DNA from: Candidatus Saccharimonadales bacterium
Lineage (GTDB): Bacteria; Patescibacteriota; Saccharimonadia; Saccharimonadales; UBA4665
Assembly (NCBI GenBank): GCA_035547775.1
Contig: DASZUC010000033.1
Coordinates: 1 to 48,743 of the forward strand
Length of the DNA: 48,743 bases
Direction: 5' to 3'
Every line of letters begins with the position of its first letter. Position 1 is the first letter of the stretch. A program made the translations under genes and the position numbers. The notes beneath the pieces were generated by a model. The model was not told the DNA's origin, searched no databases, and was given only the letters and a program-made list of their open reading frames with translations. This document shows, piece by piece, positions 1 through 48,743 of this stretch.

Positions 1-105
1 CAAAGGACCGCTGGCCGCATGAACAGTTGCCGCACCAAGTGTTAGCAAAGAGCTGAGGCTCAATACAGTAGCCGCAGCAAAGCGCCGAAATTGCCGGATT
101 TTCAT
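1..105 (-). CDS. 5' end of a secreted-protein gene (partial, runs off the window)
   Basis: Minus-strand ATG at 103-105 preceded by AAGGA. It translates to MKIRQFRRFAAATVLSLSSLLTLGAATVHA/ASGPL: a basic n-region, hydrophobic core and AxA-type cleavage site. Absent from the ORF track because it is truncated by the window edge. Confidence 0.55.
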   Translation of the reverse strand, partial: MKIRQFRRFAAATVLSLSSLLTLGAATVHAASGPL

Positions 106-183
106 TTTGTAAAGTTCCTTTTTATTTATTTCACACAGATACACACTCAGTTTTAACCATGCGCGTAAATTTGTCAACAATTT

Positions 184-576
184 TTAGCTTTTGGGCGGGG
201 TGATGTGTGGCAGAGAGCCGTACTCTGGTACCGCTTGGCGATCATTGCGACCATTTTTGAGTGCTTTACACCCCTGTTCTAGCCATGCTTCACCGCTCGT
301 AGCCACAATTGGGATGTCAAGGGCGTACGCCAGGGCGTTAGCCACTGTTAGGCCAATCCGCAAGCCAGTAAAGCTCCCTGGGCCCTGAAAAGCCACGATT
401 CCCTGCACATCTGCTAGTTCTTTGCCCTGTTCGGTTAGTATATCGTCAATTTTTTGTTGAATAGTCTCGGCTAATTCACGGTGGGCTAGCCAAGCTGTGT
501 AAGCCAATCTTTTGTTGTCTTCGTACACACCAAGTTCAGCTTCTGGTTTATCGCTACGAATCGTCAAAATAATCAT
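184..576 (-). CDS. tsaB: tRNA t6A biosynthesis protein TsaB (YeaZ), unusually short form
   Basis: 130-aa ORF with a GPGSFTGLRIG motif and a LAYALDIPIV segment typical of the TsaB N-terminal half. Overlaps tsaE by 4 nt. Confidence 0.75.
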   Translation of the reverse strand: MIILTIRSDKPEAELGVYEDNKRLAYTAWLAHRELAETIQQKIDDILTEQGKELADVQGIVAFQGPGSFTGLRIGLTVANALAYALDIPIVATSGEAWLEQGCKALKNGRNDRQAVPEYGSLPHITPPKS

Positions 577-1043
577 TTTTGGACCCCCTCAAACACATAC
601 TCGAGCTCTGATGGATAGGTAAAGCTAAGGTTGCGACTTTCCTCGCCCGTTACCTTAAGGTGAACGGTGATTCGTTGGGGCGGCAACACGTCAGCGACCA
701 CGTCAGCCCATTCCACAGCAACCACGGCCTTCGGATCAGTCAGTAGTTCAGCTAGTTCATCTCGTAAAATGCCTGGTTCATGGAGGCGATAAAAATCAAA
801 GTGATACAGGGTGTGATCGCCCGCTCGGTACTCGTTGCGCAACGTAAAGCTAGGACTGGTAACGGTGTCGTGACTGCCTAAGCCTTCGGTCAAACCGCGC
901 ACAAAGGCCGTTTTGCCGCCACCCAAATCGCTAATCAGTTCGATGGTTTCGCCACCTCGCAAATGTTGGCCGAGGCCAGCGGCGAGTGCTAAGGTAGCGT
1001 TTGCACTGCTGGATTCGATTTGCCAAGTCCGCTCGGTACTCAT
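573..1043 (-). CDS. tsaE: tRNA t6A biosynthesis ATPase TsaE (YjeE)
   Basis: P-loop SDLGGGKTAFVRGL, then SPSFTL and HFDFYRL motifs. I chose the ATG at 1043 (MSTERTW) because the distance to the P-loop then matches E. coli TsaE. The ORF-track start at 1082 is less likely. Confidence 0.8.
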   Translation of the reverse strand: MSTERTWQIESSSANATLALAAGLGQHLRGGETIELISDLGGGKTAFVRGLTEGLGSHDTVTSPSFTLRNEYRAGDHTLYHFDFYRLHEPGILRDELAELLTDPKAVVAVEWADVVADVLPPQRITVHLKVTGEESRNLSFTYPSELEYVFEGVQK

Positions 1044-2376
1044 ATGCACCGTATAGTAGCGCGAGCCCAGCAACCAGAGCAAGCGTGCCTACATGAATCG
1101 GTGACATGTCGGCTGCATCTGAGACCGTGCTCGCAGCTGATGGCGCGCCTGCAGCTGCACCCTTCGCAGCCGATTGCCGTTGGCTTGTAGCCGCACCTTG
1201 GACAACCGTCTTGCCATTAAGCTGTTGCACCACATTCGACTTATTCGGCGTTGGCTGATTAGTCCAAAACCATTGTCCATTGGCTCGTGCCCAAGCTTGG
1301 CCATCTTTGGCTGTACTATATGCAGCCGTTGTTGACAGTACTTTATTAAACGGGTCGAGCAAGCTCACTTGCCCGCCAGTGTTACTCAGTGCCAAGCGTG
1401 TGGTATTCGAATAAAAAGCTACGAAATGTTTGGCCGGCAAGTTTGTGCCAGCGGGAAATACATAATGATGATGTGTTGTGAGGCCCGCCTGTAAACTAAA
1501 TCCTGATAAATCAAAGGTTGTAGCATTAGGATTGTAGATTTCAACAAACTCGTTCGTAGCATCAGTACCCGTGCCGCTCGGATTAGGTAATAACTCAGTT
1601 ATCAGCGGCATCATCAAGCCTTTGTCGCCGACAGGGAAAACGGGCCCCGTCGGTGCAACCGTTGCTAGTGAGCCCACAACCGCCGAAGGCTCGGTAGCTG
1701 GTAACAAGTCGCTTGACTGAGTGATTAGGGTCGAAGTTGAGCCAGCAGTAACTAGTTGGCAAGGATTAGTTGAGCTAGGCTGGACTACTTGCCAATTACC
1801 CTCGCCTGGCTCCGTCAGCAATGGCATACCTTTACTGTCGAGCGGTTGGCGCAGCAATGACCCGGCTGAACTAGTCGGCAAGGTTTGTGCACCAGTTGTC
1901 ACTGTCTTTGACCAGCCCACATAATCTTCAAGTTGTGGCACTACCAAACCGCCGGGCGTCGTTTGCGTTAATGCCAAGACTTCAACTAAGCCAGCCGTAC
2001 TAGAAAAGCCAAGTGAAGCTGATTGCACAGTAACTTGATAGCACAGTCGCGTTGTGTCGTCGCTCACCATAAAGTAACTATGCGGCGGCAGTGTGCCTGT
2101 GAGGTCAATCAGCTTACTCGTGGTAGCTTTTGCCAAATCGTAATGGTTGAAATATTCGAGTTGATAGGCCGCTAAATTCAGTGGGCTATCAGTCGTATTA
2201 AAAAGCGTAAAGAACTGTCCGTTACTGCTAGTAATTTTAAATTGACTGATGATGAGGGAGGGGGAGGTTGTCATCGTCGTGTCGCCAGCCACCAGACCGC
2301 ACCACAGCAAGCTCAGAGTCGTACCGACCATTAGCACCGACCACAACTGCCGCATTACACGCATAGTGAGCCGCAT
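931..2376 (-). CDS. Surface/secreted protein with lamin-tail (LTD) domains and a C-terminal membrane anchor
   Basis: N-terminal signal/TM (LWSVLMVGTTLSLLWCGLVAG). Canonical LTD core ITELLPNPSGTGTDATNEFVEIYNPNATTFDLSGFSL...GGQVSLLDP, plus a degenerate N-terminal copy (LIISQFKITSSNGQFFTLFNTTDSPLNLAAYQL). C-terminal TM helix (VGTLALVAGLALLYGAY) followed by a basic tail. Confidence 0.7.
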   Translation of the reverse strand: MRLTMRVMRQLWSVLMVGTTLSLLWCGLVAGDTTMTTSPSLIISQFKITSSNGQFFTLFNTTDSPLNLAAYQLEYFNHYDLAKATTSKLIDLTGTLPPHSYFMVSDDTTRLCYQVTVQSASLGFSSTAGLVEVLALTQTTPGGLVVPQLEDYVGWSKTVTTGAQTLPTSSAGSLLRQPLDSKGMPLLTEPGEGNWQVVQPSSTNPCQLVTAGSTSTLITQSSDLLPATEPSAVVGSLATVAPTGPVFPVGDKGLMMPLITELLPNPSGTGTDATNEFVEIYNPNATTFDLSGFSLQAGLTTHHHYVFPAGTNLPAKHFVAFYSNTTRLALSNTGGQVSLLDPFNKVLSTTAAYSTAKDGQAWARANGQWFWTNQPTPNKSNVVQQLNGKTVVQGAATSQRQSAAKGAAAGAPSAASTVSDAADMSPIHVGTLALVAGLALLYGAYEYRADLANRIQQCKRYLSTRRWPRPTFARWRNHRTD

Positions 2377-2476
2377 TGTAAAGAGCTGGTTTTCGGCTCA
2401 CAAGCAGTAGCGTTTTAAATGTGCGCCAAAGATTAAATTTTTTAATAACTCTCGGGCTGAGCGTTATACTAGAGCT

Positions 2477-2992
2477 ATGTTGCAACTGCGTGAAAATTTA
2501 TTGAATAAAGCCATCCTCTCCCTACGCACCGGCATGCCAATTGCCAACATCACAGGGCCGATTATCAATCCAAACAACCTCAAGATTGAGGGCTTTTATT
2601 GCCAGGACCGTTTTAACAAGCAAGAGCTGGTCTTGCTCTACCAAGATATCCGCGACACGCTACCTCAGGGCTATGTCGTCAATGATCACGACGTTCTGGT
2701 TGAAGCTGATGAATTAGTACGCCTCAAAGATATTTTGCAACTCAATTTTGAGCTAATTGGCAAACAAGTCGAAACAACCAGTAAGGAAAGAGTTGGCAAA
2801 GTCACAGATTACGCTACCGAAATGGAAACGATGTTTGTACAAAAGATTTATGTTTCACAATCAGTTTTTAAAAGCCTTGCCGGCGGGTCGTTGAGTATTG
2901 ACCGTACCCAGGTGAACGAGATCACCCCCAAACGCATCATCATCAACGAATTGGTCAAAGGCGCTCCTGCCAGCGCTCCAGCCGCTGCTTAG
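2477..2992 (+). CDS. Hypothetical protein, possibly a tandem PRC-barrel-like protein
   Basis: 171-aa ORF with two similar halves (ILSLRTGMPIANITGPIINPNNLKIEGFY and IGKQVETTSKERVGKVTDYATEMETMFVQKIYV) that resemble PRC-barrel strands. Weak motif-level call. Confidence 0.45.
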   Translation: MLQLRENLLNKAILSLRTGMPIANITGPIINPNNLKIEGFYCQDRFNKQELVLLYQDIRDTLPQGYVVNDHDVLVEADELVRLKDILQLNFELIGKQVETTSKERVGKVTDYATEMETMFVQKIYVSQSVFKSLAGGSLSIDRTQVNEITPKRIIINELVKGAPASAPAAA

Positions 2993-3600
2993 TTATCTTC
3001 GCGGGAATGTTCGAGGGCGGCTTTGATATCACCGTAGTTAAAGCCCTGCCGGGCCAAGTACTGCATGAGCTTGAGATCGTCTTGGTACTTACTCTGGCGA
3101 CGCTTGCGTTCAATCACCGCTGCCAGGGCAGTGCGCTCGTCATCACTATCATTACCCACCGCTTCACGAATAATATCCTCTGCCACGTGTTTTTTGCGTA
3201 GCTCGAGAATTATTTTGCGACGTGGGGCAGGGCGGAGCAGCCGTCGATCGTTCACAAAGGCTTTGGCCAGCTTTTCGTCATCAATGAGTCCAATAATACT
3301 TAACTTGTTAAGTATTATTTCTATCAGAGCAGGGGAGGCCTCCTTACGCTTTAAATACTGCTCAATTTCCCAGCCGGTACGTGGTCGCATTGCAATCCAG
3401 CGCAATGCCATACCATATACTTTGTCATCGGCAGATAACTTCTTAAACTCAGCTACCTGTTCTTTGGTAAGCTCTTGGCCACTCGCCAAACCAGCCTCCA
3501 ACAAGGCACTCTCGCTGAGTGAAAAACTATATTTTTCATCAACAAAAATTGAATAGCGACTGGCTCGCTTCACCTGCTGGGTGATTTTAGTGATTTTCAT
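2989..3600 (-). CDS. recX: RecA regulator RecX
   Basis: 203 aa. Starts with RYSIFVDEKYSFSLSE, then repeated three-helix units (ALRWIAMRPRTGWEIEQYLKRK, LNKLSIIGLIDDEKLAKAFVNDR, KIILELRKKHVAEDII) typical of RecX. Same strand as recA. Confidence 0.85.
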   Translation of the reverse strand: MKITKITQQVKRASRYSIFVDEKYSFSLSESALLEAGLASGQELTKEQVAEFKKLSADDKVYGMALRWIAMRPRTGWEIEQYLKRKEASPALIEIILNKLSIIGLIDDEKLAKAFVNDRRLLRPAPRRKIILELRKKHVAEDIIREAVGNDSDDERTALAAVIERKRRQSKYQDDLKLMQYLARQGFNYGDIKAALEHSREDN

Positions 3601-4160
3601 AGCTCCGCGAGGCGCTTGATCTCTGTAAATAAATTCAGGAAGTATGGCTCACCCTGTGGAACAATCTGATCGTCATCAGCCCCACTGATTAATCGCTGTA
3701 CATCAGCCAGATCCACCCACTTGGTGGTTTCGACTTCTTCGTGGTCGCTTTGCACTTGCAAATCGCCATTTACTTGGTAGCCATATACCCAGTTAAATTC
3801 GTTTTCGATAGCACCGGCGGCTGGATCAACTGCAAATTGTCGGAAAACAAAAAGCAGTTTGAGATCTTCCGGCTGCAGCGTCAGGCCGATTTCCTCGTGA
3901 GCTTCACGCAACATGGCTGGCAGCGGCTCTTCGCCCACATCTATGTGACCAGCGGTCGAAATATCCCAATAGCCTGGCCAGGTACGTTTATCGCTGGCTC
4001 GCTTTTGTAGTAAAAATTGCAGCCCGTGTGATGTTTTGCGCCAAATCCACAGATGGGAGGCGCCATGAAGTTCGCCCAAATTGGCTTCCTCGCGAGTGAT
4101 ACCACGAGTTGGTCGCCCTTGCTCATCGTAAGCTTGCCACAACTCGTCACTACTCACCAT
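3597..4160 (-). CDS. NUDIX hydrolase
   Basis: Complete Nudix box GHIDVGEEPLPAMLREAHEEIGL (GX5EX7REUXEEXGU). 4-nt overlap with recX. Confidence 0.85.
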   Translation of the reverse strand: MVSSDELWQAYDEQGRPTRGITREEANLGELHGASHLWIWRKTSHGLQFLLQKRASDKRTWPGYWDISTAGHIDVGEEPLPAMLREAHEEIGLTLQPEDLKLLFVFRQFAVDPAAGAIENEFNWVYGYQVNGDLQVQSDHEEVETTKWVDLADVQRLISGADDDQIVPQGEPYFLNLFTEIKRLAEL

Positions 4161-4525
4161 TACTCCTCGGCTGTTTGCGGTACATCAGGTAGATTGAGCT
4201 CATCTTCTTCTCTACGCCAACTTCTGACAGCCAAACCAGCTAACTCTAGCGTTGCCCAGCCGGTCAGAGCGGCGCCGGCTTCCATGGGTAATAAAGCTGC
4301 TTGATCGAGCACTTCGTAGCCTGGCCCATCGCTTGCAGCTTCGACCTGAGCTTGTACGACGTCTTTTACGATGACGCTCGTCATAGCTCCAGCGGTGCAG
4401 GCCCAGACAGCGAATATCGCTGCTGAATATCGAGCACCACGTCGGCCGGGTGTACCGTTTTCAACTGTTTCCTGAAGCGATTCACCCCAGAACTTTTTGC
4501 TGAGATAGTTAACCGGCCCGCGCAT
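4160..4525 (-). CDS. Hypothetical protein with one hydrophobic segment
   Basis: 121-aa ORF that exactly fills the gap between recA and the NUDIX gene (1-nt gap and 1-nt overlap). Hydrophobic stretch AAIFAVWACTAGAMTSVIV. No recognisable motif. Confidence 0.55.
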   Translation of the reverse strand: MRGPVNYLSKKFWGESLQETVENGTPGRRGARYSAAIFAVWACTAGAMTSVIVKDVVQAQVEAASDGPGYEVLDQAALLPMEAGAALTGWATLELAGLAVRSWRREEDELNLPDVPQTAEE

Positions 4526-4526
4526 G

Positions 4527-5561
4527 CTACTCCTTAGCTTCGAGTTCGCGAATCTTAACGATTAAATCAGCCAGGATTTTTGGATTGTCCTGCAGGTACT
4601 GCTTGGCGGCCTCACGGCCTTGACCAATCTTCTCATCGTTTAGGGCATACCAGGCGCCAGACTTTTCAACAAAGCCACGAGTGGCTGCCAGATCGAGCAC
4701 ATCACCGGCAGTGTTGATGCCTTCGTTGTACATAATGTCGAATTCAGCCTCACGGAATGGCGGCGCAATCTTGTTCTTGACGACTTTGACACGAGTGCGG
4801 TTACCAACTACCTCTTCACCTGCTTTGATCTGGCCAATACGGCGAATATCCATGCGGACTGAAGCGTAGAACTTCAGCGCGTTACCGCCAGTGGTAGTTT
4901 CCGGGTTGCCAAACATCACGCCAATTTTCATACGAATTTGGTTGATGAAAATCACCGTGGCTTTAGAGCGATTGATGATACCAGTTAGCTTACGCAAAGC
5001 CTGACTCATTAAACGAGCTTGCAGACCGGGCAAAGAATCACCCATTTCGCCTTCAATTTCCGCCCGTGGCACTAGTGCGGCCACCGAGTCCACCACAATC
5101 AAATCAACAGCGTTGGAGCGCACCAAAGTCTCGACAATTTCTAGGGCCTGTTCACCATTATCTGGCTGGCTCAAGAGCAAGTTATCAACATCAACACCGA
5201 TGCGTTTGGCGTAAGCCGGATCGAGAGCGTGCTCGGCATCGATGAAGGCTGCCGTACCGCCAGCGCGCTGCACTTCAGCAATGGCATGCAACGTCAAAGT
5301 AGTCTTACCAGAGCTTTCAGGGCCATAAATTTCAACAACACGACCTTTTGGGATACCACCGCCGAGGGCTAAGTCGAGCGATAAAGCGCCAGTCGGCGTG
5401 GTTTCAACCTGAGTGGTAGCATGCGCTTCCCCTAATTTCATAATGGCGCCCTTGCCAAACTGCTTTTCAATCGTCTCCATGGCCAGGCCCAAGGCTTTGC
5501 TCTTGCCTTCATTGTCGCTCTGTTTGGCGGTCATTGTTTTCGCTGGTTTTTTGTCTGCCAT
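4527..5561 (-). CDS. recA: Recombinase RecA
   Basis: Walker [11 protein letters not shown], then [10 protein letters not shown] and IVVDSVAAL motifs and strong overall RecA similarity. I chose the ATG at 5561 because GAGGAGG lies 7 nt upstream. The ORF-track start at 5591 is a TTG. Confidence 0.97.
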
Positions 5562-5771
5562 GGTACGCCTCCTCGGATATAAGTCTTGCAATTACGTAAT
5601 AATTCTAGCACTATACCCCGCCGCTGGATGTAGTAAAATTGCTTGCGTTTAGTTAGCAGGCTAATTTAATAAAAGCTTAATGAAATGGCCGAGCCGACCA
5701 TCGGTAAAACGGTTGTGGTTGGCCGACAGTTCTTGTATGATAGCCATAAGATGGGTGGGCACTAAAACAAA

Positions 5772-7571
5772 ATGCATATTCCTGACGCTTTAGTTGAAAA
5801 GCTCTTACTGGCGGGCAAAAAGGTTGATAAAGATCAACTGGCTAGTTTGCGAGAGCAAGCGGCCAGCGACAAAAAGCCGCTGCGTGATCTGGTAATCAAA
5901 AATAATGTGCTAACCGAAAAAGAGCTGACTAAGCTCTACGCAGACGAGATTGAAGTGCCGTTTGTGGAGCTCAATCCGCGCGAAATTAAACCTGAATTAT
6001 TAAAGTTACTGCCCGAACGAATTGCCCGCCAATATGGTGCCGTGGTGTTCGATATTGATGCTGACAACATCAAACAAGTTGCGATGGAAGACCCCGACGA
6101 CATTCAGGCGCTTAACTTTCTCCAAAAACAGCTCGGCAACGAGCTAAAAGTATTCATTACCACCAATGCCTTACTGCAAGCTGCACTTGATCAATACCGT
6201 GGCAATATTTCTAGTGAGCTAACTAAAGTTATCGCCGCCGAAGATGATGGCGATGCCGAAGAAGAAGTTGATGAAAGTGACTTAGCCGAAGATTCCCCCG
6301 TGGCCCAAACCGTCAACATCATTATCGAATATGGTGTGAAGGCTGGTGCGAGCGATATTCACATCGAACCCCGCGAAGATTTTGTGGTGGTGCGCTACCG
6401 CATTGACGGCCTGCTCCGCGAAGCCAACAAGTTACCGCGCAAATTACTTGGTGCTTTAGTGTCGCGCATCAAGATTTTGAGCAATTTGAAAATTGACGAG
6501 CATCGCGCACCACAAGATGGTCGCTTCAAAGTGGAAGTTAGCGGACAGATTTACGCCTTGCGCGTCTCTACCCTGCCTATTTTGGACGGTGAAAAAGTGG
6601 TAATGCGTATTTTGAATGAATCAAGCAAAGCTTCTGATTTTAGCGAGCTGGGCTTTTGGGGCGAAGCGCTCATTGACCTCCAGCAAGCGATTGTGCAACC
6701 TCACGGTTTAGTGTTGGTTACCGGACCAACGGGCTCGGGCAAATCAACCACGCTCTTTAGTGTTCTGAGTAGCCTTAATACGCCCAATGTGAACATTTCG
6801 ACTATTGAAGATCCTATTGAATATCACGTTGTTGGCGCGAATCAAACCCAGGTTAATCCGGTAGCCGGCATGACGTTCGCTAGTGGTTTACGCTCTCTGC
6901 TGCGCCAAGACCCCAACATTATCATGGTAGGTGAGGTGCGTGATGGCGAAACGGCCGATTTGGCCGTACAAGCCAGCCTGACCGGGCACTTGGTATTTAG
7001 TACCCTTCACACTAATAATGCTGCCACCTGTCTACCTCGCTTACTAGACATGGGGGTGGAACCGTTTTTGATTGCCAGCACCGTGCGCTTGGTAATCGCT
7101 CAGCGCCTGGTTCGTCGCTTATGTATGCATTGTCGTGAAAGCTACAAGCCAGATGCGACTGTACTCAAACATCTGCAAAAAGTTTTTAAACTAGCCGAAA
7201 ATGGTGGTATTAAAACCTTACACGCTTTTGAAGTTGTGGCCCAAAAGGATGGTATTGGCAAAGAAGGTGAAACCGGCGACACTGGCCTCAGCACCACCGC
7301 TAGCAGTGTCACACGCCTATGGAAAGCACATCAAGACGGTTGCGACAATTGTAACCACAGCGGTTACAAAGGCCGGATTGGTATTTACGAAGTCCTCGTA
7401 CCGAGTAGTACGATTCAAAAAATGATTGTTGGCAGTCACACCTCGGAGCAAATTGAAACCACAGCTATTAGTGAGGGCATGTTGACCATGCAGCTTGACG
7501 GTCTCGTGAAAGCTTTGCGCGGCGAAACCACTCTTGAGGAAGTTTTGCGAGTCACCGCGCAGGAGGCCTAA
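5772..7571 (+). CDS. pilB: Type IV pilus assembly ATPase PilB (GspE family)
   Basis: N-terminal T2SSE_N-like domain, Walker A GPTGSGKSTT, Asp box, Walker B IIMVGEVRD, His box TGHLVFSTLHTN, and a tetracysteine motif (CMHC...CDNC). Confidence 0.95.
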   Translation: MHIPDALVEKLLLAGKKVDKDQLASLREQAASDKKPLRDLVIKNNVLTEKELTKLYADEIEVPFVELNPREIKPELLKLLPERIARQYGAVVFDIDADNIKQVAMEDPDDIQALNFLQKQLGNELKVFITTNALLQAALDQYRGNISSELTKVIAAEDDGDAEEEVDESDLAEDSPVAQTVNIIIEYGVKAGASDIHIEPREDFVVVRYRIDGLLREANKLPRKLLGALVSRIKILSNLKIDEHRAPQDGRFKVEVSGQIYALRVSTLPILDGEKVVMRILNESSKASDFSELGFWGEALIDLQQAIVQPHGLVLVTGPTGSGKSTTLFSVLSSLNTPNVNISTIEDPIEYHVVGANQTQVNPVAGMTFASGLRSLLRQDPNIIMVGEVRDGETADLAVQASLTGHLVFSTLHTNNAATCLPRLLDMGVEPFLIASTVRLVIAQRLVRRLCMHCRESYKPDATVLKHLQKVFKLAENGGIKTLHAFEVVAQKDGIGKEGETGDTGLSTTASSVTRLWKAHQDGCDNCNHSGYKGRIGIYEVLVPSSTIQKMIVGSHTSEQIETTAISEGMLTMQLDGLVKALRGETTLEEVLRVTAQEA

Positions 7572-8812
7572 TGCTTTTTAACTACACAGCCACGACTAAA
7601 GACGGCAAGACGATTAGCGGTAGCGTTGAAGCTGCCAATAAATCGGCTTTATTAACGCTACTCCATAAGCAAGGTGTGCGGCCAGTATTGATTGAGGCCG
7701 CCAAAAAAGGCCAAGGGGGCAACCTATTTGGCTCGGCTAAAAAGGTCAAGCTACAAGAATTAGTAATTTTTACGCGCCAATTGTCGACCATGATTTCGGC
7801 AGGCGTGCCTCTGGCAAAATCGCTAAGCGCTTTACAGAACGATTCAGAAAATCCTTACTTCCGTGAGGTGTTGGCAACGATTAGCAAAGATGTAGAGAGT
7901 GGCAAGCCACTGTCGCAAGCCTTCGGACGCTATCCAAAAGTTTTTTCCGAGGTCTATACCAACATGGTTCAAGCCGGTGAAGAAGGCGGTATTTTAGATG
8001 ATATTTTGAAGCGTCTGGCGCTACAAGTGGAGCAAGACGCTAGCATTCGCAAGCGTATTAAAAGCGCTATGATGTATCCAATCGTGATCTTGAGCGTCAC
8101 GATTGTGGCCTTTTTTGGCGTGATGCTCTTTATCGTGCCGAAAATTGCTGGCTTGATTAAATCACTGGACGGACCCAATGCCCAATTACCGGTTTACACC
8201 CAAGTCTTATTGAATTTGAGTGGTTTCTGCGTTCACAGCACCATCATTAAGCCTATCCCGAACTTGGTGCTAATTCTGGCTGTGTTAGTGGGTGCGGTTA
8301 TATATGGTCTGCGCTACATTCGTACGCCAGAAGGCAAATTCCATTTTCACGCCTTGTTACTGCGCATACCAGTGGTCAAAACGGTAGTTTTAAAGATTGC
8401 GATTGCCCGCTTCTCCCGCACTTTCGCCTCGTTGATGGGCGCTGGCGTGAATGTGCTTGATGCACTGTCGGTCACGGGTGCGGCCTTAGGGAATAAAGTG
8501 ATCGAGGCGGAGTTGAAAGCTGCCGCCACTGAGGTCAAAAACGGCAAACAGCTCAGCGAGCCCCTAGGTCGCAGTAAATATTTCCCACCGATTGTTTCGC
8601 AGATGTTGCTGGTGGGCGAGGAAACAGGTCAAATTGATACCGTGCTGGTAAAAATTGCTGACTTTTACGAAGAAGAGGTGGGAGTGTTGATTGACGGCTT
8701 GGCCGCGATTATTGAACCTATCATGATTATCTTTTTGGGTGCCGGTGTAGGGTTAATTGCCGCTTCGGTGATGGGCCCCATCGCCAACATCTCTAAAAAC
8801 CTCGGTAATTAG
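7571..8812 (+). CDS. pilC: Type IV pilus platform protein PilC (GspF family)
   Basis: 413 aa with two GspF repeats (FTRQLSTMISAGVPL and FSRTFASLMGAGVNVLDAL) and three TM segments. The start overlaps the pilB stop (TAATG). Confidence 0.93.
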   Translation: MLFNYTATTKDGKTISGSVEAANKSALLTLLHKQGVRPVLIEAAKKGQGGNLFGSAKKVKLQELVIFTRQLSTMISAGVPLAKSLSALQNDSENPYFREVLATISKDVESGKPLSQAFGRYPKVFSEVYTNMVQAGEEGGILDDILKRLALQVEQDASIRKRIKSAMMYPIVILSVTIVAFFGVMLFIVPKIAGLIKSLDGPNAQLPVYTQVLLNLSGFCVHSTIIKPIPNLVLILAVLVGAVIYGLRYIRTPEGKFHFHALLLRIPVVKTVVLKIAIARFSRTFASLMGAGVNVLDALSVTGAALGNKVIEAELKAAATEVKNGKQLSEPLGRSKYFPPIVSQMLLVGEETGQIDTVLVKIADFYEEEVGVLIDGLAAIIEPIMIIFLGAGVGLIAASVMGPIANISKNLGN

Positions 8813-8847
8813 CTTAGTCAATGTAACTTCTCTTTTCCACAGAGGGG

Positions 8848-8875
8848 TTGATTGTTGGACGCTTATGGTTATAAT
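8848..8875 (+). promoter_or_regulatory. Sigma70-like promoter of the major pilin gene
   Basis: TTGATT (8848-8853), 16-nt spacer, perfect TATAAT (8870-8875). A 5'-UTR hairpin follows (tgacgc/gcgtca, 8889-8908), and AAGGAGGG lies 9 nt before the ATG. Confidence 0.55.
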
Positions 8876-8949
8876 CATAGCCAGATAGTGACGCAACTCA
8901 GAGCGTCAAGATCAATCACAACGTTAAAAATTAAGGAGGGTGGGCTCTC

Positions 8950-9438
8950 ATGATCTCACTAAAAAAACGTAATCAAGGTTTCACGATTGTCGAACTTCTG
9001 ATCGTCATCGTGGTTATTGGTATTTTGGCTCTGTTGGTCATTACCACATATAGCGGTATCCAATCGAAAGCTCGTAACTCAAAGCGCTCAACTGACATTG
9101 GGGACATTCAAACCCAGTTGGAAGCTTTTTATGGTGAGAACAGCTACTACCCAAGTTTGGCTGACCTGAACAGCCCCAGCTGGCGTTCAGACAACATGAA
9201 GAGTTTGGACAGCGCTGCTTTAGTTGACCCTTCAAACACCACTTGTGACCCAACTGACGCTGCCAAGCCGTGCTTGGTTGACGCTGCAGCTGCTAAATCA
9301 TACGCCTACGTCGTTAAAGACAGCAGTGGTAACTCTTGTGAAAGTAAGGACACTGACTGCGCTAACTACACCTTAACTGCTACCTTCGAGGGTACGGTTA
9401 ACGGCAAGAGCACGGCCAGCAAGAGCAACCTCGACTAG
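8950..9438 (+). CDS. pilA: Major type IV pilin (prepilin with class III signal peptide)
   Basis: KKRNQG/FTIVELLIVIVVIGILA: G at -1, F at +1, E at +5, and a hydrophobic alpha1-N helix. C-terminal region has several Cys residues. It has its own strong promoter, SD and terminator. Confidence 0.88.
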   Translation: MISLKKRNQGFTIVELLIVIVVIGILALLVITTYSGIQSKARNSKRSTDIGDIQTQLEAFYGENSYYPSLADLNSPSWRSDNMKSLDSAALVDPSNTTCDPTDAAKPCLVDAAAAKSYAYVVKDSSGNSCESKDTDCANYTLTATFEGTVNGKSTASKSNLD

Positions 9439-9461
9439 TTCTCGGTTCTTTCAAGCAAAAA

Positions 9462-9487
9462 CCCCGGCTATCAACGCTGGGGTTTTT
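9462..9487 (+). terminator. Rho-independent terminator after the pilin gene
   Basis: Stem ccccggc/gctgggg (one G-U pair), loop tatcaac, followed by TTTTT. An upstream A-run could extend the stem. Confidence 0.7.
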
Positions 9488-9527
9488 GATGACTAGCCGC
9501 CATCGCTTCTGATCATTATAATTAAGC

Positions 9528-9932
9528 ATGAGCATGAAGACTTTGTCTCTTAACGAATCCGGCTTGACGCTGGTGGAACTACTGGTCGCTATCGCCTTGG
9601 CGGGTGTTGTGGCTGTATCTTTGAACACAGTTTCCACGACTTTTATCCATACTGCTCAGCGCGGCCGCTACCTCAACCTCGCCAACTCCTTCGCCGAATC
9701 GAAAGTCGAAGCCTTACGCAACCAGGGCTACAACAGTTTAGCCTTGGGGCAAACCAGCCTGACAAGTCAGCTGCCCGATCAATTACCGCTAGGTCGTAGT
9801 GCCACCATGACGGTGAGTACTCAGAGCAGCGGCATTAAGCAAGTCGATTTGAGCATCAGCTATCCCGACCAGGGGCAGACACTGACCTACGGTTATACAA
9901 CTTACATTGGAGAGCTCGGTGTTGGCCAATAG
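9528..9932 (+). CDS. Minor pilin-like protein (prepilin-type N-terminus)
   Basis: NESG/LTLVELLVAIALAGVV, with E at +5 after the predicted cleavage Gly. 134 aa. Confidence 0.75.
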   Translation: MSMKTLSLNESGLTLVELLVAIALAGVVAVSLNTVSTTFIHTAQRGRYLNLANSFAESKVEALRNQGYNSLALGQTSLTSQLPDQLPLGRSATMTVSTQSSGIKQVDLSISYPDQGQTLTYGYTTYIGELGVGQ

Positions 9933-10632
9933 ATTACACATCATCTTTAGTCGTCAAACACAGGACGACGCTCCAGCTCACACGGGCGGCTTTACCATCG
10001 TTGAACTTTTAGTTGTCGTCAGTGTATTCGCCATTATTGGCGTAGCCTACAGTTACTTGGTAGCTAACTATTTTGTAGTCATTAATCGCAACGGCGAACT
10101 GGCAGACATGACCATGACTTCCCAAAATTTGCTCCGTTCCACGGTTGAGAACATTCGCCTAGGCGATGGTGTGCGCCAGAGCAATCAGATCACCGACCCC
10201 AACGCCCCGGGCGGCGGCTGGAACACAAGCGACACTAGCTTTGTGATTGTTTTAGCGGTCCCAGCACTCGATAGTTCTCACGATTACATTATTGATCCAG
10301 ATACTGGCAGCCCTTACATGAACGAATTAATTTACTACAAAAACGGGAGTCAACTTATGGAGCGTCGACTGGCTAATCCTGATGCCGCCGGCGATACCCT
10401 TAAAACCACCTGCCCCAGTAATTTAGCCACGCCAACCTGCCAAGCCGATATCGAACTAGCCGACTACGTCAATAGCATGACATTCACGTTCTACGACCAA
10501 GATGCCGACCAAACCAGCAACCCAACTGAGGCTAGATCGGTCAAAATCAGCTTAAACATGCAGCGCAACGCTCCAGGCGAACCGCTCAACCTGGCTACCA
10601 CTATGCAAGTAACGCTACGGAATAGGTTTTAA
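9907..10632 (+). CDS. Minor pilin-like protein (PilW-like size)
   Basis: HTGG/FTIVELLVVVSVFAIIG prepilin motif. 241 aa. Overlaps the previous ORF by 26 nt, so the true start may lie further downstream. Confidence 0.7.
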   Translation: MESSVLANRLHIIFSRQTQDDAPAHTGGFTIVELLVVVSVFAIIGVAYSYLVANYFVVINRNGELADMTMTSQNLLRSTVENIRLGDGVRQSNQITDPNAPGGGWNTSDTSFVIVLAVPALDSSHDYIIDPDTGSPYMNELIYYKNGSQLMERRLANPDAAGDTLKTTCPSNLATPTCQADIELADYVNSMTFTFYDQDADQTSNPTEARSVKISLNMQRNAPGEPLNLATTMQVTLRNRF

Positions 10633-12033
10633 ATGCGTCTCCTATTTCGCCACCAGCAAACAGTCAAGAGTGATGAACGGGGCTCGTTACTCTTGCTCCT
10701 CATCATTACACTACCGTTTTTAATTATTGTTACTGTGTATTACACCCATTTAGCGCTAACCAGTTTTCAAACATCACACAGCGATCAAATGCACACTGAG
10801 GCTCAGCTGGCCGCTGACGCTGGCGCCGATTACGCCGTGGAGCAGTTTGATGCCAATAACGCCTGGACCGGCACCACCGGCCAAATGACTGTACACAGCG
10901 ATAGCCGTATTCACACTACTTTTGCGGCGAGCATCAGTGGCGATAGCAACACCAAAACAGTTGCCGTCACTGGGCGCAGCTTTGTGGGTAGCGCCACCAC
11001 GGCAGCTAGCACAGTCAGCATTGATGTCGATCTGCGACCAGTAGAGCAAGGCAACTACAGTATTGTCACCGGGGCTGGAGGCTTGGTACTCAAAAATAAC
11101 GCCAAGATCACCACCGGCAATATCTTTATCAATGGTTCACTTACCATGTCTAATTCTTCACAAATTGGGCTGGGCGTCTTGGGAATTGGTCTCTTGCCCA
11201 TTCCTGTCCAAGTAGCCGACCAGATTTGTCCAGTGCCGGCCGATGCCACTTATCCGCAAGTCTGCACTAACAGCTCCCATCCACCTATTACCATGAGTAA
11301 CTCATCACATATTTACGGTAAAGTTATTGCCAATAACCAAACCGACGGCAGCCACATGAGCAGCCCTGGCCTCGTCAGCGGCACGGTCACGCCCAGTTCC
11401 TTGCCTACCTATGACCGAGCCGGACAAAAAGCTGCGGTAACACATACCATGACCGGTGCTGCGGCGTCCTGTACATCATCGTTGGGTGGCAGTGTTATTT
11501 GGCCAGCCAATACCAAGATTATTGGTGATGTCACGATTAGTGGCGGTTTGCTTCCTTGTGTTGTAACCGTGCAAGGTAATGTCTGGGTAACCGGCAGCAT
11601 TACGCTCAAAAACAATGGCTCTATCAAGCCCGCAGAATCGGTGGGTGGCACCATGCCAGTTATCATGGTTGATGGCAGCAGTGGTGTCACCTTTAACAAC
11701 ACCAGCAGCGCCGGTATTAATTTGTCCCTAACTGGATTAGAATTTATTACATTTTACTGTGGAGTTGGTTGCAATGAAGACAATCCGGTTACCGGTACTG
11801 CCTTAGCAGCTTCCCAAACCATCCCTACGATTAGCATGAATAACGCCTCGCTGGCTGTGAATAGTGTCTTTTACGCCTACTGGTCCCAAATCAATCTAGC
11901 AAACTCCGGCCAAGTGGGCGCGGTAGTCGGTCAAAATATCGTGTTGTCGAATACGGCTTCTATATCGCTCGGTGGCACGGCCAGTGTTGGCACTACCACG
12001 TGGGTTATAAAGGGGTATCGACGGCAATTTTAA
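10633..12033 (+). CDS. PilX-like pilus-associated protein with a repetitive beta-helix-like C-terminal region
   Basis: N-terminal ERGSLLLLLIITLPFLIIVTVYY (PilX_N-like, no E+5). Recurring short motifs follow: GNIFINGSLTMSNSSQIG, ITMSNSSHIYGKVIAN, GDVTISGG, GNVWVTGSITLKNNGSI, NIVLSNTASISLGG. The start abuts the preceding stop (TAAATG). Confidence 0.6.
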   Translation: MRLLFRHQQTVKSDERGSLLLLLIITLPFLIIVTVYYTHLALTSFQTSHSDQMHTEAQLAADAGADYAVEQFDANNAWTGTTGQMTVHSDSRIHTTFAASISGDSNTKTVAVTGRSFVGSATTAASTVSIDVDLRPVEQGNYSIVTGAGGLVLKNNAKITTGNIFINGSLTMSNSSQIGLGVLGIGLLPIPVQVADQICPVPADATYPQVCTNSSHPPITMSNSSHIYGKVIANNQTDGSHMSSPGLVSGTVTPSSLPTYDRAGQKAAVTHTMTGAAASCTSSLGGSVIWPANTKIIGDVTISGGLLPCVVTVQGNVWVTGSITLKNNGSIKPAESVGGTMPVIMVDGSSGVTFNNTSSAGINLSLTGLEFITFYCGVGCNEDNPVTGTALAASQTIPTISMNNASLAVNSVFYAYWSQINLANSGQVGAVVGQNIVLSNTASISLGGTASVGTTTWVIKGYRRQF

Positions 12034-12085
12034 GCTGATTATCTGTTATACTAGAGGAAATGCTTATGCCTAGAGGTGGGCAAGA

Positions 12086-13177
12086 ATGAAAATCGCTAAA
12101 ACGCCGTATTTTTTCCACGACAAACCCCTGTTTGGACTTGATATTGGTCATGGCTCATTGAAAGTTATGCAGTTAGCCGGTGGCGGCAAGGTCGGCGGCA
12201 AGTTACATCCGCCACGCGTCGTCGGTTACGGTTTTGCCACCTTTGATAAAGCGGCTCAGCAAAACGGCGTAGTGGTCCAACCCGAAATCATCGCCAAAGC
12301 CGCACTCGATCTGTTCGAGCACCATTTGGTGGGCGATATTACAACCCGGCGCGTGGCTTTAGCGATCCCCACTTATCGCACCTTTACGCGTTCCATGCAG
12401 CTGCCCAAACTCAAACCGAGCAAGCTGGCAGAAGCCGTGCAGCTAGAAGCTGAACAGTACATTTCCTTGCCCTTAAATGAGCTCTATCTAGACTGGGATA
12501 TTATTCGTGAAACAGCGGATGGCATTGAGTTGTTTGTGGTAGCTGTGCCTAAGACTATCGTTGATTCTTACTTGGAATTGGCCCAACTGCTCGGCCTAGA
12601 AACAGTGTTGATTGAGCCCACCATGAGCTCATCCGGCCGCTTATTTACCATCGACGAACGCAGCGAACTATCCACTGTTATTATCGACTTTGGCTCGCTC
12701 TCCTCCGACATCAGCATTTTCGATAAACACACCCTCGTGGCCGGCACCGTGCAAGGTGGTGGCGTGGACTTTACTAACTCCATTAAAGAGCGCTTAGGTG
12801 TCACCCTAGAGGAAGCTGGTTTGATCAAAACCCGTTACGGTTTGCATGTCAGCAAGAAGCAAGCCGAGATTACAGCCGCTCTCGAACCAACCCTGGAAGC
12901 CATCGTCAAAGAAGTTCGCCGCATGATTCGCTACTACGAAAAGCACTACGACAACGATCGCCCCATTACCCAAATTATTACCATCGGCGGTGGCGCTAAC
13001 ATGCCCGGATTAAGTGAATATTTAACCGATGTCTTGCGTCTGGCCGTCCGTCACACCGACCCTTGGCAATATCTGAACTACCATCGCTTACAGCCGCCTT
13101 CGCCAGCCGATAAGCCCATGTATGCCACTGTGGCTGGCCTCAGCTTGAGCTCGCCCAAGGAGCTGTTCCGATCATGA
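12086..13177 (+). CDS. pilM: Type IV pilus assembly protein PilM (actin-like ATPase fold)
   Basis: FGLDIGHGSLKVMQL N-terminus, DFGSLSSDISIF and IGGGANMPGL motifs. 363 aa. Confidence 0.85.
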   Translation: MKIAKTPYFFHDKPLFGLDIGHGSLKVMQLAGGGKVGGKLHPPRVVGYGFATFDKAAQQNGVVVQPEIIAKAALDLFEHHLVGDITTRRVALAIPTYRTFTRSMQLPKLKPSKLAEAVQLEAEQYISLPLNELYLDWDIIRETADGIELFVVAVPKTIVDSYLELAQLLGLETVLIEPTMSSSGRLFTIDERSELSTVIIDFGSLSSDISIFDKHTLVAGTVQGGGVDFTNSIKERLGVTLEEAGLIKTRYGLHVSKKQAEITAALEPTLEAIVKEVRRMIRYYEKHYDNDRPITQIITIGGGANMPGLSEYLTDVLRLAVRHTDPWQYLNYHRLQPPSPADKPMYATVAGLSLSSPKELFRS

Positions 13178-13776
13178 TCAATCTTTTACCACCAGAAGTA
13201 AAACAGAGCTACCGTTTTGGTCGGCGAAATATTAGTTTGCGCCGCTGGGTGCTCGCTTTTCTAATCGCCTTGGTTGGGCTCGGTGGTCTAACGACCTACG
13301 GTTTGCTCAGTTTACGACAGTCAACCACCCACTACCAGCATCAAGTGAAAGCTACTGAAGCCCTATTCGCCCAAGAAAAGTACTCTCAAACCGAAGCCGA
13401 GGTCAAGGACATCAGCAATAGTTTTAAATTGGTGGTGAAGGTTTTAAGCCAAGAGGTGCTGTTTTCGCAAATGATTAAGCAGATTGGTGCGCTGATACCC
13501 GACAATGCCGCGCTGACCGGCCTGACCATTAGCCAAGTCCAAGGGGCTTTGGATATATCGGCGGTTGCCAGCGATTACAGTACCGCCACTCAGATTCAGG
13601 TCAACCTAGCCGACCCTGCTAACAAGATTTTCAGTAAAGCTGATCTGGTGAGCATTAGCTGCAATACCAAAACGGCTGTCAATCCAGCCCTGCCTTGCAG
13701 CGTCACCATCAGGGCCCTGTTTGCCGAAGCCAATCCTTTCCTCTTTATCAATAGCCAGCCAGGAGCGACGCCATGA
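13174..13776 (+). CDS. pilN: PilN-like pilus assembly protein
   Basis: MINLLPPEV N-terminus followed by a single TM helix. 4-nt overlap with pilM. Confidence 0.7.
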   Translation: MINLLPPEVKQSYRFGRRNISLRRWVLAFLIALVGLGGLTTYGLLSLRQSTTHYQHQVKATEALFAQEKYSQTEAEVKDISNSFKLVVKVLSQEVLFSQMIKQIGALIPDNAALTGLTISQVQGALDISAVASDYSTATQIQVNLADPANKIFSKADLVSISCNTKTAVNPALPCSVTIRALFAEANPFLFINSQPGATP

Positions 13777-14405
13777 GTCCCAAGCGCCTCTATATTGGGC
13801 AAGGCATTGTGTTGCTGTTGCTGCTGTTAGCTCTGCTGGGCGGCACCTATGGTGTTAGTCATCTTTTTGCCAGTCGAGCCGACCAACTAACTGCTTTGAA
13901 GGCCAAGAGTCAGGCTCTGAACCAAGAGCAAACCAGTCTCGACCAAGCTAAACAAGATATTAAAAAGTACTCGAACTTGGCAGGAATCGCCAAGAATGTC
14001 GTACCCGAAGACAAGAACCAGGCCGAAGCCGTTCGCGAAATTGTTAAATTAGCGGCGGCCAATAATATCAAACTAGCGACCATTACTTTTCCCGAATCCA
14101 CCTTGGGTAGCAGCGGTGCTGCCAATGGCACGACGGTCCGTCAAAGCACCAGTGCTAATGCGGCCAGCAGCCGCCTATCGCAACTAACACCTGTCAAAAA
14201 TATTCCTGGCGTCTACGTATTGCCGATTACTATCCAAGGCGATCCACAAACGGCCGTCCAGTACACCTCATTCATCAACTTCCTGTCAGCCCTAGAGCAC
14301 AACCGACGAACAGCCCAGATTAGCACTATTACTTTGACCCCCGACCCTGGTGATTCCAGCCTTTTGACTTTTCAATTAAGCCTAAATGAGTATATTGAGC
14401 CATGA
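13773..14405 (+). CDS. pilO: PilO-like pilus assembly protein
   Basis: Single N-terminal TM helix, then a coiled-coil segment (LTALKAKSQALNQEQTSLDQAKQDIKK). Position after pilN, with a 4-nt overlap. Confidence 0.6.
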   Translation: MSPKRLYIGQGIVLLLLLLALLGGTYGVSHLFASRADQLTALKAKSQALNQEQTSLDQAKQDIKKYSNLAGIAKNVVPEDKNQAEAVREIVKLAAANNIKLATITFPESTLGSSGAANGTTVRQSTSANAASSRLSQLTPVKNIPGVYVLPITIQGDPQTAVQYTSFINFLSALEHNRRTAQISTITLTPDPGDSSLLTFQLSLNEYIEP

Positions 14406-14710
14406 GTAAAATGCCTACGAAACTGTCCTCACAAGCGCTGTTAGAACGCAGCAAAGAGCTGATTGCTAGTCTTGGCCGCTATCGGTTGGTGTTATTTGTA
14501 GTGCTAGTAGCTGCTCTGTATGGGCTGGTACTCACCCGTCTGAACAGCCTTATAAACACCGAGCCTTCGGATGACGCTGTCACCAGCCAAGTTCAGGCGG
14601 CACGCATTCCACACATCGAACCCTCCGTGATCAACCAATTACAATCGCTCAAAAATAACAGTGTGAGCGTTCAAGCCTTGTTCAACCAACAGCGCAACAA
14701 CCCGTTTTAG
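14402..14710 (+). CDS. Small single-pass membrane protein, last gene of the pilus locus
   Basis: 102 aa with TM helix LVLFVVLVAALYGLVL. 4-nt overlap with the pilO-like gene. Confidence 0.55.
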   Translation: MSKMPTKLSSQALLERSKELIASLGRYRLVLFVVLVAALYGLVLTRLNSLINTEPSDDAVTSQVQAARIPHIEPSVINQLQSLKNNSVSVQALFNQQRNNPF

Positions 14711-14713
14711 ATC

Positions 14714-15571
14714 TTAACCTTCAGTATTGATATTCACGCCACCAGGATTTTCAGCTGGTGGATATTGATAGCCTCCAGCTGGTGGGTAGCTAGGTGGCGC
14801 GGGCTGATAACTAGCCGGTGGGTAGGCGTTAGGGCCAGGGGCCGCCGGTGCGACCGGAGCGGGTTGCATGGGCTGATAGGCGGCATAACTACTTTCGTCT
14901 CGATACGGTCGTTGCAAGTCTGCCCCGCGACGACCCTGCTCGAAATGCTCACGAGCAGTTAGAATCTGCTGGGCATAATAATTGGGGTTCGGGCAGTACA
15001 AGAACATAAACTTACTGCGTTCACCGGCCGTCTCGACACGCAACACCCCATAGTTCAGCATATGGGCCACAATACCGTTTTGGTCGGCGGTCACATCCTC
15101 CAGATTGCCCAGACTGAGCTGGCTGGATTGCTTGTGAAACAGGCTAGTTTGAGTAATTTGCGTCAGGCTATCACTCGTCAATACCCAACTATTACCCCAG
15201 TAAACAGTACTGAAAATCCAAACAAAGCCGGCACAAATAGCGGCGAACAGCACAAAAATCAAGGCACCGAGCTCGTTAACTTGCGATCGAGTCATGGTGG
15301 TTATAGCCATTGGGGCAATCACGAATGCCAGTACTGCAGCAACCGTCAATAAAATGCCAACGCCGATGTAAACACCAAAAATACCGATAGGATGGCGTTT
15401 GATTTCAGCAATCATTTGCTCACCAGGCTGCATGACTGAGAGAGGGTTATGAACGGGGTGGCGATTATTGTCAGGCGCAGTTGGTGGCGCCGAACTAGGC
15501 GTCGGTGCAACTGGCGGTAGGGGGTTGGTGGGTGGTGTGGCGGCAAACTGATTGGGATCTTGTGGATACAT
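14714..15571 (-). CDS. Membrane protein with a bacterial PH (bPH_2/YdbS-like) domain and Pro-rich termini
   Basis: IKRHPIGIFGVYIGVGILL plus a second TM helix, then a GNLEDVTADQNGIVAHMLNYGVLRVETAG-like PH core. The N- and C-terminal tails are P/A/Y-rich. Confidence 0.7.
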   Translation of the reverse strand: MYPQDPNQFAATPPTNPLPPVAPTPSSAPPTAPDNNRHPVHNPLSVMQPGEQMIAEIKRHPIGIFGVYIGVGILLTVAAVLAFVIAPMAITTMTRSQVNELGALIFVLFAAICAGFVWIFSTVYWGNSWVLTSDSLTQITQTSLFHKQSSQLSLGNLEDVTADQNGIVAHMLNYGVLRVETAGERSKFMFLYCPNPNYYAQQILTAREHFEQGRRGADLQRPYRDESSYAAYQPMQPAPVAPAAPGPNAYPPASYQPAPPSYPPAGGYQYPPAENPGGVNINTEG

Positions 15572-15648
15572 GCGTTTTATTATATCTCACGATGGTGTGT
15601 TCTGTACTCGGGCAAAGCAAAATCATTGCTTTGACCTGCGTGCCTCCA

Positions 15649-16683
15649 CTATAGCAGCGTCGACTGCTGGTCATCAGTTTTGGCGGGCTTTTTGCCCAGG
15701 TGAGCATAACCCTTGGGTGTAACTTTGCGCCCACGCGGCGTACGCTCCAAAAGACCGACCTGCAGCAGATATGGTTCATAGAAGTCTTCGATAGTGCCAC
15801 GTTCTTCACTCGTCAAGGCTGCTAGGGTTTCCACGCCGACGGGCCCACCAGAGTAATTTTCAATGATAGCTGCCAGAAGGGTACGATCGGCAGCGTCCAA
15901 GCCTAACTCGTCAATGTCGAGCAGTGTCAGCGCTTTGGTGCTAATTTGGGTGTCGATAATGCCATCGCCATTCACATCGGCGTAATCACGCACCCGTTTC
16001 AGTAAGCGGTTGGCAATGCGTGGCGTTAAACGAGCCCGTTTAGCCAGTTCGGCGGCGGCGGGCTTGTCGATTTTGACTCCCAGAATGGTCGCCGCCCGCT
16101 CAATAATTTGTTGGATTTCCGCGGGTGTATAAAATTCGAGACGATGAATTAAGCCGAAGCGATCTCGCAGGGGTGCCGCCAATGAACCAGTCCGAGTAGT
16201 GGCGCCAATGATTGTGAACTTTGGCAAATCAAGCCGGAGCGAACGGGCGCTTGGACCCTTGCCTAGCATAATGTCGAGCTTGAAATCTTCCATGGCGCTA
16301 TACAGCACTTCTTCGACGCTACGATTTAAGCGATGTATTTCGTCAATAAATAAAATGTCGCCATCGCTCAGATTGGTCAGCAAGCTGGCCAGATCACCGG
16401 CACGTTCAATAGCCGGGCCACTGGTAACCCGAATTTGCGCGCCCATTTCGTGAGCAATGACATTGGCAAGCGTGGTTTTACCGAGCCCCGGCGGGCCATG
16501 CAGCAGTACGTGATCAATTGGCTCGTTGCGTTTTTTGGCAGCGGTAATGGCCAGCTGTAAGTTTTGCTTCAAACGTTCTTGACCGATGTAATTCGCAAAG
16601 TCGCGCGGTCGCAGCGTAATTTCTAGCTCAACTTCTTGTGGCTCTTCGTCTTGGCCGCTGGCATCAACAATCCGGTCAATCAT
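15649..16683 (-). CDS. ruvB: Holliday junction branch migration ATPase RuvB
   Basis: [12 protein letters not shown], Walker [12 protein letters not shown], Walker B FIDEIHRL, sensor GATTR, and a winged-helix C-terminus. Confidence 0.97.
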
Positions 16684-17293
16684 CCTGATAGTCTTTCTTT
16701 AGCTTTTCGATAATTTCTTTGTATCCATGCTCGTCAACATAATCCCAGGCAACAATATAGTCAGTGGCGTCGTGCTTTTTGTTCACGGCAATGTCACGTT
16801 CTAAGCGCTCGGGCGCTTTCAGTATATCAAGGTAGATAGCTTTGTGAACGGCGTGGACAGGAATGTGTGCAATGGCCGTAAAACTATGCTGCTTGCCAAA
16901 CAGCTTTTCCCAACGTGGCAATAAGTCCGCTGCGGAGGACAAACTAGTATTGTCGGTTAACAAACGGTGAGTAAGTTCATGGGTTAGTATATCGACAAAA
17001 TAGTCTGGTTCGGACATTACGCCAATAATCATAGGGTCGCTAAAAGCATGGAACCACGGTGCAATATAGACGTCGACGACATTCTGATAGAACTCCAGCC
17101 CGAGTAGTTCGCACATGCCCGTCAGGACCTTTTCCTCATACGGTTTCCAAGCTTCTTGATACTCGGCAACACGCTTTTCCATCCACTCATCATCAGCAAG
17201 TGTTTTACCCTCGCCCCACAGTTCATGGAGGTGCTTAGAGGCATTTTCACGGAGTAGCCAGGCATCTTTAATGCGAATTTCAGGTAACGTCAT
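16676..17293 (-). CDS. Hypothetical protein with an HExxH motif (putative zincin-like metallopeptidase)
   Basis: 205 aa containing [11 protein letters not shown], with additional His residues downstream ([10 protein letters not shown]). Lies 2 nt after the ruvA stop and overlaps the ruvB start by 8 nt. Confidence 0.6.
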
Positions 17294-17295
17294 AA

Positions 17296-17871
17296 CTAAC
17301 CTTTCAGGGCTAATTTGATTCTTTCTTCAGTAGGTAGAGTTTTGTCTATAGTTTGTAGGGCGACCATGGCGTCGGTTTCACTGTAGCCAAGAGCTAGCAA
17401 GCCTTGCACGGCTTCGTCGGCAGTATTCACGCCACCGCGATTCACCACGTCTTCGGCACCTGCGCTAGCCACCAAGCCGACTTTGTCGCGAAGTTCAACC
17501 ACCATTTGCTCGGCAGCCCGCTTGCCCACACCCTTAGCTGACTGCAATAATTTGACGTCACCGGCAGCAATCGCTGTGCGAACAGTATCACTTGGGCCGA
17601 TACCTAGGACTGCGAGCGCTACTTTTGGCCCCACATTTTTCACGCTTAATAATTGCTCGAATAAACCTTTGGTATCCAAGGCAATGAAGCCATATAGATC
17701 GTGGGTATCCTCACGGATGTGCTCGTGCACGTAGAGTTTGGCTGATTCACCAGCCTGCAAGTGATCATAATCACTTGGCGGAACCAGCAAACCGTAGCCG
17801 ACGCCACCAACTTCTAAAACAACTTGGTCGAGCAGCTTTTCGCTCACCACGCCAGATAATGTCGCAATCAT
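17296..17871 (-). CDS. ruvA: Holliday junction DNA helicase subunit RuvA
   Basis: MIATLSGVVSEK...VLEVGGVGYGL (OB domain), HhH motifs (LLSVKNVGPKVAL, LQSAKGVGKRAAEQM) and C-terminal domain III. I chose the ATG at 17871; the ORF-track start at 17952 would overlap ruvC by 52 nt. Confidence 0.92.
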   Translation of the reverse strand: MIATLSGVVSEKLLDQVVLEVGGVGYGLLVPPSDYDHLQAGESAKLYVHEHIREDTHDLYGFIALDTKGLFEQLLSVKNVGPKVALAVLGIGPSDTVRTAIAAGDVKLLQSAKGVGKRAAEQMVVELRDKVGLVASAGAEDVVNRGGVNTADEAVQGLLALGYSETDAMVALQTIDKTLPTEERIKLALKG

Positions 17872-17900
17872 ACTCTTATTATACTGCGTGATCGCACGAA

Positions 17901-18371
17901 TTACCGCACGGTTTGAGCGTGCATCAGCGCGGCCGCAAGAGCGTCGGCGCAATCATCGGGTTGCGGGGCCGTCTTTAAGCCCAAAATCACCCGCACCATT
18001 TCCTGCATCTGTTTTTTATCAGCTCGACCGTAGCCCGTTAGCGCCTGCTTAATTTGCAGTGGGGTATACTCAAAAATCTCCAAGCCAGCTTGCCGCCCAC
18101 AAAGTAGCACCACGCCGCGGGCTTGGGCTACCGTCATGGCGGTGGTCACGTTTTGGGCAAAAAAGAGCTTTTCTACTGACATGGCTGTGGGTTTGCTAGT
18201 GGTAATAATATCGGTTAGCTCATTAAATATAGTTTCTAAGCGCACCGCATCATCTTCCTTCACGGGCGTGCGAATTACGCCAGCGTCAACTAGCTGTGCT
18301 TTACCCCGCTCGGCTTCAATGACACCAAAACCTAAAATACCCGTACCTGGATCGATGCCTAAAATTCTCAT
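17901..18371 (-). CDS. ruvC: Crossover junction endodeoxyribonuclease RuvC
   Basis: MRILGIDPGTGILGFGVIE N-terminus, EKLFFAQN, and a C-terminal DDCADALAAAL catalytic motif. Confidence 0.93.
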   Translation of the reverse strand: MRILGIDPGTGILGFGVIEAERGKAQLVDAGVIRTPVKEDDAVRLETIFNELTDIITTSKPTAMSVEKLFFAQNVTTAMTVAQARGVVLLCGRQAGLEIFEYTPLQIKQALTGYGRADKKQMQEMVRVILGLKTAPQPDDCADALAAALMHAQTVR

Positions 18372-18727
18372 AGTTTGATATCGAGGCTGTGATTTACTTG
18401 TTTGGTCATCGGAAGAATAATTGCCAGGCTAAGTAATAATGTCAGCGTGTCAAAAACAATGCGCTTAGTAGATTTAGTGGTGTAGTTCCGAATGATTTTA
18501 CCGTTGGCATCAGTCTGCTGACCAATAGTTAGCCAGCCCCACGGCACTCCATAATGAACTTCGGTAACTTGGGCTTCGATGGAAACTGCACAACCATGAC
18601 TACAGTCACTAGGATGTACCAACTGTGTGGAATAATCATGCTTGAGCGGTACGAGAAAGATAAAAGCTGCCACCATGAGCATGATCAAAACCACAAATAA
18701 GCGATGTCTAATCAGCCGCTTAAGCAT
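18368..18727 (-). CDS. Small membrane-anchored hypothetical protein
   Basis: Starting at MLKRLIRHRLFVVLIMLMVAAFIFLV gives one N-terminal TM helix; a second hydrophobic stretch lies near the C-terminus. 4-nt overlap with ruvC. The alternative start at 18793 overlaps yebC. Confidence 0.5.
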   Translation of the reverse strand: MLKRLIRHRLFVVLIMLMVAAFIFLVPLKHDYSTQLVHPSDCSHGCAVSIEAQVTEVHYGVPWGWLTIGQQTDANGKIIRNYTTKSTKRIVFDTLTLLLSLAIILPMTKQVNHSLDIKL

Positions 18728-18767
18728 AACCTGATAATAGCACACGCGCCTCAAGTAAGCAGTCGAA

Positions 18768-19490
18768 CTACAGCAAGCTTTCGTCGATGTCAAAATTCAC
18801 ATGCGTAGCGCTGACATCATCAAGATCTTCCAGAGCGTCCATCAAACGCATAATTTTGCCAGCCGTGTCTTTGTCGGTGATTTCGACGGTGTTATTCGGT
18901 ACATAGGTTAATTCAGCTTCAGTGACTTCCAGACCGCCGTTACGCAAAGCGTCACGGACTTTAGCCAAGTCGGTGGGCGCCGTATAAATGACCGATTCGC
19001 CCCCTTCTTCCTGGACGTCTTCGGCGCCGGCATCAAGCGCCGTCATCAGTACCTCGTCGCCAGTTCTGGTAACCCGAATGGTGCCCTTACGGTCGAATTG
19101 AAAAGCCACACTGCCCTTATCCGCAATGTTGCCGCCGTGCTTACTAAAGGCTAATTTAACGTCGGGGTAAGTGCGATTAATGTTATCGGTGGCACACTCG
19201 GCCAGAATTGCCACCCCGCCCGGACCGTAGCCTTCATACAGAATCTCTTGTAATTGCGCGGCGTCTTTATCTTTCGCCCGATCAATGGAACGCTGAATGT
19301 TAGCCGCCGGCATGTTTGAAGCTTTGGCTTTGTCGACAGCTAGGCGCAGAGCGAAATTCGTTTCAATGTCAGTGCCGGCGCGCGCCGCAATCGCAATGGC
19401 ATTGCCAAGCTTGGTGAATAAAGCGCCACGGGCAGCGTCTTTGGCACCTTTCTCGCGTTTAATTGTTGACCATTTACTGTGTCCCGACAC
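18768..19490 (-). CDS. yebC: YebC/PmpR family DNA-binding transcriptional regulator
   Basis: MSGHSKWSTIKREKGAKDAARGALFTKL N-terminus is diagnostic. 240 aa. Classic position upstream of ruvC. Confidence 0.95.
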   Translation of the reverse strand: MSGHSKWSTIKREKGAKDAARGALFTKLGNAIAIAARAGTDIETNFALRLAVDKAKASNMPAANIQRSIDRAKDKDAAQLQEILYEGYGPGGVAILAECATDNINRTYPDVKLAFSKHGGNIADKGSVAFQFDRKGTIRVTRTGDEVLMTALDAGAEDVQEEGGESVIYTAPTDLAKVRDALRNGGLEVTEAELTYVPNNTVEITDKDTAGKIMRLMDALEDLDDVSATHVNFDIDESLL

Positions 19491-19559
19491 GTCTTAAGCT
19501 TCCTGTTTAACAATTTTCTTATCTGTTATTCTAACATTTTAGGACCAGGTTCGCAATCG

Positions 19560-19628
19560 TGTCATTTCGACCGAAGCGGAGAGATCTTACTTGAGCGCAT
19601 AGATTCCTCGACTGCGCTCGGAATGACA
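19560..19628. repeat. 69-bp imperfect palindromic element (copy 1), MITE/REP/RPE-like
   Basis: tgtcatttcgaccgaagcggagagatct - 13-nt loop - agattcctcgactgcgctcggaatgaca. The arms match as an inverted repeat at 21/28 positions. The first arm matches copy 2 at 25/28 positions (first 16 nt identical). Overlaps the last 22 codons and the stop of comEC. Confidence 0.75.
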
Positions 19629-21058
19629 GTTGTCGCCCCTTTTGTCTTGAGTTGTAGCAGTAGACTCATGCCCAATGCTAGTGTATACAATCCAACCAAT
19701 CCCGACACCGCCAAGCTGAGATGTTGGCGGAAAATGTGCGGAATCCGAGCCAGCAAGTGACTGATATCCAACATATACGTCAATAGAATGCGCGCCGGCC
19801 AAGCCAACCACCCAGCGATCGGACCCACCAACATACCAGCTAAACCAGCGATAGCGCACAGCAACATAGCTAGAGGCACGAGTGATGTCACCAGCACATT
19901 CGCTGGCAAACCAATGAATGAAATCTGCCCGAATGTGAATAACACGAATGGCAATGTCATCAGTTCAGCGCAGGCGCTTTCAAGCGCAATCGATACTACC
20001 ATTGACTCTCGCCAACGCGGTCGCCAGCGAGCTCGAAAACTTGGCGCCACTACCAGCACACCATAGAAGGCCAAAAAACTAAGATACCAACTCGCGTCGC
20101 TCCAGACATACATGGGGTTCAGCCAAGCAGTGAGTGCCGCTGCCAGCACAATCAAATTAAGCGGCTTAAAAGTCCTCCCATAGTACATTGCAACAATACT
20201 TAACATGCTAACTATTGCCGCACGTACGATGGAAGCACTGGAACCAGCCAACAGCACAAAGCTACCTATCAAGCTGAGCGATAGCAGGAGTGATAAGCGT
20301 TTAGAGCGCTCAGCTAACAAGCCCTTGCTGGCCTGCAAGATAATAGTCAGGTTGTAGCCGGACACCGCAATAATATGGGTTAAACCGACCATCAATAAAT
20401 CTTGCTTAACACTGGGTGGCAGCGTAGCACGTTGACCAATCAACAAGCCCAGACCAAATGACGCTAGCGGTTCTGGTAAGGCACTCTGCAAGCCAGCATC
20501 GAACTTCCGGCGCACACTAGCGATGAGTGATGAATGGTGTGCCACGAGCTCCAACTCGGCATAGCTAATCTGCGCCTGGTAGGCGCCCCACCCCGGATAT
20601 AGCTTGCCGCTCACCTGCACTACATCTCCCGCAAAGATCGCTGGCAGCCCAAAACCACTGACTTCAATTTTACCGACTAGCCTCTCGCCAGTGTCGAGCT
20701 GCATATGCGCGGCATCAAAACTGAGCTGCGCATTCGGACCGTACACCGCATCGTCCAAAGCCTGTACGGTGAGCGTAACCCTCTGCTTGCCGAGCGCTCG
20801 GTACGCGCCTAATTTATGCTGATAGAAATTGCCACGATAACCACCAAGGCACAGTCCTAGCCCAGCAACCAATACCAGACCCAACAGCGTTCGGCGCCGT
20901 AACAACACAGCCACAGCAAGCAGGCCGAGACACTTGGCACCACTCGCCCGCCAGCCAATCACCGCCAGACCAATTCCCACCAGAAAGGCCAAGCCACCTA
21001 CGACCCATATAGTTGTCCGCCGAAATTGGTGGTACTTGAGTCGCTGCAGCCTGCCCAC
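19562..21058 (-). CDS. comEC: DNA internalisation channel ComEC/Rec2 (OB/DUF4131 plus competence domain, no metallo-beta-lactamase domain)
   Basis: 498 aa. N-terminal TM helices, an OB-like segment (VTLTVQALDD...GDVVQVSGKL), and a polytopic competence domain with LLMVGLTHIIAVSGYNLTII. The C-terminal 22 aa are encoded by the palindromic element. Confidence 0.85.
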   Translation of the reverse strand: MGRLQRLKYHQFRRTTIWVVGGLAFLVGIGLAVIGWRASGAKCLGLLAVAVLLRRRTLLGLVLVAGLGLCLGGYRGNFYQHKLGAYRALGKQRVTLTVQALDDAVYGPNAQLSFDAAHMQLDTGERLVGKIEVSGFGLPAIFAGDVVQVSGKLYPGWGAYQAQISYAELELVAHHSSLIASVRRKFDAGLQSALPEPLASFGLGLLIGQRATLPPSVKQDLLMVGLTHIIAVSGYNLTIILQASKGLLAERSKRLSLLLSLSLIGSFVLLAGSSASIVRAAIVSMLSIVAMYYGRTFKPLNLIVLAAALTAWLNPMYVWSDASWYLSFLAFYGVLVVAPSFRARWRPRWRESMVVSIALESACAELMTLPFVLFTFGQISFIGLPANVLVTSLVPLAMLLCAIAGLAGMLVGPIAGWLAWPARILLTYMLDISHLLARIPHIFRQHLSLAVSGLVGLYTLALGMSLLLQLKTKGATTVIPSAVEESMRSSKISPLRSK

Positions 21059-21154
21059 GGCGCTATCCTACCAAACCTAACTCACGAATATATTAAAACT
21101 TAATGAAACGTTAACAAGATTTATCGCTACCGATAGAAATGCTAGTATTGGTCC

Positions 21155-21400
21155 ATGCAATGGCAAGATTATGTGATCGCCGTCGGCTCGATACTTTTCA
21201 TTATCGCCCTAATGCCGTCGGTGTTGGGCAAGAATAAACCTGCCCTCTCGACCAGCGTCATGACTGGCTCGGTACTGATGGTGTTTGCCATTACCTACAC
21301 CACGCTTCACTTATGGTTTGCAGGTATTACTACTGCCTTAACGGCTATTCAGTGGTTTATTCTAGCCATCCAGAAATACCAGCAAAAACCCGAAAAGTAG
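21155..21400 (+). CDS. Small 3-TM membrane protein
   Basis: 81 aa with three hydrophobic helices. The layout loosely resembles PQ-loop/SemiSWEET-size proteins, but the PQ motif is absent. Confidence 0.55.
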   Translation: MQWQDYVIAVGSILFIIALMPSVLGKNKPALSTSVMTGSVLMVFAITYTTLHLWFAGITTALTAIQWFILAIQKYQQKPEK

Positions 21401-21441
21401 TCTTTAGGCTTGTTTGCAGCATTCGACCACTGTTTAAGCGA

Positions 21442-21469
21442 TTGACTTTTTGGCTAAAATCTCGATAAT
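21442..21469 (+). promoter_or_regulatory. Candidate sigma70-like promoter upstream of tRNA-Lys
   Basis: TTGACT (21442-21447), 16-nt spacer, GATAAT (21464-21469). About 165 nt upstream of the mature tRNA 5' end. Confidence 0.4.
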
Positions 21470-21635
21470 GTAAGGAGTTATTTTGCCTGTGCGAAATAAA
21501 TCAAAACATTAAACCAAGGAGCATCTGCGACTGTTTAATGTTTTGAGAAGGAGGCTGAGCGAGAAGCTCATATGCCGACAAGCAGAAGCCACAAGCTGAT
21601 GCGCGTCGGCTGGAGCATCGAGCTCGAGCCGACGA

Positions 21636-21712
21636 GGGCCCATAGCTCAGTTGGTTAGAGCAGTGGACTTTTAATCCACGTGTCCCGGGTTCGAGTCCCG
21701 GTGGGCCCTCCA
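21636..21712 (+). tRNA. tRNA-Lys (anticodon UUU), CCA encoded
   Basis: Cloverleaf by hand: acceptor gggccca/tgggccc, D arm gctc-agttggtta-gagc, anticodon arm gtgga-cTTTTaa-tccac, variable loop gtgtc, T arm ccggg-ttcgagt-cccgg, discriminator t, then cca. Confidence 0.92.
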
Positions 21713-21720
21713 ATGAAAAT

Positions 21721-21745
21721 GCCTCAGTCAATGCTGAGGCTTTTT
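21721..21745 (+). terminator. Rho-independent terminator after tRNA-Lys
   Basis: gcctcag-tcaatg-ctgaggc followed by TTTTT. Confidence 0.7.
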
Positions 21746-21768
21746 CATTCAAGGCCCGTCGACACTTG

Positions 21769-21881
21769 TTACCGGGATGCAGGTTCGCCATCGGCGAAGA
21801 TGCAAGTCCCGCGTTCGATCGCCCAGGCTACGCGCAGGAACTCATTCCGAGCATAGCCACAGATGCGCGCTGTCCCGGTAA
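21769..21881 (+). ncRNA. Candidate structured RNA or cis-regulatory leader (unclassified)
   Basis: A perfect 9-bp closing stem ttaccggga/tcccggtaa encloses 95 nt. Inside it is the hairpin tgca-gg-ttcgcc-atc-ggcgaa-ga-tgca (21778-21804), plus competing pairings ggcta/tagcc and cgcgca/tgcgcg. A terminator follows 22 nt downstream. Confidence 0.3.
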
Positions 21882-21902
21882 CCCCAAACCGGCTCCTTCA
21901 TA

Positions 21903-21925
21903 CTCCTCTGCTTTGAGGAGTTTTT
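21903..21925 (+). terminator. Intrinsic terminator-like hairpin directly upstream of the 82-aa ORF
   Basis: ctcctc-tgcttt-gaggag followed by TTTTT. Ends 14 nt before the ATG at 21940. Confidence 0.55.
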
Positions 21926-21939
21926 GCTATCATAAAGTT

Positions 21940-22188
21940 ATGGATATAAAAGGTTTTGAGAAAATCCGCGAGCTGCTTGAATTAGAAACGATTGATGCAC
22001 GAGTGCGACCACCACTCGCCGACACTGCAGAAGTGAAATATTTTGGTATTGCCAATGCAGACATTAATACGGCTGAAATTTCAGGGCTCGGCAATCTCGT
22101 GTGCGAACAATTTGCCGAGGTAGAATATACCGGCTTTGCCCGAGGTTACTACAGTTTTGTCGACCACTCGCTGACCGATAGGGTTTAA
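21940..22188 (+). CDS. Hypothetical small acidic protein
   Basis: I start at the internal ATG (MDIKGFEKIREL...), giving 82 aa. The upstream part of the ORF-track entry (from TTG at 21766) covers the structured region and terminator and has an unconvincing composition. Confidence 0.5.
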   Translation: MDIKGFEKIRELLELETIDARVRPPLADTAEVKYFGIANADINTAEISGLGNLVCEQFAEVEYTGFARGYYSFVDHSLTDRV

Positions 22189-22208
22189 TCCTTTGGTACA
22201 CTGTTCCT

Positions 22209-22856
22209 ATGGAAGCGATGAGTACATTCGACGTAGTCTACCGAATAATCGAAAGAGACCATCCTCGGCTAATCTATATATCTGGTAAAACATCCACAGG
22301 CAAAACCACACTCGCCAACTCTCTCCAAGGCAAATACCATACTGCCATTATCGAGCTAGACAAAATTATTCTTGGTATTGAAGCTCCAAAAGAAATTAAT
22401 AAATTTGTGGCGATCTATCGAAATCGTGATCAAGTTAAGCTGATAGAACTATTTGTTGCCCGTGTTAAGCAGGCCGTTCAAGAAGCGCTAAAAACACACA
22501 AATCAGTTATTTTTGAAGGGGCTATTGCGAACACTAAGACACTGCAGAAGATCGTGGACGCATACCCAAATGACTTTTTATTCATATATTTGACGCCAGT
22601 CAGCTTAGAAGCATACACTGAGCGTCTTACGAGCCGCTTTGTCTTAGCTACACCGCATCATAACTCTGGTTTACCACCAAGTTTCTGGGCACTATTTAAT
22701 GAGAAGGAATTAGCCAATTTTTATACGACGAGAAACATTACTCCGGAGATTCATACCCACATCATCACTTACGCAAAGGCTTCGATGGAAGAGTCTGAAG
22801 CTCGATTAGCGATGTTTAAAGAAGCTTTTCATGACATCCTTGTTCTGACAGTTTAG
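22209..22856 (+). CDS. P-loop NTPase/kinase-like protein
   Basis: Walker A ISGKTSTGKTTLANSL near the N-terminus. Size (215 aa) and layout resemble small-molecule or nucleotide kinases. The substrate cannot be inferred. Confidence 0.6.
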   Translation: MEAMSTFDVVYRIIERDHPRLIYISGKTSTGKTTLANSLQGKYHTAIIELDKIILGIEAPKEINKFVAIYRNRDQVKLIELFVARVKQAVQEALKTHKSVIFEGAIANTKTLQKIVDAYPNDFLFIYLTPVSLEAYTERLTSRFVLATPHHNSGLPPSFWALFNEKELANFYTTRNITPEIHTHIITYAKASMEESEARLAMFKEAFHDILVLTV

Positions 22857-22876
22857 TTCTCTGTTATCATGACTGT

Positions 22877-24679
22877 ATGGCTAAAGATGACAGCTTAACA
22901 ACACTTCAACAACTGCGCGCTATTTGGGGTGTGGCTGTTTTAAGTTTTCAAACTGCACCCGGTGCGGTGGTCTTCAAATTACTCGGCTCAGTCATTAATG
23001 CCCTCCTGCCAATTGCTACCACCTACTTTGCTGCTCGCACCACCACTGCCCTGGCCGCTGCTTACAACGGGCAGACTAACGCGAAGTCACAAGTTATTCT
23101 CTACGTGATCCTAACAGCCGTTTTTGGCCTGATCATGACAGCTTGGAGCAGTCTTGATAATTATGTGCAGGCTAAGATGCGCTATGTAGTAGAGACCCGG
23201 GTGAGCAACCGAATGTTTGAGCATTTTTTGTCGCTAGAATTCTGGCGTTACGACGATAAGCGTACTGCCGATTTATACGACCGTGCTCAGAAGTTCGCTC
23301 AATTCTTCTCGTGGATTTTCGATCGCATCGCCACCATCATTTCCCAGCTCATTGGCGTAGTTAGCGCCATTGTTGCCTTAGTCTTCGTGAACGGCGGCAT
23401 TGCTGCTTTTATTTTAATTGCAGTTGCCCCGGGTATTTATGTGCAGTTCAAACTTTCGCGTCGTCAAATTAAACACTGGAATGAAAACGTTGAGGTTCGT
23501 CGCTCACTCAACCTCATCGAATGGAACATGTTGCAACCACGACTCATCAGTGAGCTGCGACTGTACGGCATGGTTAACTATCTACTCCGTTTGCGCACCA
23601 ACTTACGTGATCGTGACGAGAAAAAGCGGATCGAAATTGAGCGCGACACCGTGCCCCTCACGCTGCTTTCCAATGTGCTCGAAGCCGGAGCCGAAGTAGC
23701 CGCTCTTATTTGGATCAGTCTACAGATCATCGCTCGCAAGCAGCCACTTGGCCAATTCCTTTACGTGCAACAAATGGTAGCTCGCGCCATTAGCAGTGCC
23801 TCCAGTGTGGTTTCGACCATTAGCAGCATTGATGAAGACGTTGCCAACTTGTTCGACTACGAGCAATTTATGAAGTTACCTGTTCGCCAAGAGGGTCACA
23901 AAATCCTCACTGAAGCACCCGCAGCAATTACACTGCACGATGTATCATTCCATTATCCCGGTGATAAGTCGCCAGAGGTTTTGCATCACATTAGCCTCGA
24001 AATTAAACGCCATCAGCATGTCGCCATCGTTGGCGAAAATGGCGCCGGCAAAACCACTCTCATTAAGTTGCTGACTGGTTTATACCATCCAACCAGCGGC
24101 GAGTTATTGCTTGACGAAACGCCCATGCAAACAATTGATGTAACGTCGTGGCATCAGCAGCTTGGGGTGCTGCAGCAAGAGTTTATTTACTACGGTTTTG
24201 CGACCGCCCGCGACAATGTGCGTTATGGCCACGTAGATTTGCCTTATGACGAGCAAAAACTAGCCCAAGCTTTAGAAGATGCCGAAGCCACCGACTTCGT
24301 GCACAAGCTACCCAAAGGCTTGGATTCCTATGTGAATAACTGGATGGAGGATGACGAGGGCAACAAAGGTGTCGATCTATCGGGTGGCCAATGGCAACGC
24401 TTGGCACTGGCTCGCAATTTTTACCGCAATGCACCAGTTATCATTCTGGATGAACCAACTTCTGCAATTGACGCTTTAGCCGAAGCGCGTATTTTCAAGC
24501 GCTTGTTTGAAGGCCGTGATCGCACTGTCATAACCATTAGTCACCGTTTATCCACCATCAAAAAGGCCGACATCATTTATATGCTCAAGGATGGCAAGGT
24601 CGTGGAAAGTGGCACCCACGATGAGTTGATCGCCAAAAAAGGTGCTTTCTACAAAATGTTTGAAGCGCAATTGCATTAG
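22877..24679 (+). CDS. ABC transporter, fused permease/ATPase (exporter type, MsbA/MdlB-like)
   Basis: Six-TM N-terminal half. Walker A GENGAGKTTL, Q-loop, signature LSGGQWQRLALAR, Walker B VIILDEPTSAID, H-loop ITISHRL. Confidence 0.92.
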   Translation: MAKDDSLTTLQQLRAIWGVAVLSFQTAPGAVVFKLLGSVINALLPIATTYFAARTTTALAAAYNGQTNAKSQVILYVILTAVFGLIMTAWSSLDNYVQAKMRYVVETRVSNRMFEHFLSLEFWRYDDKRTADLYDRAQKFAQFFSWIFDRIATIISQLIGVVSAIVALVFVNGGIAAFILIAVAPGIYVQFKLSRRQIKHWNENVEVRRSLNLIEWNMLQPRLISELRLYGMVNYLLRLRTNLRDRDEKKRIEIERDTVPLTLLSNVLEAGAEVAALIWISLQIIARKQPLGQFLYVQQMVARAISSASSVVSTISSIDEDVANLFDYEQFMKLPVRQEGHKILTEAPAAITLHDVSFHYPGDKSPEVLHHISLEIKRHQHVAIVGENGAGKTTLIKLLTGLYHPTSGELLLDETPMQTIDVTSWHQQLGVLQQEFIYYGFATARDNVRYGHVDLPYDEQKLAQALEDAEATDFVHKLPKGLDSYVNNWMEDDEGNKGVDLSGGQWQRLALARNFYRNAPVIILDEPTSAIDALAEARIFKRLFEGRDRTVITISHRLSTIKKADIIYMLKDGKVVESGTHDELIAKKGAFYKMFEAQLH

Positions 24680-24800
24680 CTGATCTGCAGACGCAAAGTC
24701 ACTATTATAGCGCAGCTTAGCAAGCATTTTTCTAACGGACAGGACCGCCCGAAAAGTCTACAGTAGAGCCTGCAATAGTAATCTAAATAAGGAGGTAGCT

Positions 24801-25001
24801 ATGGCAGGAACCAGCAACCGTGGTTTTGCTTCAATGGACCCCGATCGACAACGTGAAATCGCCAGCGAAGGTGGCAAGGCCAGTGGCGGTAACTTCGCCA
24901 ATGATCCGCAACGCGCCAGTGAAGCCGGCAAAAAGGGTGCGGCGGCTCAGCCAACTGAAGCCAAAGCCCGAGGCGGACAGAACAGTCATCGTAATCGATA
25001 G
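24801..25001 (+). CDS. KGG-repeat general stress protein (YciG/GsiB-like)
   Basis: 66 aa. RGFASMDPDRQREIASEGGKASGG and DPQRASEAGKKGAAA repeats, with AAGGAGG 5 nt upstream of the ATG. Confidence 0.8.
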   Translation: MAGTSNRGFASMDPDRQREIASEGGKASGGNFANDPQRASEAGKKGAAAQPTEAKARGGQNSHRNR

Positions 25002-25088
25002 GCCCGTCCGCACGTTATCAGCCACCGCAGTTCTCGCCCGTGAGGAATGCGGTGGCTTAGTAGATAGAGCTAAAGAAAGGAAATAGTC

Positions 25089-25238
25089 ATGGCCAAATAT
25101 GGTAAGAAAGCCCAAGAAGAAGTCGAAAAGACTATGCACGAACACAAGCATGAGGGTAAGTTTCAAAGCCGTCAGCAAGCCATTGCCGTGGGCTTAAGCA
25201 AAGCCCGCCAGCAAGGCGGTAAGGTACCTAAGCACTAG
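25089..25238 (+). CDS. Small basic protein, DUF6496-like (not in the ORF track, 49 aa)
   Basis: ATG at 25089 after AAAGGAAA. Translates to MAKYGKKAQEEVEKTMHEHKHEGKFQSRQQAIAVGLSKARQQGGKVPKH. The KYGKKAQE...RKQAIAIGLS.AR..G.KVP pattern matches, from memory, a widespread small-protein family. Confidence 0.6.
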   Translation: MAKYGKKAQEEVEKTMHEHKHEGKFQSRQQAIAVGLSKARQQGGKVPKH

Positions 25239-25473
25239 CTATCATGCCAATGTACCAAGCAGTATTGTGCGGCTCCCCCCACCGTGCCTCAATGGCCAAG
25301 CGTCGCTGATCACTTGAAGCATACTGCTCTTGCATCGGCAGGTTCAGTCGGCTTGCCAGACGGTCAAACTCGTCAAAAATGACCGCTTCGGCCGCTTGTA
25401 TGACATCTTGGCCGGCCAAAAAACCTTCCAAAATCTCCTGTCCAGCTTCACTGTACTGCACTTTTTCTGTCAT
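25228..25473 (-). CDS. Hypothetical small acidic protein
   Basis: 81-aa ORF with no recognisable motif. Its 3' end overlaps the 49-aa ORF convergently by 11 nt. Confidence 0.45.
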   Translation of the reverse strand: MTEKVQYSEAGQEILEGFLAGQDVIQAAEAVIFDEFDRLASRLNLPMQEQYASSDQRRLAIEARWGEPHNTAWYIGMIASA

Positions 25474-25546
25474 GTTCGTTTGTCCCGCCCAATTATGCGG
25501 GCATCCTATCTATGGTTTACTCTCACCAATGACCGTTGTCAATAGG

Positions 25547-26059
25547 TCAATGTTTGTGATGCTTACCAGCATCGCCAGTTTTTGGCCGCTGCAGCCAAAG
25601 CACGAGCAAACAGACCAGCGCACTGGCACTGACAATCAAATCTTGAGCACGAGTAATCTGCGTCCACAAGGCCGCATCGACAATGTTATGACTTAAGCCC
25701 GGCGACAGCAGCGGTACCACCAGTAAGGCGCCAACAATACCCACACCGAGTGCCGGCAAGATATTGAGGACCAGCCGCGGCGCACCGCGCACCGTTCGAA
25801 TCATAAAAATAGTGGTTAGTAACACTGGGAACAGCAGCAAAACCAAGCGGAGGTTCCGATCGCTAACCGTTAGTGGCTGGGCGGTCACTCGGTTATTGGC
25901 CAAGAAGCTAAAGAAAGAACTGGCATCTTTGCCCACAAACTGCGTCAGTACATCGCCCAAACAGAGACTTAAAAAGACGAGCGTAGCATTAACCCGCAGG
26001 GCAAGCAGTAGAACAACCGGTATGAAAAGGATTAAAGCCAGAATGAGCGCGGGCGACAT
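25547..26059 (-). CDS. Integral membrane protein (about 5 TM), unknown function
   Basis: I start at MSPALILALILFIPVVLLLAL (ATG at 26059), giving 170 aa. The longer ORF-track version would overlap the divergent gene at 26128. Confidence 0.6.
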   Translation of the reverse strand: MSPALILALILFIPVVLLLALRVNATLVFLSLCLGDVLTQFVGKDASSFFSFLANNRVTAQPLTVSDRNLRLVLLLFPVLLTTIFMIRTVRGAPRLVLNILPALGVGIVGALLVVPLLSPGLSHNIVDAALWTQITRAQDLIVSASALVCLLVLWLQRPKTGDAGKHHKH

Positions 26060-26127
26060 ATGCCTAATATACCATGAAAGCACGAGCGTTATGCGCTTCT
26101 CTAAAACGCTAATGCTATAGTGGGGTA

Positions 26128-26583
26128 ATGAATCTGCGCACGCTCGACCTGCAGTTGATTGCCCTGGTACGTCGCTGGTATATACCGCTCGCCCGTCTGG
26201 CAATCTTTATTGTGTACTTCTGGTTTGGAATTTTGAAGCTGTTTAACCTCAGTCCAGCCGGTCCACTGGCTGCCGCCCTGACAGCTAAAACCATTGGACT
26301 AGCCCATTACAGCTTGGCCTTTCACATCTTAGCTGTTTACGAATGCGTCATCGGCGTGATGTTCTTGTTTCCGAAGCTGACTCGAGTTGTCATCCCCTTG
26401 CTGCTGATTCACATCGTTATTGTCTGCTCGCCGTTACTACTCGTGCCCCATTTAGCCTGGCAGCACCCCTTTGTGCCAACACTAGAAGGTCAATACATCA
26501 TCAAAAACGTGGCGATTGTGGCACTGGCTATTGGTCTAGCCGCCCACACGATGCCCTTACAGGCCAAAGCGAAACGACGCTAA
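26128..26583 (+). CDS. Integral membrane protein (4 TM, DoxX-like topology; family uncertain)
   Basis: 151 aa with four hydrophobic helices (IFIVYFWFGILKLF, VYECVIGVMFLF, IPLLLIHIVIVCSPLLL, VAIVALAIGLAA). Confidence 0.6.
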   Translation: MNLRTLDLQLIALVRRWYIPLARLAIFIVYFWFGILKLFNLSPAGPLAAALTAKTIGLAHYSLAFHILAVYECVIGVMFLFPKLTRVVIPLLLIHIVIVCSPLLLVPHLAWQHPFVPTLEGQYIIKNVAIVALAIGLAAHTMPLQAKAKRR

Positions 26584-27482
26584 GCGCCGATTTTATCCTT
26601 ACGGCGGCCGCCCTTAGCAACCAGTTCGGCATAATCGATAATCTTGGCAGCGACGTTGTGACTAGTCACTTTTTCAATCTTGAAACCGGGGCTAGAGTTC
26701 ACTTCAAGCACCAACGGCCCACGCTCACTGCGCATCATGTCAACGCCAGCAATTGGCAAACCCATGGCTTTGGCAGCGCGCTGAGCAGTTTTGCGCTCTT
26801 CGTCGGTTAATTTCACGGGAATACCTTCGCCACCTTGGGCAATATTTGATCGAAAGTCATCATCGAGGCTTTGGCGCAACATGCTGGCCACAACCTTACC
26901 ATTCACCACAAAGACACGAATGTCCACGCCGGCACTTTCGGCCACAAATTCTTGGACCACAAAGCTCACGCCTTCCACATAAAAGGCCTGCATCACAGCC
27001 TTAGCCGCTTTACGAGTTTCGGCGAGCACCACACCGTTACCACGGGTACCACGAGCCACTTTGATAATTACTGGGGCGCCACCGACTTGTTCGAGCACGT
27101 CGTCGAGGTCGGCTGCTTCACGAGCAAACACTGTTTTTGGAATGCCGATGCCGGCTTTAGCCAACAGCTGAATGCTGCGCAATTTGTCACGCGAGCGAAC
27201 AATGGCTAATGAGCTGGTTACGGTTGGCACGTTACGCATTTCGAATTGTCGCACAATTGAGGAGCCATAACCCGTCAGCCGGGCCGAAATACGAGGAATA
27301 ATCACGTCAACATCTTTCAGCTCTTCACCGTTGTAGCGAATAACTGGATTGCCGCGTTCGGCCGTAATGTAACATTTGGAGTAGTTGATAATTTGGACGT
27401 TGTGACCGCGCGCCAAAGCCTCCTCCTTGAGACGTTTGGTGGAGTAGTTGCCCGGGCCTTTGGATAAAATTGCAATATTCAT
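26580..27482 (-). CDS. rimK: RimK-family ATP-grasp alpha-L-glutamate ligase
   Basis: MNIAILSKGPGNYSTKRLKEEALARGH aligns residue for residue with the E. coli RimK N-terminus. ATP-grasp motifs follow (VIIKVARGTRGNGV, QEFVAES.G.DIRVFVV, AGVDMMRS..GPLVLEVNSSPG). The alternative GTG start is at 27500. Confidence 0.9.
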   Translation of the reverse strand: MNIAILSKGPGNYSTKRLKEEALARGHNVQIINYSKCYITAERGNPVIRYNGEELKDVDVIIPRISARLTGYGSSIVRQFEMRNVPTVTSSLAIVRSRDKLRSIQLLAKAGIGIPKTVFAREAADLDDVLEQVGGAPVIIKVARGTRGNGVVLAETRKAAKAVMQAFYVEGVSFVVQEFVAESAGVDIRVFVVNGKVVASMLRQSLDDDFRSNIAQGGEGIPVKLTDEERKTAQRAAKAMGLPIAGVDMMRSERGPLVLEVNSSPGFKIEKVTSHNVAAKIIDYAELVAKGGRRKDKIGA

Positions 27483-27492
27483 AGTGCGTACC

Positions 27493-27933
27493 TTACTCAC
27501 TCTTCTGGTTTACGTCAACCAAAAAACCATGGATTCGTAAGAAATTCCGGCCAATCAGCATCGGAAATTTCATAGAACCACGATTCGTTAGGGTAATAGT
27601 AATAGGATAGTTTTTGCCTAAAATACCGATTTCGGTATTGATGGCATAGCGTCGAGCAGTCATTCCGTTTGAGCTGGTAACTCGTCGTCGATGATAGGTG
27701 GCGACTTCAAGGGTGTGGTCTTTACTGCCTAGTGGTGAAAAGCGCAGCCGGCGTTCGCCGTTCTCTAGTTTCACTTCGCGAATTTGCGTGGCATGCAGCG
27801 CGCCAGAATAGGCACCCGTGTCAATTTTGGCCCGTACGCCTTCAATACCAAACAGTGGTAAATCGACGTCTAGCGCCCGACCGACCGTGGTTGGTACTTC
27901 TGCTTTCTTAAATGAAGACCAGGTAAATTTCAC
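27493..27933 (-). CDS. RimK-associated retropepsin-like protein (PF05618-type, annotated 'ATP-dependent zinc protease'; RimB-like)
   Basis: 146 aa with AKIDTGAYSGALHA (D-T-G aspartic-protease-like signature) and PMLIGRNFL near the C-terminus. Immediately upstream of rimK, as is typical for this family. Confidence 0.75.
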   Translation of the reverse strand: MKFTWSSFKKAEVPTTVGRALDVDLPLFGIEGVRAKIDTGAYSGALHATQIREVKLENGERRLRFSPLGSKDHTLEVATYHRRRVTSSNGMTARRYAINTEIGILGKNYPITITLTNRGSMKFPMLIGRNFLRIHGFLVDVNQKSE

Positions 27934-27977
27934 GAGTTATATTGCTCCTTACCGTGGCAATTGTTGAGAACCTCTAA

Positions 27978-28006
27978 ATTATACCATATAAATCATATTT
28001 ATACAA
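27978..28006 (-). promoter_or_regulatory. Sigma70-like promoter for the rimB-like/rimK pair
   Basis: Minus strand: TTGTAT (28006-28001), 17-nt spacer, TGgTATAAT extended -10 (TATAAT at 27983-27978). AAGGAG lies before the ATG at 27933. Confidence 0.5.
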
Positions 28007-28174
28007 TACTCTTACCCCTACGCATTAGCGTGTAGGACACGAGTGTAGACTAAGTAAATTGCCAGCAAAACTAAGAGTAAAACCGTCAATAACAGAGGTA
28101 TAAAACCAGTTTGGTTTATTGGGGTGCGTTTCACTGCTACCCATTATTGCCATAACCAGTATGGAGTGCAAGTC

Positions 28175-29560
28175 TTAGGCGGCCAGAATATGATCAGCGA
28201 TCGTACGATGATCAGATCGACTGAGGTCGAGTTTACCGGCCAATAGCAAATCGAGATCGGCCTGGGTGTGTACATTACGCAAGCATTCCCAAACGCTTTG
28301 CTTGCCATTGAACATCGCCAGATCTTTGGTGTAAATCAAGCCTGACTGTTGGGTGTCGGTACCGCGAAAGAGACGCATTTCTTGCAGCATGGCGTTGCGC
28401 TGTGACTTACCAAGACTATCGTCAACACTCTCAAGAGGACGACCCTTGGCCATCAGTAAGGACTTAAAGCGCCAATGGATTTCGTGAGCAGCTTTTAGAT
28501 CACGTGGCTCATGACCATCAAGACCGTAGACCAAGCCTGCCAATAAGTAATATTCGTCGCTGTGAGCATCTTCGCCCCCACTATAGGCAGTTTCAAAAGC
28601 CATACCCAGTGCCTCTTCAAAGTCCAGGTAGCCATCTTGGCCATAGGCAGCACTCAAATAACCGGCTTTTTCGGCGTTGATCGAACGCAAAGTGTGAACA
28701 CCAAGTTCATGCACGACCACTTGGTATAAGTCTTTGCCTGATTTTTCTTTACGCTTCATGCCAACTTCTATTTGCTTCTTGTGGGCTGAAACCGAAACAA
28801 CAGAGGCGTTTTCGGTTAATACGACTTGCCAGCCGAGCTCGTGACCGCCGAGCTGTTGCAGCACAACATTAAGGGCGTCGCGGACTTCTTCATTGGCATA
28901 AATTTTCTCTGGGTCAATATGTGCCATTAACGGATCGAAACGCTCACGAACTAAGGCACCGACGCGAGCCATGGTTTCGGTATCGGGCTGGACTATTTCG
29001 TAATTTGACTCGCCGATTGGGCCCAAGAGTGCACTCAATTCATCGGCAATTTCTTTGTTGATACCAGTTATTTGGGCTTGTTCAATCAGTGGTAAAAGTT
29101 TGGCGTGCGCAATGGCGTTGAATACGTCCTGCTCGGGCTTGCCATACAAACCTTCCGAGGCCAGCTTAAACCAGTCGCGACTTTCAGCTCGCTCGGTTTC
29201 GGTTTTGCTGGTATCGTTCATCTCTTTAGCGGCTTTGAGCAGAAACAATTCGCTGGCGCGATACTCAATAGCATCAAAGAGCGCACTAACTTTTAGCGAT
29301 TCGTGGCCACTCATGGTGGTTTCGAGAGCTTGCTTCATTGGGTAACCAACCCGATCGAGATTGGTATCGCTTAGCTCTGGATAATTCGGCTGCATATGAG
29401 GAATTGCGCCGGCCAGAAAAGCGGCTTTTTGTGGGGCAATATCTTCACTGCGAAAGTATTCATAACTCTGCAGACCAACAATTTCGGGCTGCGCTTCCAC
29501 AAGCTGTTCGACAGTAGACAGCGTAGCTTGTTCATGCAAATTGGGGGCAAATTCTGCCAT
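28175..29560 (-). CDS. DUF1704-family metallopeptidase (QEGLA-motif protein, MATCAP-like carboxypeptidase fold)
   Basis: 461 aa. VVHELGVHTLRSINA (HExxH) is followed about 30 aa later by FEEALGMAFE, which corresponds to the family's QEGLA glutamate motif. Confidence 0.65.
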   Translation of the reverse strand: MAEFAPNLHEQATLSTVEQLVEAQPEIVGLQSYEYFRSEDIAPQKAAFLAGAIPHMQPNYPELSDTNLDRVGYPMKQALETTMSGHESLKVSALFDAIEYRASELFLLKAAKEMNDTSKTETERAESRDWFKLASEGLYGKPEQDVFNAIAHAKLLPLIEQAQITGINKEIADELSALLGPIGESNYEIVQPDTETMARVGALVRERFDPLMAHIDPEKIYANEEVRDALNVVLQQLGGHELGWQVVLTENASVVSVSAHKKQIEVGMKRKEKSGKDLYQVVVHELGVHTLRSINAEKAGYLSAAYGQDGYLDFEEALGMAFETAYSGGEDAHSDEYYLLAGLVYGLDGHEPRDLKAAHEIHWRFKSLLMAKGRPLESVDDSLGKSQRNAMLQEMRLFRGTDTQQSGLIYTKDLAMFNGKQSVWECLRNVHTQADLDLLLAGKLDLSRSDHRTIADHILAA

Positions 29561-29590
29561 GGAGCATATTATAGCATAAACAGAATGATT

Positions 29591-30685
29591 TTACCAGAGT
29601 TTTTTGTGTGGTTTGTCGGCTTGAAAATCTTGCAGTAAGGCTTGCTGCTGCTTGGTTAGTTTAGTTGGGGTATCGACAATCAGCGTAATAATGTGAGCAC
29701 CACGTGAGCCGCCTTTCAAATGCGGTACTCCGTGACCCGACAACTTAAAATCGCTGCCGGATTGGGTGCCAGCTGGGACTTTCATCTGTATGGGACCGTC
29801 TACGGTGGCAACTTCGATTTCAGTACCCAACGCCGCCTCAACCATGCCAACGTGCTCTTCACTTAAGATTAAATCACCTTCGCGGGTAAACTGCTTGTGT
29901 GGCTTCACCCGAATTTGGACGTATAAATCACCCTTGGGGCCATTAGCCACCGCTTCCCCATGTTCACGCAAGCGAATGGTCGCCCCATCATCGATACCGG
30001 CCGGGATTTTCAGCTCGATAGTTTGTTTTTTGGTTTGTGTGCCACTGCCATGACAAACGGTGCAGACTTTTTCCGGTACTTTGCCACTACCGCGACATTT
30101 TGGACAGACTGTAGCTTGCTGAATATTGCCAAAAATGGTGCGCGTCACACTGACCACTTGTCCACTACCCTTACATTGATCACAGGTTTGCAGTTCATGA
30201 CCCGGCTCAACGGTGGTACCTTTGCAATGTTCACAGCTGTCGGCTAAGTTGACGTTCAGTTTAGCTTCAGTACCAAATACAGCCTCTTCAAAGCTGATTT
30301 CCACCGCGGTTTCCACGTCACGACCGCGAGCTTGGCGTGGTCGACCACCGCCCGGTGCACCGCCACCAAAAAAGCTACTAAAAATATCGCCAAGACCTAG
30401 ATCACCAAAGTCAAAATTGATGTTCTGCCCGGCACCGCCAAAACCAGCAAACGGATCGCCACCATTGCCACCAACCCCAGCGTGGCCAAATTGATCGTAG
30501 CGTTTGCGTTTATCGGCATCTTTTAGGACTTCGTAAGCCTCGTTGACCTCTTTAAATTTGGTCTCATCACCACCGCGATCCGGGTGGTGTTCGATGGCTG
30601 CTTTGCGGAAAGCTTTTTTGATTTCGTCGGCACTGGCGCTTTTGCCCACACCTAAGACTTCATAATAATCACGCTTGCCGGCCAT
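29591..30685 (-). CDS. dnaJ: Co-chaperone DnaJ (type I)
   Basis: J domain DYYEVLGV...HPDRGGD, a G/F-rich linker, and four CxxCxGxG zinc-finger repeats ([32 protein letters not shown]). Confidence 0.97.
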
Positions 30686-31344
30686 TAATTACCTCGTCGC
30701 ATTTGGTCTTGGGTAATGTCAAAAGCCTGGCGAGCCTCGTCTTCATCCACTCCGTAAATATCCTGCACGTATTTCAGCAAACTCCAATAGTCTGAAAACT
30801 TGCCGAGAGACTGGCGCCGATCATATCGTGACTTGAAGTACACGGTAACTTCGTCGTCCTCAGCTACAATATGGCGAGCAATGTCGCTAAACACCTCTTT
30901 TTCTTCGTCGCTCAGGTTTACTTCTGGTTTGACACGAGTTATTGGGGCCGACTGTAAAAATTCGGTGAGCCGCTCAAGGTACCAATGGCGTTGATCATCG
31001 CTTTTATCAGGCAAATGGTGCCCCTCGGCACTATGTACTTCGCCCAAAATCTGCTGGGGTGGATAAAATGTGTAGTGATCGTAGTCCTCTCCACTCATGC
31101 TCTGAGTAATGAATAGACAGTAAAACTGCTTAGAATCTTTGGTTTGGCGAACTAATAAAAAGTCTTTATTGAGCTGCTCAGACGTCCAACGAGCATCATG
31201 TGCCAGACGTTCGCTGGTGCTACAATCGCTACCCATTTGCTCAATGATCGCGTCGGCATGTTCCTGGATGTTCAACCATTGCTGGCGCTCGATCACCTCA
31301 AATGGCGTCGGTGGCATGGCGGGAGTGTTCTCCGGATTCATCAT
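30685..31344 (-). CDS. Hypothetical acidic protein (orf219) in the chaperone operon
   Basis: 219-aa ORF. Its stop overlaps the dnaJ start as TAATG. No recognisable motif. Confidence 0.65.
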
Positions 31345-31372
31345 ATGTCTATCCTAGCAGGTTTAACGGGGG

Positions 31373-31816
31373 TTAAAAACCGCTGTCCTTTCGCTCTTCG
31401 CTCGCTAAATAATCTAGCAACAGGCCTTGGTGAAGTTCGCAAACGGTAATGCCTTTTTCGTCAGCAGCCATTTTGTCGTAAATCGAGGTCACATCTTCGC
31501 TCGTCTCGTGAATGCCGTCGGCTTGCGAAAAGTCGTAACGACCAGGCTTGCCCATACCACGATGCAATTCTTCGAAGTTTAGGTGATAGACAGTGCGCGG
31601 AGTGACAGTTGCGCCAGCTAAGCGGCTAAGCACAAAGTGCCGGTGATATTCCCAGCCCACTTTCCACTCATAGGCTAATCTTTCCTCGCCATCGATGACC
31701 GCAGGTTGACCATGTTGGAGCAACAAACGATCACTGCGTGCGCTGGCCGTTTCGCCAAAGGTCGATTCGTAATCTAAGGCATCTTGGGCTGGTTGCGGTA
31801 ATTTAGCTTCAGACAT
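31373..31816 (-). CDS. Hypothetical acidic protein (orf147) in the chaperone operon
   Basis: 147-aa ORF, 5 nt after orf71. No recognisable motif. Confidence 0.65.
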   Translation of the reverse strand: MSEAKLPQPAQDALDYESTFGETASARSDRLLLQHGQPAVIDGEERLAYEWKVGWEYHRHFVLSRLAGATVTPRTVYHLNFEELHRGMGKPGRYDFSQADGIHETSEDVTSIYDKMAADEKGITVCELHQGLLLDYLASEERKDSGF

Positions 31817-31821
31817 GTACT

Positions 31822-32037
31822 TTACGCGTCCGTACCTTCCTCAGTCCCACCCTGAACAGCTTGTTGTCGATACTCTTCACGGAGGCGGGCTTGGCGACGA
31901 CTGAAAGCTTCACCAGCAGCCATCAAACCCAACGGATGTGTCAGTGATTCGGCACTAACACCGAGCACTTCTTCTACGGGCGCCACAAAATCAGCTCCCA
32001 AAGCTTCAGCAAATTTCTCTACACGATCCTTATCCAT
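31822..32037 (-). CDS. Hypothetical small acidic protein (orf71) in the chaperone operon
   Basis: 71-aa ORF, 35 nt downstream of dnaK. No recognisable motif. Confidence 0.5.
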   Translation of the reverse strand: MDKDRVEKFAEALGADFVAPVEEVLGVSAESLTHPLGLMAAGEAFSRRQARLREEYRQQAVQGGTEEGTDA

Positions 32038-32072
32038 AGCACCTCCTCAGTTAGAGTAGGTCTATTATAGAC

Positions 32073-34007
32073 CTACTTGTCTACCACTTCGCCCTCAATG
32101 GGCTCGTCTTTGCTCTTCTTGTCTGATTTTTTGCTGGTCTTTTTGTCGCTTTTATCGGTTTCATCAGTTGCTTCGTCAGTATTCTCTTCGGCAGCAGCTT
32201 GTTCATAGAGTTTAGAGCCAATTGGCATGAGTTTGTCGTTCAGCTCTTTGGTAGCAGCTTCGAGTGCGTCTTTGTCGGCGCCCTCGTCGGCCACGACTTT
32301 CTTGGCAGCTTCTACGGCTTCGTCGAGCGTCTTTTTGTCGTCGTCACTGAGCTTATCACCGTTGTCATTCTTCAATTTTTCGGCCTGATACACAGCGCTG
32401 TCGAGCAAATTACGGGCTTCCACTGCTTCGCGCTTGGCCTTGTCTTCCTCGGCGTGAGTTTCAGCTTCTTTGGCCATCTTTTCGACTTCAGTTTTGTCGA
32501 GATTGCCCGAACCAGAAATGGTAATGGACTGCTCTTTGCTGGTGCCCTTATCTTTGGCGGTAACGTTCAAAATACCGTTGGCATCAATGTTAAAGGTAAC
32601 CTCGATCTGGGGGATGCCACGGGGAGCTGGGGCAATACCATCGAGGATGAAACGACCAAGCGACTTATTATCGTTGATCATTTCACGCTCACCCTGGGCC
32701 ACGTGGATTTCGACCTGCGGCTGATTGTCGGCAGCGGTGCTAAAGACTTCTGACTTGCTGGTGGGAATGGTGGTATTGCGCTCAATCAGCTTAGTCATGA
32801 CGCCGCCCATGGTCTCTATACCAAGACTCAAAGGCGTTACGTCCAGCAACAGTACATCCTTGACGTCACCCTGGAGCACGCCGCCTTGAATGGCAGCACC
32901 GACGGCTACAACTTCATCGGGGTTTACACCCTTCATCGGGTCTTTGCCAAAGATTGCCTTCACTTTTTCTTGCACGGCCGGCATACGGGTCATGCCGCCT
33001 ACTAATACGACAGCATCGATGTCAGCAGCTTTGAGGCCTGCATCTTTGAGAGCTTTCTCGCAAGGCGCGGCGGTCTTGTCGACCAGCTCGGCTACTAAGC
33101 TCTCTAACTTGGCGCGGGTCAGTTTGTACTCGAAGTGCTTGGGGCCTTCGGCGTCAGCGGTTAAGAATGGTAGGTTAACGTCGACTTCTTGAGCAGTCGA
33201 TAACTCAATCTTGGCTTTCTCGGCTTCGTCACGCAAGCGTTGCATAGCAGCTTTGTCGTCTGAGACGTCGATGCCAGCGTCTTTTTTGAATTCATCCACA
33301 AAGTGGTTGACCAAAACGCGGTCAAAGTCGGCGCCACCGAGGTGAGTGTCACCATTGGTGCTTTTGACTTCAAATACACCATCGCCTAGTTCAAGGATGG
33401 AAACGTCAAAGGTACCACCACCAAGGTCGTAGACGGCGATTTTTTCGTCTTTTTTGTCGGCTTTGTCGAGGCCGTAAGCTAAAGCTGCTGCGGTTGGCTC
33501 ATTGATGATGCGTTTTACTTCTAGGCCAGCAATTTTACCAGCATCTTTGGTGGCTTGGCGCTGGCTGTCGTCGAAGTAAGCTGGGACCGTAATCACTGCT
33601 TCGGTGACCTTGTCGCCCAGGAAAGCTTCAGCATCGGCCTTCAGCTTGCCAAGAATCATGGCACTGATTTCCTCAGGACTGTATTCTTTGTCGGCCATTT
33701 TAACCTTGACGCCACTGCCAGACTTCACGATTTCGTAACCCATTAATTTGAGGTCACGCTGCACTTCTTTGTCGTTAAAGTTACGGCCAATCAGACGCTT
33801 CACTTCATAAATCGTGTTGTTGGGGTTGGTCACCTGCTGGCGACGTGCCACTTGGCCGACCAAACGCTCGCCGTTTTTGTTAACAGCCACGACTGACGGT
33901 GTGGTGCGCGCACCTTCGCTGTTCGCGATAATTTCCGGCTTGCCAGACTGCATTACAGCCATGGCCGAGTTGGTGGTACCAAGGTCAATTCCGATAATTT
34001 TTGCCAT
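32073..34007 (-). CDS. dnaK: Hsp70 chaperone DnaK
   Basis: [23 protein letters not shown] and [10 protein letters not shown] signatures. K/D/E-rich C-terminal tail. AAGGAG lies before the ATG. Confidence 0.98.
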
Positions 34008-34017
34008 TCTATTCTCC

Positions 34018-34536
34018 TTAATCTATTCTTAATGCTTCGGTTTCACGGGCTGCCCCATAAACAAATCGTAAGTCGCGAACACGACTATCAGTAGGATCGA
34101 TGCTCTCTAACTCCACGCTGCTATCTTGCACAATACTTGTCAAACTAGCTGTATCAAGGTCGACAATATAGTCACGGACTTGGCCGAAACGCCACATCTC
34201 CAAAAAGCCTTGGCGTTCACCAGCACTCAACGACGTCATACCCAACTTCTTCTGATCCTGATGGGCTTCAATAATTTCCTCATTGGTTGGTACGCCCGGT
34301 ATGGTTTCTGGATCAGTATGCAACATAGCTATGACGGTTTCGAGTGGCGACTTCTGTGATCCTGGCAGGCTTTCAAAGCGGTTATCTTGCCAGTTACCAT
34401 AGGCCCGTCGAGCAACGGCCGCAACGGTAAGCACTCCGGCTATCCATAAACTTCTGTACATCAATTGATGTCCGGAAAATTCGTGGGTTATGTGACCCAA
34501 CTTGCCTGTCTGTTGTTTAACAGTACGTTTCGCCAT
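34018..34536 (-). CDS. Hypothetical single-pass membrane protein (orf172) in the chaperone operon
   Basis: I start at [13 protein letters not shown] helix [13 protein letters not shown]. Ends 10 nt before dnaK. Alternative starts are at 34560 (ATG) and 34593 (GTG). Confidence 0.55.
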
Positions 34537-34609
34537 ATGATTTCTTTCACAAATCCTCATAGATTTGTAGTCATCAGTATGACTGATTAGCACTCAGACG
34601 TCAAGACTG

Positions 34610-34909
34610 CTAATTGTTGTCTTTTTTGATACGTTCTCTCTGTTGTTGATGTTCTTTGGCAGCATTCTTGCCTGCCACGGCTAAGGCTTCCACGGCTTCA
34701 TGCTGGGCGTCAAAAGGTTGTTTATCTTGCGCTTTGAAGTAGTAGTAAAACGGGGTGCTGAAGATACCGAAGGTTAGGCCAATAAAGAGCAGCGGCCAGT
34801 AGTGATCGCTGCGGGTATTGGCTGTTTTGTACACCCCCATAGCCACCAGTGCACAGCCTAGTACCATGCCGATCAAACTGGCCCACCCGGCACGGCTACG
34901 CCTCGGCAT
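34610..34909 (-). CDS. Hypothetical 2-TM membrane protein (orf99) in the chaperone operon
   Basis: Helices WASLIGMVLGCALVAMGVY and WPLLFIGLTFGIFSTPFYYYF, followed by a basic C-terminal tail. Confidence 0.6.
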   Translation of the reverse strand: MPRRSRAGWASLIGMVLGCALVAMGVYKTANTRSDHYWPLLFIGLTFGIFSTPFYYYFKAQDKQPFDAQHEAVEALAVAGKNAAKEHQQQRERIKKDNN

Positions 34910-35513
34910 CAGGTTTTCTTTTATTGTAATAATAGTAGTGGCGGGGATTCCAAAATAAGCTGGCGCTTTTCAGGCCTTCCAGCAGCACTTGGCCTGTTGC
35001 TTTTGCCAAACGGCGCATTCGACCAGGCTGCGATTCAACAGCGACCTCTGGATTAGGATAAGGCGGCAGCACCGTACGCCCGTTTATCATATCGCTCAAA
35101 TGATCCACGGCTTTGGTGGTCAGGTTTTGCAATTCGTTGGCATCACCTTTAGCTAGCTGCCGAACGGCTTTCATATCTTCGGCGGATAGGTCGAACCACT
35201 CCTGGTAAAAATTGAGGCGATCTTTAGTTTCGGCGGCAGAAGCCTCGCCAGCCGATTGTTTGCAGAAAGCTTCGAGCATCGCCCCGTAAGCGCCAGTTAA
35301 ATCGTCACGCTCAGTAAATGGAAAGCGTACGTGGGGTGTTTGGTCGTAAGGACCTTCGTGATCATGGCGAATCAAATCGCCCATAAAATCCGTGTCATGC
35401 CGCAAGTGCTCGGGCACCCGACCGAGAGGGGTGGAAGCACCCGGCCACTGGCGCTCGGGGTTATTGAAATCGATCTGACCACCGTTGATAAGCCATTCAT
35501 AGTTGCCGCTCAT
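34896..35513 (-). CDS. Hypothetical protein (orf205) in the chaperone operon
   Basis: I start at MSGNYEWLING (ATG at 35513), 1 nt after the orf82 stop and with GGTGGA upstream. The ORF-track start at 35534 would overlap orf82 by 20 nt. No recognisable motif. Confidence 0.6.
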   Translation of the reverse strand: MSGNYEWLINGGQIDFNNPERQWPGASTPLGRVPEHLRHDTDFMGDLIRHDHEGPYDQTPHVRFPFTERDDLTGAYGAMLEAFCKQSAGEASAAETKDRLNFYQEWFDLSAEDMKAVRQLAKGDANELQNLTTKAVDHLSDMINGRTVLPPYPNPEVAVESQPGRMRRLAKATGQVLLEGLKSASLFWNPRHYYYYNKRKPDAEA

Positions 35514-35514
35514 C

Positions 35515-35763
35515 TTAGTCCACCAATTCGGCAATACGATCCATAAGCTGGGCGTCGTAGGCCGACAAAACCGCCGCTTTGGCTTCGGCCTCTAGTTGGC
35601 TGACGACGGTCGGGTCAAGCAAGCCCAGAATACGACAAAATTCACTGAAACTTTCATGTACATCGCCATCATCCATGGCTACCTGTATAGCTTCGTTACT
35701 ATCGCCAAAGAAGTCTTCGGCCATAGCACGATGTTCGGGTCGGGGGTACTGTTCGCCAATCAT
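35515..35763 (-). CDS. Hypothetical small acidic protein (orf82) in the chaperone operon
   Basis: The start overlaps the grpE stop (ATGA). 82 aa, very D/E-rich. Confidence 0.55.
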   Translation of the reverse strand: MIGEQYPRPEHRAMAEDFFGDSNEAIQVAMDDGDVHESFSEFCRILGLLDPTVVSQLEAEAKAAVLSAYDAQLMDRIAELVD

Positions 35764-36239
35764 TGAGCCCTCACTCGTACCATAGCGTGACGGATCACAT
35801 CCTCACCAATGCGATACCCTGCTTGGAGTTCCTCGCTCACCACTTCCTGACTACCCTCACCATCTTCGACACTCACGGCTTCGTGTAATTGCGGGTCAAA
35901 AGCTTCGCCGACGGTTTTAATACGCTCCACGCCAATATCGGCCAGGGTTTTTTCGAATTGTTTGACGATTCCCTCTACGCCTTTCACGAAATCATTATCA
36001 GTCAGGTTGGCCGGGATGTGCTTGAGAGCGCGCTCGAAATTGTCGATAACTGGCAAGAGGTCGGCGATTACGCTGGCTTTGACTGTGCTACGTAAGCCTG
36101 CAATTTGCTCTTCGTGTCGACGACGCAGATTAGTCGCATCGGCACGCTCGTGCTGCAAGGCCGCAGTCAGTTGTTCAACTTGCTGGGTTAATTCGGCAAC
36201 CGTGGGCTTCTTATTTGTCACGACGAAATACCTGCACAA
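35760..36239 (-). CDS. grpE: Nucleotide exchange factor GrpE
   Basis: Coiled-coil N-terminus (ELTQQVEQLTAALQHERADATNLRRRHEEQ), then LLPVIDNFERAL and a C-terminal beta domain (FDPQLHEAV...GYRIGEDVIRHAMVRV). A GTG at 36221 is an alternative start. Confidence 0.92.
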   Translation of the reverse strand: MCRYFVVTNKKPTVAELTQQVEQLTAALQHERADATNLRRRHEEQIAGLRSTVKASVIADLLPVIDNFERALKHIPANLTDNDFVKGVEGIVKQFEKTLADIGVERIKTVGEAFDPQLHEAVSVEDGEGSQEVVSEELQAGYRIGEDVIRHAMVRVRAQ

Positions 36240-36576
36240 TATTACGGCTGGAAGCCCTGGCCAGAGCGACCGAGCCTACAGCGCTTGCTTTCATAAGTAC
36301 AACTGGTAATCGGAGCCATGTAACTTCAGCATCGCCATCGTAGCGCAAGACACGCTTGGAAGCCGCCAAAGTATCGGCATCAAATCGCTTAATCCAATCT
36401 GTTATCCCCACATCTTGTGCGGGACCAATACTGGTTGGAGCTGAAGCTGTTTCGGTGACTGCAATCACCTCTTCGTCATAGCCCACAACCAAATCGGAGC
36501 CTTCACTTTGGCGTGGCAGGTCATCGAGAATGTCGCTATATGCGATTACACCTAGCTTTTCTGGACCGTCAGCCAT
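36211..36576 (-). CDS. Hypothetical protein (orf121) between hrcA and grpE
   Basis: 121-aa ORF filling the whole hrcA-grpE interval. Overlaps the hrcA stop by 8 nt and the grpE start by 11-29 nt. No recognisable motif. Confidence 0.5.
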   Translation of the reverse strand: MADGPEKLGVIAYSDILDDLPRQSEGSDLVVGYDEEVIAVTETASAPTSIGPAQDVGITDWIKRFDADTLAASKRVLRYDGDAEVTWLRLPVVLMKASAVGSVALARASSRNIVQVFRRDK

Positions 36577-37279
36577 AAAGCACCTCCTCCAACTCCCGGC
36601 CGGCGCGTGAAACCAAATTCATCACGTCACGGTACTGTTGACGGGTTGGCCCTAGCGTACCGATGTAGCTTTGGTCGGAAAATGGGCTGCGGAAACGACT
36701 AATAATCAGGGTGGCGCCGGCACTGCGGCCAATGGGATTTTCTTGGCCGATATAAACACTCAAGGTTTCGTTCAGGGCCGCCTCGCGCAACCATGGTTCA
36801 AGATTATCCAGTAGGCCGGCTATCTGTTGCACCTGCATGGCATTCATAAACTCTGGCTGACCAAACAAATTCGACAGCCCACTCATATACAGCTGGTTGC
36901 CAATAGTAGCCAGACCAAGATTGTGCGTTAATTCGGCCAAGGTCTCAACGGCGTTACGGATCATTCGTTCGGGCGCTCCAGCCTGTTGCACGCGTGAAGC
37001 CAGAGCTTTTTCGGCGCGACCAGCGCTTGGCAATAGCGGAACATCGGTTTGGCTAAGGTTATTGACGTAAAAACGGTAGCCTTTGTCGGTGGGGATGCGG
37101 CCGGCGCTAGTGTGTGGCTGGGTGATGTAGCCCAAGCGCTCTAACTCCGCCATTTCCGCGCGGATGGTTGCTGAAGACACATTAAACACCTTCGCCATCA
37201 GACTACTCCCTACGGGGCTGGCTACTTCGGCATACTGTTCAACAATCGCATTTAAAATTTGCTTTTGTCGTTCACTCAT
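36569..37279 (-). CDS. hrcA: Heat-inducible transcriptional repressor HrcA (compact form)
   Basis: MSERQKQILNAIVEQYAEVASPVGS...SSATIRAEMAELERLGYITQPHTSAGRIPTDKGYRFYV is the HrcA winged-helix signature. GGAG lies 5 nt before the ATG at 37279; the alternative ATG is at 37294. About 236-241 aa versus roughly 340 aa in classical HrcA. Confidence 0.9.
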   Translation of the reverse strand: MSERQKQILNAIVEQYAEVASPVGSSLMAKVFNVSSATIRAEMAELERLGYITQPHTSAGRIPTDKGYRFYVNNLSQTDVPLLPSAGRAEKALASRVQQAGAPERMIRNAVETLAELTHNLGLATIGNQLYMSGLSNLFGQPEFMNAMQVQQIAGLLDNLEPWLREAALNETLSVYIGQENPIGRSAGATLIISRFRSPFSDQSYIGTLGPTRQQYRDVMNLVSRAGRELEEVLYG

Positions 37280-37379
37280 AATCGCTCCGCTCATGAGACA
37301 AACCTACGGTTTTCTCCTCGCGCCGGGCCAAAAGTGTGATTTTGGCACGGGCTGCTCTTTTCCCTTTTTAATAATGCTC

Positions 37380-37408
37380 ATTATACCGTTTTAGCACTCA
37401 AAACTCAA
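37380..37408 (-). promoter_or_regulatory. Sigma70-like promoter of the hrcA operon
   Basis: Minus strand: TTGAGT (37408-37403), 17-nt spacer, perfect TATAAT (37385-37380). The -35 box and spacer lie inside the CIRCE element. Confidence 0.6.
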
Positions 37409-37417
37409 GAGTGCCAG
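37391..37417. promoter_or_regulatory. CIRCE operator (HrcA binding site)
   Basis: TTAGCACTC-aaaactcaa-GAGTGCCAG compared with the consensus TTAGCACTC-N9-GAGTGCTAA. The left arm is perfect and the right arm matches 7/9. Confidence 0.85.
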
Positions 37418-37461
37418 TCCATCCGTAACGTGGTTACGCATCAGGGGCGAATCATGCTATA

Positions 37462-38082
37462 GTGCTTGGCATGCATGATAAGGTAGCCCGGCTACAAGAC
37501 TGGCTCGGCCAAGGGTCAATTAATATTTTTGGCCGACCCTACGCCGGCAAAGACACTCAAGGTGAAACACTGGCCGATTTGTTTGGTGCTGAGCTACTGG
37601 GCGGGGGTGAAATCTTGCGTAATAGCGTCATTCCGTCTGAAGTTCGACGGATTATGGATGCAGGTGACCTGATCCCAACAGCCGATTTTATCAGGATTGT
37701 TTTACCCTATTTGAGTGACGAAAAGTTTGCTAACAAGCCGCTCATTCTCAGTGCAGTGGGTCGCTGGCAAGGCGAAGAAGAAGGAGTGCTGCAAGCCACG
37801 CAAGCAGCCGGCCACCCTATCAAAGCCGTTATTTTTCTGAACACTAATGAAGCGTTGGTGCGCCAACGTCGTGAGCAAGGCATTGGCCAAGATCGCGGCT
37901 ATCGAGCTGACGATGCCGCTGACACCTTTGAAAAGCGCCTCACTGAATTCCGCGAAAAAACCTTGCCAGTTATTGAGTTCTACCGTCAAAATGATCTATT
38001 AATTGAAATAGATGGTAGCCCTAAACCGCCCGCTGTGACCGAGAGCATTCTGGATGCACTCCTTTTGCGTGCTCAATTGTAA
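37462..38082 (+). CDS. Adenylate kinase-like nucleoside monophosphate kinase (divergent P-loop)
   Basis: INIFGRPYAGKDTQGETLADLFGAELLGGGEILR parallels the adenylate kinase sequence GPPGAGKGTQ...ISTGD(L/M)LR. No zinc lid is visible. The ORF-track start is a GTG; an ATG lies at 37471. Confidence 0.6.
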   Translation: MLGMHDKVARLQDWLGQGSINIFGRPYAGKDTQGETLADLFGAELLGGGEILRNSVIPSEVRRIMDAGDLIPTADFIRIVLPYLSDEKFANKPLILSAVGRWQGEEEGVLQATQAAGHPIKAVIFLNTNEALVRQRREQGIGQDRGYRADDAADTFEKRLTEFREKTLPVIEFYRQNDLLIEIDGSPKPPAVTESILDALLLRAQL

Positions 38083-38693
38083 ACAACGCTACTGAAAACA
38101 CGCTGGCGTAAGGTGATTAGGCGAAAGAGAATAGTGTGCAGGTGAAGACCAAGCAAAAAAGCAATGGCAGCCAGCACTCCTTGCTCTAGATTATGCGAGC
38201 TATAAACAGCGCCAAGTGACCGCAGTGCCGACAGCGTATAGGGTACAAGTTGGCGGAAGAAAAAGACCGTATACACCACCCAAATTGCCAGCGACACGCA
38301 GCGCACAGCTAGCTGCTCAAGCACATTACGCAGCCTCTCTCGCCGCCGAGCGTGGACGTACTCAAGCTCCTCACGAAGCTCCACAGCCGAGTGGAAGGTT
38401 TGGTAAAGGCCGATCGCCAAGTAGTAAATAATAAAGCCGATGCCAATCCAGAAAATTAGCAATGGCAAATTACTAATCAGTCGATTATCCTTCACATGAC
38501 CAGTTAATTGATGGTAGGTGGAGCTCGAACTACTTCCTAGGTTAAATAGGCCCTGCTGCCATTGACTGCCTACAAAATGTGTCGACAGCAAGCCGGCCAG
38601 CACCAGCACGATCCACACCATACCGTCCAGGAAACCACTCAGCCAACTTGGCGTGAGCAGCGTTTTTATGGTGGTGATGTGAGCTTGTTTCAT
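38073..38693 (-). CDS. Integral membrane protein, unknown function
   Basis: 206 aa with about four TM helices. Its 3' end overlaps the kinase-like gene convergently by 10 nt. Confidence 0.6.
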   Translation of the reverse strand: MKQAHITTIKTLLTPSWLSGFLDGMVWIVLVLAGLLSTHFVGSQWQQGLFNLGSSSSSTYHQLTGHVKDNRLISNLPLLIFWIGIGFIIYYLAIGLYQTFHSAVELREELEYVHARRRERLRNVLEQLAVRCVSLAIWVVYTVFFFRQLVPYTLSALRSLGAVYSSHNLEQGVLAAIAFLLGLHLHTILFRLITLRQRVFSSVVYN

Positions 38694-38752
38694 GGTGATG
38701 ACTACTTGCCCGTATTGTACGGCAGTTGCAGCAGACTACCAAAGAGCTACTG

Positions 38753-40612
38753 TTAATCACGCTTGAGCATAACGGTGAAGGCTTCGGCCGGAATATCAAC
38801 TTTCCCGAAACGCTTAAGGCGTTTTTTACCCTTGGCTTGTTTGGCCAAAACCTTTTTCTTACGACTGACATCGCCACCATACAAGCCGGTGGTGACATCT
38901 TTTCGATAAGCACTAATGTCTTCACGAGCAATGAAGCGACCGCCAATGGCCGCCTGCAAACTAACTTGAAAGTTTTGGCGCGGAATGACTTCTTTGAGCT
39001 TACCGACCGTTTCACGACCCAGCCGATCGGCCTCGCTACGATGCACCATAATACTTAACGCGTTAACTATATCGCCGGCAACGTAAAAATCAACGCGCAC
39101 CAGATCTTCTGCACGATAATCAGCCAGCTCATAGTTGAACGAGCCATAGCCGCTGGTCAGACTTTTAAGTTGATCATAAAAATCGGTTAATAAATTAGCT
39201 AGGGGTGCTTCAAAACTAACCAAAGCTCGTTGATCAACATAACTGAGGTTGGTTTGGAGGCCACGCTTGCCGCTAATCAACTGGATGACTGGCCCGACGT
39301 AATCTTGTGGCACGACAATTTCACCAGTAATCCAAGGCTCGCGAATTTCACGAATCTTGGCTGGGTCGGGCAAATCGGCAGCACTTTTAATGTCGAGCTC
39401 TTCCCCGCTCAACAGACTAATTTGGTAATCGGTTGAGGGGTTGGTGACAATTAGTTCTAAATTATATTCACGCTCCAAACGCTCACGCACGATGTCCAGG
39501 TGGAGCAGTCCTAAAAAGCCAATCCGCACCCCGAACCCAAGCACTGGTGAGTTTTCGGGCGCAAACTGCAAGGCACTGTCGCTCAAACTGAGTTTTTCAA
39601 TGGCATCTTTGAGCTCCTGATAAAACTCATTTGATTCCGGGAAAAAACCGGCATAGACAAAAGGTTGCACGTTGCGATAGCCGGGTAAAGGTTCGGTGGC
39701 TGGTTGGGCCGCCAAAGTGATGGTGTCACCAACACGCGCATCACGCGTGGTTTTAAGATTGGTGACGATGTAGCCAATTTCACCGGCTTGTAGTTTGGCG
39801 CCGGGAGTCATGTCGGGCGTTAAGGCACCAACTTCTAGAGCAATACCTTCGGCACCGGTAGCCAGCATTTTAATCTGACTATTCTTGGCAATGGCGCCAT
39901 TAAATAAGCGTACGTACAAGATCACACCGCGATAATCATCGTAATAAGAGTCGAAAATCAATGCTCGTGTTTCAGTTTGAGCAGAAGTTTTCGGAGCTGG
40001 AACATCGGCCACAATCCGTTCCAGTACCATGTCTACACCTAGTCCGGTTTTGGCTGAGATTTGCAGAATGTCTTCTTTTTTGCAGCCCAGCAGGCTGATA
40101 ATTTCAGCGCTGACGCGGTCTACATCGGCTGCCGGCAGGTCAATTTTATTGAGCACAGGGATGATGGTTAGATCGGCAGCCATGGCTAAATAGACATTGG
40201 CCAAAGTCTGAGCCTGAATGCCCTGGCTGGCGTCAACTACCAGCAAGGCCCCTTCGCAAGCCTGCAGGCTTCGTGATACTTCATAGCTGAAATCGACGTG
40301 CCCGGGTGTGTCGATCAGGTTGAGCTCATACTCCTTGTCATCTCGAGCATCAGCGAGAGATCTTTTTTCTTCTGAAAAAGATTTCTCCCTTTCGGTCGAA
40401 ATGACAGTTTTGGAACGATAAGACATTCTAACTGGTGCAAGCTTAATGGTAATGCCCTTTTCGCGCTCTAGATCCATGCGATCCAAAAGCTGAGCCTTCA
40501 TGTCGCGGGCTTCAACCGTGCCAGTTAACTCCAGCAAGCGGTCAGCCAGCGTCGACTTACCGTGGTCAATATGAGCAATGATACAAAAATTCCGGATATG
40601 GTCCTGCTGCAT
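38753..40612 (-). CDS. lepA: Translation elongation factor 4 (LepA), carrying a ~23-aa in-frame insertion
   Basis: IRNFCIIAHIDHGKSTLADR (G1), RGITIK-type G2 (EKGITIK), LNLIDTPGHVDF (G3), NKIDL (G4), and the conserved C-terminal LKELIPRQ-like motif (LKEVIPRQNF). The extra segment TVISTEREKSFSEEKRSLADARD lies between G2 and G3. Confidence 0.97.
   Translation of the reverse strand: MQQDHIRNFCIIAHIDHGKSTLADRLLELTGTVEARDMKAQLLDRMDLEREKGITIKLAPVRMSYRSKTVISTEREKSFSEEKRSLADARDDKEYELNLIDTPGHVDFSYEVSRSLQACEGALLVVDASQGIQAQTLANVYLAMAADLTIIPVLNKIDLPAADVDRVSAEIISLLGCKKEDILQISAKTGLGVDMVLERIVADVPAPKTSAQTETRALIFDSYYDDYRGVILYVRLFNGAIAKNSQIKMLATGAEGIALEVGALTPDMTPGAKLQAGEIGYIVTNLKTTRDARVGDTITLAAQPATEPLPGYRNVQPFVYAGFFPESNEFYQELKDAIEKLSLSDSALQFAPENSPVLGFGVRIGFLGLLHLDIVRERLEREYNLELIVTNPSTDYQISLLSGEELDIKSAADLPDPAKIREIREPWITGEIVVPQDYVGPVIQLISGKRGLQTNLSYVDQRALVSFEAPLANLLTDFYDQLKSLTSGYGSFNYELADYRAEDLVRVDFYVAGDIVNALSIMVHRSEADRLGRETVGKLKEVIPRQNFQVSLQAAIGGRFIAREDISAYRKDVTTGLYGGDVSRKKKVLAKQAKGKKRLKRFGKVDIPAEAFTVMLKRD
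40336..40406. repeat. 71-bp imperfect palindromic element (copy 2), inside the lepA coding sequence
   Basis: Minus-strand reading: tgtcatttcgaccgaaagggagaaatct - 15-nt loop - agatctctcgctgatgctcgagatgaca. The first 16 nt are identical to copy 1 at 19560. The arms match as an inverted repeat at 20/28 positions. Confidence 0.75.
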
Positions 40613-40688
40613 GTCCAGACAGTATACCCTGTTACGGCAGTTTTTAACAGAGGTAGTTAATTGACTTACCTTTACCTATAGCAATCTG

Positions 40689-41156
40689 CTAGTTGTAATC
40701 TTTTTCGTATTCTGCGCTGATTGTTTGGAGTTTTCCATCAATGTCGTGATAGGTGAATTTGTAAGCTTGCTCGTCTCCTCGATTGCGGTAATCTAAGTCT
40801 TTGAGGTCACTTATGCTCTGTTTTAAAGTAGTGATATGGCTGTCTTTGCCATAAACATGATCTGGATTTTCCTGAACATCTTCTACCAGTTCACTAAGAG
40901 TTACTGGATATCTTCCGTAAATTGTGTAGTAAAGCGCCAAGACAGACTTAAGGACGGTGGCCGCATCTTTATTCTCTTTAAGCTTTGCGTCATGCAAAGC
41001 TCCACTTGGGGCGTCACTTATGGATGAGGACGGGGCCTTACCCTGGTGATGAGATATAACTACTGTGGCAACAATAACAAGTACTGCAACTCCTAGGCCA
41101 AGAAGCCGATGCATATCATACTGGATGGTGCCTGGAGATTTATGCGCTGTTGTCAT
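40689..41156 (-). CDS. Membrane-anchored hypothetical protein
   Basis: 155 aa with an N-terminal TM helix (LLGLGVAVLVIVATVVI). The extracytoplasmic part contains ALYYTIYGRYPVTLSELV, which faintly resembles pseudopilin globular domains, but there is no prepilin motif. Confidence 0.55.
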   Translation of the reverse strand: MTTAHKSPGTIQYDMHRLLGLGVAVLVIVATVVISHHQGKAPSSSISDAPSGALHDAKLKENKDAATVLKSVLALYYTIYGRYPVTLSELVEDVQENPDHVYGKDSHITTLKQSISDLKDLDYRNRGDEQAYKFTYHDIDGKLQTISAEYEKDYN

Positions 41157-41176
41157 AATTTGTTCCTTGCTTATTA

Positions 41177-41683
41177 CTAATCGTTAAGGTGTTGAATAGC
41201 GTAATCTGCCTGCGCTTCTGTGAATTCCTCGCCATATTGAGAGATTAGCTGGTCGTGAATGGCAGCCGGTGATAGGTTTTGATCATCTTGATATTCTTTC
41301 GCTTTAGCGAGAGCGTTGGCATCCCAATCGGCTTTTACATGTTTTATGGCGTACTTTGCTGCTGCTGCGGAAAACTGGCCACCATAATCGGAGACCAGCT
41401 GGTCGTAGACGCCTTGCTTAGACATATTCATCTCGTTGGCATAGCTGTCGGCCTGGTTGAGAGCTGATAAGTATTCTGCCGGAGTTTTAGGTTGGGGAGT
41501 CGGCTCAGTATCACTAGACTGGCTCACCGTTGAAGTGATGCTACTATCAACGGGTGCAACGTTGCTCGAAGTGCCATCATTCTTACCGCTACTTGTTGCG
41601 GCAGCTACGATACCCACGATTACTAGACCAATAATGACCGGTGCGATTCGATAACGTTTAAACCACTCTGGTTGACTTATCAT
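41177..41683 (-). CDS. Ltp-family (host cell surface-exposed lipoprotein-like) repeat protein, TM-anchored
   Basis: Two Ltp-type repeats: ALNQADSYANEMNMSKQGVYDQLVSDYGGQFSAAAAKYAIKHV and ALAKAKEYQDDQNLSPAAIHDQLISQYGEEFTEAQADYAIQHL. An N-terminal TM helix is present, but there is no lipobox Cys. Confidence 0.75.
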   Translation of the reverse strand: MISQPEWFKRYRIAPVIIGLVIVGIVAAATSSGKNDGTSSNVAPVDSSITSTVSQSSDTEPTPQPKTPAEYLSALNQADSYANEMNMSKQGVYDQLVSDYGGQFSAAAAKYAIKHVKADWDANALAKAKEYQDDQNLSPAAIHDQLISQYGEEFTEAQADYAIQHLND

Positions 41684-41775
41684 TGTCTTTCTCCTTCACT
41701 AATGGTTAATACTTAATTCTTATCATTAAAACAGATCTAAATCAACTTTATTATCACTTATAGTTAATAGACTTA

Positions 41776-42063
41776 GTGGGAGTGAATTGGCACTATCGGG
41801 CCATGGCCCGCACCTCCGCCGCACAGAAACTTGGTAAGCGTCTCAAGCAGTTGAGACATGAAGCAAATTTGACGCAAGAAAAGCTGAGCATTGCTACCGG
41901 CATCAGCCAAACCTACATATCTGGTATTGAAACTGGTCATCGTAATCCTTCTATCAAAACACTCGACAAAATTGCGAAAGCGTTAGGCGTGCGCCTATCA
42001 GACGTTACCAATTTTGATGATTATCGTTTCCGCGATCGCTCACGTTTTAGTCGTCATTTATAG
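41776..42063 (+). CDS. XRE-family helix-turn-helix transcriptional regulator
   Basis: LKQLRHEANLTQEKLSIATGISQTYISGIETGHRNPSIKTLDKIAKALGV is a canonical HTH_3 motif. The ORF-track start is a GTG; an ATG at 41803 is the alternative. Confidence 0.85.
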   Translation: MGVNWHYRAMARTSAAQKLGKRLKQLRHEANLTQEKLSIATGISQTYISGIETGHRNPSIKTLDKIAKALGVRLSDVTNFDDYRFRDRSRFSRHL

Positions 42064-42799
42064 ATTCCTCCGTCTCTTCCATTACACTGACATACCGTTT
42101 GGCCGTAATTATTAAGTGGTCCAGCAGGTCGATACCCAGGAGCTGCCCAGCAGCCACCAGTTGCTTAGTAATATCGATGTCACTGGCCGTAGGCTCCAGG
42201 CGACCCGAAGGATGATTGTGCGCCACAAGCACTGCAATGGCGCTGTGCTCTACCGCTGGCTGAAAAACTTCGCGCGGGTGCACAATATTTGCCGTCAGGC
42301 TGCCCACCGAAATTACTTCGTCATAGATAACCTGATAGCGACTATTCAGATACAGACCGCGCAATTGCTCTTTGTGGCTCTGCCCCATATCTTTCAGATA
42401 CTGATAGGCCTGCCGGGCATTGCGAACCTGGGCTAAACGGCCTGGCTGCTTAACTGCAAATCGGCGGCCCAATTCGAAACTGGCGACTAACTGAGCTGCC
42501 TTTGTGACTGAGATATCCAGCGCTTCACTCAGTCGCTGGGCACTGAATTCGTTGCCCAGGGCTTTATCGCCATACTCTTTGACCGTCCGCCGGGCCATCG
42601 CCAAGACATCTTCTTTAGGGCTGCCTGTGCCCCACACAATCGCCACCAACTCAGCCATCGAAAGATATGCCGGCCCTAATTCCAGCAAACGCTCTCTGGG
42701 CTTTTCATAGTCCGGCAATTCCTTGAAGCGAAGCGTGTAATTGTGCTGGCTATGCAACACCGCATCACGATCCCGCAACAGATAGGCTGGTCCTGTCAT
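42047..42799 (-). CDS. radC: RadC-family JAB/MPN-domain protein
   Basis: N-terminal HhH-like segment (PRERLLELGPAYLSMAELVAIVWGTG). C-terminal JAMM motif VAHNHPSGRLEPTASD. Confidence 0.88.
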   Translation of the reverse strand: MTGPAYLLRDRDAVLHSQHNYTLRFKELPDYEKPRERLLELGPAYLSMAELVAIVWGTGSPKEDVLAMARRTVKEYGDKALGNEFSAQRLSEALDISVTKAAQLVASFELGRRFAVKQPGRLAQVRNARQAYQYLKDMGQSHKEQLRGLYLNSRYQVIYDEVISVGSLTANIVHPREVFQPAVEHSAIAVLVAHNHPSGRLEPTASDIDITKQLVAAGQLLGIDLLDHLIITAKRYVSVMEETEESINDD

Positions 42800-42844
42800 A
42801 TTTCCAGCCTACAACCCTAAAATTAACTATTCATTAAATCCGCT

Positions 42845-44194
42845 CTACTTTGCCAGAGACTTTTTCGATTTTGGGTTCACAATAATTGCGTAGGAAATAA
42901 CGCCAGAAGCGATTGCCATTGCTCCGCACAGTATAATGGCAAATTTGTAATAACTATGTGTGCCGAATAGGCCCAAAATAGCCACCACAAATAAGCCAGA
43001 AACTCGAGCAACCGCGTTATTAATACCTGAGGCAATACCCGAGCTCGTTTCGTTGACCGAGGCCATAACCGTGACTGTTAGGGGCGCCACCAACAGGCTC
43101 ATACCGAAGCCAAACAGCAGCATGCCTGGCAAAATGTGCCATAAGTAGCTATTTGTGGCATGCAATTTATACATAGACAGAATGCCAGCCGCCGTGAACA
43201 GTGGACCCAACGTCATAAAGATACGTGGACCGAGACGTGCACTGAGAGCTCCGAAGCGCTTCGACAGCAGGAACAGGGCGATTGGCAATGGAAGCACACT
43301 CACCCCTGCCTTAATGCTCGAGTAGTGAAGAGCATTCTGTAGATAAATCACAAAGGCAAACAAGAAGCCGCCCAAAGCTCCATACATCATAAAGGTCATC
43401 AGATTGGAGCCACTGAAATTACGCGATGTGAATAGACCAAGTGGAACGATCGGATCTTTGACCCGCTTTTCGACATACAGAAAGGCAATTGAACAGATTA
43501 CTCCTGCTAGTAACGGCACCAGTGAACTCACGTGCCAGTGGTTAGTCGGCCCTTCAATCAACCCATAGGTAATCCCGGTTAAGGCTCCAATTGCCAGCAA
43601 ACTACCCGGCACATCAACGCGCCGCGGGTTCTGATCACGGCTTTCCTCAAAATTAGACCAGGCTAAAACTGCACACAGCGCTACAAAGGGTGGATTGATG
43701 AGGAAGATCCAGCGCCAACTGGTGACATCAAGTAAGTAGCCGCCTAAAATTGGCCCCAACGGTGCGAAGATAGCAATCCAGGCCGACCAGCTACCAATCG
43801 CAGCACCTCGCAATTTAGCGGGAAAATTGGTGTTAATAATCGCCAAGGCTCCCGGCACCAGCAAAGCCCCAAAAATGCCCTGGAGTAATCGGGCGCTAAT
43901 CAGAAAAGCCGTATTGGGAGCGAGCCCACACAGGAGCGAACTAATACCAAAGCCAATAATACCGATGAGGTACAGTTTTTTTCGACCAAAGATGTCGCCC
44001 AGCGAGCCACCAACGAGAATGAGCGCCGATAGGGATAACAAGAAGCTGTCAGCAATCCACTGCAAGTCAGCGAAGCTAGCATGTAAATTGTGAGCAATTT
44101 TTGGTAAGGCCAGATTGACGACCGTGCCGTCCAGGATAACAATTCCACTCCCTAGGATGGTGGCCAGCAATATAAGTGTTTGCCGTCGGGTCAT
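42845..44194 (-). CDS. MFS transporter (DHA2/EmrB-like drug:H+ antiporter type)
   Basis: 449 aa, polytopic. Contains the motif GGSLGDIFGRKKLY (MFS motif A) and LARLLQGIFGAL-like helices. Confidence 0.85.
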   Translation of the reverse strand: MTRRQTLILLATILGSGIVILDGTVVNLALPKIAHNLHASFADLQWIADSFLLSLSALILVGGSLGDIFGRKKLYLIGIIGFGISSLLCGLAPNTAFLISARLLQGIFGALLVPGALAIINTNFPAKLRGAAIGSWSAWIAIFAPLGPILGGYLLDVTSWRWIFLINPPFVALCAVLAWSNFEESRDQNPRRVDVPGSLLAIGALTGITYGLIEGPTNHWHVSSLVPLLAGVICSIAFLYVEKRVKDPIVPLGLFTSRNFSGSNLMTFMMYGALGGFLFAFVIYLQNALHYSSIKAGVSVLPLPIALFLLSKRFGALSARLGPRIFMTLGPLFTAAGILSMYKLHATNSYLWHILPGMLLFGFGMSLLVAPLTVTVMASVNETSSGIASGINNAVARVSGLFVVAILGLFGTHSYYKFAIILCGAMAIASGVISYAIIVNPKSKKSLAK

Positions 44195-44218
44195 GTAGCC
44201 AGTGTAACACCGAGTGTC

Positions 44219-45853
44219 TTACTGCGCGTCAAACTTGATAGGCTTAAGCGCCAGGCGCTTCAGGCGCGCAAATACTGGCTTGGCCTCTTCCAGATCGAAT
44301 AACGCTGAAACGACCAAGTGCACCCCAAAGACCACCAGACTAATGAAAGCTAGTTTGGAACCCAGAGTAATGAAACCGCGGTCGTTAATGCCCAAGGGAT
44401 AGAACGAAATCATAATAAAGCCCGCCACCATACTAAAACCGGTCACTGAAAGAATGCGCCAGACGCCGCCCCAAAAATGTCGATCAAACAGACTATGGTC
44501 TCGCCAAAGCATAATGACCGCCAGCACAAACACCTCCACGGCTGCCACAATGGATTGAGCCAAGGCTAGACCTTCTACGCCGTAATTGCTCGGCCGGCTT
44601 AGGGTGTAGGCCAGCACCACGTTTAAAGCAATGGTAAAGATCGACACCAACAGCGGAGTTTTTGTATCTTTTTGAGCGTAAAACCAGCGCGACATAATGG
44701 CGTACAAAATACGGAAGAAAATAGCCACCACAAGGAAGCCGAAAATGTCGGCGATAGCCAAGTTACCTCGAGTGTAGATTAAACGCGCCAGGTAGCCTCG
44801 ACAGAAGAAGCAGACCACAATGAGCGGCGCGCTAATCCAGATCATGGCTCGCAAAATCATCAAAAAGTCACGTCGGAAGAGATCGGGGCGGTTTTGACTG
44901 AGTCGGGCGTTAAGGCGCGGGAAAGCCGCTGTGGAAATGGCCGTACCCACCAGCAGGATCGGCGCCGTACTCAGCACATAGGCGTTGTTGAAGTAGGTGA
45001 TGCTGCCGCTGCCCAACCCACTAGCAAGATGCGTTTCAACAATATCTTCAATTTGATCCATGCCCTGGTCGAGCGAGCGGGGTGGTAGGTTGCGCAAGAC
45101 CATTCGGAAACCGGTGTTGCGCCAAGCAATCCAAGGTTGCCAGGTAAAGCCCGTGCGCACCAAGCCAGCGATGATCACCAATAGCTGCAGCACGCAACCA
45201 ATCAATGCGCCCACACCTAAACCCACCAAGCCTAAGTGCCCTGGCCCGCCCTGATGATGATTGGAGGTACTAAACACAATGGCGCTGACAATAATACTCA
45301 AGTTGTAAAACAGCGGTGCAATGGCGTAAAAGAAAAATCGGCCCAGCGTTTGCTGCACACTGGTGAGAATGCCGGAAATCGTAAACAACAGCGGGTTGAA
45401 GGCCAAGAAACGCATGATAGTGACTGCCGTGTGAAGCTGCTGGGGATCACGCGCCAAGCCAGGTGCCACGATATGGGTAATGAGAGGCTGAGCAAAGACA
45501 AACATAATCACACCGACACCGGCCATAATCAAAGCCAAGAAATTCATCAACGATGCCGATAGCTCCCACATACTCTTGCGACTACCACTGTACAAACGAT
45601 CAGTTAAGACCGGGATAAAGGCCACACCCAGTGCACCAGCGGCGAGTGTAAAGAAGAAGAAATCTGGCACGCTAAAAGCGGCAAAGAAAGCATCGGCGCT
45701 GTGGTGACCGGTACTTGGGAAGTTGGCGTTAATTAACTTGGTACGCAAGATACCAAGCACCTGCCCCACCAAAGTGGTGGCCATGAGTAACGTGGCAATA
45801 TTACTTAAGCTCGGTCGCTTGCTAGTTTTGGGGGCGGGGGCGGTTGGATTCAT
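44219..45853 (-). CDS. murJ: Lipid II flippase MurJ (MviN)
   Basis: 544 aa with about 14 TM helices. N-terminal GQVLGILRTKLINANF...DAFFAAFSVPDFFF and the overall MOP-superfamily pattern. Confidence 0.85.
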   Translation of the reverse strand: MNPTAPAPKTSKRPSLSNIATLLMATTLVGQVLGILRTKLINANFPSTGHHSADAFFAAFSVPDFFFFTLAAGALGVAFIPVLTDRLYSGSRKSMWELSASLMNFLALIMAGVGVIMFVFAQPLITHIVAPGLARDPQQLHTAVTIMRFLAFNPLLFTISGILTSVQQTLGRFFFYAIAPLFYNLSIIVSAIVFSTSNHHQGGPGHLGLVGLGVGALIGCVLQLLVIIAGLVRTGFTWQPWIAWRNTGFRMVLRNLPPRSLDQGMDQIEDIVETHLASGLGSGSITYFNNAYVLSTAPILLVGTAISTAAFPRLNARLSQNRPDLFRRDFLMILRAMIWISAPLIVVCFFCRGYLARLIYTRGNLAIADIFGFLVVAIFFRILYAIMSRWFYAQKDTKTPLLVSIFTIALNVVLAYTLSRPSNYGVEGLALAQSIVAAVEVFVLAVIMLWRDHSLFDRHFWGGVWRILSVTGFSMVAGFIMISFYPLGINDRGFITLGSKLAFISLVVFGVHLVVSALFDLEEAKPVFARLKRLALKPIKFDAQ

Positions 45854-45938
45854 GTGTGTTAATCGACTTCTTGGCTTTCAGTATAAATCAGGAGTGAGCT
45901 GAGTGACAGCCCGAAATCGTCTTGTTGCGCAATAACGT

Positions 45939-48551
45939 TTAGTGATGCACTTTTAGTGTGTTGTCGTCAGACGCTACGGACGGACTGGAGCTGGTGGCTG
46001 GCTTTTTACGTCGGCGAGTGCGCTTGCGTTTCTTGGGGGCATCGTCGGCACCACGAACGGGCTTCGCTGTTTCTGCAACTGGACCGGCAACAGCCGTGTG
46101 ACCAACTGAGGAAGCCACTGCTGCCGGTTCTTCGCTCTTGGCAGGAGTTGGTGCGGGTTTGTTGGCTGCAGCTGGCTTGGGGGTAGCCGGTTTGGAATTT
46201 GTAGGACCAGTTACGCGCTTCGATTTAGGCGATGGTGCGGCAGCTGCTGGGGCTTGTAACAGATAGCGCTCACCAATGTAGCGATCAACAAAATCACGAT
46301 TTGTGGCATATTGGCGACGACAACGCTCGACGATCGCCTCAGTATGATCGGCCTGCTGTGGCGGTAAGTTAATGGAAACCCCCGAAAAAGCTGGCACTTT
46401 CTCACCTTCAATCGTCATACTGATCACAAAGTGACGGTTGTGCATGTGCACTAAGTCATATTCCAAGAATTTTGGTTCGAAGTAGCGCTGCATCACCCGA
46501 GCATCGTCGGCCCCCATACGAAATGCCACAATTGAACCAACGTTACCAAATACGGCATCTTTAACTTCCATGGGCATTTGGGCAATGTACTGGTTAGCCA
46601 CGGTAAGGTTCAGCCCATACTTACGAGCCTCACTCAAAATGGTGGCAAAACTATCAGTAGCGAAGTTCTGGAATTCGTCGACGTACAGGTAAAACGGGTG
46701 GCGTTCACTAGCTGAAACGTCGGCTCGGCTCATGGCACCCAGCTGGATTTTGGTAACCAGCAACGCACCAAGCAAGGCGGCATTATCTTCGCCAACTAGA
46801 CCACGACTAAGATTGACGATGAGGATTTTACGCTCGTCCATAATTTGGCGCAGGTTGAAGCTACTCTTGGGCTGACCAATAATATTGCGGACCAATGGGT
46901 TGGCCGTAAAAGCACCGACCTTGTTGAGTACGGGCGCTACGGCTTCGGCGGCAAATTTGTCATTCCAGCTGGCAAACTCAATCTCCCAGAAATTACGGAC
47001 CACCGGGTCGTTCACGTATTGCAGAACTTCTTGGCGAAATTTGCGGTCAGTCAAAATGCGCGTAATGTCCAGCATGGTAGCATCAGGATAATCAAGGAGT
47101 GCGAGCAAGGAGTAGCGCAAGATGTATTCCAAGCGCGGACCCCAACTTTCAAACATACGTTTCAACACGCCAATTAGTTCGGAGGCGGTGTGCGTGCGCA
47201 GTTTGGGGTCATGGACTTCCATGGGGTTAAAGGCGATTGGGAAATCAGTGTCGGCTGGGTTGAAGTAAATGACATCGTTAGCTCGTTCAGGCGGGATGCG
47301 CCTTAGCACACTCATAGCATAGTCACCGTGTGGATCAATCACCGCAAAACCATATGGTGTGTAAATATCCGAAATAGTGAGCAGCTCTAACATACCGGAC
47401 TTACCAACGCCAGTTTGACCAATGATGTAGAGGTGGCGTCCCCGATCAGATCTGGGCAAACCAAACATGGTGTTGTGGCCGCGGAAGTTGGTGACAGCTA
47501 CGGGGCTGACATCTTCACGGTAAGTGCCAGCTGCCACAATTGGCAAATTAGCCGGCGGTTCAGCTGTTTGGCTCAGCGCCCACAAAATATATGGCGTTTC
47601 GACGTTGGTGTGAGGCAAGTGATACAGTGTGGCAACTTCTTCGATGTTTAGAATTGAGGTGCTGCGATTACAATCGCGCGCTCGGTAGTAGGCCAACTCA
47701 GTAGGGTTTTCGACCGTTTTACGCTGCTCAAACCCATTCATATAGGTGGTGTTGAACTGCTTGTAACTGGCGATGATTGATTGCAAATGCAATTTAGCCT
47801 GGGCGGGTGGCATATCACCGCGATACACAATGCGCAGCACGGTTTCAAAGGCTAGTTTGTGACTTTTTTCTTCGGCACCACCGGCACGGGCGGATTCGTA
47901 TTCGGTTAATTTAGTAGCTTCCCCAGCTTTGTGCTCTGGTGGCGCCCATAGCGCTCCCAATAGACCACTCATGGTGCTGCCACCACCTCCACCACCCCGC
48001 AGACCGGCGATGTAGCGTTCACTCTTTTTGTGCCAGTTGGCTGGCGCTGGACGTAGCACAAGCTGAATCCAGGCCTCTTCGTTGTCTTCAAATTTCGCCA
48101 AGGCTGCCGTAATAGCCGCTAAGGGGTCGACCTCAAAACTCTGAAAAGTTTTAATGGGCAGCGCGTCGTTGGCAACCAGTTTCATTTCAGTGACGAGCGT
48201 CGTGGGATGAGCAGCGTCGGGTTTCATGGAGTAGTCTTGGACTTCGCTGATTTGAACGGTGGGGTATTGAGCGTAAATTTGCTCTTCAACAAAGTTTTTC
48301 AGGTATTCTGGCACCCAGATGTAAAAGCCAATGCGCTTTTTGAGTACGGCAATTTCAAAACTTAAGCGCTCACGCAGTGGTGTTTTGAATCTGTTTTGCG
48401 AGGGCATAGTTAGCAGACCATGTAAGCTCGCAAACATCTGCTCAGCAGCTAACTCTTTCTTTTCGTTGGTACGAGGTACCTGTAATAGCAAGACAACACC
48501 GTCGCTACTGGCGGTGCTGCTGGCTGGTGGTGGTGTGAGATTTGGATCCAT
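45939..48551 (-). CDS. VirD4/TraD/TraG-like (FtsK/HerA-superfamily) P-loop ATPase with a disordered basic C-terminal tail
   Basis: 870 aa. Walker A IIGQTGVGKSG, Walker B-like FYLYVDEFQNF, and SEARKYGLNLTVANQ (TraG-D_C-like). The N-terminal ~350 aa are of unknown fold, and I see no TM helices. C-terminus: P/A/K-rich tail with KKRKRTRRRKK. Confidence 0.65.
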   Translation of the reverse strand: MDPNLTPPPASSTASSDGVVLLLQVPRTNEKKELAAEQMFASLHGLLTMPSQNRFKTPLRERLSFEIAVLKKRIGFYIWVPEYLKNFVEEQIYAQYPTVQISEVQDYSMKPDAAHPTTLVTEMKLVANDALPIKTFQSFEVDPLAAITAALAKFEDNEEAWIQLVLRPAPANWHKKSERYIAGLRGGGGGGSTMSGLLGALWAPPEHKAGEATKLTEYESARAGGAEEKSHKLAFETVLRIVYRGDMPPAQAKLHLQSIIASYKQFNTTYMNGFEQRKTVENPTELAYYRARDCNRSTSILNIEEVATLYHLPHTNVETPYILWALSQTAEPPANLPIVAAGTYREDVSPVAVTNFRGHNTMFGLPRSDRGRHLYIIGQTGVGKSGMLELLTISDIYTPYGFAVIDPHGDYAMSVLRRIPPERANDVIYFNPADTDFPIAFNPMEVHDPKLRTHTASELIGVLKRMFESWGPRLEYILRYSLLALLDYPDATMLDITRILTDRKFRQEVLQYVNDPVVRNFWEIEFASWNDKFAAEAVAPVLNKVGAFTANPLVRNIIGQPKSSFNLRQIMDERKILIVNLSRGLVGEDNAALLGALLVTKIQLGAMSRADVSASERHPFYLYVDEFQNFATDSFATILSEARKYGLNLTVANQYIAQMPMEVKDAVFGNVGSIVAFRMGADDARVMQRYFEPKFLEYDLVHMHNRHFVISMTIEGEKVPAFSGVSINLPPQQADHTEAIVERCRRQYATNRDFVDRYIGERYLLQAPAAAAPSPKSKRVTGPTNSKPATPKPAAANKPAPTPAKSEEPAAVASSVGHTAVAGPVAETAKPVRGADDAPKKRKRTRRRKKPATSSSPSVASDDNTLKVHH

Positions 48552-48651
48552 ATGTTACGAGGTGCCTACCCTTCACTGTTCTATTTTCTCACTTTTCAGG
48601 CAAGACGCCTAGGCTGAGGCGGCCATTGTGCAGACTGTGGGCTTAGAACTT

Positions 48652-48743
48652 TTAGTAGAGAGCGGCGCTGGAGGGCATTTTGGCACCTTTGAGGAGATCA
48701 CCAACTTCATCGGCGTCGACTGTTTCTTTTTCGAGCAAACGAT
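48652..48743 (-). CDS. 3' end of a gene running into the window (possibly ftsH)
   Basis: Translates to ...RLLEKETVDADEVGDLLKGAKMPSSAALY*. The LLEKETxDxxE pattern resembles the FtsH C-terminal helix. Only 30 codons are visible. Confidence 0.35.
   Translation of the reverse strand, partial: RLLEKETVDADEVGDLLKGAKMPSSAALY

What the first reader, a model, noticed from the sequence alone, without database searches (positions are those of the whole stretch)
29591..37417. CIRCE/HrcA-controlled Hsp70 operon expanded by eight interleaved orphan ORFs
Seen in sequence: one sigma70-like promoter (TTGAGT-17-TATAAT), overlapped by a CIRCE inverted repeat, precedes 12 same-strand ORFs. The order is hrcA, orf121, grpE, orf82, orf205, orf99 (2 TM), orf172 (1 TM), dnaK, orf71, orf147, orf219, dnaJ. 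Most junctions are tight: overlaps of 8, 11-29, 4, 14 and 1 nt (TAATG into dnaJ), and gaps of 1, 10, 35, 5 and 28 nt; the orf99-orf172 gap is 16-73 nt depending on the start chosen. I did not notice an internal terminator or a second CIRCE. Established knowledge: in CIRCE-regulated bacteria, hrcA-grpE-dnaK-dnaJ is normally contiguous. Inference: eight proteins (about 1,100 codons in total, mostly acidic, two membrane-anchored, none with a motif I recognise) appear transcriptionally and translationally coupled to the Hsp70 machine. They could be lineage-specific co-chaperones or substrate adaptors, membrane tethers for DnaK, or a stress-induced effector set. This is the best candidate for an undescribed system in the window.
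Basis: partly seen in the sequence, partly recalled or inferred. Interest (0 to 1): 0.78.

Follow-up and report, generated by a model that had tools for sequence, protein, structure and literature searches.

The report
Variable orphan genes inside Saccharibacteria Hsp70 locus
The heat-shock chaperone genes of this Saccharibacteria (TM7) genome really are interleaved with eight unknown genes, but related genomes carry different genes in the same slots, so most are probably passengers on the heat-shock promoters and only one looks tied to DnaK.

Summary
There are twelve same-strand ORFs on the minus strand: hrcA, orf121, grpE, orf82, orf205, orf99, orf172, dnaK, orf71, orf147, orf219 and dnaJ, with the junctions as reported. 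One point is wrong. A second CIRCE with its own promoter lies at 34587-34613, in the orf99/orf172 gap, so there are two HrcA-controlled units, not one.

The contig is from a Saccharibacteria (TM7) MAG. In 80 related species the hrcA|grpE, grpE|dnaK and dnaK|dnaJ junctions vary greatly in size. 43 of 52 complete loci carry interleaved ORFs, and the total inserted DNA ranges from 105 to 5685 bp. The inserted genes are a mixed set (CutA1, NYN, VKOR, GNAT, LysE, Ig-like surface proteins) plus many ORFans that turn over quickly.

All eight window ORFs look coding by codon usage. None matches Pfam, NCBIfam, PADLOC or PHROGs, and none has a homolog in the 80 relatives. orf205, orf219 and orf147 have no homologs in billion-scale protein searches.

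orf172 is the exception. Its C-terminal domain belongs to a small family ("orfX") found immediately upstream of dnaK in two other lineages. That family is under purifying selection and is confidently predicted to be helical, with no known fold match.

Verdict: these are mostly lineage-specific ORFans riding on heat-shock promoters, not a new chaperone system. orfX is a modest lead.

The parts
37391..37417 (-). CIRCE1, the HrcA operator. Its spacer contains the -35 box TTGAGT of promoter P1, and the -10 box TATAAT ends at 37380.
   Evidence: matches the lineage consensus for the hrcA operator
36569..37294 (-). hrcA, a short form of 241 aa
   Evidence: Pfam HrcA and HrcA_DNA-bdg. TIGR00331 scores 178.6 bits, below its 197.2 cut-off. 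80 of 80 relatives match over the same length.
36211..36576 (-). orf121, an acidic ORFan in the hrcA|grpE slot
35760..36239 (-). grpE (the true start is probably a few codons downstream of the TTG)
   Evidence: Pfam GrpE, E 8e-41; found in 79 of 80 relatives
35515..35763 (-). orf82, an acidic ORFan in the tail of the hrcA-grpE unit
34896..35513 (-). orf205 (the ORF is 212 aa from the upstream TTG), an ORFan
   Evidence: Exhaustive phmmer against 1.84 billion representative proteins found only itself. Codon-usage log-likelihood ratio 0.21.
34610..34909 (-). orf99, a small basic membrane ORFan (one clear and one probable transmembrane segment). Its TAG stop codon lies inside CIRCE2.
34587..34613 (-). 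CIRCE2, the ortholog of the lineage's dnaK operator. The -35 box TTGACG lies in its spacer, and the -10 box CATACT ends at 34576.
Evidence: (D3).
34018..34536 (-). orf172. It has an N-terminal extension of about 60 aa with a hydrophobic segment, followed by a conserved helical 'orfX' domain (residues about 64-164). It lies between CIRCE2 and dnaK.
   Evidence: Homologs P0011 and P0012 and loci L081-L083 all lie directly upstream of dnaK. pN is far below pS. AlphaFold2 pLDDT 85. No fold or family match.
32073..34007 (-). dnaK
   Evidence: Pfam HSP70, E 1.5e-265
31822..32037 (-). orf71, an acidic ORFan
31373..31816 (-). orf147, an acidic ORFan
   Evidence: No homolog in the 5.8-billion-protein search
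30685..31344 (-). orf219, an acidic ORFan whose stop codon overlaps the dnaJ start (TAATG)
   Evidence: The protein search found only an identical copy. The AlphaFold2 single-sequence model has pLDDT 38 and is unusable.
29591..30685 (-). dnaJ. It has no CIRCE of its own, so it must be transcribed through orf71-orf147-orf219.
   Evidence: Pfam DnaJ, DnaJ_CXXCXGXG and DnaJ_C. Only two CIRCE copies exist in the window.

Best explanation
This is the HrcA/CIRCE heat-shock locus of a Saccharibacteria (TM7) genome. It is organised as two repressor-controlled units:
- P1/CIRCE1 drives hrcA-orf121-grpE-orf82-orf205-orf99.
- P2/CIRCE2 drives orf172-dnaK-orf71-orf147-orf219-dnaJ.

Across this lineage the three junctions between the chaperone genes tolerate accessory genes, which are gained, lost and replaced quickly. 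Seven of the eight interleaved ORFs are real, species-specific protein-coding ORFans. They sit in these slots and are expressed as passengers from the native heat-shock promoters. This is the native-gene/ORFan operon insertion pattern described by Price et al. 2006. They are therefore probably heat- or stress-induced, but they are not parts of the Hsp70 machine.

The eighth, orf172, carries a conserved helical domain ('orfX'). Its repeated placement immediately upstream of dnaK makes it the only candidate for a real DnaK-linked role. I put that sub-claim at about 0.3.

Shown: the anatomy, the second operator, coding potential, lack of conservation, variability across the lineage, and conservation of orfX. 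Inferred: co-transcription, heat induction and passenger status.
For: - Taxon and relatives: 80 Saccharibacteria loci with 66-88% HrcA identity.
- No tblastn hit for any of the eight ORFs in those loci, whereas hrcA was found in 80, grpE in 79, dnaK in 72 and dnaJ in 58.
- Junction sizes in relatives: hrcA|grpE median 28 nt (17 of 78 above 200); grpE|dnaK median 366 nt (up to 5.6 kb); dnaK|dnaJ median 700 nt (up to 5.1 kb).
- 43 of 52 complete loci carry at least one same-strand inserted ORF, with a median of 2.5 and a maximum of 8.
- Slot contents in relatives are a mixed set: Big_7/CARDB, CutA1, NYN, VKOR, GNAT, BNR and LysE, plus ORFans with no Pfam hit.
- Turnover is fast. Only 9% of slot ORFs are shared at 85-90% HrcA identity and 36% above 90%. 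L008 has 4 slot ORFs while L009, at 92.7% HrcA identity, has none.
- DNA similarity to the nearest relatives stops at the borders of the backbone genes, apart from the CIRCE elements.
- All eight ORFs have native-like codon usage in their annotated frame only.
- There were no hits in Pfam, NCBIfam, PADLOC or PHROGs.
- orf205, orf219 and orf147 are true ORFans in billion-scale searches.
- The second CIRCE and promoter are established.
- Most relatives have a CIRCE of their own 42-208 nt upstream of dnaK.
- Flanking backbone junctions (lepA to hrcA, dnaJ to the Zn-protease gene) are also variable, whereas Zn-protease/RimK is tight.
- Literature: ORFans commonly insert next to native genes and use their promoters, and position in an operon is a poor guide to function (PMC1480536).
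- orfX.
Against: - No expression data exist. Co-transcription and heat induction are inferred from position only.
- The nearest available relative is already distant (about 77% DNA identity in conserved genes, with synonymous sites saturated). Very fast-evolving positional homologs therefore cannot be strictly excluded.
They were checked only against 83 related loci, four HMM libraries, 90%-identity clusters and viral contigs.
- I could not test whether ORFans are more frequent at the hsp70 junctions than at other same-strand junctions genome-wide, because only about 10 kb of flanking sequence was available per relative.
- Most slot ORFans are acidic, both here (7 of 8) and in relatives (83 of 111). 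This could point to a shared property that sequence searches miss.
Confidence: 0.68

Rival explanations
1. The eight ORFs are lineage-specific parts of the Hsp70 system (co-chaperones, substrate adaptors, membrane tethers or HrcA modulators), co-regulated because they work with it.
For: - The ORFs are packed tightly on the same strand inside an HrcA/CIRCE regulon.
- There is a precedent for a lineage-specific, HrcA-repressed small protein that binds HrcA: HagF in Chlamydia (PMC12154930).
- orf172's domain is conserved next to dnaK.
Against: - Seven of the eight are absent from every relative examined, including the sister species at 88% HrcA identity.
- Ten of the 52 complete related loci have under 400 nt between the chaperone genes in total, and 9 have no interleaved ORF of 60 aa or more.
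- The same slots elsewhere hold unrelated housekeeping or surface genes.
- No J-domain, GrpE or other chaperone-related profile hit was found.
- Tight packing is the norm across the genome.
Confidence: 0.06
2. The slot ORFs are extremely fast-evolving positional homologs. Every Saccharibacterium would then keep one or a few small acidic proteins per junction with a conserved role, but the sequences have diverged beyond detection.
For: - Most loci have small same-strand ORFs in the same slots.
- Most of these ORFs are acidic.
- A few weak families link hrcA|grpE ORFs of different species, such as the LEAGR motif at E about 1e-5. Many of these ORFs also carry a G/A/V-rich hydrophobic segment.
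- orfX evolves about twice as fast as GrpE at non-synonymous sites.
Against: - Presence or absence differs between close species: L008 has 4 slot ORFs and L009 has none. The number and size of ORFs per slot also vary widely.
- Recognisable but unrelated domain families occupy the same slots.
- Smith-Waterman alignment with shuffling found no positional similarity above chance between the window and L001, L081 or L083.
- orfX shows that a constrained protein remains detectable at this level of divergence.
Confidence: 0.12
3. The ORFs are not functional genes. They would be chance open frames or decaying remnants in expanded intergenic DNA.
For: - They have no homologs.
- AlphaFold2 gave a poor model for orf219 (pLDDT 38).
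- For the short hrcA|grpE gap, shuffled sequence sometimes stays open across its full length.
Against: - Codon-usage log-likelihood is positive only in the annotated frame for all eight (0.11-0.42, against 0.32 +/- 0.11 for known genes), and GC1 > GC3 > GC2 as in the window's known genes for six of the eight (orf121 and orf71 have GC2 slightly above GC3).
- The ORFs tile the gaps almost completely on one strand.
- The longest frames in the two large gaps equal or exceed the maximum of 1000 shuffles.
- orf172 is under purifying selection.
Confidence: 0.05
4. The inserts are cargo of a mobile element, phage remnant, integron-like cassette array, or a defence or toxin-antitoxin island that landed in the operon.
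For: - Content at fixed junctions varies greatly between relatives.
- ORFans in general are often attributed to phage origin (PMC1480536).
Against: - There is no integrase or transposase, and no flanking direct or inverted repeats or attC-like sites.
- There were no PADLOC or PHROGs hits and no relatives in viral contigs for the four ORFs tested.
- Codon usage and GC content are native-like.
- The ORFs overlap one another, which leaves no room for recombination sites.
Confidence: 0.05

Closest known systems
HrcA/CIRCE-regulated hrcA-grpE-dnaK-dnaJ operon of Gram-positive-type bacteria. From memory, not checked here: the Bacillus subtilis operon carries three extra, functionally unrelated genes after dnaJ.
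   Same: It has an HrcA repressor, a CIRCE inverted repeat overlapping a sigma-70-type promoter, and grpE, dnaK and dnaJ in the canonical order on one strand.
   Different: - The genes are not contiguous. Eight extra ORFs lie between them rather than after them.
- There are two CIRCE promoters, one before hrcA and one before the dnaK unit.
- The -35 box sits inside the CIRCE spacer.
- HrcA is about 100 aa shorter than the TIGR00331 model.
Native-gene/ORFan operon pairs formed by insertion (Price, Arkin and Alm 2006, 'The Life-Cycle of Operons', PMC1480536)
   Same: Taxonomically restricted genes sit next to native genes, on the same strand with close spacing, and are apparently expressed from the native promoter. 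They are absent from relatives that keep the native genes.
   Different: - The insertions lie between essential partners of one conserved operon, and in some cases upstream of native genes, not just at the 3' end.
- The same three junctions are reused across a whole lineage with very high turnover.
HagF (CT016/CTL0271), the Chlamydiota-specific HrcA-repressed protein that binds HrcA (PMC12154930)
   Same: It is a lineage-restricted small protein under CIRCE/HrcA control in a bacterium with a reduced genome.
   Different: - HagF is conserved across Chlamydia and has shown binding and a phenotype.
- Seven of the eight ORFs here are not conserved even in the sister species.
- No interaction data exist, and homology to HagF was not tested.
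Hsp70 co-chaperones and exchange factors (J-domain proteins, GrpE, BAG-type helical bundles)
   Same: orfX is a small all-helical protein encoded next to dnaK, in two lineages only 1-3 nt from its start codon.
   Different: - It has no J-domain or HPD motif, and no GrpE or BAG profile or fold match. The best PDB Foldseek E-value was 4.0, and a BAG1/Hsc70 entry at rank 8 had E 5.9 and TM-score 0.17, which is not significant.
- It was found in only three of 83 sampled lineages.

Membership tests
HrcA/CIRCE-controlled hsp70 (dnaK) operon | HrcA repressor with a winged-helix DNA-binding domain and an HrcA C-terminal domain | tested here: met
   Pfam PF03444 and PF01628 score above their cut-offs. 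The protein is a short form: TIGR00331 scores 178.6 bits, below the 197.2 cut-off.
HrcA/CIRCE-controlled hsp70 (dnaK) operon | CIRCE inverted repeat TTAGCACTC-N9-GAGTGCTAA at a sigma-70-type promoter | tested here: met
   There are two copies, with 2 and 1 mismatches, against 0.04 expected by chance. Each has -35 and -10 hexamers.
HrcA/CIRCE-controlled hsp70 (dnaK) operon | grpE, dnaK and dnaJ downstream on the same strand | tested here: met
HrcA/CIRCE-controlled hsp70 (dnaK) operon | Contiguous chaperone genes transcribed from a single promoter | tested here: not met
   Eight interleaved ORFs and a second CIRCE promoter are present. Non-contiguity is the norm in this lineage.
HrcA/CIRCE-controlled hsp70 (dnaK) operon | Heat-inducible transcription and HrcA binding to CIRCE | not testable with these tools
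   This needs RNA-seq, 5'-end mapping or ChIP.
Hsp70 co-chaperones (J-domain proteins, nucleotide-exchange factors) | A J domain with an HPD motif, or a GrpE/BAG/HspBP1-type domain | tested here: not met
   None of the eight ORFs hit any Pfam or NCBIfam profile. The orfX model has no significant fold match. The other seven could not be modelled usefully.
Hsp70 co-chaperones (J-domain proteins, nucleotide-exchange factors) | Co-conservation with the Hsp70 genes across related genomes | tested here: not met
   None of the 80 loci has a homolog of any of the eight ORFs. Only orf172's domain recurs, in L081 and in L082/L083, always upstream of dnaK.
Hsp70 co-chaperones (J-domain proteins, nucleotide-exchange factors) | Physical interaction with DnaK, or stimulation of its ATPase or nucleotide exchange | not testable with these tools
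   No multimer prediction or biochemistry was available.
ORFans inserted into native operons (Price et al. 2006) | No homologs outside very close relatives | tested here: met
   orf205 was searched exhaustively against 1.84 billion representatives. orf219 and orf147 were searched against 5.8 billion proteins. All eight are singletons or near-singletons at 90% clustering and absent from 80 relatives. orf172 is the exception, with two distant homologs. orf121, orf82, orf99 and orf71 were not searched at billion scale.
ORFans inserted into native operons (Price et al. 2006) | Adjacent to native genes on the same strand at operon-like spacing, with native neighbours adjacent or differently filled in relatives | tested here: met
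ORFans inserted into native operons (Price et al. 2006) | Protein-coding and under selection | tested here: inconclusive
   All eight have native-like codon usage. Purifying selection could be shown only for orf172, because the others have no diverged homologs for a dN/dS test.
ORFans inserted into native operons (Price et al. 2006) | Expression from the native promoter | not testable with these tools
   This is inferred from the lack of other promoters or terminators and from grpE, dnaK and dnaJ depending on read-through.
Mobile element, integron cassette or defence island | Recombinase or transposase, flanking repeats or attC sites, or known defence or phage protein families | tested here: not met
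HagF-like HrcA antagonists | Sequence or structural homology to HagF, and binding to HrcA | not tested
   No HagF sequence was on hand. Only the regulatory analogy is noted.

The most novel reading that the evidence does not exclude
The hrcA|grpE, grpE|dnaK and dnaK|dnaJ junctions of Saccharibacteria could be a selected, stress-induced 'expression nursery'. New or acquired genes, perhaps factors for interacting with the bacterial host of these episymbionts, would be tried out there under HrcA/CIRCE control. Within this, orfX (orf172's domain) would be a previously unknown helical partner or regulator of DnaK, restricted to a few TM7 lineages.
Probability: 0.12. Interest if true: 0.7.

Novelty: new variant of a known kind. 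Interest (0 to 1): 0.33.

Why it matters
- It corrects a tempting guilt-by-association annotation. Sitting inside the Hsp70 operon does not make these proteins chaperone partners.
- It documents, apparently for the first time, a feature of Saccharibacteria. Full-text searches for Saccharibacteria or Patescibacteria together with CIRCE or HrcA found no relevant paper. In this lineage the canonical hrcA-grpE-dnaK-dnaJ cluster is usually split by fast-turnover ORFans, and dnaK typically has a CIRCE promoter of its own.
- If the passengers really are heat-induced, they would be an accessible set of young genes with a defined regulatory input in an ultra-small episymbiont.
- orfX gives one concrete, testable candidate for a lineage-specific DnaK-associated protein.

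Tried and rejected
- Pfam, NCBIfam, PADLOC and PHROGs scans of all eight ORFs gave nothing significant.
- An AlphaFold2 single-sequence model of orf219 had pLDDT 38 and was unusable, so I did not run a fold search on it.
- Foldseek searches with the confident orfX model against the PDB and BFVD gave no significant match. A profile search against PDB sequences also found nothing.
- An HMM of orfX searched against six-frame translations of the 80 loci found no member.
- phmmer --max of the orphans against all slot ORFs and all window ORFs gave nothing below E 0.008.
- Smith-Waterman alignment with shuffling for positional homology to L001, L081 and L083 gave a best z of 3.5 among 64 comparisons, which is consistent with chance.
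- The idea that large insertions are compensated by a private CIRCE for the downstream gene was not supported for grpE|dnaK (p = 0.94) or dnaK|dnaJ (p = 0.32). For hrcA|grpE only 2 loci have such a CIRCE.
- A repeat search for mobile-element or cassette borders found only the two CIRCE/promoter copies.
- Viral-contig scans for orf121, orf82, orf99 and orf71 found nothing.
- The shuffle statistic 'coverage by open frames' proved uninformative. Only the longest-frame statistic and codon usage were used.
- dN/dS for seven of the ORFs is impossible, because no diverged homologs exist in public data.

Full report
**1. Observation**

The region lies on the minus strand. The ORF listing gives these genes:
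- hrcA 36569-37294
- orf121 36211-36576
- grpE 35760-36239
- orf82 35515-35763
- orf205/212 34896-35534
- orf99 34610-34909
- orf172/191 34018-34593
- dnaK 32073-34007
- orf71 31822-32037
- orf147 31373-31816
- orf219 30685-31344
- dnaJ 29591-30685

Pfam confirms HrcA, GrpE, Hsp70 and DnaJ. The cluster look-up shows that public annotation calls the ORFs at the same sizes (121, 82, 99, 71, 147 and 219 aa; 205 aa; 172 aa). CIRCE1 (37391-37417) overlaps the promoter TTGAGT-17-TATAAT.

One statement is wrong. A second CIRCE with only one mismatch lies at 34587-34613, against 0.04 matches expected by chance per window. It has TTGACG-17-CATACT. The repeat finder reports it as a 37-nt direct repeat of the first promoter/operator (D3). 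It fills the orf99/orf172 gap, and the TAG stop codon of orf99 is part of its left arm. The GTG start of 'orf191' would therefore lie inside the promoter, so the real gene is orf172, starting at the ATG at 34536.

The locus is thus two HrcA-controlled units:
- P1 drives hrcA-orf121-grpE-orf82-orf205-orf99.
- P2 drives orf172-dnaK-orf71-orf147-orf219-dnaJ.

**2. Source organism and relatives**

The window is a complete 48,743-bp NCBI contig. A genome-collection scan with HrcA returned 80 species-level loci, most titled Saccharibacteria or Saccharimonadales (TM7) MAGs; a few titles name no taxon or another one. HrcA identity was 66-88%. The rest of the window fits that assignment: RecA, type IV pilus genes, ComEC, RuvB, LepA, RimK and a VirD4-like ATPase.

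**3. Are the eight ORFs real genes, and are they orphans?**

Coding potential:
- Codon-usage log-likelihood is positive only in the annotated frame for all eight (0.11-0.42, against 0.32 +/- 0.11 for the window's known genes).
- GC1 > GC3 > GC2 as in the known genes for six of the eight; in orf121 and orf71 GC2 is slightly above GC3.
- The longest open frames in the two large gaps equal or exceed the maximum of 1000 shuffles.

Family and homolog searches:
- None of the eight matches Pfam, NCBIfam, PADLOC or PHROGs. By contrast, 17 of 20 flanking ORFs tested have Pfam domains.
- orf219 and orf147 have no homologs among 5.8 billion clustered proteins.
- orf205 has none in an exhaustive phmmer scan of 1.84 billion representatives.
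- The four small ORFs have no relatives in viral contigs.
- tblastn of all eight against the 80 related loci gave zero hits, while hrcA, grpE, dnaK and dnaJ hit 80, 79, 72 and 58 loci.
- More permissive searches (phmmer --max, Smith-Waterman with shuffles) found nothing above chance.

**4. What the relatives show**

The chaperone genes are usually not contiguous in this lineage.

| Junction | Median spacing | Spread |
|---|---|---|
| hrcA/grpE | 28 nt | 17 of 78 loci above 200 nt |
| grpE/dnaK | 366 nt | 39 of 60 above 200 nt; maximum 5.6 kb |
| dnaK/dnaJ | 700 nt | 41 of 52 above 200 nt; 14 above 1 kb; maximum 5.1 kb |

- Among 52 complete loci, the total DNA between the chaperone genes ranges from 105 to 5685 nt, with a median of 1.2 kb.
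- The window, at 3468 nt, is exceeded or equalled by 7 of them.
- The number of same-strand slot ORFs of 60 aa or more per locus has a median of 2.5 and a maximum of 8, and is zero in only 9 loci.

The contents of the slots are heterogeneous:
- Of 247 slot ORFs (including the window's eight), 172 are singletons at blastp E 1e-4.
- The few families are Big_7/CARDB surface proteins, CutA1, NYN, VKOR, GNAT, BNR/sortilin-like and LysE, plus families with no Pfam hit.

Turnover is steep:
- A slot ORF has a homolog in the partner species' slots in 1-2.5% of cases below 85% HrcA identity, 9% at 85-90%, and 36% above 90%.
- L008 has four slot ORFs while L009, at 92.7% HrcA identity, is compact.
- DNA similarity between the window and its nearest relatives ends at the borders of the backbone genes. 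Only the CIRCE elements align within the gaps.
- Neighbouring backbone junctions (lepA to hrcA, dnaJ to the Zn-protease gene) are equally variable, whereas Zn-protease/RimK is tight. The MATCAP-like gene after dnaJ is itself poorly conserved.
- Tight same-strand packing is the norm across the genome.

**5. Regulation in the lineage**

- Almost all relatives have a CIRCE before hrcA.
- About 50 have a second one 42-208 nt before the dnaK ATG, most often about 90 nt.
- A minority have a third about 35-42 nt before dnaJ.
- In both operator types the -35 box TTGAC(A) lies inside the CIRCE spacer.
- The window's CIRCE2 matches the dnaK-type consensus but lies 606 nt before dnaK, because orf172 sits between them.
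- In the sister species L001 a different 70-aa ORF sits in the equivalent place.
- The window has no CIRCE before grpE or dnaJ. HrcA-controlled expression of grpE, dnaK and dnaJ therefore requires transcription through orf121, orf172 and orf71-orf147-orf219. This makes those ORFs obligate co-transcripts, but that is an inference.

**6. The exception, orf172**

- The protein search found two homologs (44-46% identity over residues about 64-164), and a metagenome scan found another contig.
- In L081 the order is CIRCE-hrcA-grpE-orf146-orf79-orf142-orfX-dnaK.
- In L083 (the same organism as L082) the order is CIRCE-hrcA-grpE-orfX-dnaK-orf210-dnaJ.
- In both, orfX ends 1-3 nt before the dnaK start codon, and there is no second CIRCE.
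- The family shares the motif MLHTDPE..VP..EIIE...[18 protein letters not shown].
- The homologs lack orf172's N-terminal 60 residues, which include its hydrophobic segment.
- Non-synonymous differences (pN 0.24-0.40) are far below the saturated synonymous differences (pS 0.77-0.89) and about twice those of GrpE. This indicates purifying selection.
- With a three-sequence alignment AlphaFold2 gives a confident all-helical model (pLDDT 85, pTM 0.60) ending in a long helix.
- Foldseek finds nothing significant in the PDB or BFVD, and profile searches find no Pfam or PDB relative.
- The family is absent from all 80 GTDB loci.
- Its carriers are scattered on an HrcA tree. The window is sister to L001, which lacks orfX, and the clade containing all carriers covers 77 of 83 tips.
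- orfX is therefore either ancient and often lost, or moved between lineages. Either way it has kept its position next to dnaK in two independent lineages, in a slot with high turnover. That is modest evidence for a link to DnaK.

**7. Interpretation**

The best-supported reading is that the Saccharibacterial hsp70 locus is a permissive site for accessory genes. Seven of the eight ORFs are species-specific ORFans expressed as passengers from the heat-shock promoters.

This matches the pattern Price et al. described for new operons. ORFans are inserted next to native genes and transcribed from native promoters. The authors warn explicitly against inferring function from such positions (PMC1480536).

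It remains open for orfX. HagF in Chlamydia shows that a lineage-specific HrcA-regulon protein can act on the system (PMC12154930).

I cannot fully exclude ultra-fast divergence of positional homologs. The nearest relative is already distant, and weak families exist among the hrcA|grpE ORFs.

**8. Novelty and score**

The components (the HrcA/CIRCE regulon, ORFan insertion into operons) are known. What appears undescribed is the lineage-wide, high-turnover interleaving of the hsp70 genes in TM7, the private CIRCE promoter for dnaK, and the orfX family. Full-text searches for Saccharibacteria or Patescibacteria together with CIRCE or HrcA found no relevant paper.

This is a new variant of a known kind, of modest interest. 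It is an informative correction rather than a new system.

Noticed in passing
window 36569-37294 (-), and all of L001-L080: HrcA in this lineage is a short form of about 235-241 aa, against 338 positions in TIGR00331. It matches the model in two stretches and scores below NCBIfam's cut-off (178.6 against 197.2 bits). Roughly 100 central residues of canonical HrcA seem to be missing.
   Followed up: partly
window 37380-37417 and 34576-34613; L001-L080: In the lineage consensus the -35 box TTGAC(A) lies inside the 9-nt CIRCE spacer, for both the hrcA and the dnaK operators. HrcA binding would therefore cover the -35 element directly.
   Followed up: partly
L005, L017, L020, L025, L028 (upstream of dnaK); L027, L030, L081 (upstream of hrcA): Some relatives carry tandem CIRCE pairs spaced 37-48 nt apart. 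L008 has an extra CIRCE just upstream of grpE, after a 1.1-kb insertion.
   Followed up: no
window 26580-29560 (-): A MATCAP-like gene (PF08014, 461 aa) follows dnaJ after only 30 nt with no terminator. After it come a retropepsin-like gene annotated 'ATP-dependent zinc protease' (PF05618) and RimK. This could be a module that adds and trims protein C-terminal tails. The PF05618/RimK pair is conserved in about 40 relatives. The MATCAP-like gene was found in only 1 of 80 loci, plus L083.
   Followed up: partly
window about 34360-34422 (orf172 residues about 30-50) and L010:10774-11097: The hydrophobic N-terminal segment of orf172 ([20 protein letters not shown]) resembles the C-terminal tail of an unrelated hrcA|grpE slot ORF in L010 (IATAALGAAIVARRLYRDWQS). 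No other example of this motif was found. It may be a shared membrane-anchor module or chance.
   Followed up: partly
L012:10695-11242, L029:885-1509, L072:10662-10946: Some hrcA|grpE slot ORFs form weak families, such as a shared 'LEAGR(T/N)' motif at E about 1e-5, including a tandem pair in L012. Many of these small proteins carry a G/A/V-rich hydrophobic segment.
   Followed up: partly
window 40689-42799 (-): An Ltp-type 'host cell surface-exposed lipoprotein' (PF07553, two repeats), a neighbouring ORF with no Pfam hit, and RadC lie between lepA and a conserved 544-aa gene. None of these was conserved in the relatives' flanks except RadC, in 5 loci. This is another variable patch and may be derived from a mobile element.
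   Followed up: no
window 5772-14710 (+), 19562-21058 (-), 45939-48551 (-): The window also holds a type IV pilus gene cluster (PilB-like T2SSE, PilC-like T2SSF, PilM and several ORFs with no Pfam hit), ComEC, and a VirD4/TrwB-like coupling ATPase.
   Followed up: no
window 20001-21000 and 43001-45000: AT skew is strongly positive here (0.23-0.25) compared with the rest of the contig. These stretches coincide with membrane-protein genes on the minus strand (ComEC, an MFS transporter).
   Followed up: no

Follow-up and report, generated by a model that had tools for sequence, protein, structure and literature searches.

The repeats that most resemble the element described here are those of the CGTC/TGTC-tagged REP superfamily, in which the CGTC tag is often TGTC and which, by its published classification, includes the Rickettsia palindromic elements RPE-4 and RPE-6 (Di Nocera, De Gregorio and Rocco 2013, PMC3733652). 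As the text of that survey describes them, tagged REPs have a stem of 8-9 bp closed by a loop of 4-5 nt, plus a short tail that is unpaired and mostly CCA; they occur in several phyla, mostly extragenic and near the 3' ends of genes, to which they sometimes supply the stop codon, while an intragenic minority consists of dimers coding for 20-30 aa, and the text identifies no dedicated transposase. Rickettsia palindromic elements (RPEs) are described as lying in frame in conserved genes at positions compatible with the fold of the protein, where they are translated (Ogata et al. 2000, as reported in PMC10969869 and PMC3733652). REPINs consist of two inverted REPs and a short spacer that fold as one hairpin and are dispersed as a doublet, in families normally restricted to a lineage and linked with RAYTs (Bertels and Rainey 2011; PMC3337134).

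The window, by which we mean the whole stretch of 48,743 nt analysed here, carries a lepA gene (EF4; 38753-40612, minus strand, 619 aa) assigned from its open reading frame, from Pfam matches of its protein cluster to GTP_EFTU, GTP_EFTU_D2, EFG_C and LepA_C, and from alignment to solved LepA structures; the best matches of the protein are Saccharimonadales translation elongation factor 4. Alignment with orthologues delimits within this gene an in-frame insert of 81 nt, or 27 codons (40334-40414, minus strand; S67-K93, SKTVISTEREKSFSEEKRSLADARDDK), and when the 81 nt are removed in silico the consensus junction ...VRMSYREYELNLIDTPGH is restored in frame. The five nearest orthologues, 89-91% identical to the window LepA, are without these bases, and four of them (P0002-P0005), which read VRM[AQR]YKDYELNL at the empty site, form a clade with the window LepA in 40/40 bootstrap replicates. 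An earlier note on this DNA had equated about 23 extra codons with a 71-nt imperfect palindrome at 40336-40406 (minus strand); the palindrome has the sequence described and forms the core of the insert, but the insert itself is 27 codons long.

The position given there, between G2 and G3, is also correct, the insert lying downstream of T55 of GITI and upstream of D101 of DTPG. Aligned to the solved LepAs of A. aeolicus (2ywe) and E. coli (3cb4/3deg), the window protein falls into two blocks that leave residues 69-88 unmatched. Charged residues make up 52% of the insert, and the predicted structure, which had been proposed as a check for an exposed loop, places it as coil (pLDDT ~31) between strands at 61-66 and 94-100; since the mean pLDDT of the model is 57.8, a disordered surface loop is suggested only weakly.

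The two arms of the palindrome (40336-40367 and 40375-40406) are 32 nt each, 78% complementary and 7 nt apart, and among the short-range inverted repeats of the whole window this one is the strongest. It folds at about -29 kcal/mol on either strand (z = -5.2 and -4.7), and none of 200 shuffles was as stable. Folding, together with alignment to four other copies of the family, identifies it as a dimer of a REP-like, TGTC-tagged unit with the tags pointing outward. Unit 1, the 5' arm on the coding strand (40379-40406, minus strand; TGTCATTTCGACCGAAAGGGAGAAATCT), matches the family pattern exactly, with all the stem pairs that covary across phyla intact, and is followed by a 15-nt spacer (40364-40378, minus strand) and by unit 2, the inverted arm (40336-40363, plus strand; TGTCATCTCGAGCATCAGCGAGAGATCT), which a fuzzy pattern scan recovered with three mismatches to the motif. 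The lepA palindrome is, in other words, an inverted pair of 28-nt TGTC-tagged stem-loops built like a REP dimer or REPIN. Because one arm has decayed, this may be an old insertion, and the family may have ceased to be active.

Palindrome, folding and pattern scans located a second family copy in the window, a 69-nt palindrome with a 13-nt spacer (19560-19628, plus strand; units at 19560-19587 on the plus and 19601-19628 on the minus strand). The first 16 nt of the lepA element on its coding strand, TGTCATTTCGACCGAA, recur exactly at 19560-19575, where identity to a second copy had been claimed; any given 16-mer would be expected 2e-5 times by chance in the window, and with up to three mismatches allowed there are four matches against 0.31 expected. 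A ComEC-like gene (19562-21058, minus strand; Pfam Competence, 1.5e-37) takes its final 23 codons and its TGA stop from this copy, and its product ends in ...KGATTVIPSAVEESMRSSKISPLRSK; with the element deleted, the frame continues to a stop after ...KGATTDCEPGPKMLE. Reading enters both copies in the frame xxT GTC ATT, and the earlier argument from loop length holds: the 69-nt element keeps its terminal AAA TGA CA in frame as the ComEC stop, while the 71-nt element reads GAT GAC A.

The 28-nt unit is a genuine structured repeat. We found it at no fewer than 120 loci in many bacterial phyla, against about 0.1 expected by chance as calculated from the information content of the pattern. Its layout, AT-YY-C-GA-S ... 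S'-GA-G-RR-AT, comprises five Watson-Crick pairs, a tandem G.A and one closing pair, and every arm of the family begins with the TGTC tag. Positions 7-24 and 8-23 covary, with CG and TA about equally frequent, as do positions 12-19 (CG and GC), and a control with slid partners gave no comparable signal. At least a third of the units occur as inverted doublets of 59-157 nt, and there is no sequence conservation beyond the 28-mer. In other phyla, 23% of units lie inside long open frames compared with 71% of random positions; such depletion from open reading frames is a typical REP trait. That the unit is almost unchanged in many phyla raises the question of a conserved factor that recognises it. 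We also considered phages as vectors of this cross-phylum spread and rejected the idea: 17 viral contigs carry the motif, which is above chance but amounts to no usable enrichment.

Described repeats and RNA families offered no direct match. A permissive Rfam search of the region returned only sub-threshold matches, to three microRNA models (best E = 0.18) and to the sRNA model sau-59 (E = 1.6), which scored 14-21 bits where the gathering scores are 80-100; at the gathering threshold the whole window yielded tRNA-Lys alone. Full-text searches of the literature found none of six motif variants, and nothing relevant when Saccharibacteria or CPR was combined with palindromic, in-frame, MITE or REP. 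The motif is likewise absent from the supplementary files of Di Nocera 2013 (PMC3733652).

Set beside the tagged REPs as the text of that survey presents them (PMC3733652), the window unit shares an unpaired terminal tag, here TGTC, a stem of eight positions starting A-T, T-A, and dispersal in multiple, chiefly extragenic copies, often as inverted dimers foldable as one large hairpin. It differs in its 6-nt loop (CGAAGY, as opposed to 4-5 nt), in the tandem G.A/A.G in mid-stem and in its CT rather than CCA tail; it fits none of CGTC-1 to -4, as their text descriptions set them apart, and Patescibacteria, the phylum of the window, do not figure in the survey text. Because of the 6-nt loop and the CT tail we treat the unit, from its sequence, as a putative undescribed family related to the tagged REPs and distinct from CGTC-1 to -4. 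With REPINs it shares the doublet architecture, whereas no RAYT flanked by the window's REP was seen within the 48.7-kb contig or the Saccharimonadales loci, and the 28-nt unit is near-identical across phyla, unlike REPIN families, which normally stay within one lineage (PMC3337134). The resemblance to RPEs, as these are described in the sources above, extends to palindromy, in-frame position in conserved genes (lepA and tilS), an open reading frame kept open and a host with a reduced genome, with the surface position of the insert resting on the low-confidence model and on the gap in the alignment to solved LepAs; elements of the RPE-1 type are, on the other hand, about 100-150 bp long and the window element 71 nt. 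The link to RPEs is by published classification and not by sequence comparison, yet it makes the precedent closer than the earlier note had claimed, with RPE-4 and RPE-6 placed inside the tagged superfamily (PMC3733652). Because the unit resembles that superfamily, we consider the RPE analogy essentially right and the kind of event already known.

Across 1.17 Mb of Saccharimonadales DNA the family amounts to five elements, limited to three of about 85 genomes. Besides the two window copies, these are in-frame copies in the tilS and lepA genes of L001 and an intergenic copy in L009. A comparable family in this lineage, as had been proposed, is therefore confirmed by five copies in three genomes; its supposed activity fits less well with a decayed arm and so few copies in 1.17 Mb. 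The L001 tilS copy is read in the same frame as the window lepA copy (VISTEVEKS...SRDDK), and the three copies of the family that lie inside genes share a single frame. The L001 lepA insert, in which a small GC hairpin is nested within one arm, represents a different subtype of the REP family from that of the window. In L009 the copy spans precisely the interval that separates lepA from ahpC, two convergent genes; such gaps are a classic REP position.

No target-site duplication, flanking direct repeat or common target motif was found at the five insertion sites of the family, nor any target-site duplication or common target in an alignment of 16 filled and 70 empty lepA junctions. With no flanking duplication at the five sites, the family falls outside the MITE definition (terminal inverted repeats plus target-site duplication). 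Pfam detected no transposase domain in the ten ORFs neighbouring the two window copies. The 1.17 Mb contain a single Y1 transposase (L005:20092-20574), bounded by 40-nt terminal inverted repeats unrelated to the REP unit, and its protein, searched with tblastn against the window and all Saccharimonadales loci, matched only itself. As neither a transposase nor a target-site duplication nor a common target was found, mobility is deduced from dispersal alone.

The new part of these results is that unrelated repeats have come to occupy one codon junction of LepA again and again, a pattern that the earlier note had missed. Among roughly 200 LepAs of Saccharimonadales, about 15% have an in-frame insert at precisely this junction and about 85% are empty. 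The loci covered here encode no other translational GTPase to set beside LepA at the homologous site. The inserts are mutually unrelated (REP dimers, a canonical CGTC REP, hairpins built from heptamer repeats), they cannot be aligned with each other, and several match other repeats in their own genomes. In a sample of filled sites selected by tblastn, independently of annotation, nine of nine inserts are in frame and free of stops, a result to be expected only of a translated insert in a LepA under selection. The L005 insert is a composite of heptamer repeats, an extra small hairpin and a textbook CGTC unit (CGTC ATTCCCGC GAAG GCGGGAAT CCA). Short tandemly repeated heptamers (STRR) are familiar from heterocystous cyanobacteria, and many inserts of sister lineages, though not the window's element, are likewise arrays of 7-nt units; unlike STRR, they are paired with their own complement as hairpins and lie inside genes. 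In Rickettsia, RPE sites common to several species are attributed to common descent, whereas at the LepA site the inserted sequences are unrelated, and the nearest relatives of the lineages that carry them have none. A single ancient insertion was considered and rejected in view of the empty sister clade (40/40), the unalignable inserts, their matches to repeats of their own genomes and the 11-16 changes required by parsimony.

We think it probable that the lepA palindrome is a non-autonomous repeat of REPIN or RPE type, translated and tolerated in a turn of LepA, and that the recurrence at this site reflects insertion followed by a filter of selection. The element, two inverted 28-nt TGTC-tagged REP-type stem-loops with a 15-nt spacer, would have spread through an enzyme acting in trans, for which an HUH/Y1 (RAYT-like) transposase, not found in the window, is the obvious candidate. 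It landed in lepA at the codon junction for the tip of the beta2-beta3 hairpin, between G2 and G3, and its translation would add 27 highly charged residues to the protein as a surface loop that is probably disordered. The gene has stayed intact because five of the unit's six reading frames are open and the length of 71 nt puts its single TGA out of frame, and the presumably neutral insert would persist through the tolerance of the turn for extra residues and not through any need of the host. Other repeat families fill the same turn in sister lineages, presumably because insertions are lost to selection from nearly all other parts of this very conserved protein; frequent insertion of repeats, with selection leaving those in permissive loops only, is the most likely cause of the recurrence. 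In line with this, inserts of at least 8 aa concentrate in one or two loops of each protein (LepA 65-67 and 185-188, TilS 30, GrpE 75-81), and none was found in FtsH (54 sequences), HrcA (53) or DnaJ (22).

The number of events at one place could also point to a mutational hot spot or to targeted insertion, through target recognition by the inserting enzyme, local DNA structure or a landing pad by which a first insert draws in later ones; such a bias may act alongside the filter of selection. Parsimony over 120 LepAs gives about 11-16 gains or losses at the single codon junction, the window and L001 elements share position, orientation and frame in spite of their different subtypes, the L005 and L001 inserts are composite or nested, and TilS likewise has a single hot site. 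Yet the five sites of the family share no flanking motif or duplication, and insert families unrelated to each other would not be expected to have a common target. The empty-site residues are, moreover, the most variable ones of an otherwise almost invariant stretch, and E. coli and Aquifex LepA carry five natural extra residues there in the structure alignment, which indicates a relaxed, permissive turn; hairpin inserts also accumulate at a second LepA site, 183-188. Based on these data, we consider targeting unlikely as the main cause. It is conceivable, but in our judgement improbable, that precise loops of housekeeping proteins are recurrent landing sites by more than tolerance, through site-directed insertion or replacement or through selection for loop variability; if true, this would be a previously undescribed route by which selfish repeats remodel essential proteins in reduced genomes. 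Candidate landing sites in Saccharimonadales are the LepA beta2-beta3 turn, LepA 183-188, one TilS loop and one GrpE loop.

Another possibility is that the insert has been positively selected for a function, either as an mRNA hairpin affecting pausing, RNase processing or stability or as a charged loop modulating LepA. Hairpin potential does recur in unrelated inserts at the site, half of which have z < -2 while controls average -0.3 with 1.3% of segments below -3, and RNA-level action of REPs has been proposed in the literature. Hairpins are accounted for, however, by an origin from palindromic repeats, which are found in intergenic DNA too, and the inserts of L132, L140, L147 and L166 have none; with some 85% of orthologues, the closest included, lacking any insert, and with insert sequences unconserved, we regard an acquired function as quite improbable. 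That no insertion took place in this lineage, the segment being an old palindromic loop or an assembly chimera, is very improbable: the exact protein is known from one contig only and its cluster has a single member, but the element shares 16 nt exactly, and its 28-nt motif, with dispersed copies in its own and other genomes, the sister clade lacks the segment, and one would not expect a chimera to leave the gene in frame. Comparable in-frame inserts also recur in independent assemblies of other genomes (P0032 in NCBI and Logan, P0055 in NCBI and ENA), which argues against an artefact. The three grounds for refutation named in the earlier note (a homologous segment without palindromy in all orthologues of the clade, no further copies, an assembly chimera) thus left the insertion standing.

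In-frame palindromic repeats in essential genes, described mainly from Rickettsia, a few proteobacteria and Opitutus, are now extended to the Candidate Phyla Radiation, whose small, densely packed genomes offer scant non-coding DNA to incoming repeats. The roughly 200 orthologues constitute a natural experiment in which tolerance of 10-60 extra residues can be separated from the sites at which repeats insert. Such inserts can pass for lineage-specific protein features and harm domain annotation: the PF01926 match is missing from every insert-bearing LepA.

The window lepA gene (38753-40612, minus strand) is an open reading frame of 619 aa whose closest relatives are LepA proteins of Candidatus Saccharimonadales (Patescibacteria/CPR). 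The four nearest of these (protein clusters P0002-P0005) are 592-593 aa long, share 89-91% identity with it and carry the junction VRM[AQR]YKDYELNLIDTPGH, compared with which the window protein reads VRMSYR-SKTVISTEREKSFSEEKRSLADARDDK-EYELNLIDTPGH. The in-frame extra segment relative to these orthologues is 27 codons long (40334-40414, minus strand), and its precise removal restores the consensus junction in frame. Within it lies a 71-nt imperfect palindrome (40336-40406, minus strand), defined by sequence and folding, whose two 32-nt arms, separated by 7 nt, show 78% complementarity. No other short-range inverted repeat in the window is as strong, and each strand has a folding energy of about -29 kcal/mol (z near -5), with none of 200 shuffles as stable. 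An earlier note had described this palindrome as coinciding exactly with about 23 extra codons; the palindrome and the insertion stand, but the length does not.

In a neighbour-joining tree computed with the insert masked, the window LepA and its four empty orthologues formed one group in 40/40 bootstraps, and since these sisters are empty the insert would represent either a gain on the window's own branch or a precise loss in the sister lineages. Residues 69-88 were unmatched in solved LepA structures (2ywe, 3cb4/3deg), the alignment falling into two blocks, and 52% of the inserted residues are D, E, K or R. The suggestion that the segment sits in a β-hairpin agrees with structure prediction to the extent that it was modelled as coil between strands 61-66 and 94-100, but at a pLDDT of about 31 in a model that is weak overall (mean pLDDT 57.8). 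Inserts of this kind degrade domain annotation: the precomputed PF01926 (MMR_HSR1) hit is present in empty LepAs and lost in all insert-bearing ones (P0006, P0020, P0024 and others).

A second palindromic copy of 69 nt (19560-19628) starts, as the earlier note had seen, with 16 nt identical to the coding strand of the lepA element; the chance expectation of such an exact recurrence (19560-19575) is 2e-5. This copy has taken the place of the 3' end of a ComEC-like gene, whose native frame would have continued for 12 more codons. The entry frame is xxT GTC ATT in both copies; the 69-nt length brings AAA TGA CA into frame, whereas the 71-nt length of the lepA copy is read as GAT GAC A instead of a stop, bearing out the proposal that its terminal TGA is out of frame. 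A Pfam scan of the ORFs neighbouring either copy revealed no transposase gene.

Further copies of the family, for which the earlier note had proposed a search, were found when 88 Saccharimonadales loci totalling 1.17 Mb were scanned for the unit (≤5 mismatches). Five elements were recovered, all of them in the window and in loci L001 and L009, with zero unit matches in shuffled-sequence controls; the distribution of the family in the order is thus patchy. In addition to the two window copies, these lay inside lepA of L001, inside tilS of L001 (L001:1124-1206), both in frame, and between the convergent lepA and ahpC genes of L009, where the element exactly spans the gap (L009:11923-12013). The three gene-internal copies share the reading frame V-I-[SP]-[ST]-E.... 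All five could be aligned. What they conserve is a 28-nt unit, TGTCATYYCGASCGMARNNGAGRNRTCT, present at either end, one inverted relative to the other, around differing spacers. The only Y1_Tnp gene in the DNA sampled (IS200-like, RAYT/TIRYT-like; L005:20092-20574, within L005:19900-20760) is bounded by ~40-nt perfect terminal inverted repeats (..AAAAGGCCTACCCTTTTCATCTG / CAGATGAAAAGGGTAGGCCTTTT..) not related to the 28-nt unit.

When the 28-nt pattern was scanned over one genome per GTDB species, at least 120 loci were found where ~0.1 would be expected by chance (our own calculation from information content). Hosts among the matches listed included Verrucomicrobiota, Acidobacteriota, Bacteroidota, Clostridia, Chloroflexota, Planctomycetota, Gemmatimonadota, Nitrospirota, Proteobacteria and CPR Moranbacteria, and the unit is almost the same in at least nine phyla, with an invariant tandem G.A and compensatory changes at three stem pairs. 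Among 37 distinct 28-mers, covariation was evident at pairs 7-24 (C-G 18, T-A 17), 8-23 (C-G 22, T-A 13) and 12-19 (C-G 15, G-C 19) and absent when partners were slid as a control, so each unit is a small stem-loop. It consists of the tag TGTC, a stem of A-T, T-A, Y-R, Y-R and C-G, a tandem G.A/A.G, one S-S' closing pair, the loop CGAAGY and the tail CT; comparison of flanks revealed no conservation beyond the 28 nt. Among the matches listed, at least one third of units had an inverted partner at 59-157 nt, the others being single, and in other phyla 23% lay inside long open frames versus 71% of random positions, a roughly threefold depletion. As its sequence shows, five of the six frames through the unit are open, and it is hence easy to tolerate within genes. 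Seventeen IMG/VR viral contigs (L211-L227) also contain it, several with two same-orientation copies 2-7 kb apart. Rfam searches of the element region and of the whole window gave no family matching the element, and neither a paper nor an Rfam family was found for exactly this unit.

The CGTC-tagged REP superfamily, as described by Di Nocera et al. 2013 (PMC3733652), has a tag that is often TGTC and stems of 8-9 bp starting A-T, T-A; its members occur in five phyla with no associated transposase found, mostly as inverted dimers downstream of genes, at times providing a stop codon, and intragenic dimers at times code for 20-30 aa. The same paper places the R. conorii elements RPE-4 and RPE-6 in this superfamily. 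The window element resembles these REPs in tag, stem rule, dimer organisation and genomic behaviour, and differs in a loop that is not 4-5 nt and a tail of CT rather than CCA. Because loop length and tail do not fit the families CGTC-1 to -4 as their text description gives them, we would regard it as a related, undescribed TGTC-tagged REP family rather than a member of one of these. Given this fit and the membership of RPE-4 and RPE-6, the analogy with Rickettsia palindromic elements drawn in the earlier note is well founded.

The junction occupied in the window lepA is filled repeatedly. Inserts of 12-40 aa lay at exactly this position in 20 of the 120 closest LepA proteins, and of 80 metagenome lepA loci obtained by tblastn 9 more were filled (11-59 aa), all nine in frame and free of stops. 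Fitch parsimony required 13 gains or losses (bootstrap range 11-16). The inserts could not be aligned with one another. Among them are REP dimers (window, L001), hairpins formed by arrays of tandem 7-nt units pairing with their complements (L008, L010, L176, L199, L200), plain heptamer arrays (L132, L147) and long hairpins of other kinds (L007, L009, L155, L171). The L005 insert (L005:10193-10321) is composite, with GAGTCRC heptamers followed by a textbook CGTC REP (CGTC-ATTCCCGC-GAAG-GCGGGAAT-CCA) and a further small hairpin, an arrangement that suggests nested insertions. Folding z was below -2 in half of the inserts and below -3 in about a third, versus a mean of -0.3 and 1.3% below -3 for control lepA segments. 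For several inserts, matching repeats occur at other places in the same locus: that of L008 matches a site in its grpE, and those of L199 and L200 match heptamer arrays at L199:12513-12668. Perfect arrays in L199 comprise TAGTAGG x8, ATTTCCC x9.3 and ATCTACT x3 (L199:12513-12668 and L199:10198-10264), STRR-like repeats, here in a CPR genome, and TGGAATA x3.4 lies within its lepA insert. Heptamer tracts within ORFs could in principle shift reading frames.

Internal insertions of ≥8 aa were sought in clusters built from ~1,000 ORFs of these loci. Among 88 LepA orthologues there were 16 at positions 65-67, five at 185-188 and one at 280; TilS had eight at position 30 (42 orthologues), GrpE five at 75-81 (48) and DnaK two near the C-terminus (38), and the TilS and GrpE inserts are also hairpins or heptamer/octamer repeats. 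In MurJ, 31 of 65 orthologues had at least 8 extra residues in one variable loop (core position 194), which may be an ordinary one, and a DUF8128/TrwB-like ATPase had four inserts without hairpins (positions 779 and 856; 11 orthologues). None was seen in FtsH (54 orthologues), HrcA (53), DnaJ (22) or seven further clusters of 8-20 orthologues each.

In our judgement the window element is probably a REP-dimer insertion translated as a charged loop, and the recurrence at this junction is best explained by insertions filtered by selection: repeats would insert in large numbers, and selection would keep those falling in very few permissive loops. This reading is favoured because the empty-site residues are the most variable within an almost invariant stretch, because the LepA proteins of E. 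coli and Aquifex are naturally 5 residues longer at this point, because a second tolerated LepA site exists, and because the inserting families are unrelated and lack a shared target motif or duplication, none being seen at lepA junctions or sites of the TGTC family. An insertion bias or landing-pad effect is a rather unlikely contributor, even with different subtypes of one family occupying the same position, orientation and frame in the window and L001, and with nested inserts. A selected function of the hairpin or loop is less likely still, since most orthologues, the nearest included, have no insert. The finding of the earlier note is real and its interpretation supported; it is highly improbable that the segment is artefactual or a non-mobile loop of ancient origin. 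In-frame insertion of REP/RPE-type repeats is a known kind of event, the phylum and host gene being new, and a single codon junction recurrently filled by unrelated repeats, together with a 28-nt unit found in many phyla, warrants follow-up.

Towards the end of the G domain, reference positions 183-188 of lepA form a second, weaker indel hot spot, empty in the window and occupied in L009, L010, L140, L144, L145, L146 and L204, with a perfect 17-bp hairpin in L145 (z -5.1 to -5.5). The TilS inserts are mutually unrelated and all lie in one loop after LLHLL in 8/42 orthologues (L001:1024-2013, L005:2482-3432, L007:391-1350, L136, L167, L181, L189, L200); that of L001 belongs to the window's REP family in the identical reading frame, in L007 octamer repeats form a hairpin (z about -4), and others are heptamer repeats. 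The GrpE inserts are short and in frame (L005, L007, L008:14395-14427, L009, L147), several being built from GAGTCAC-type heptamers that the lepA inserts of these genomes also contain. The segment 40689-42799, which separates lepA from the MFS/MurJ genes, encodes an uncharacterised ORF, an Ltp-type surface lipoprotein (PF07553), a small ORF that looks XRE-like from its sequence alone, and RadC; we would call this segment variable because the MFS gene directly adjoins lepA, without these genes, in L003, the closest relative, and it is possibly phage-derived. Elsewhere in the window, the 3' end of tRNA-Lys(ttt) (21636-21712) overlaps a hairpin with 24-nt arms (21704-21727 / 21734-21757, 83% complementary), followed by an ORF without assigned function and a Zeta-toxin-like ORF (22209-22856).
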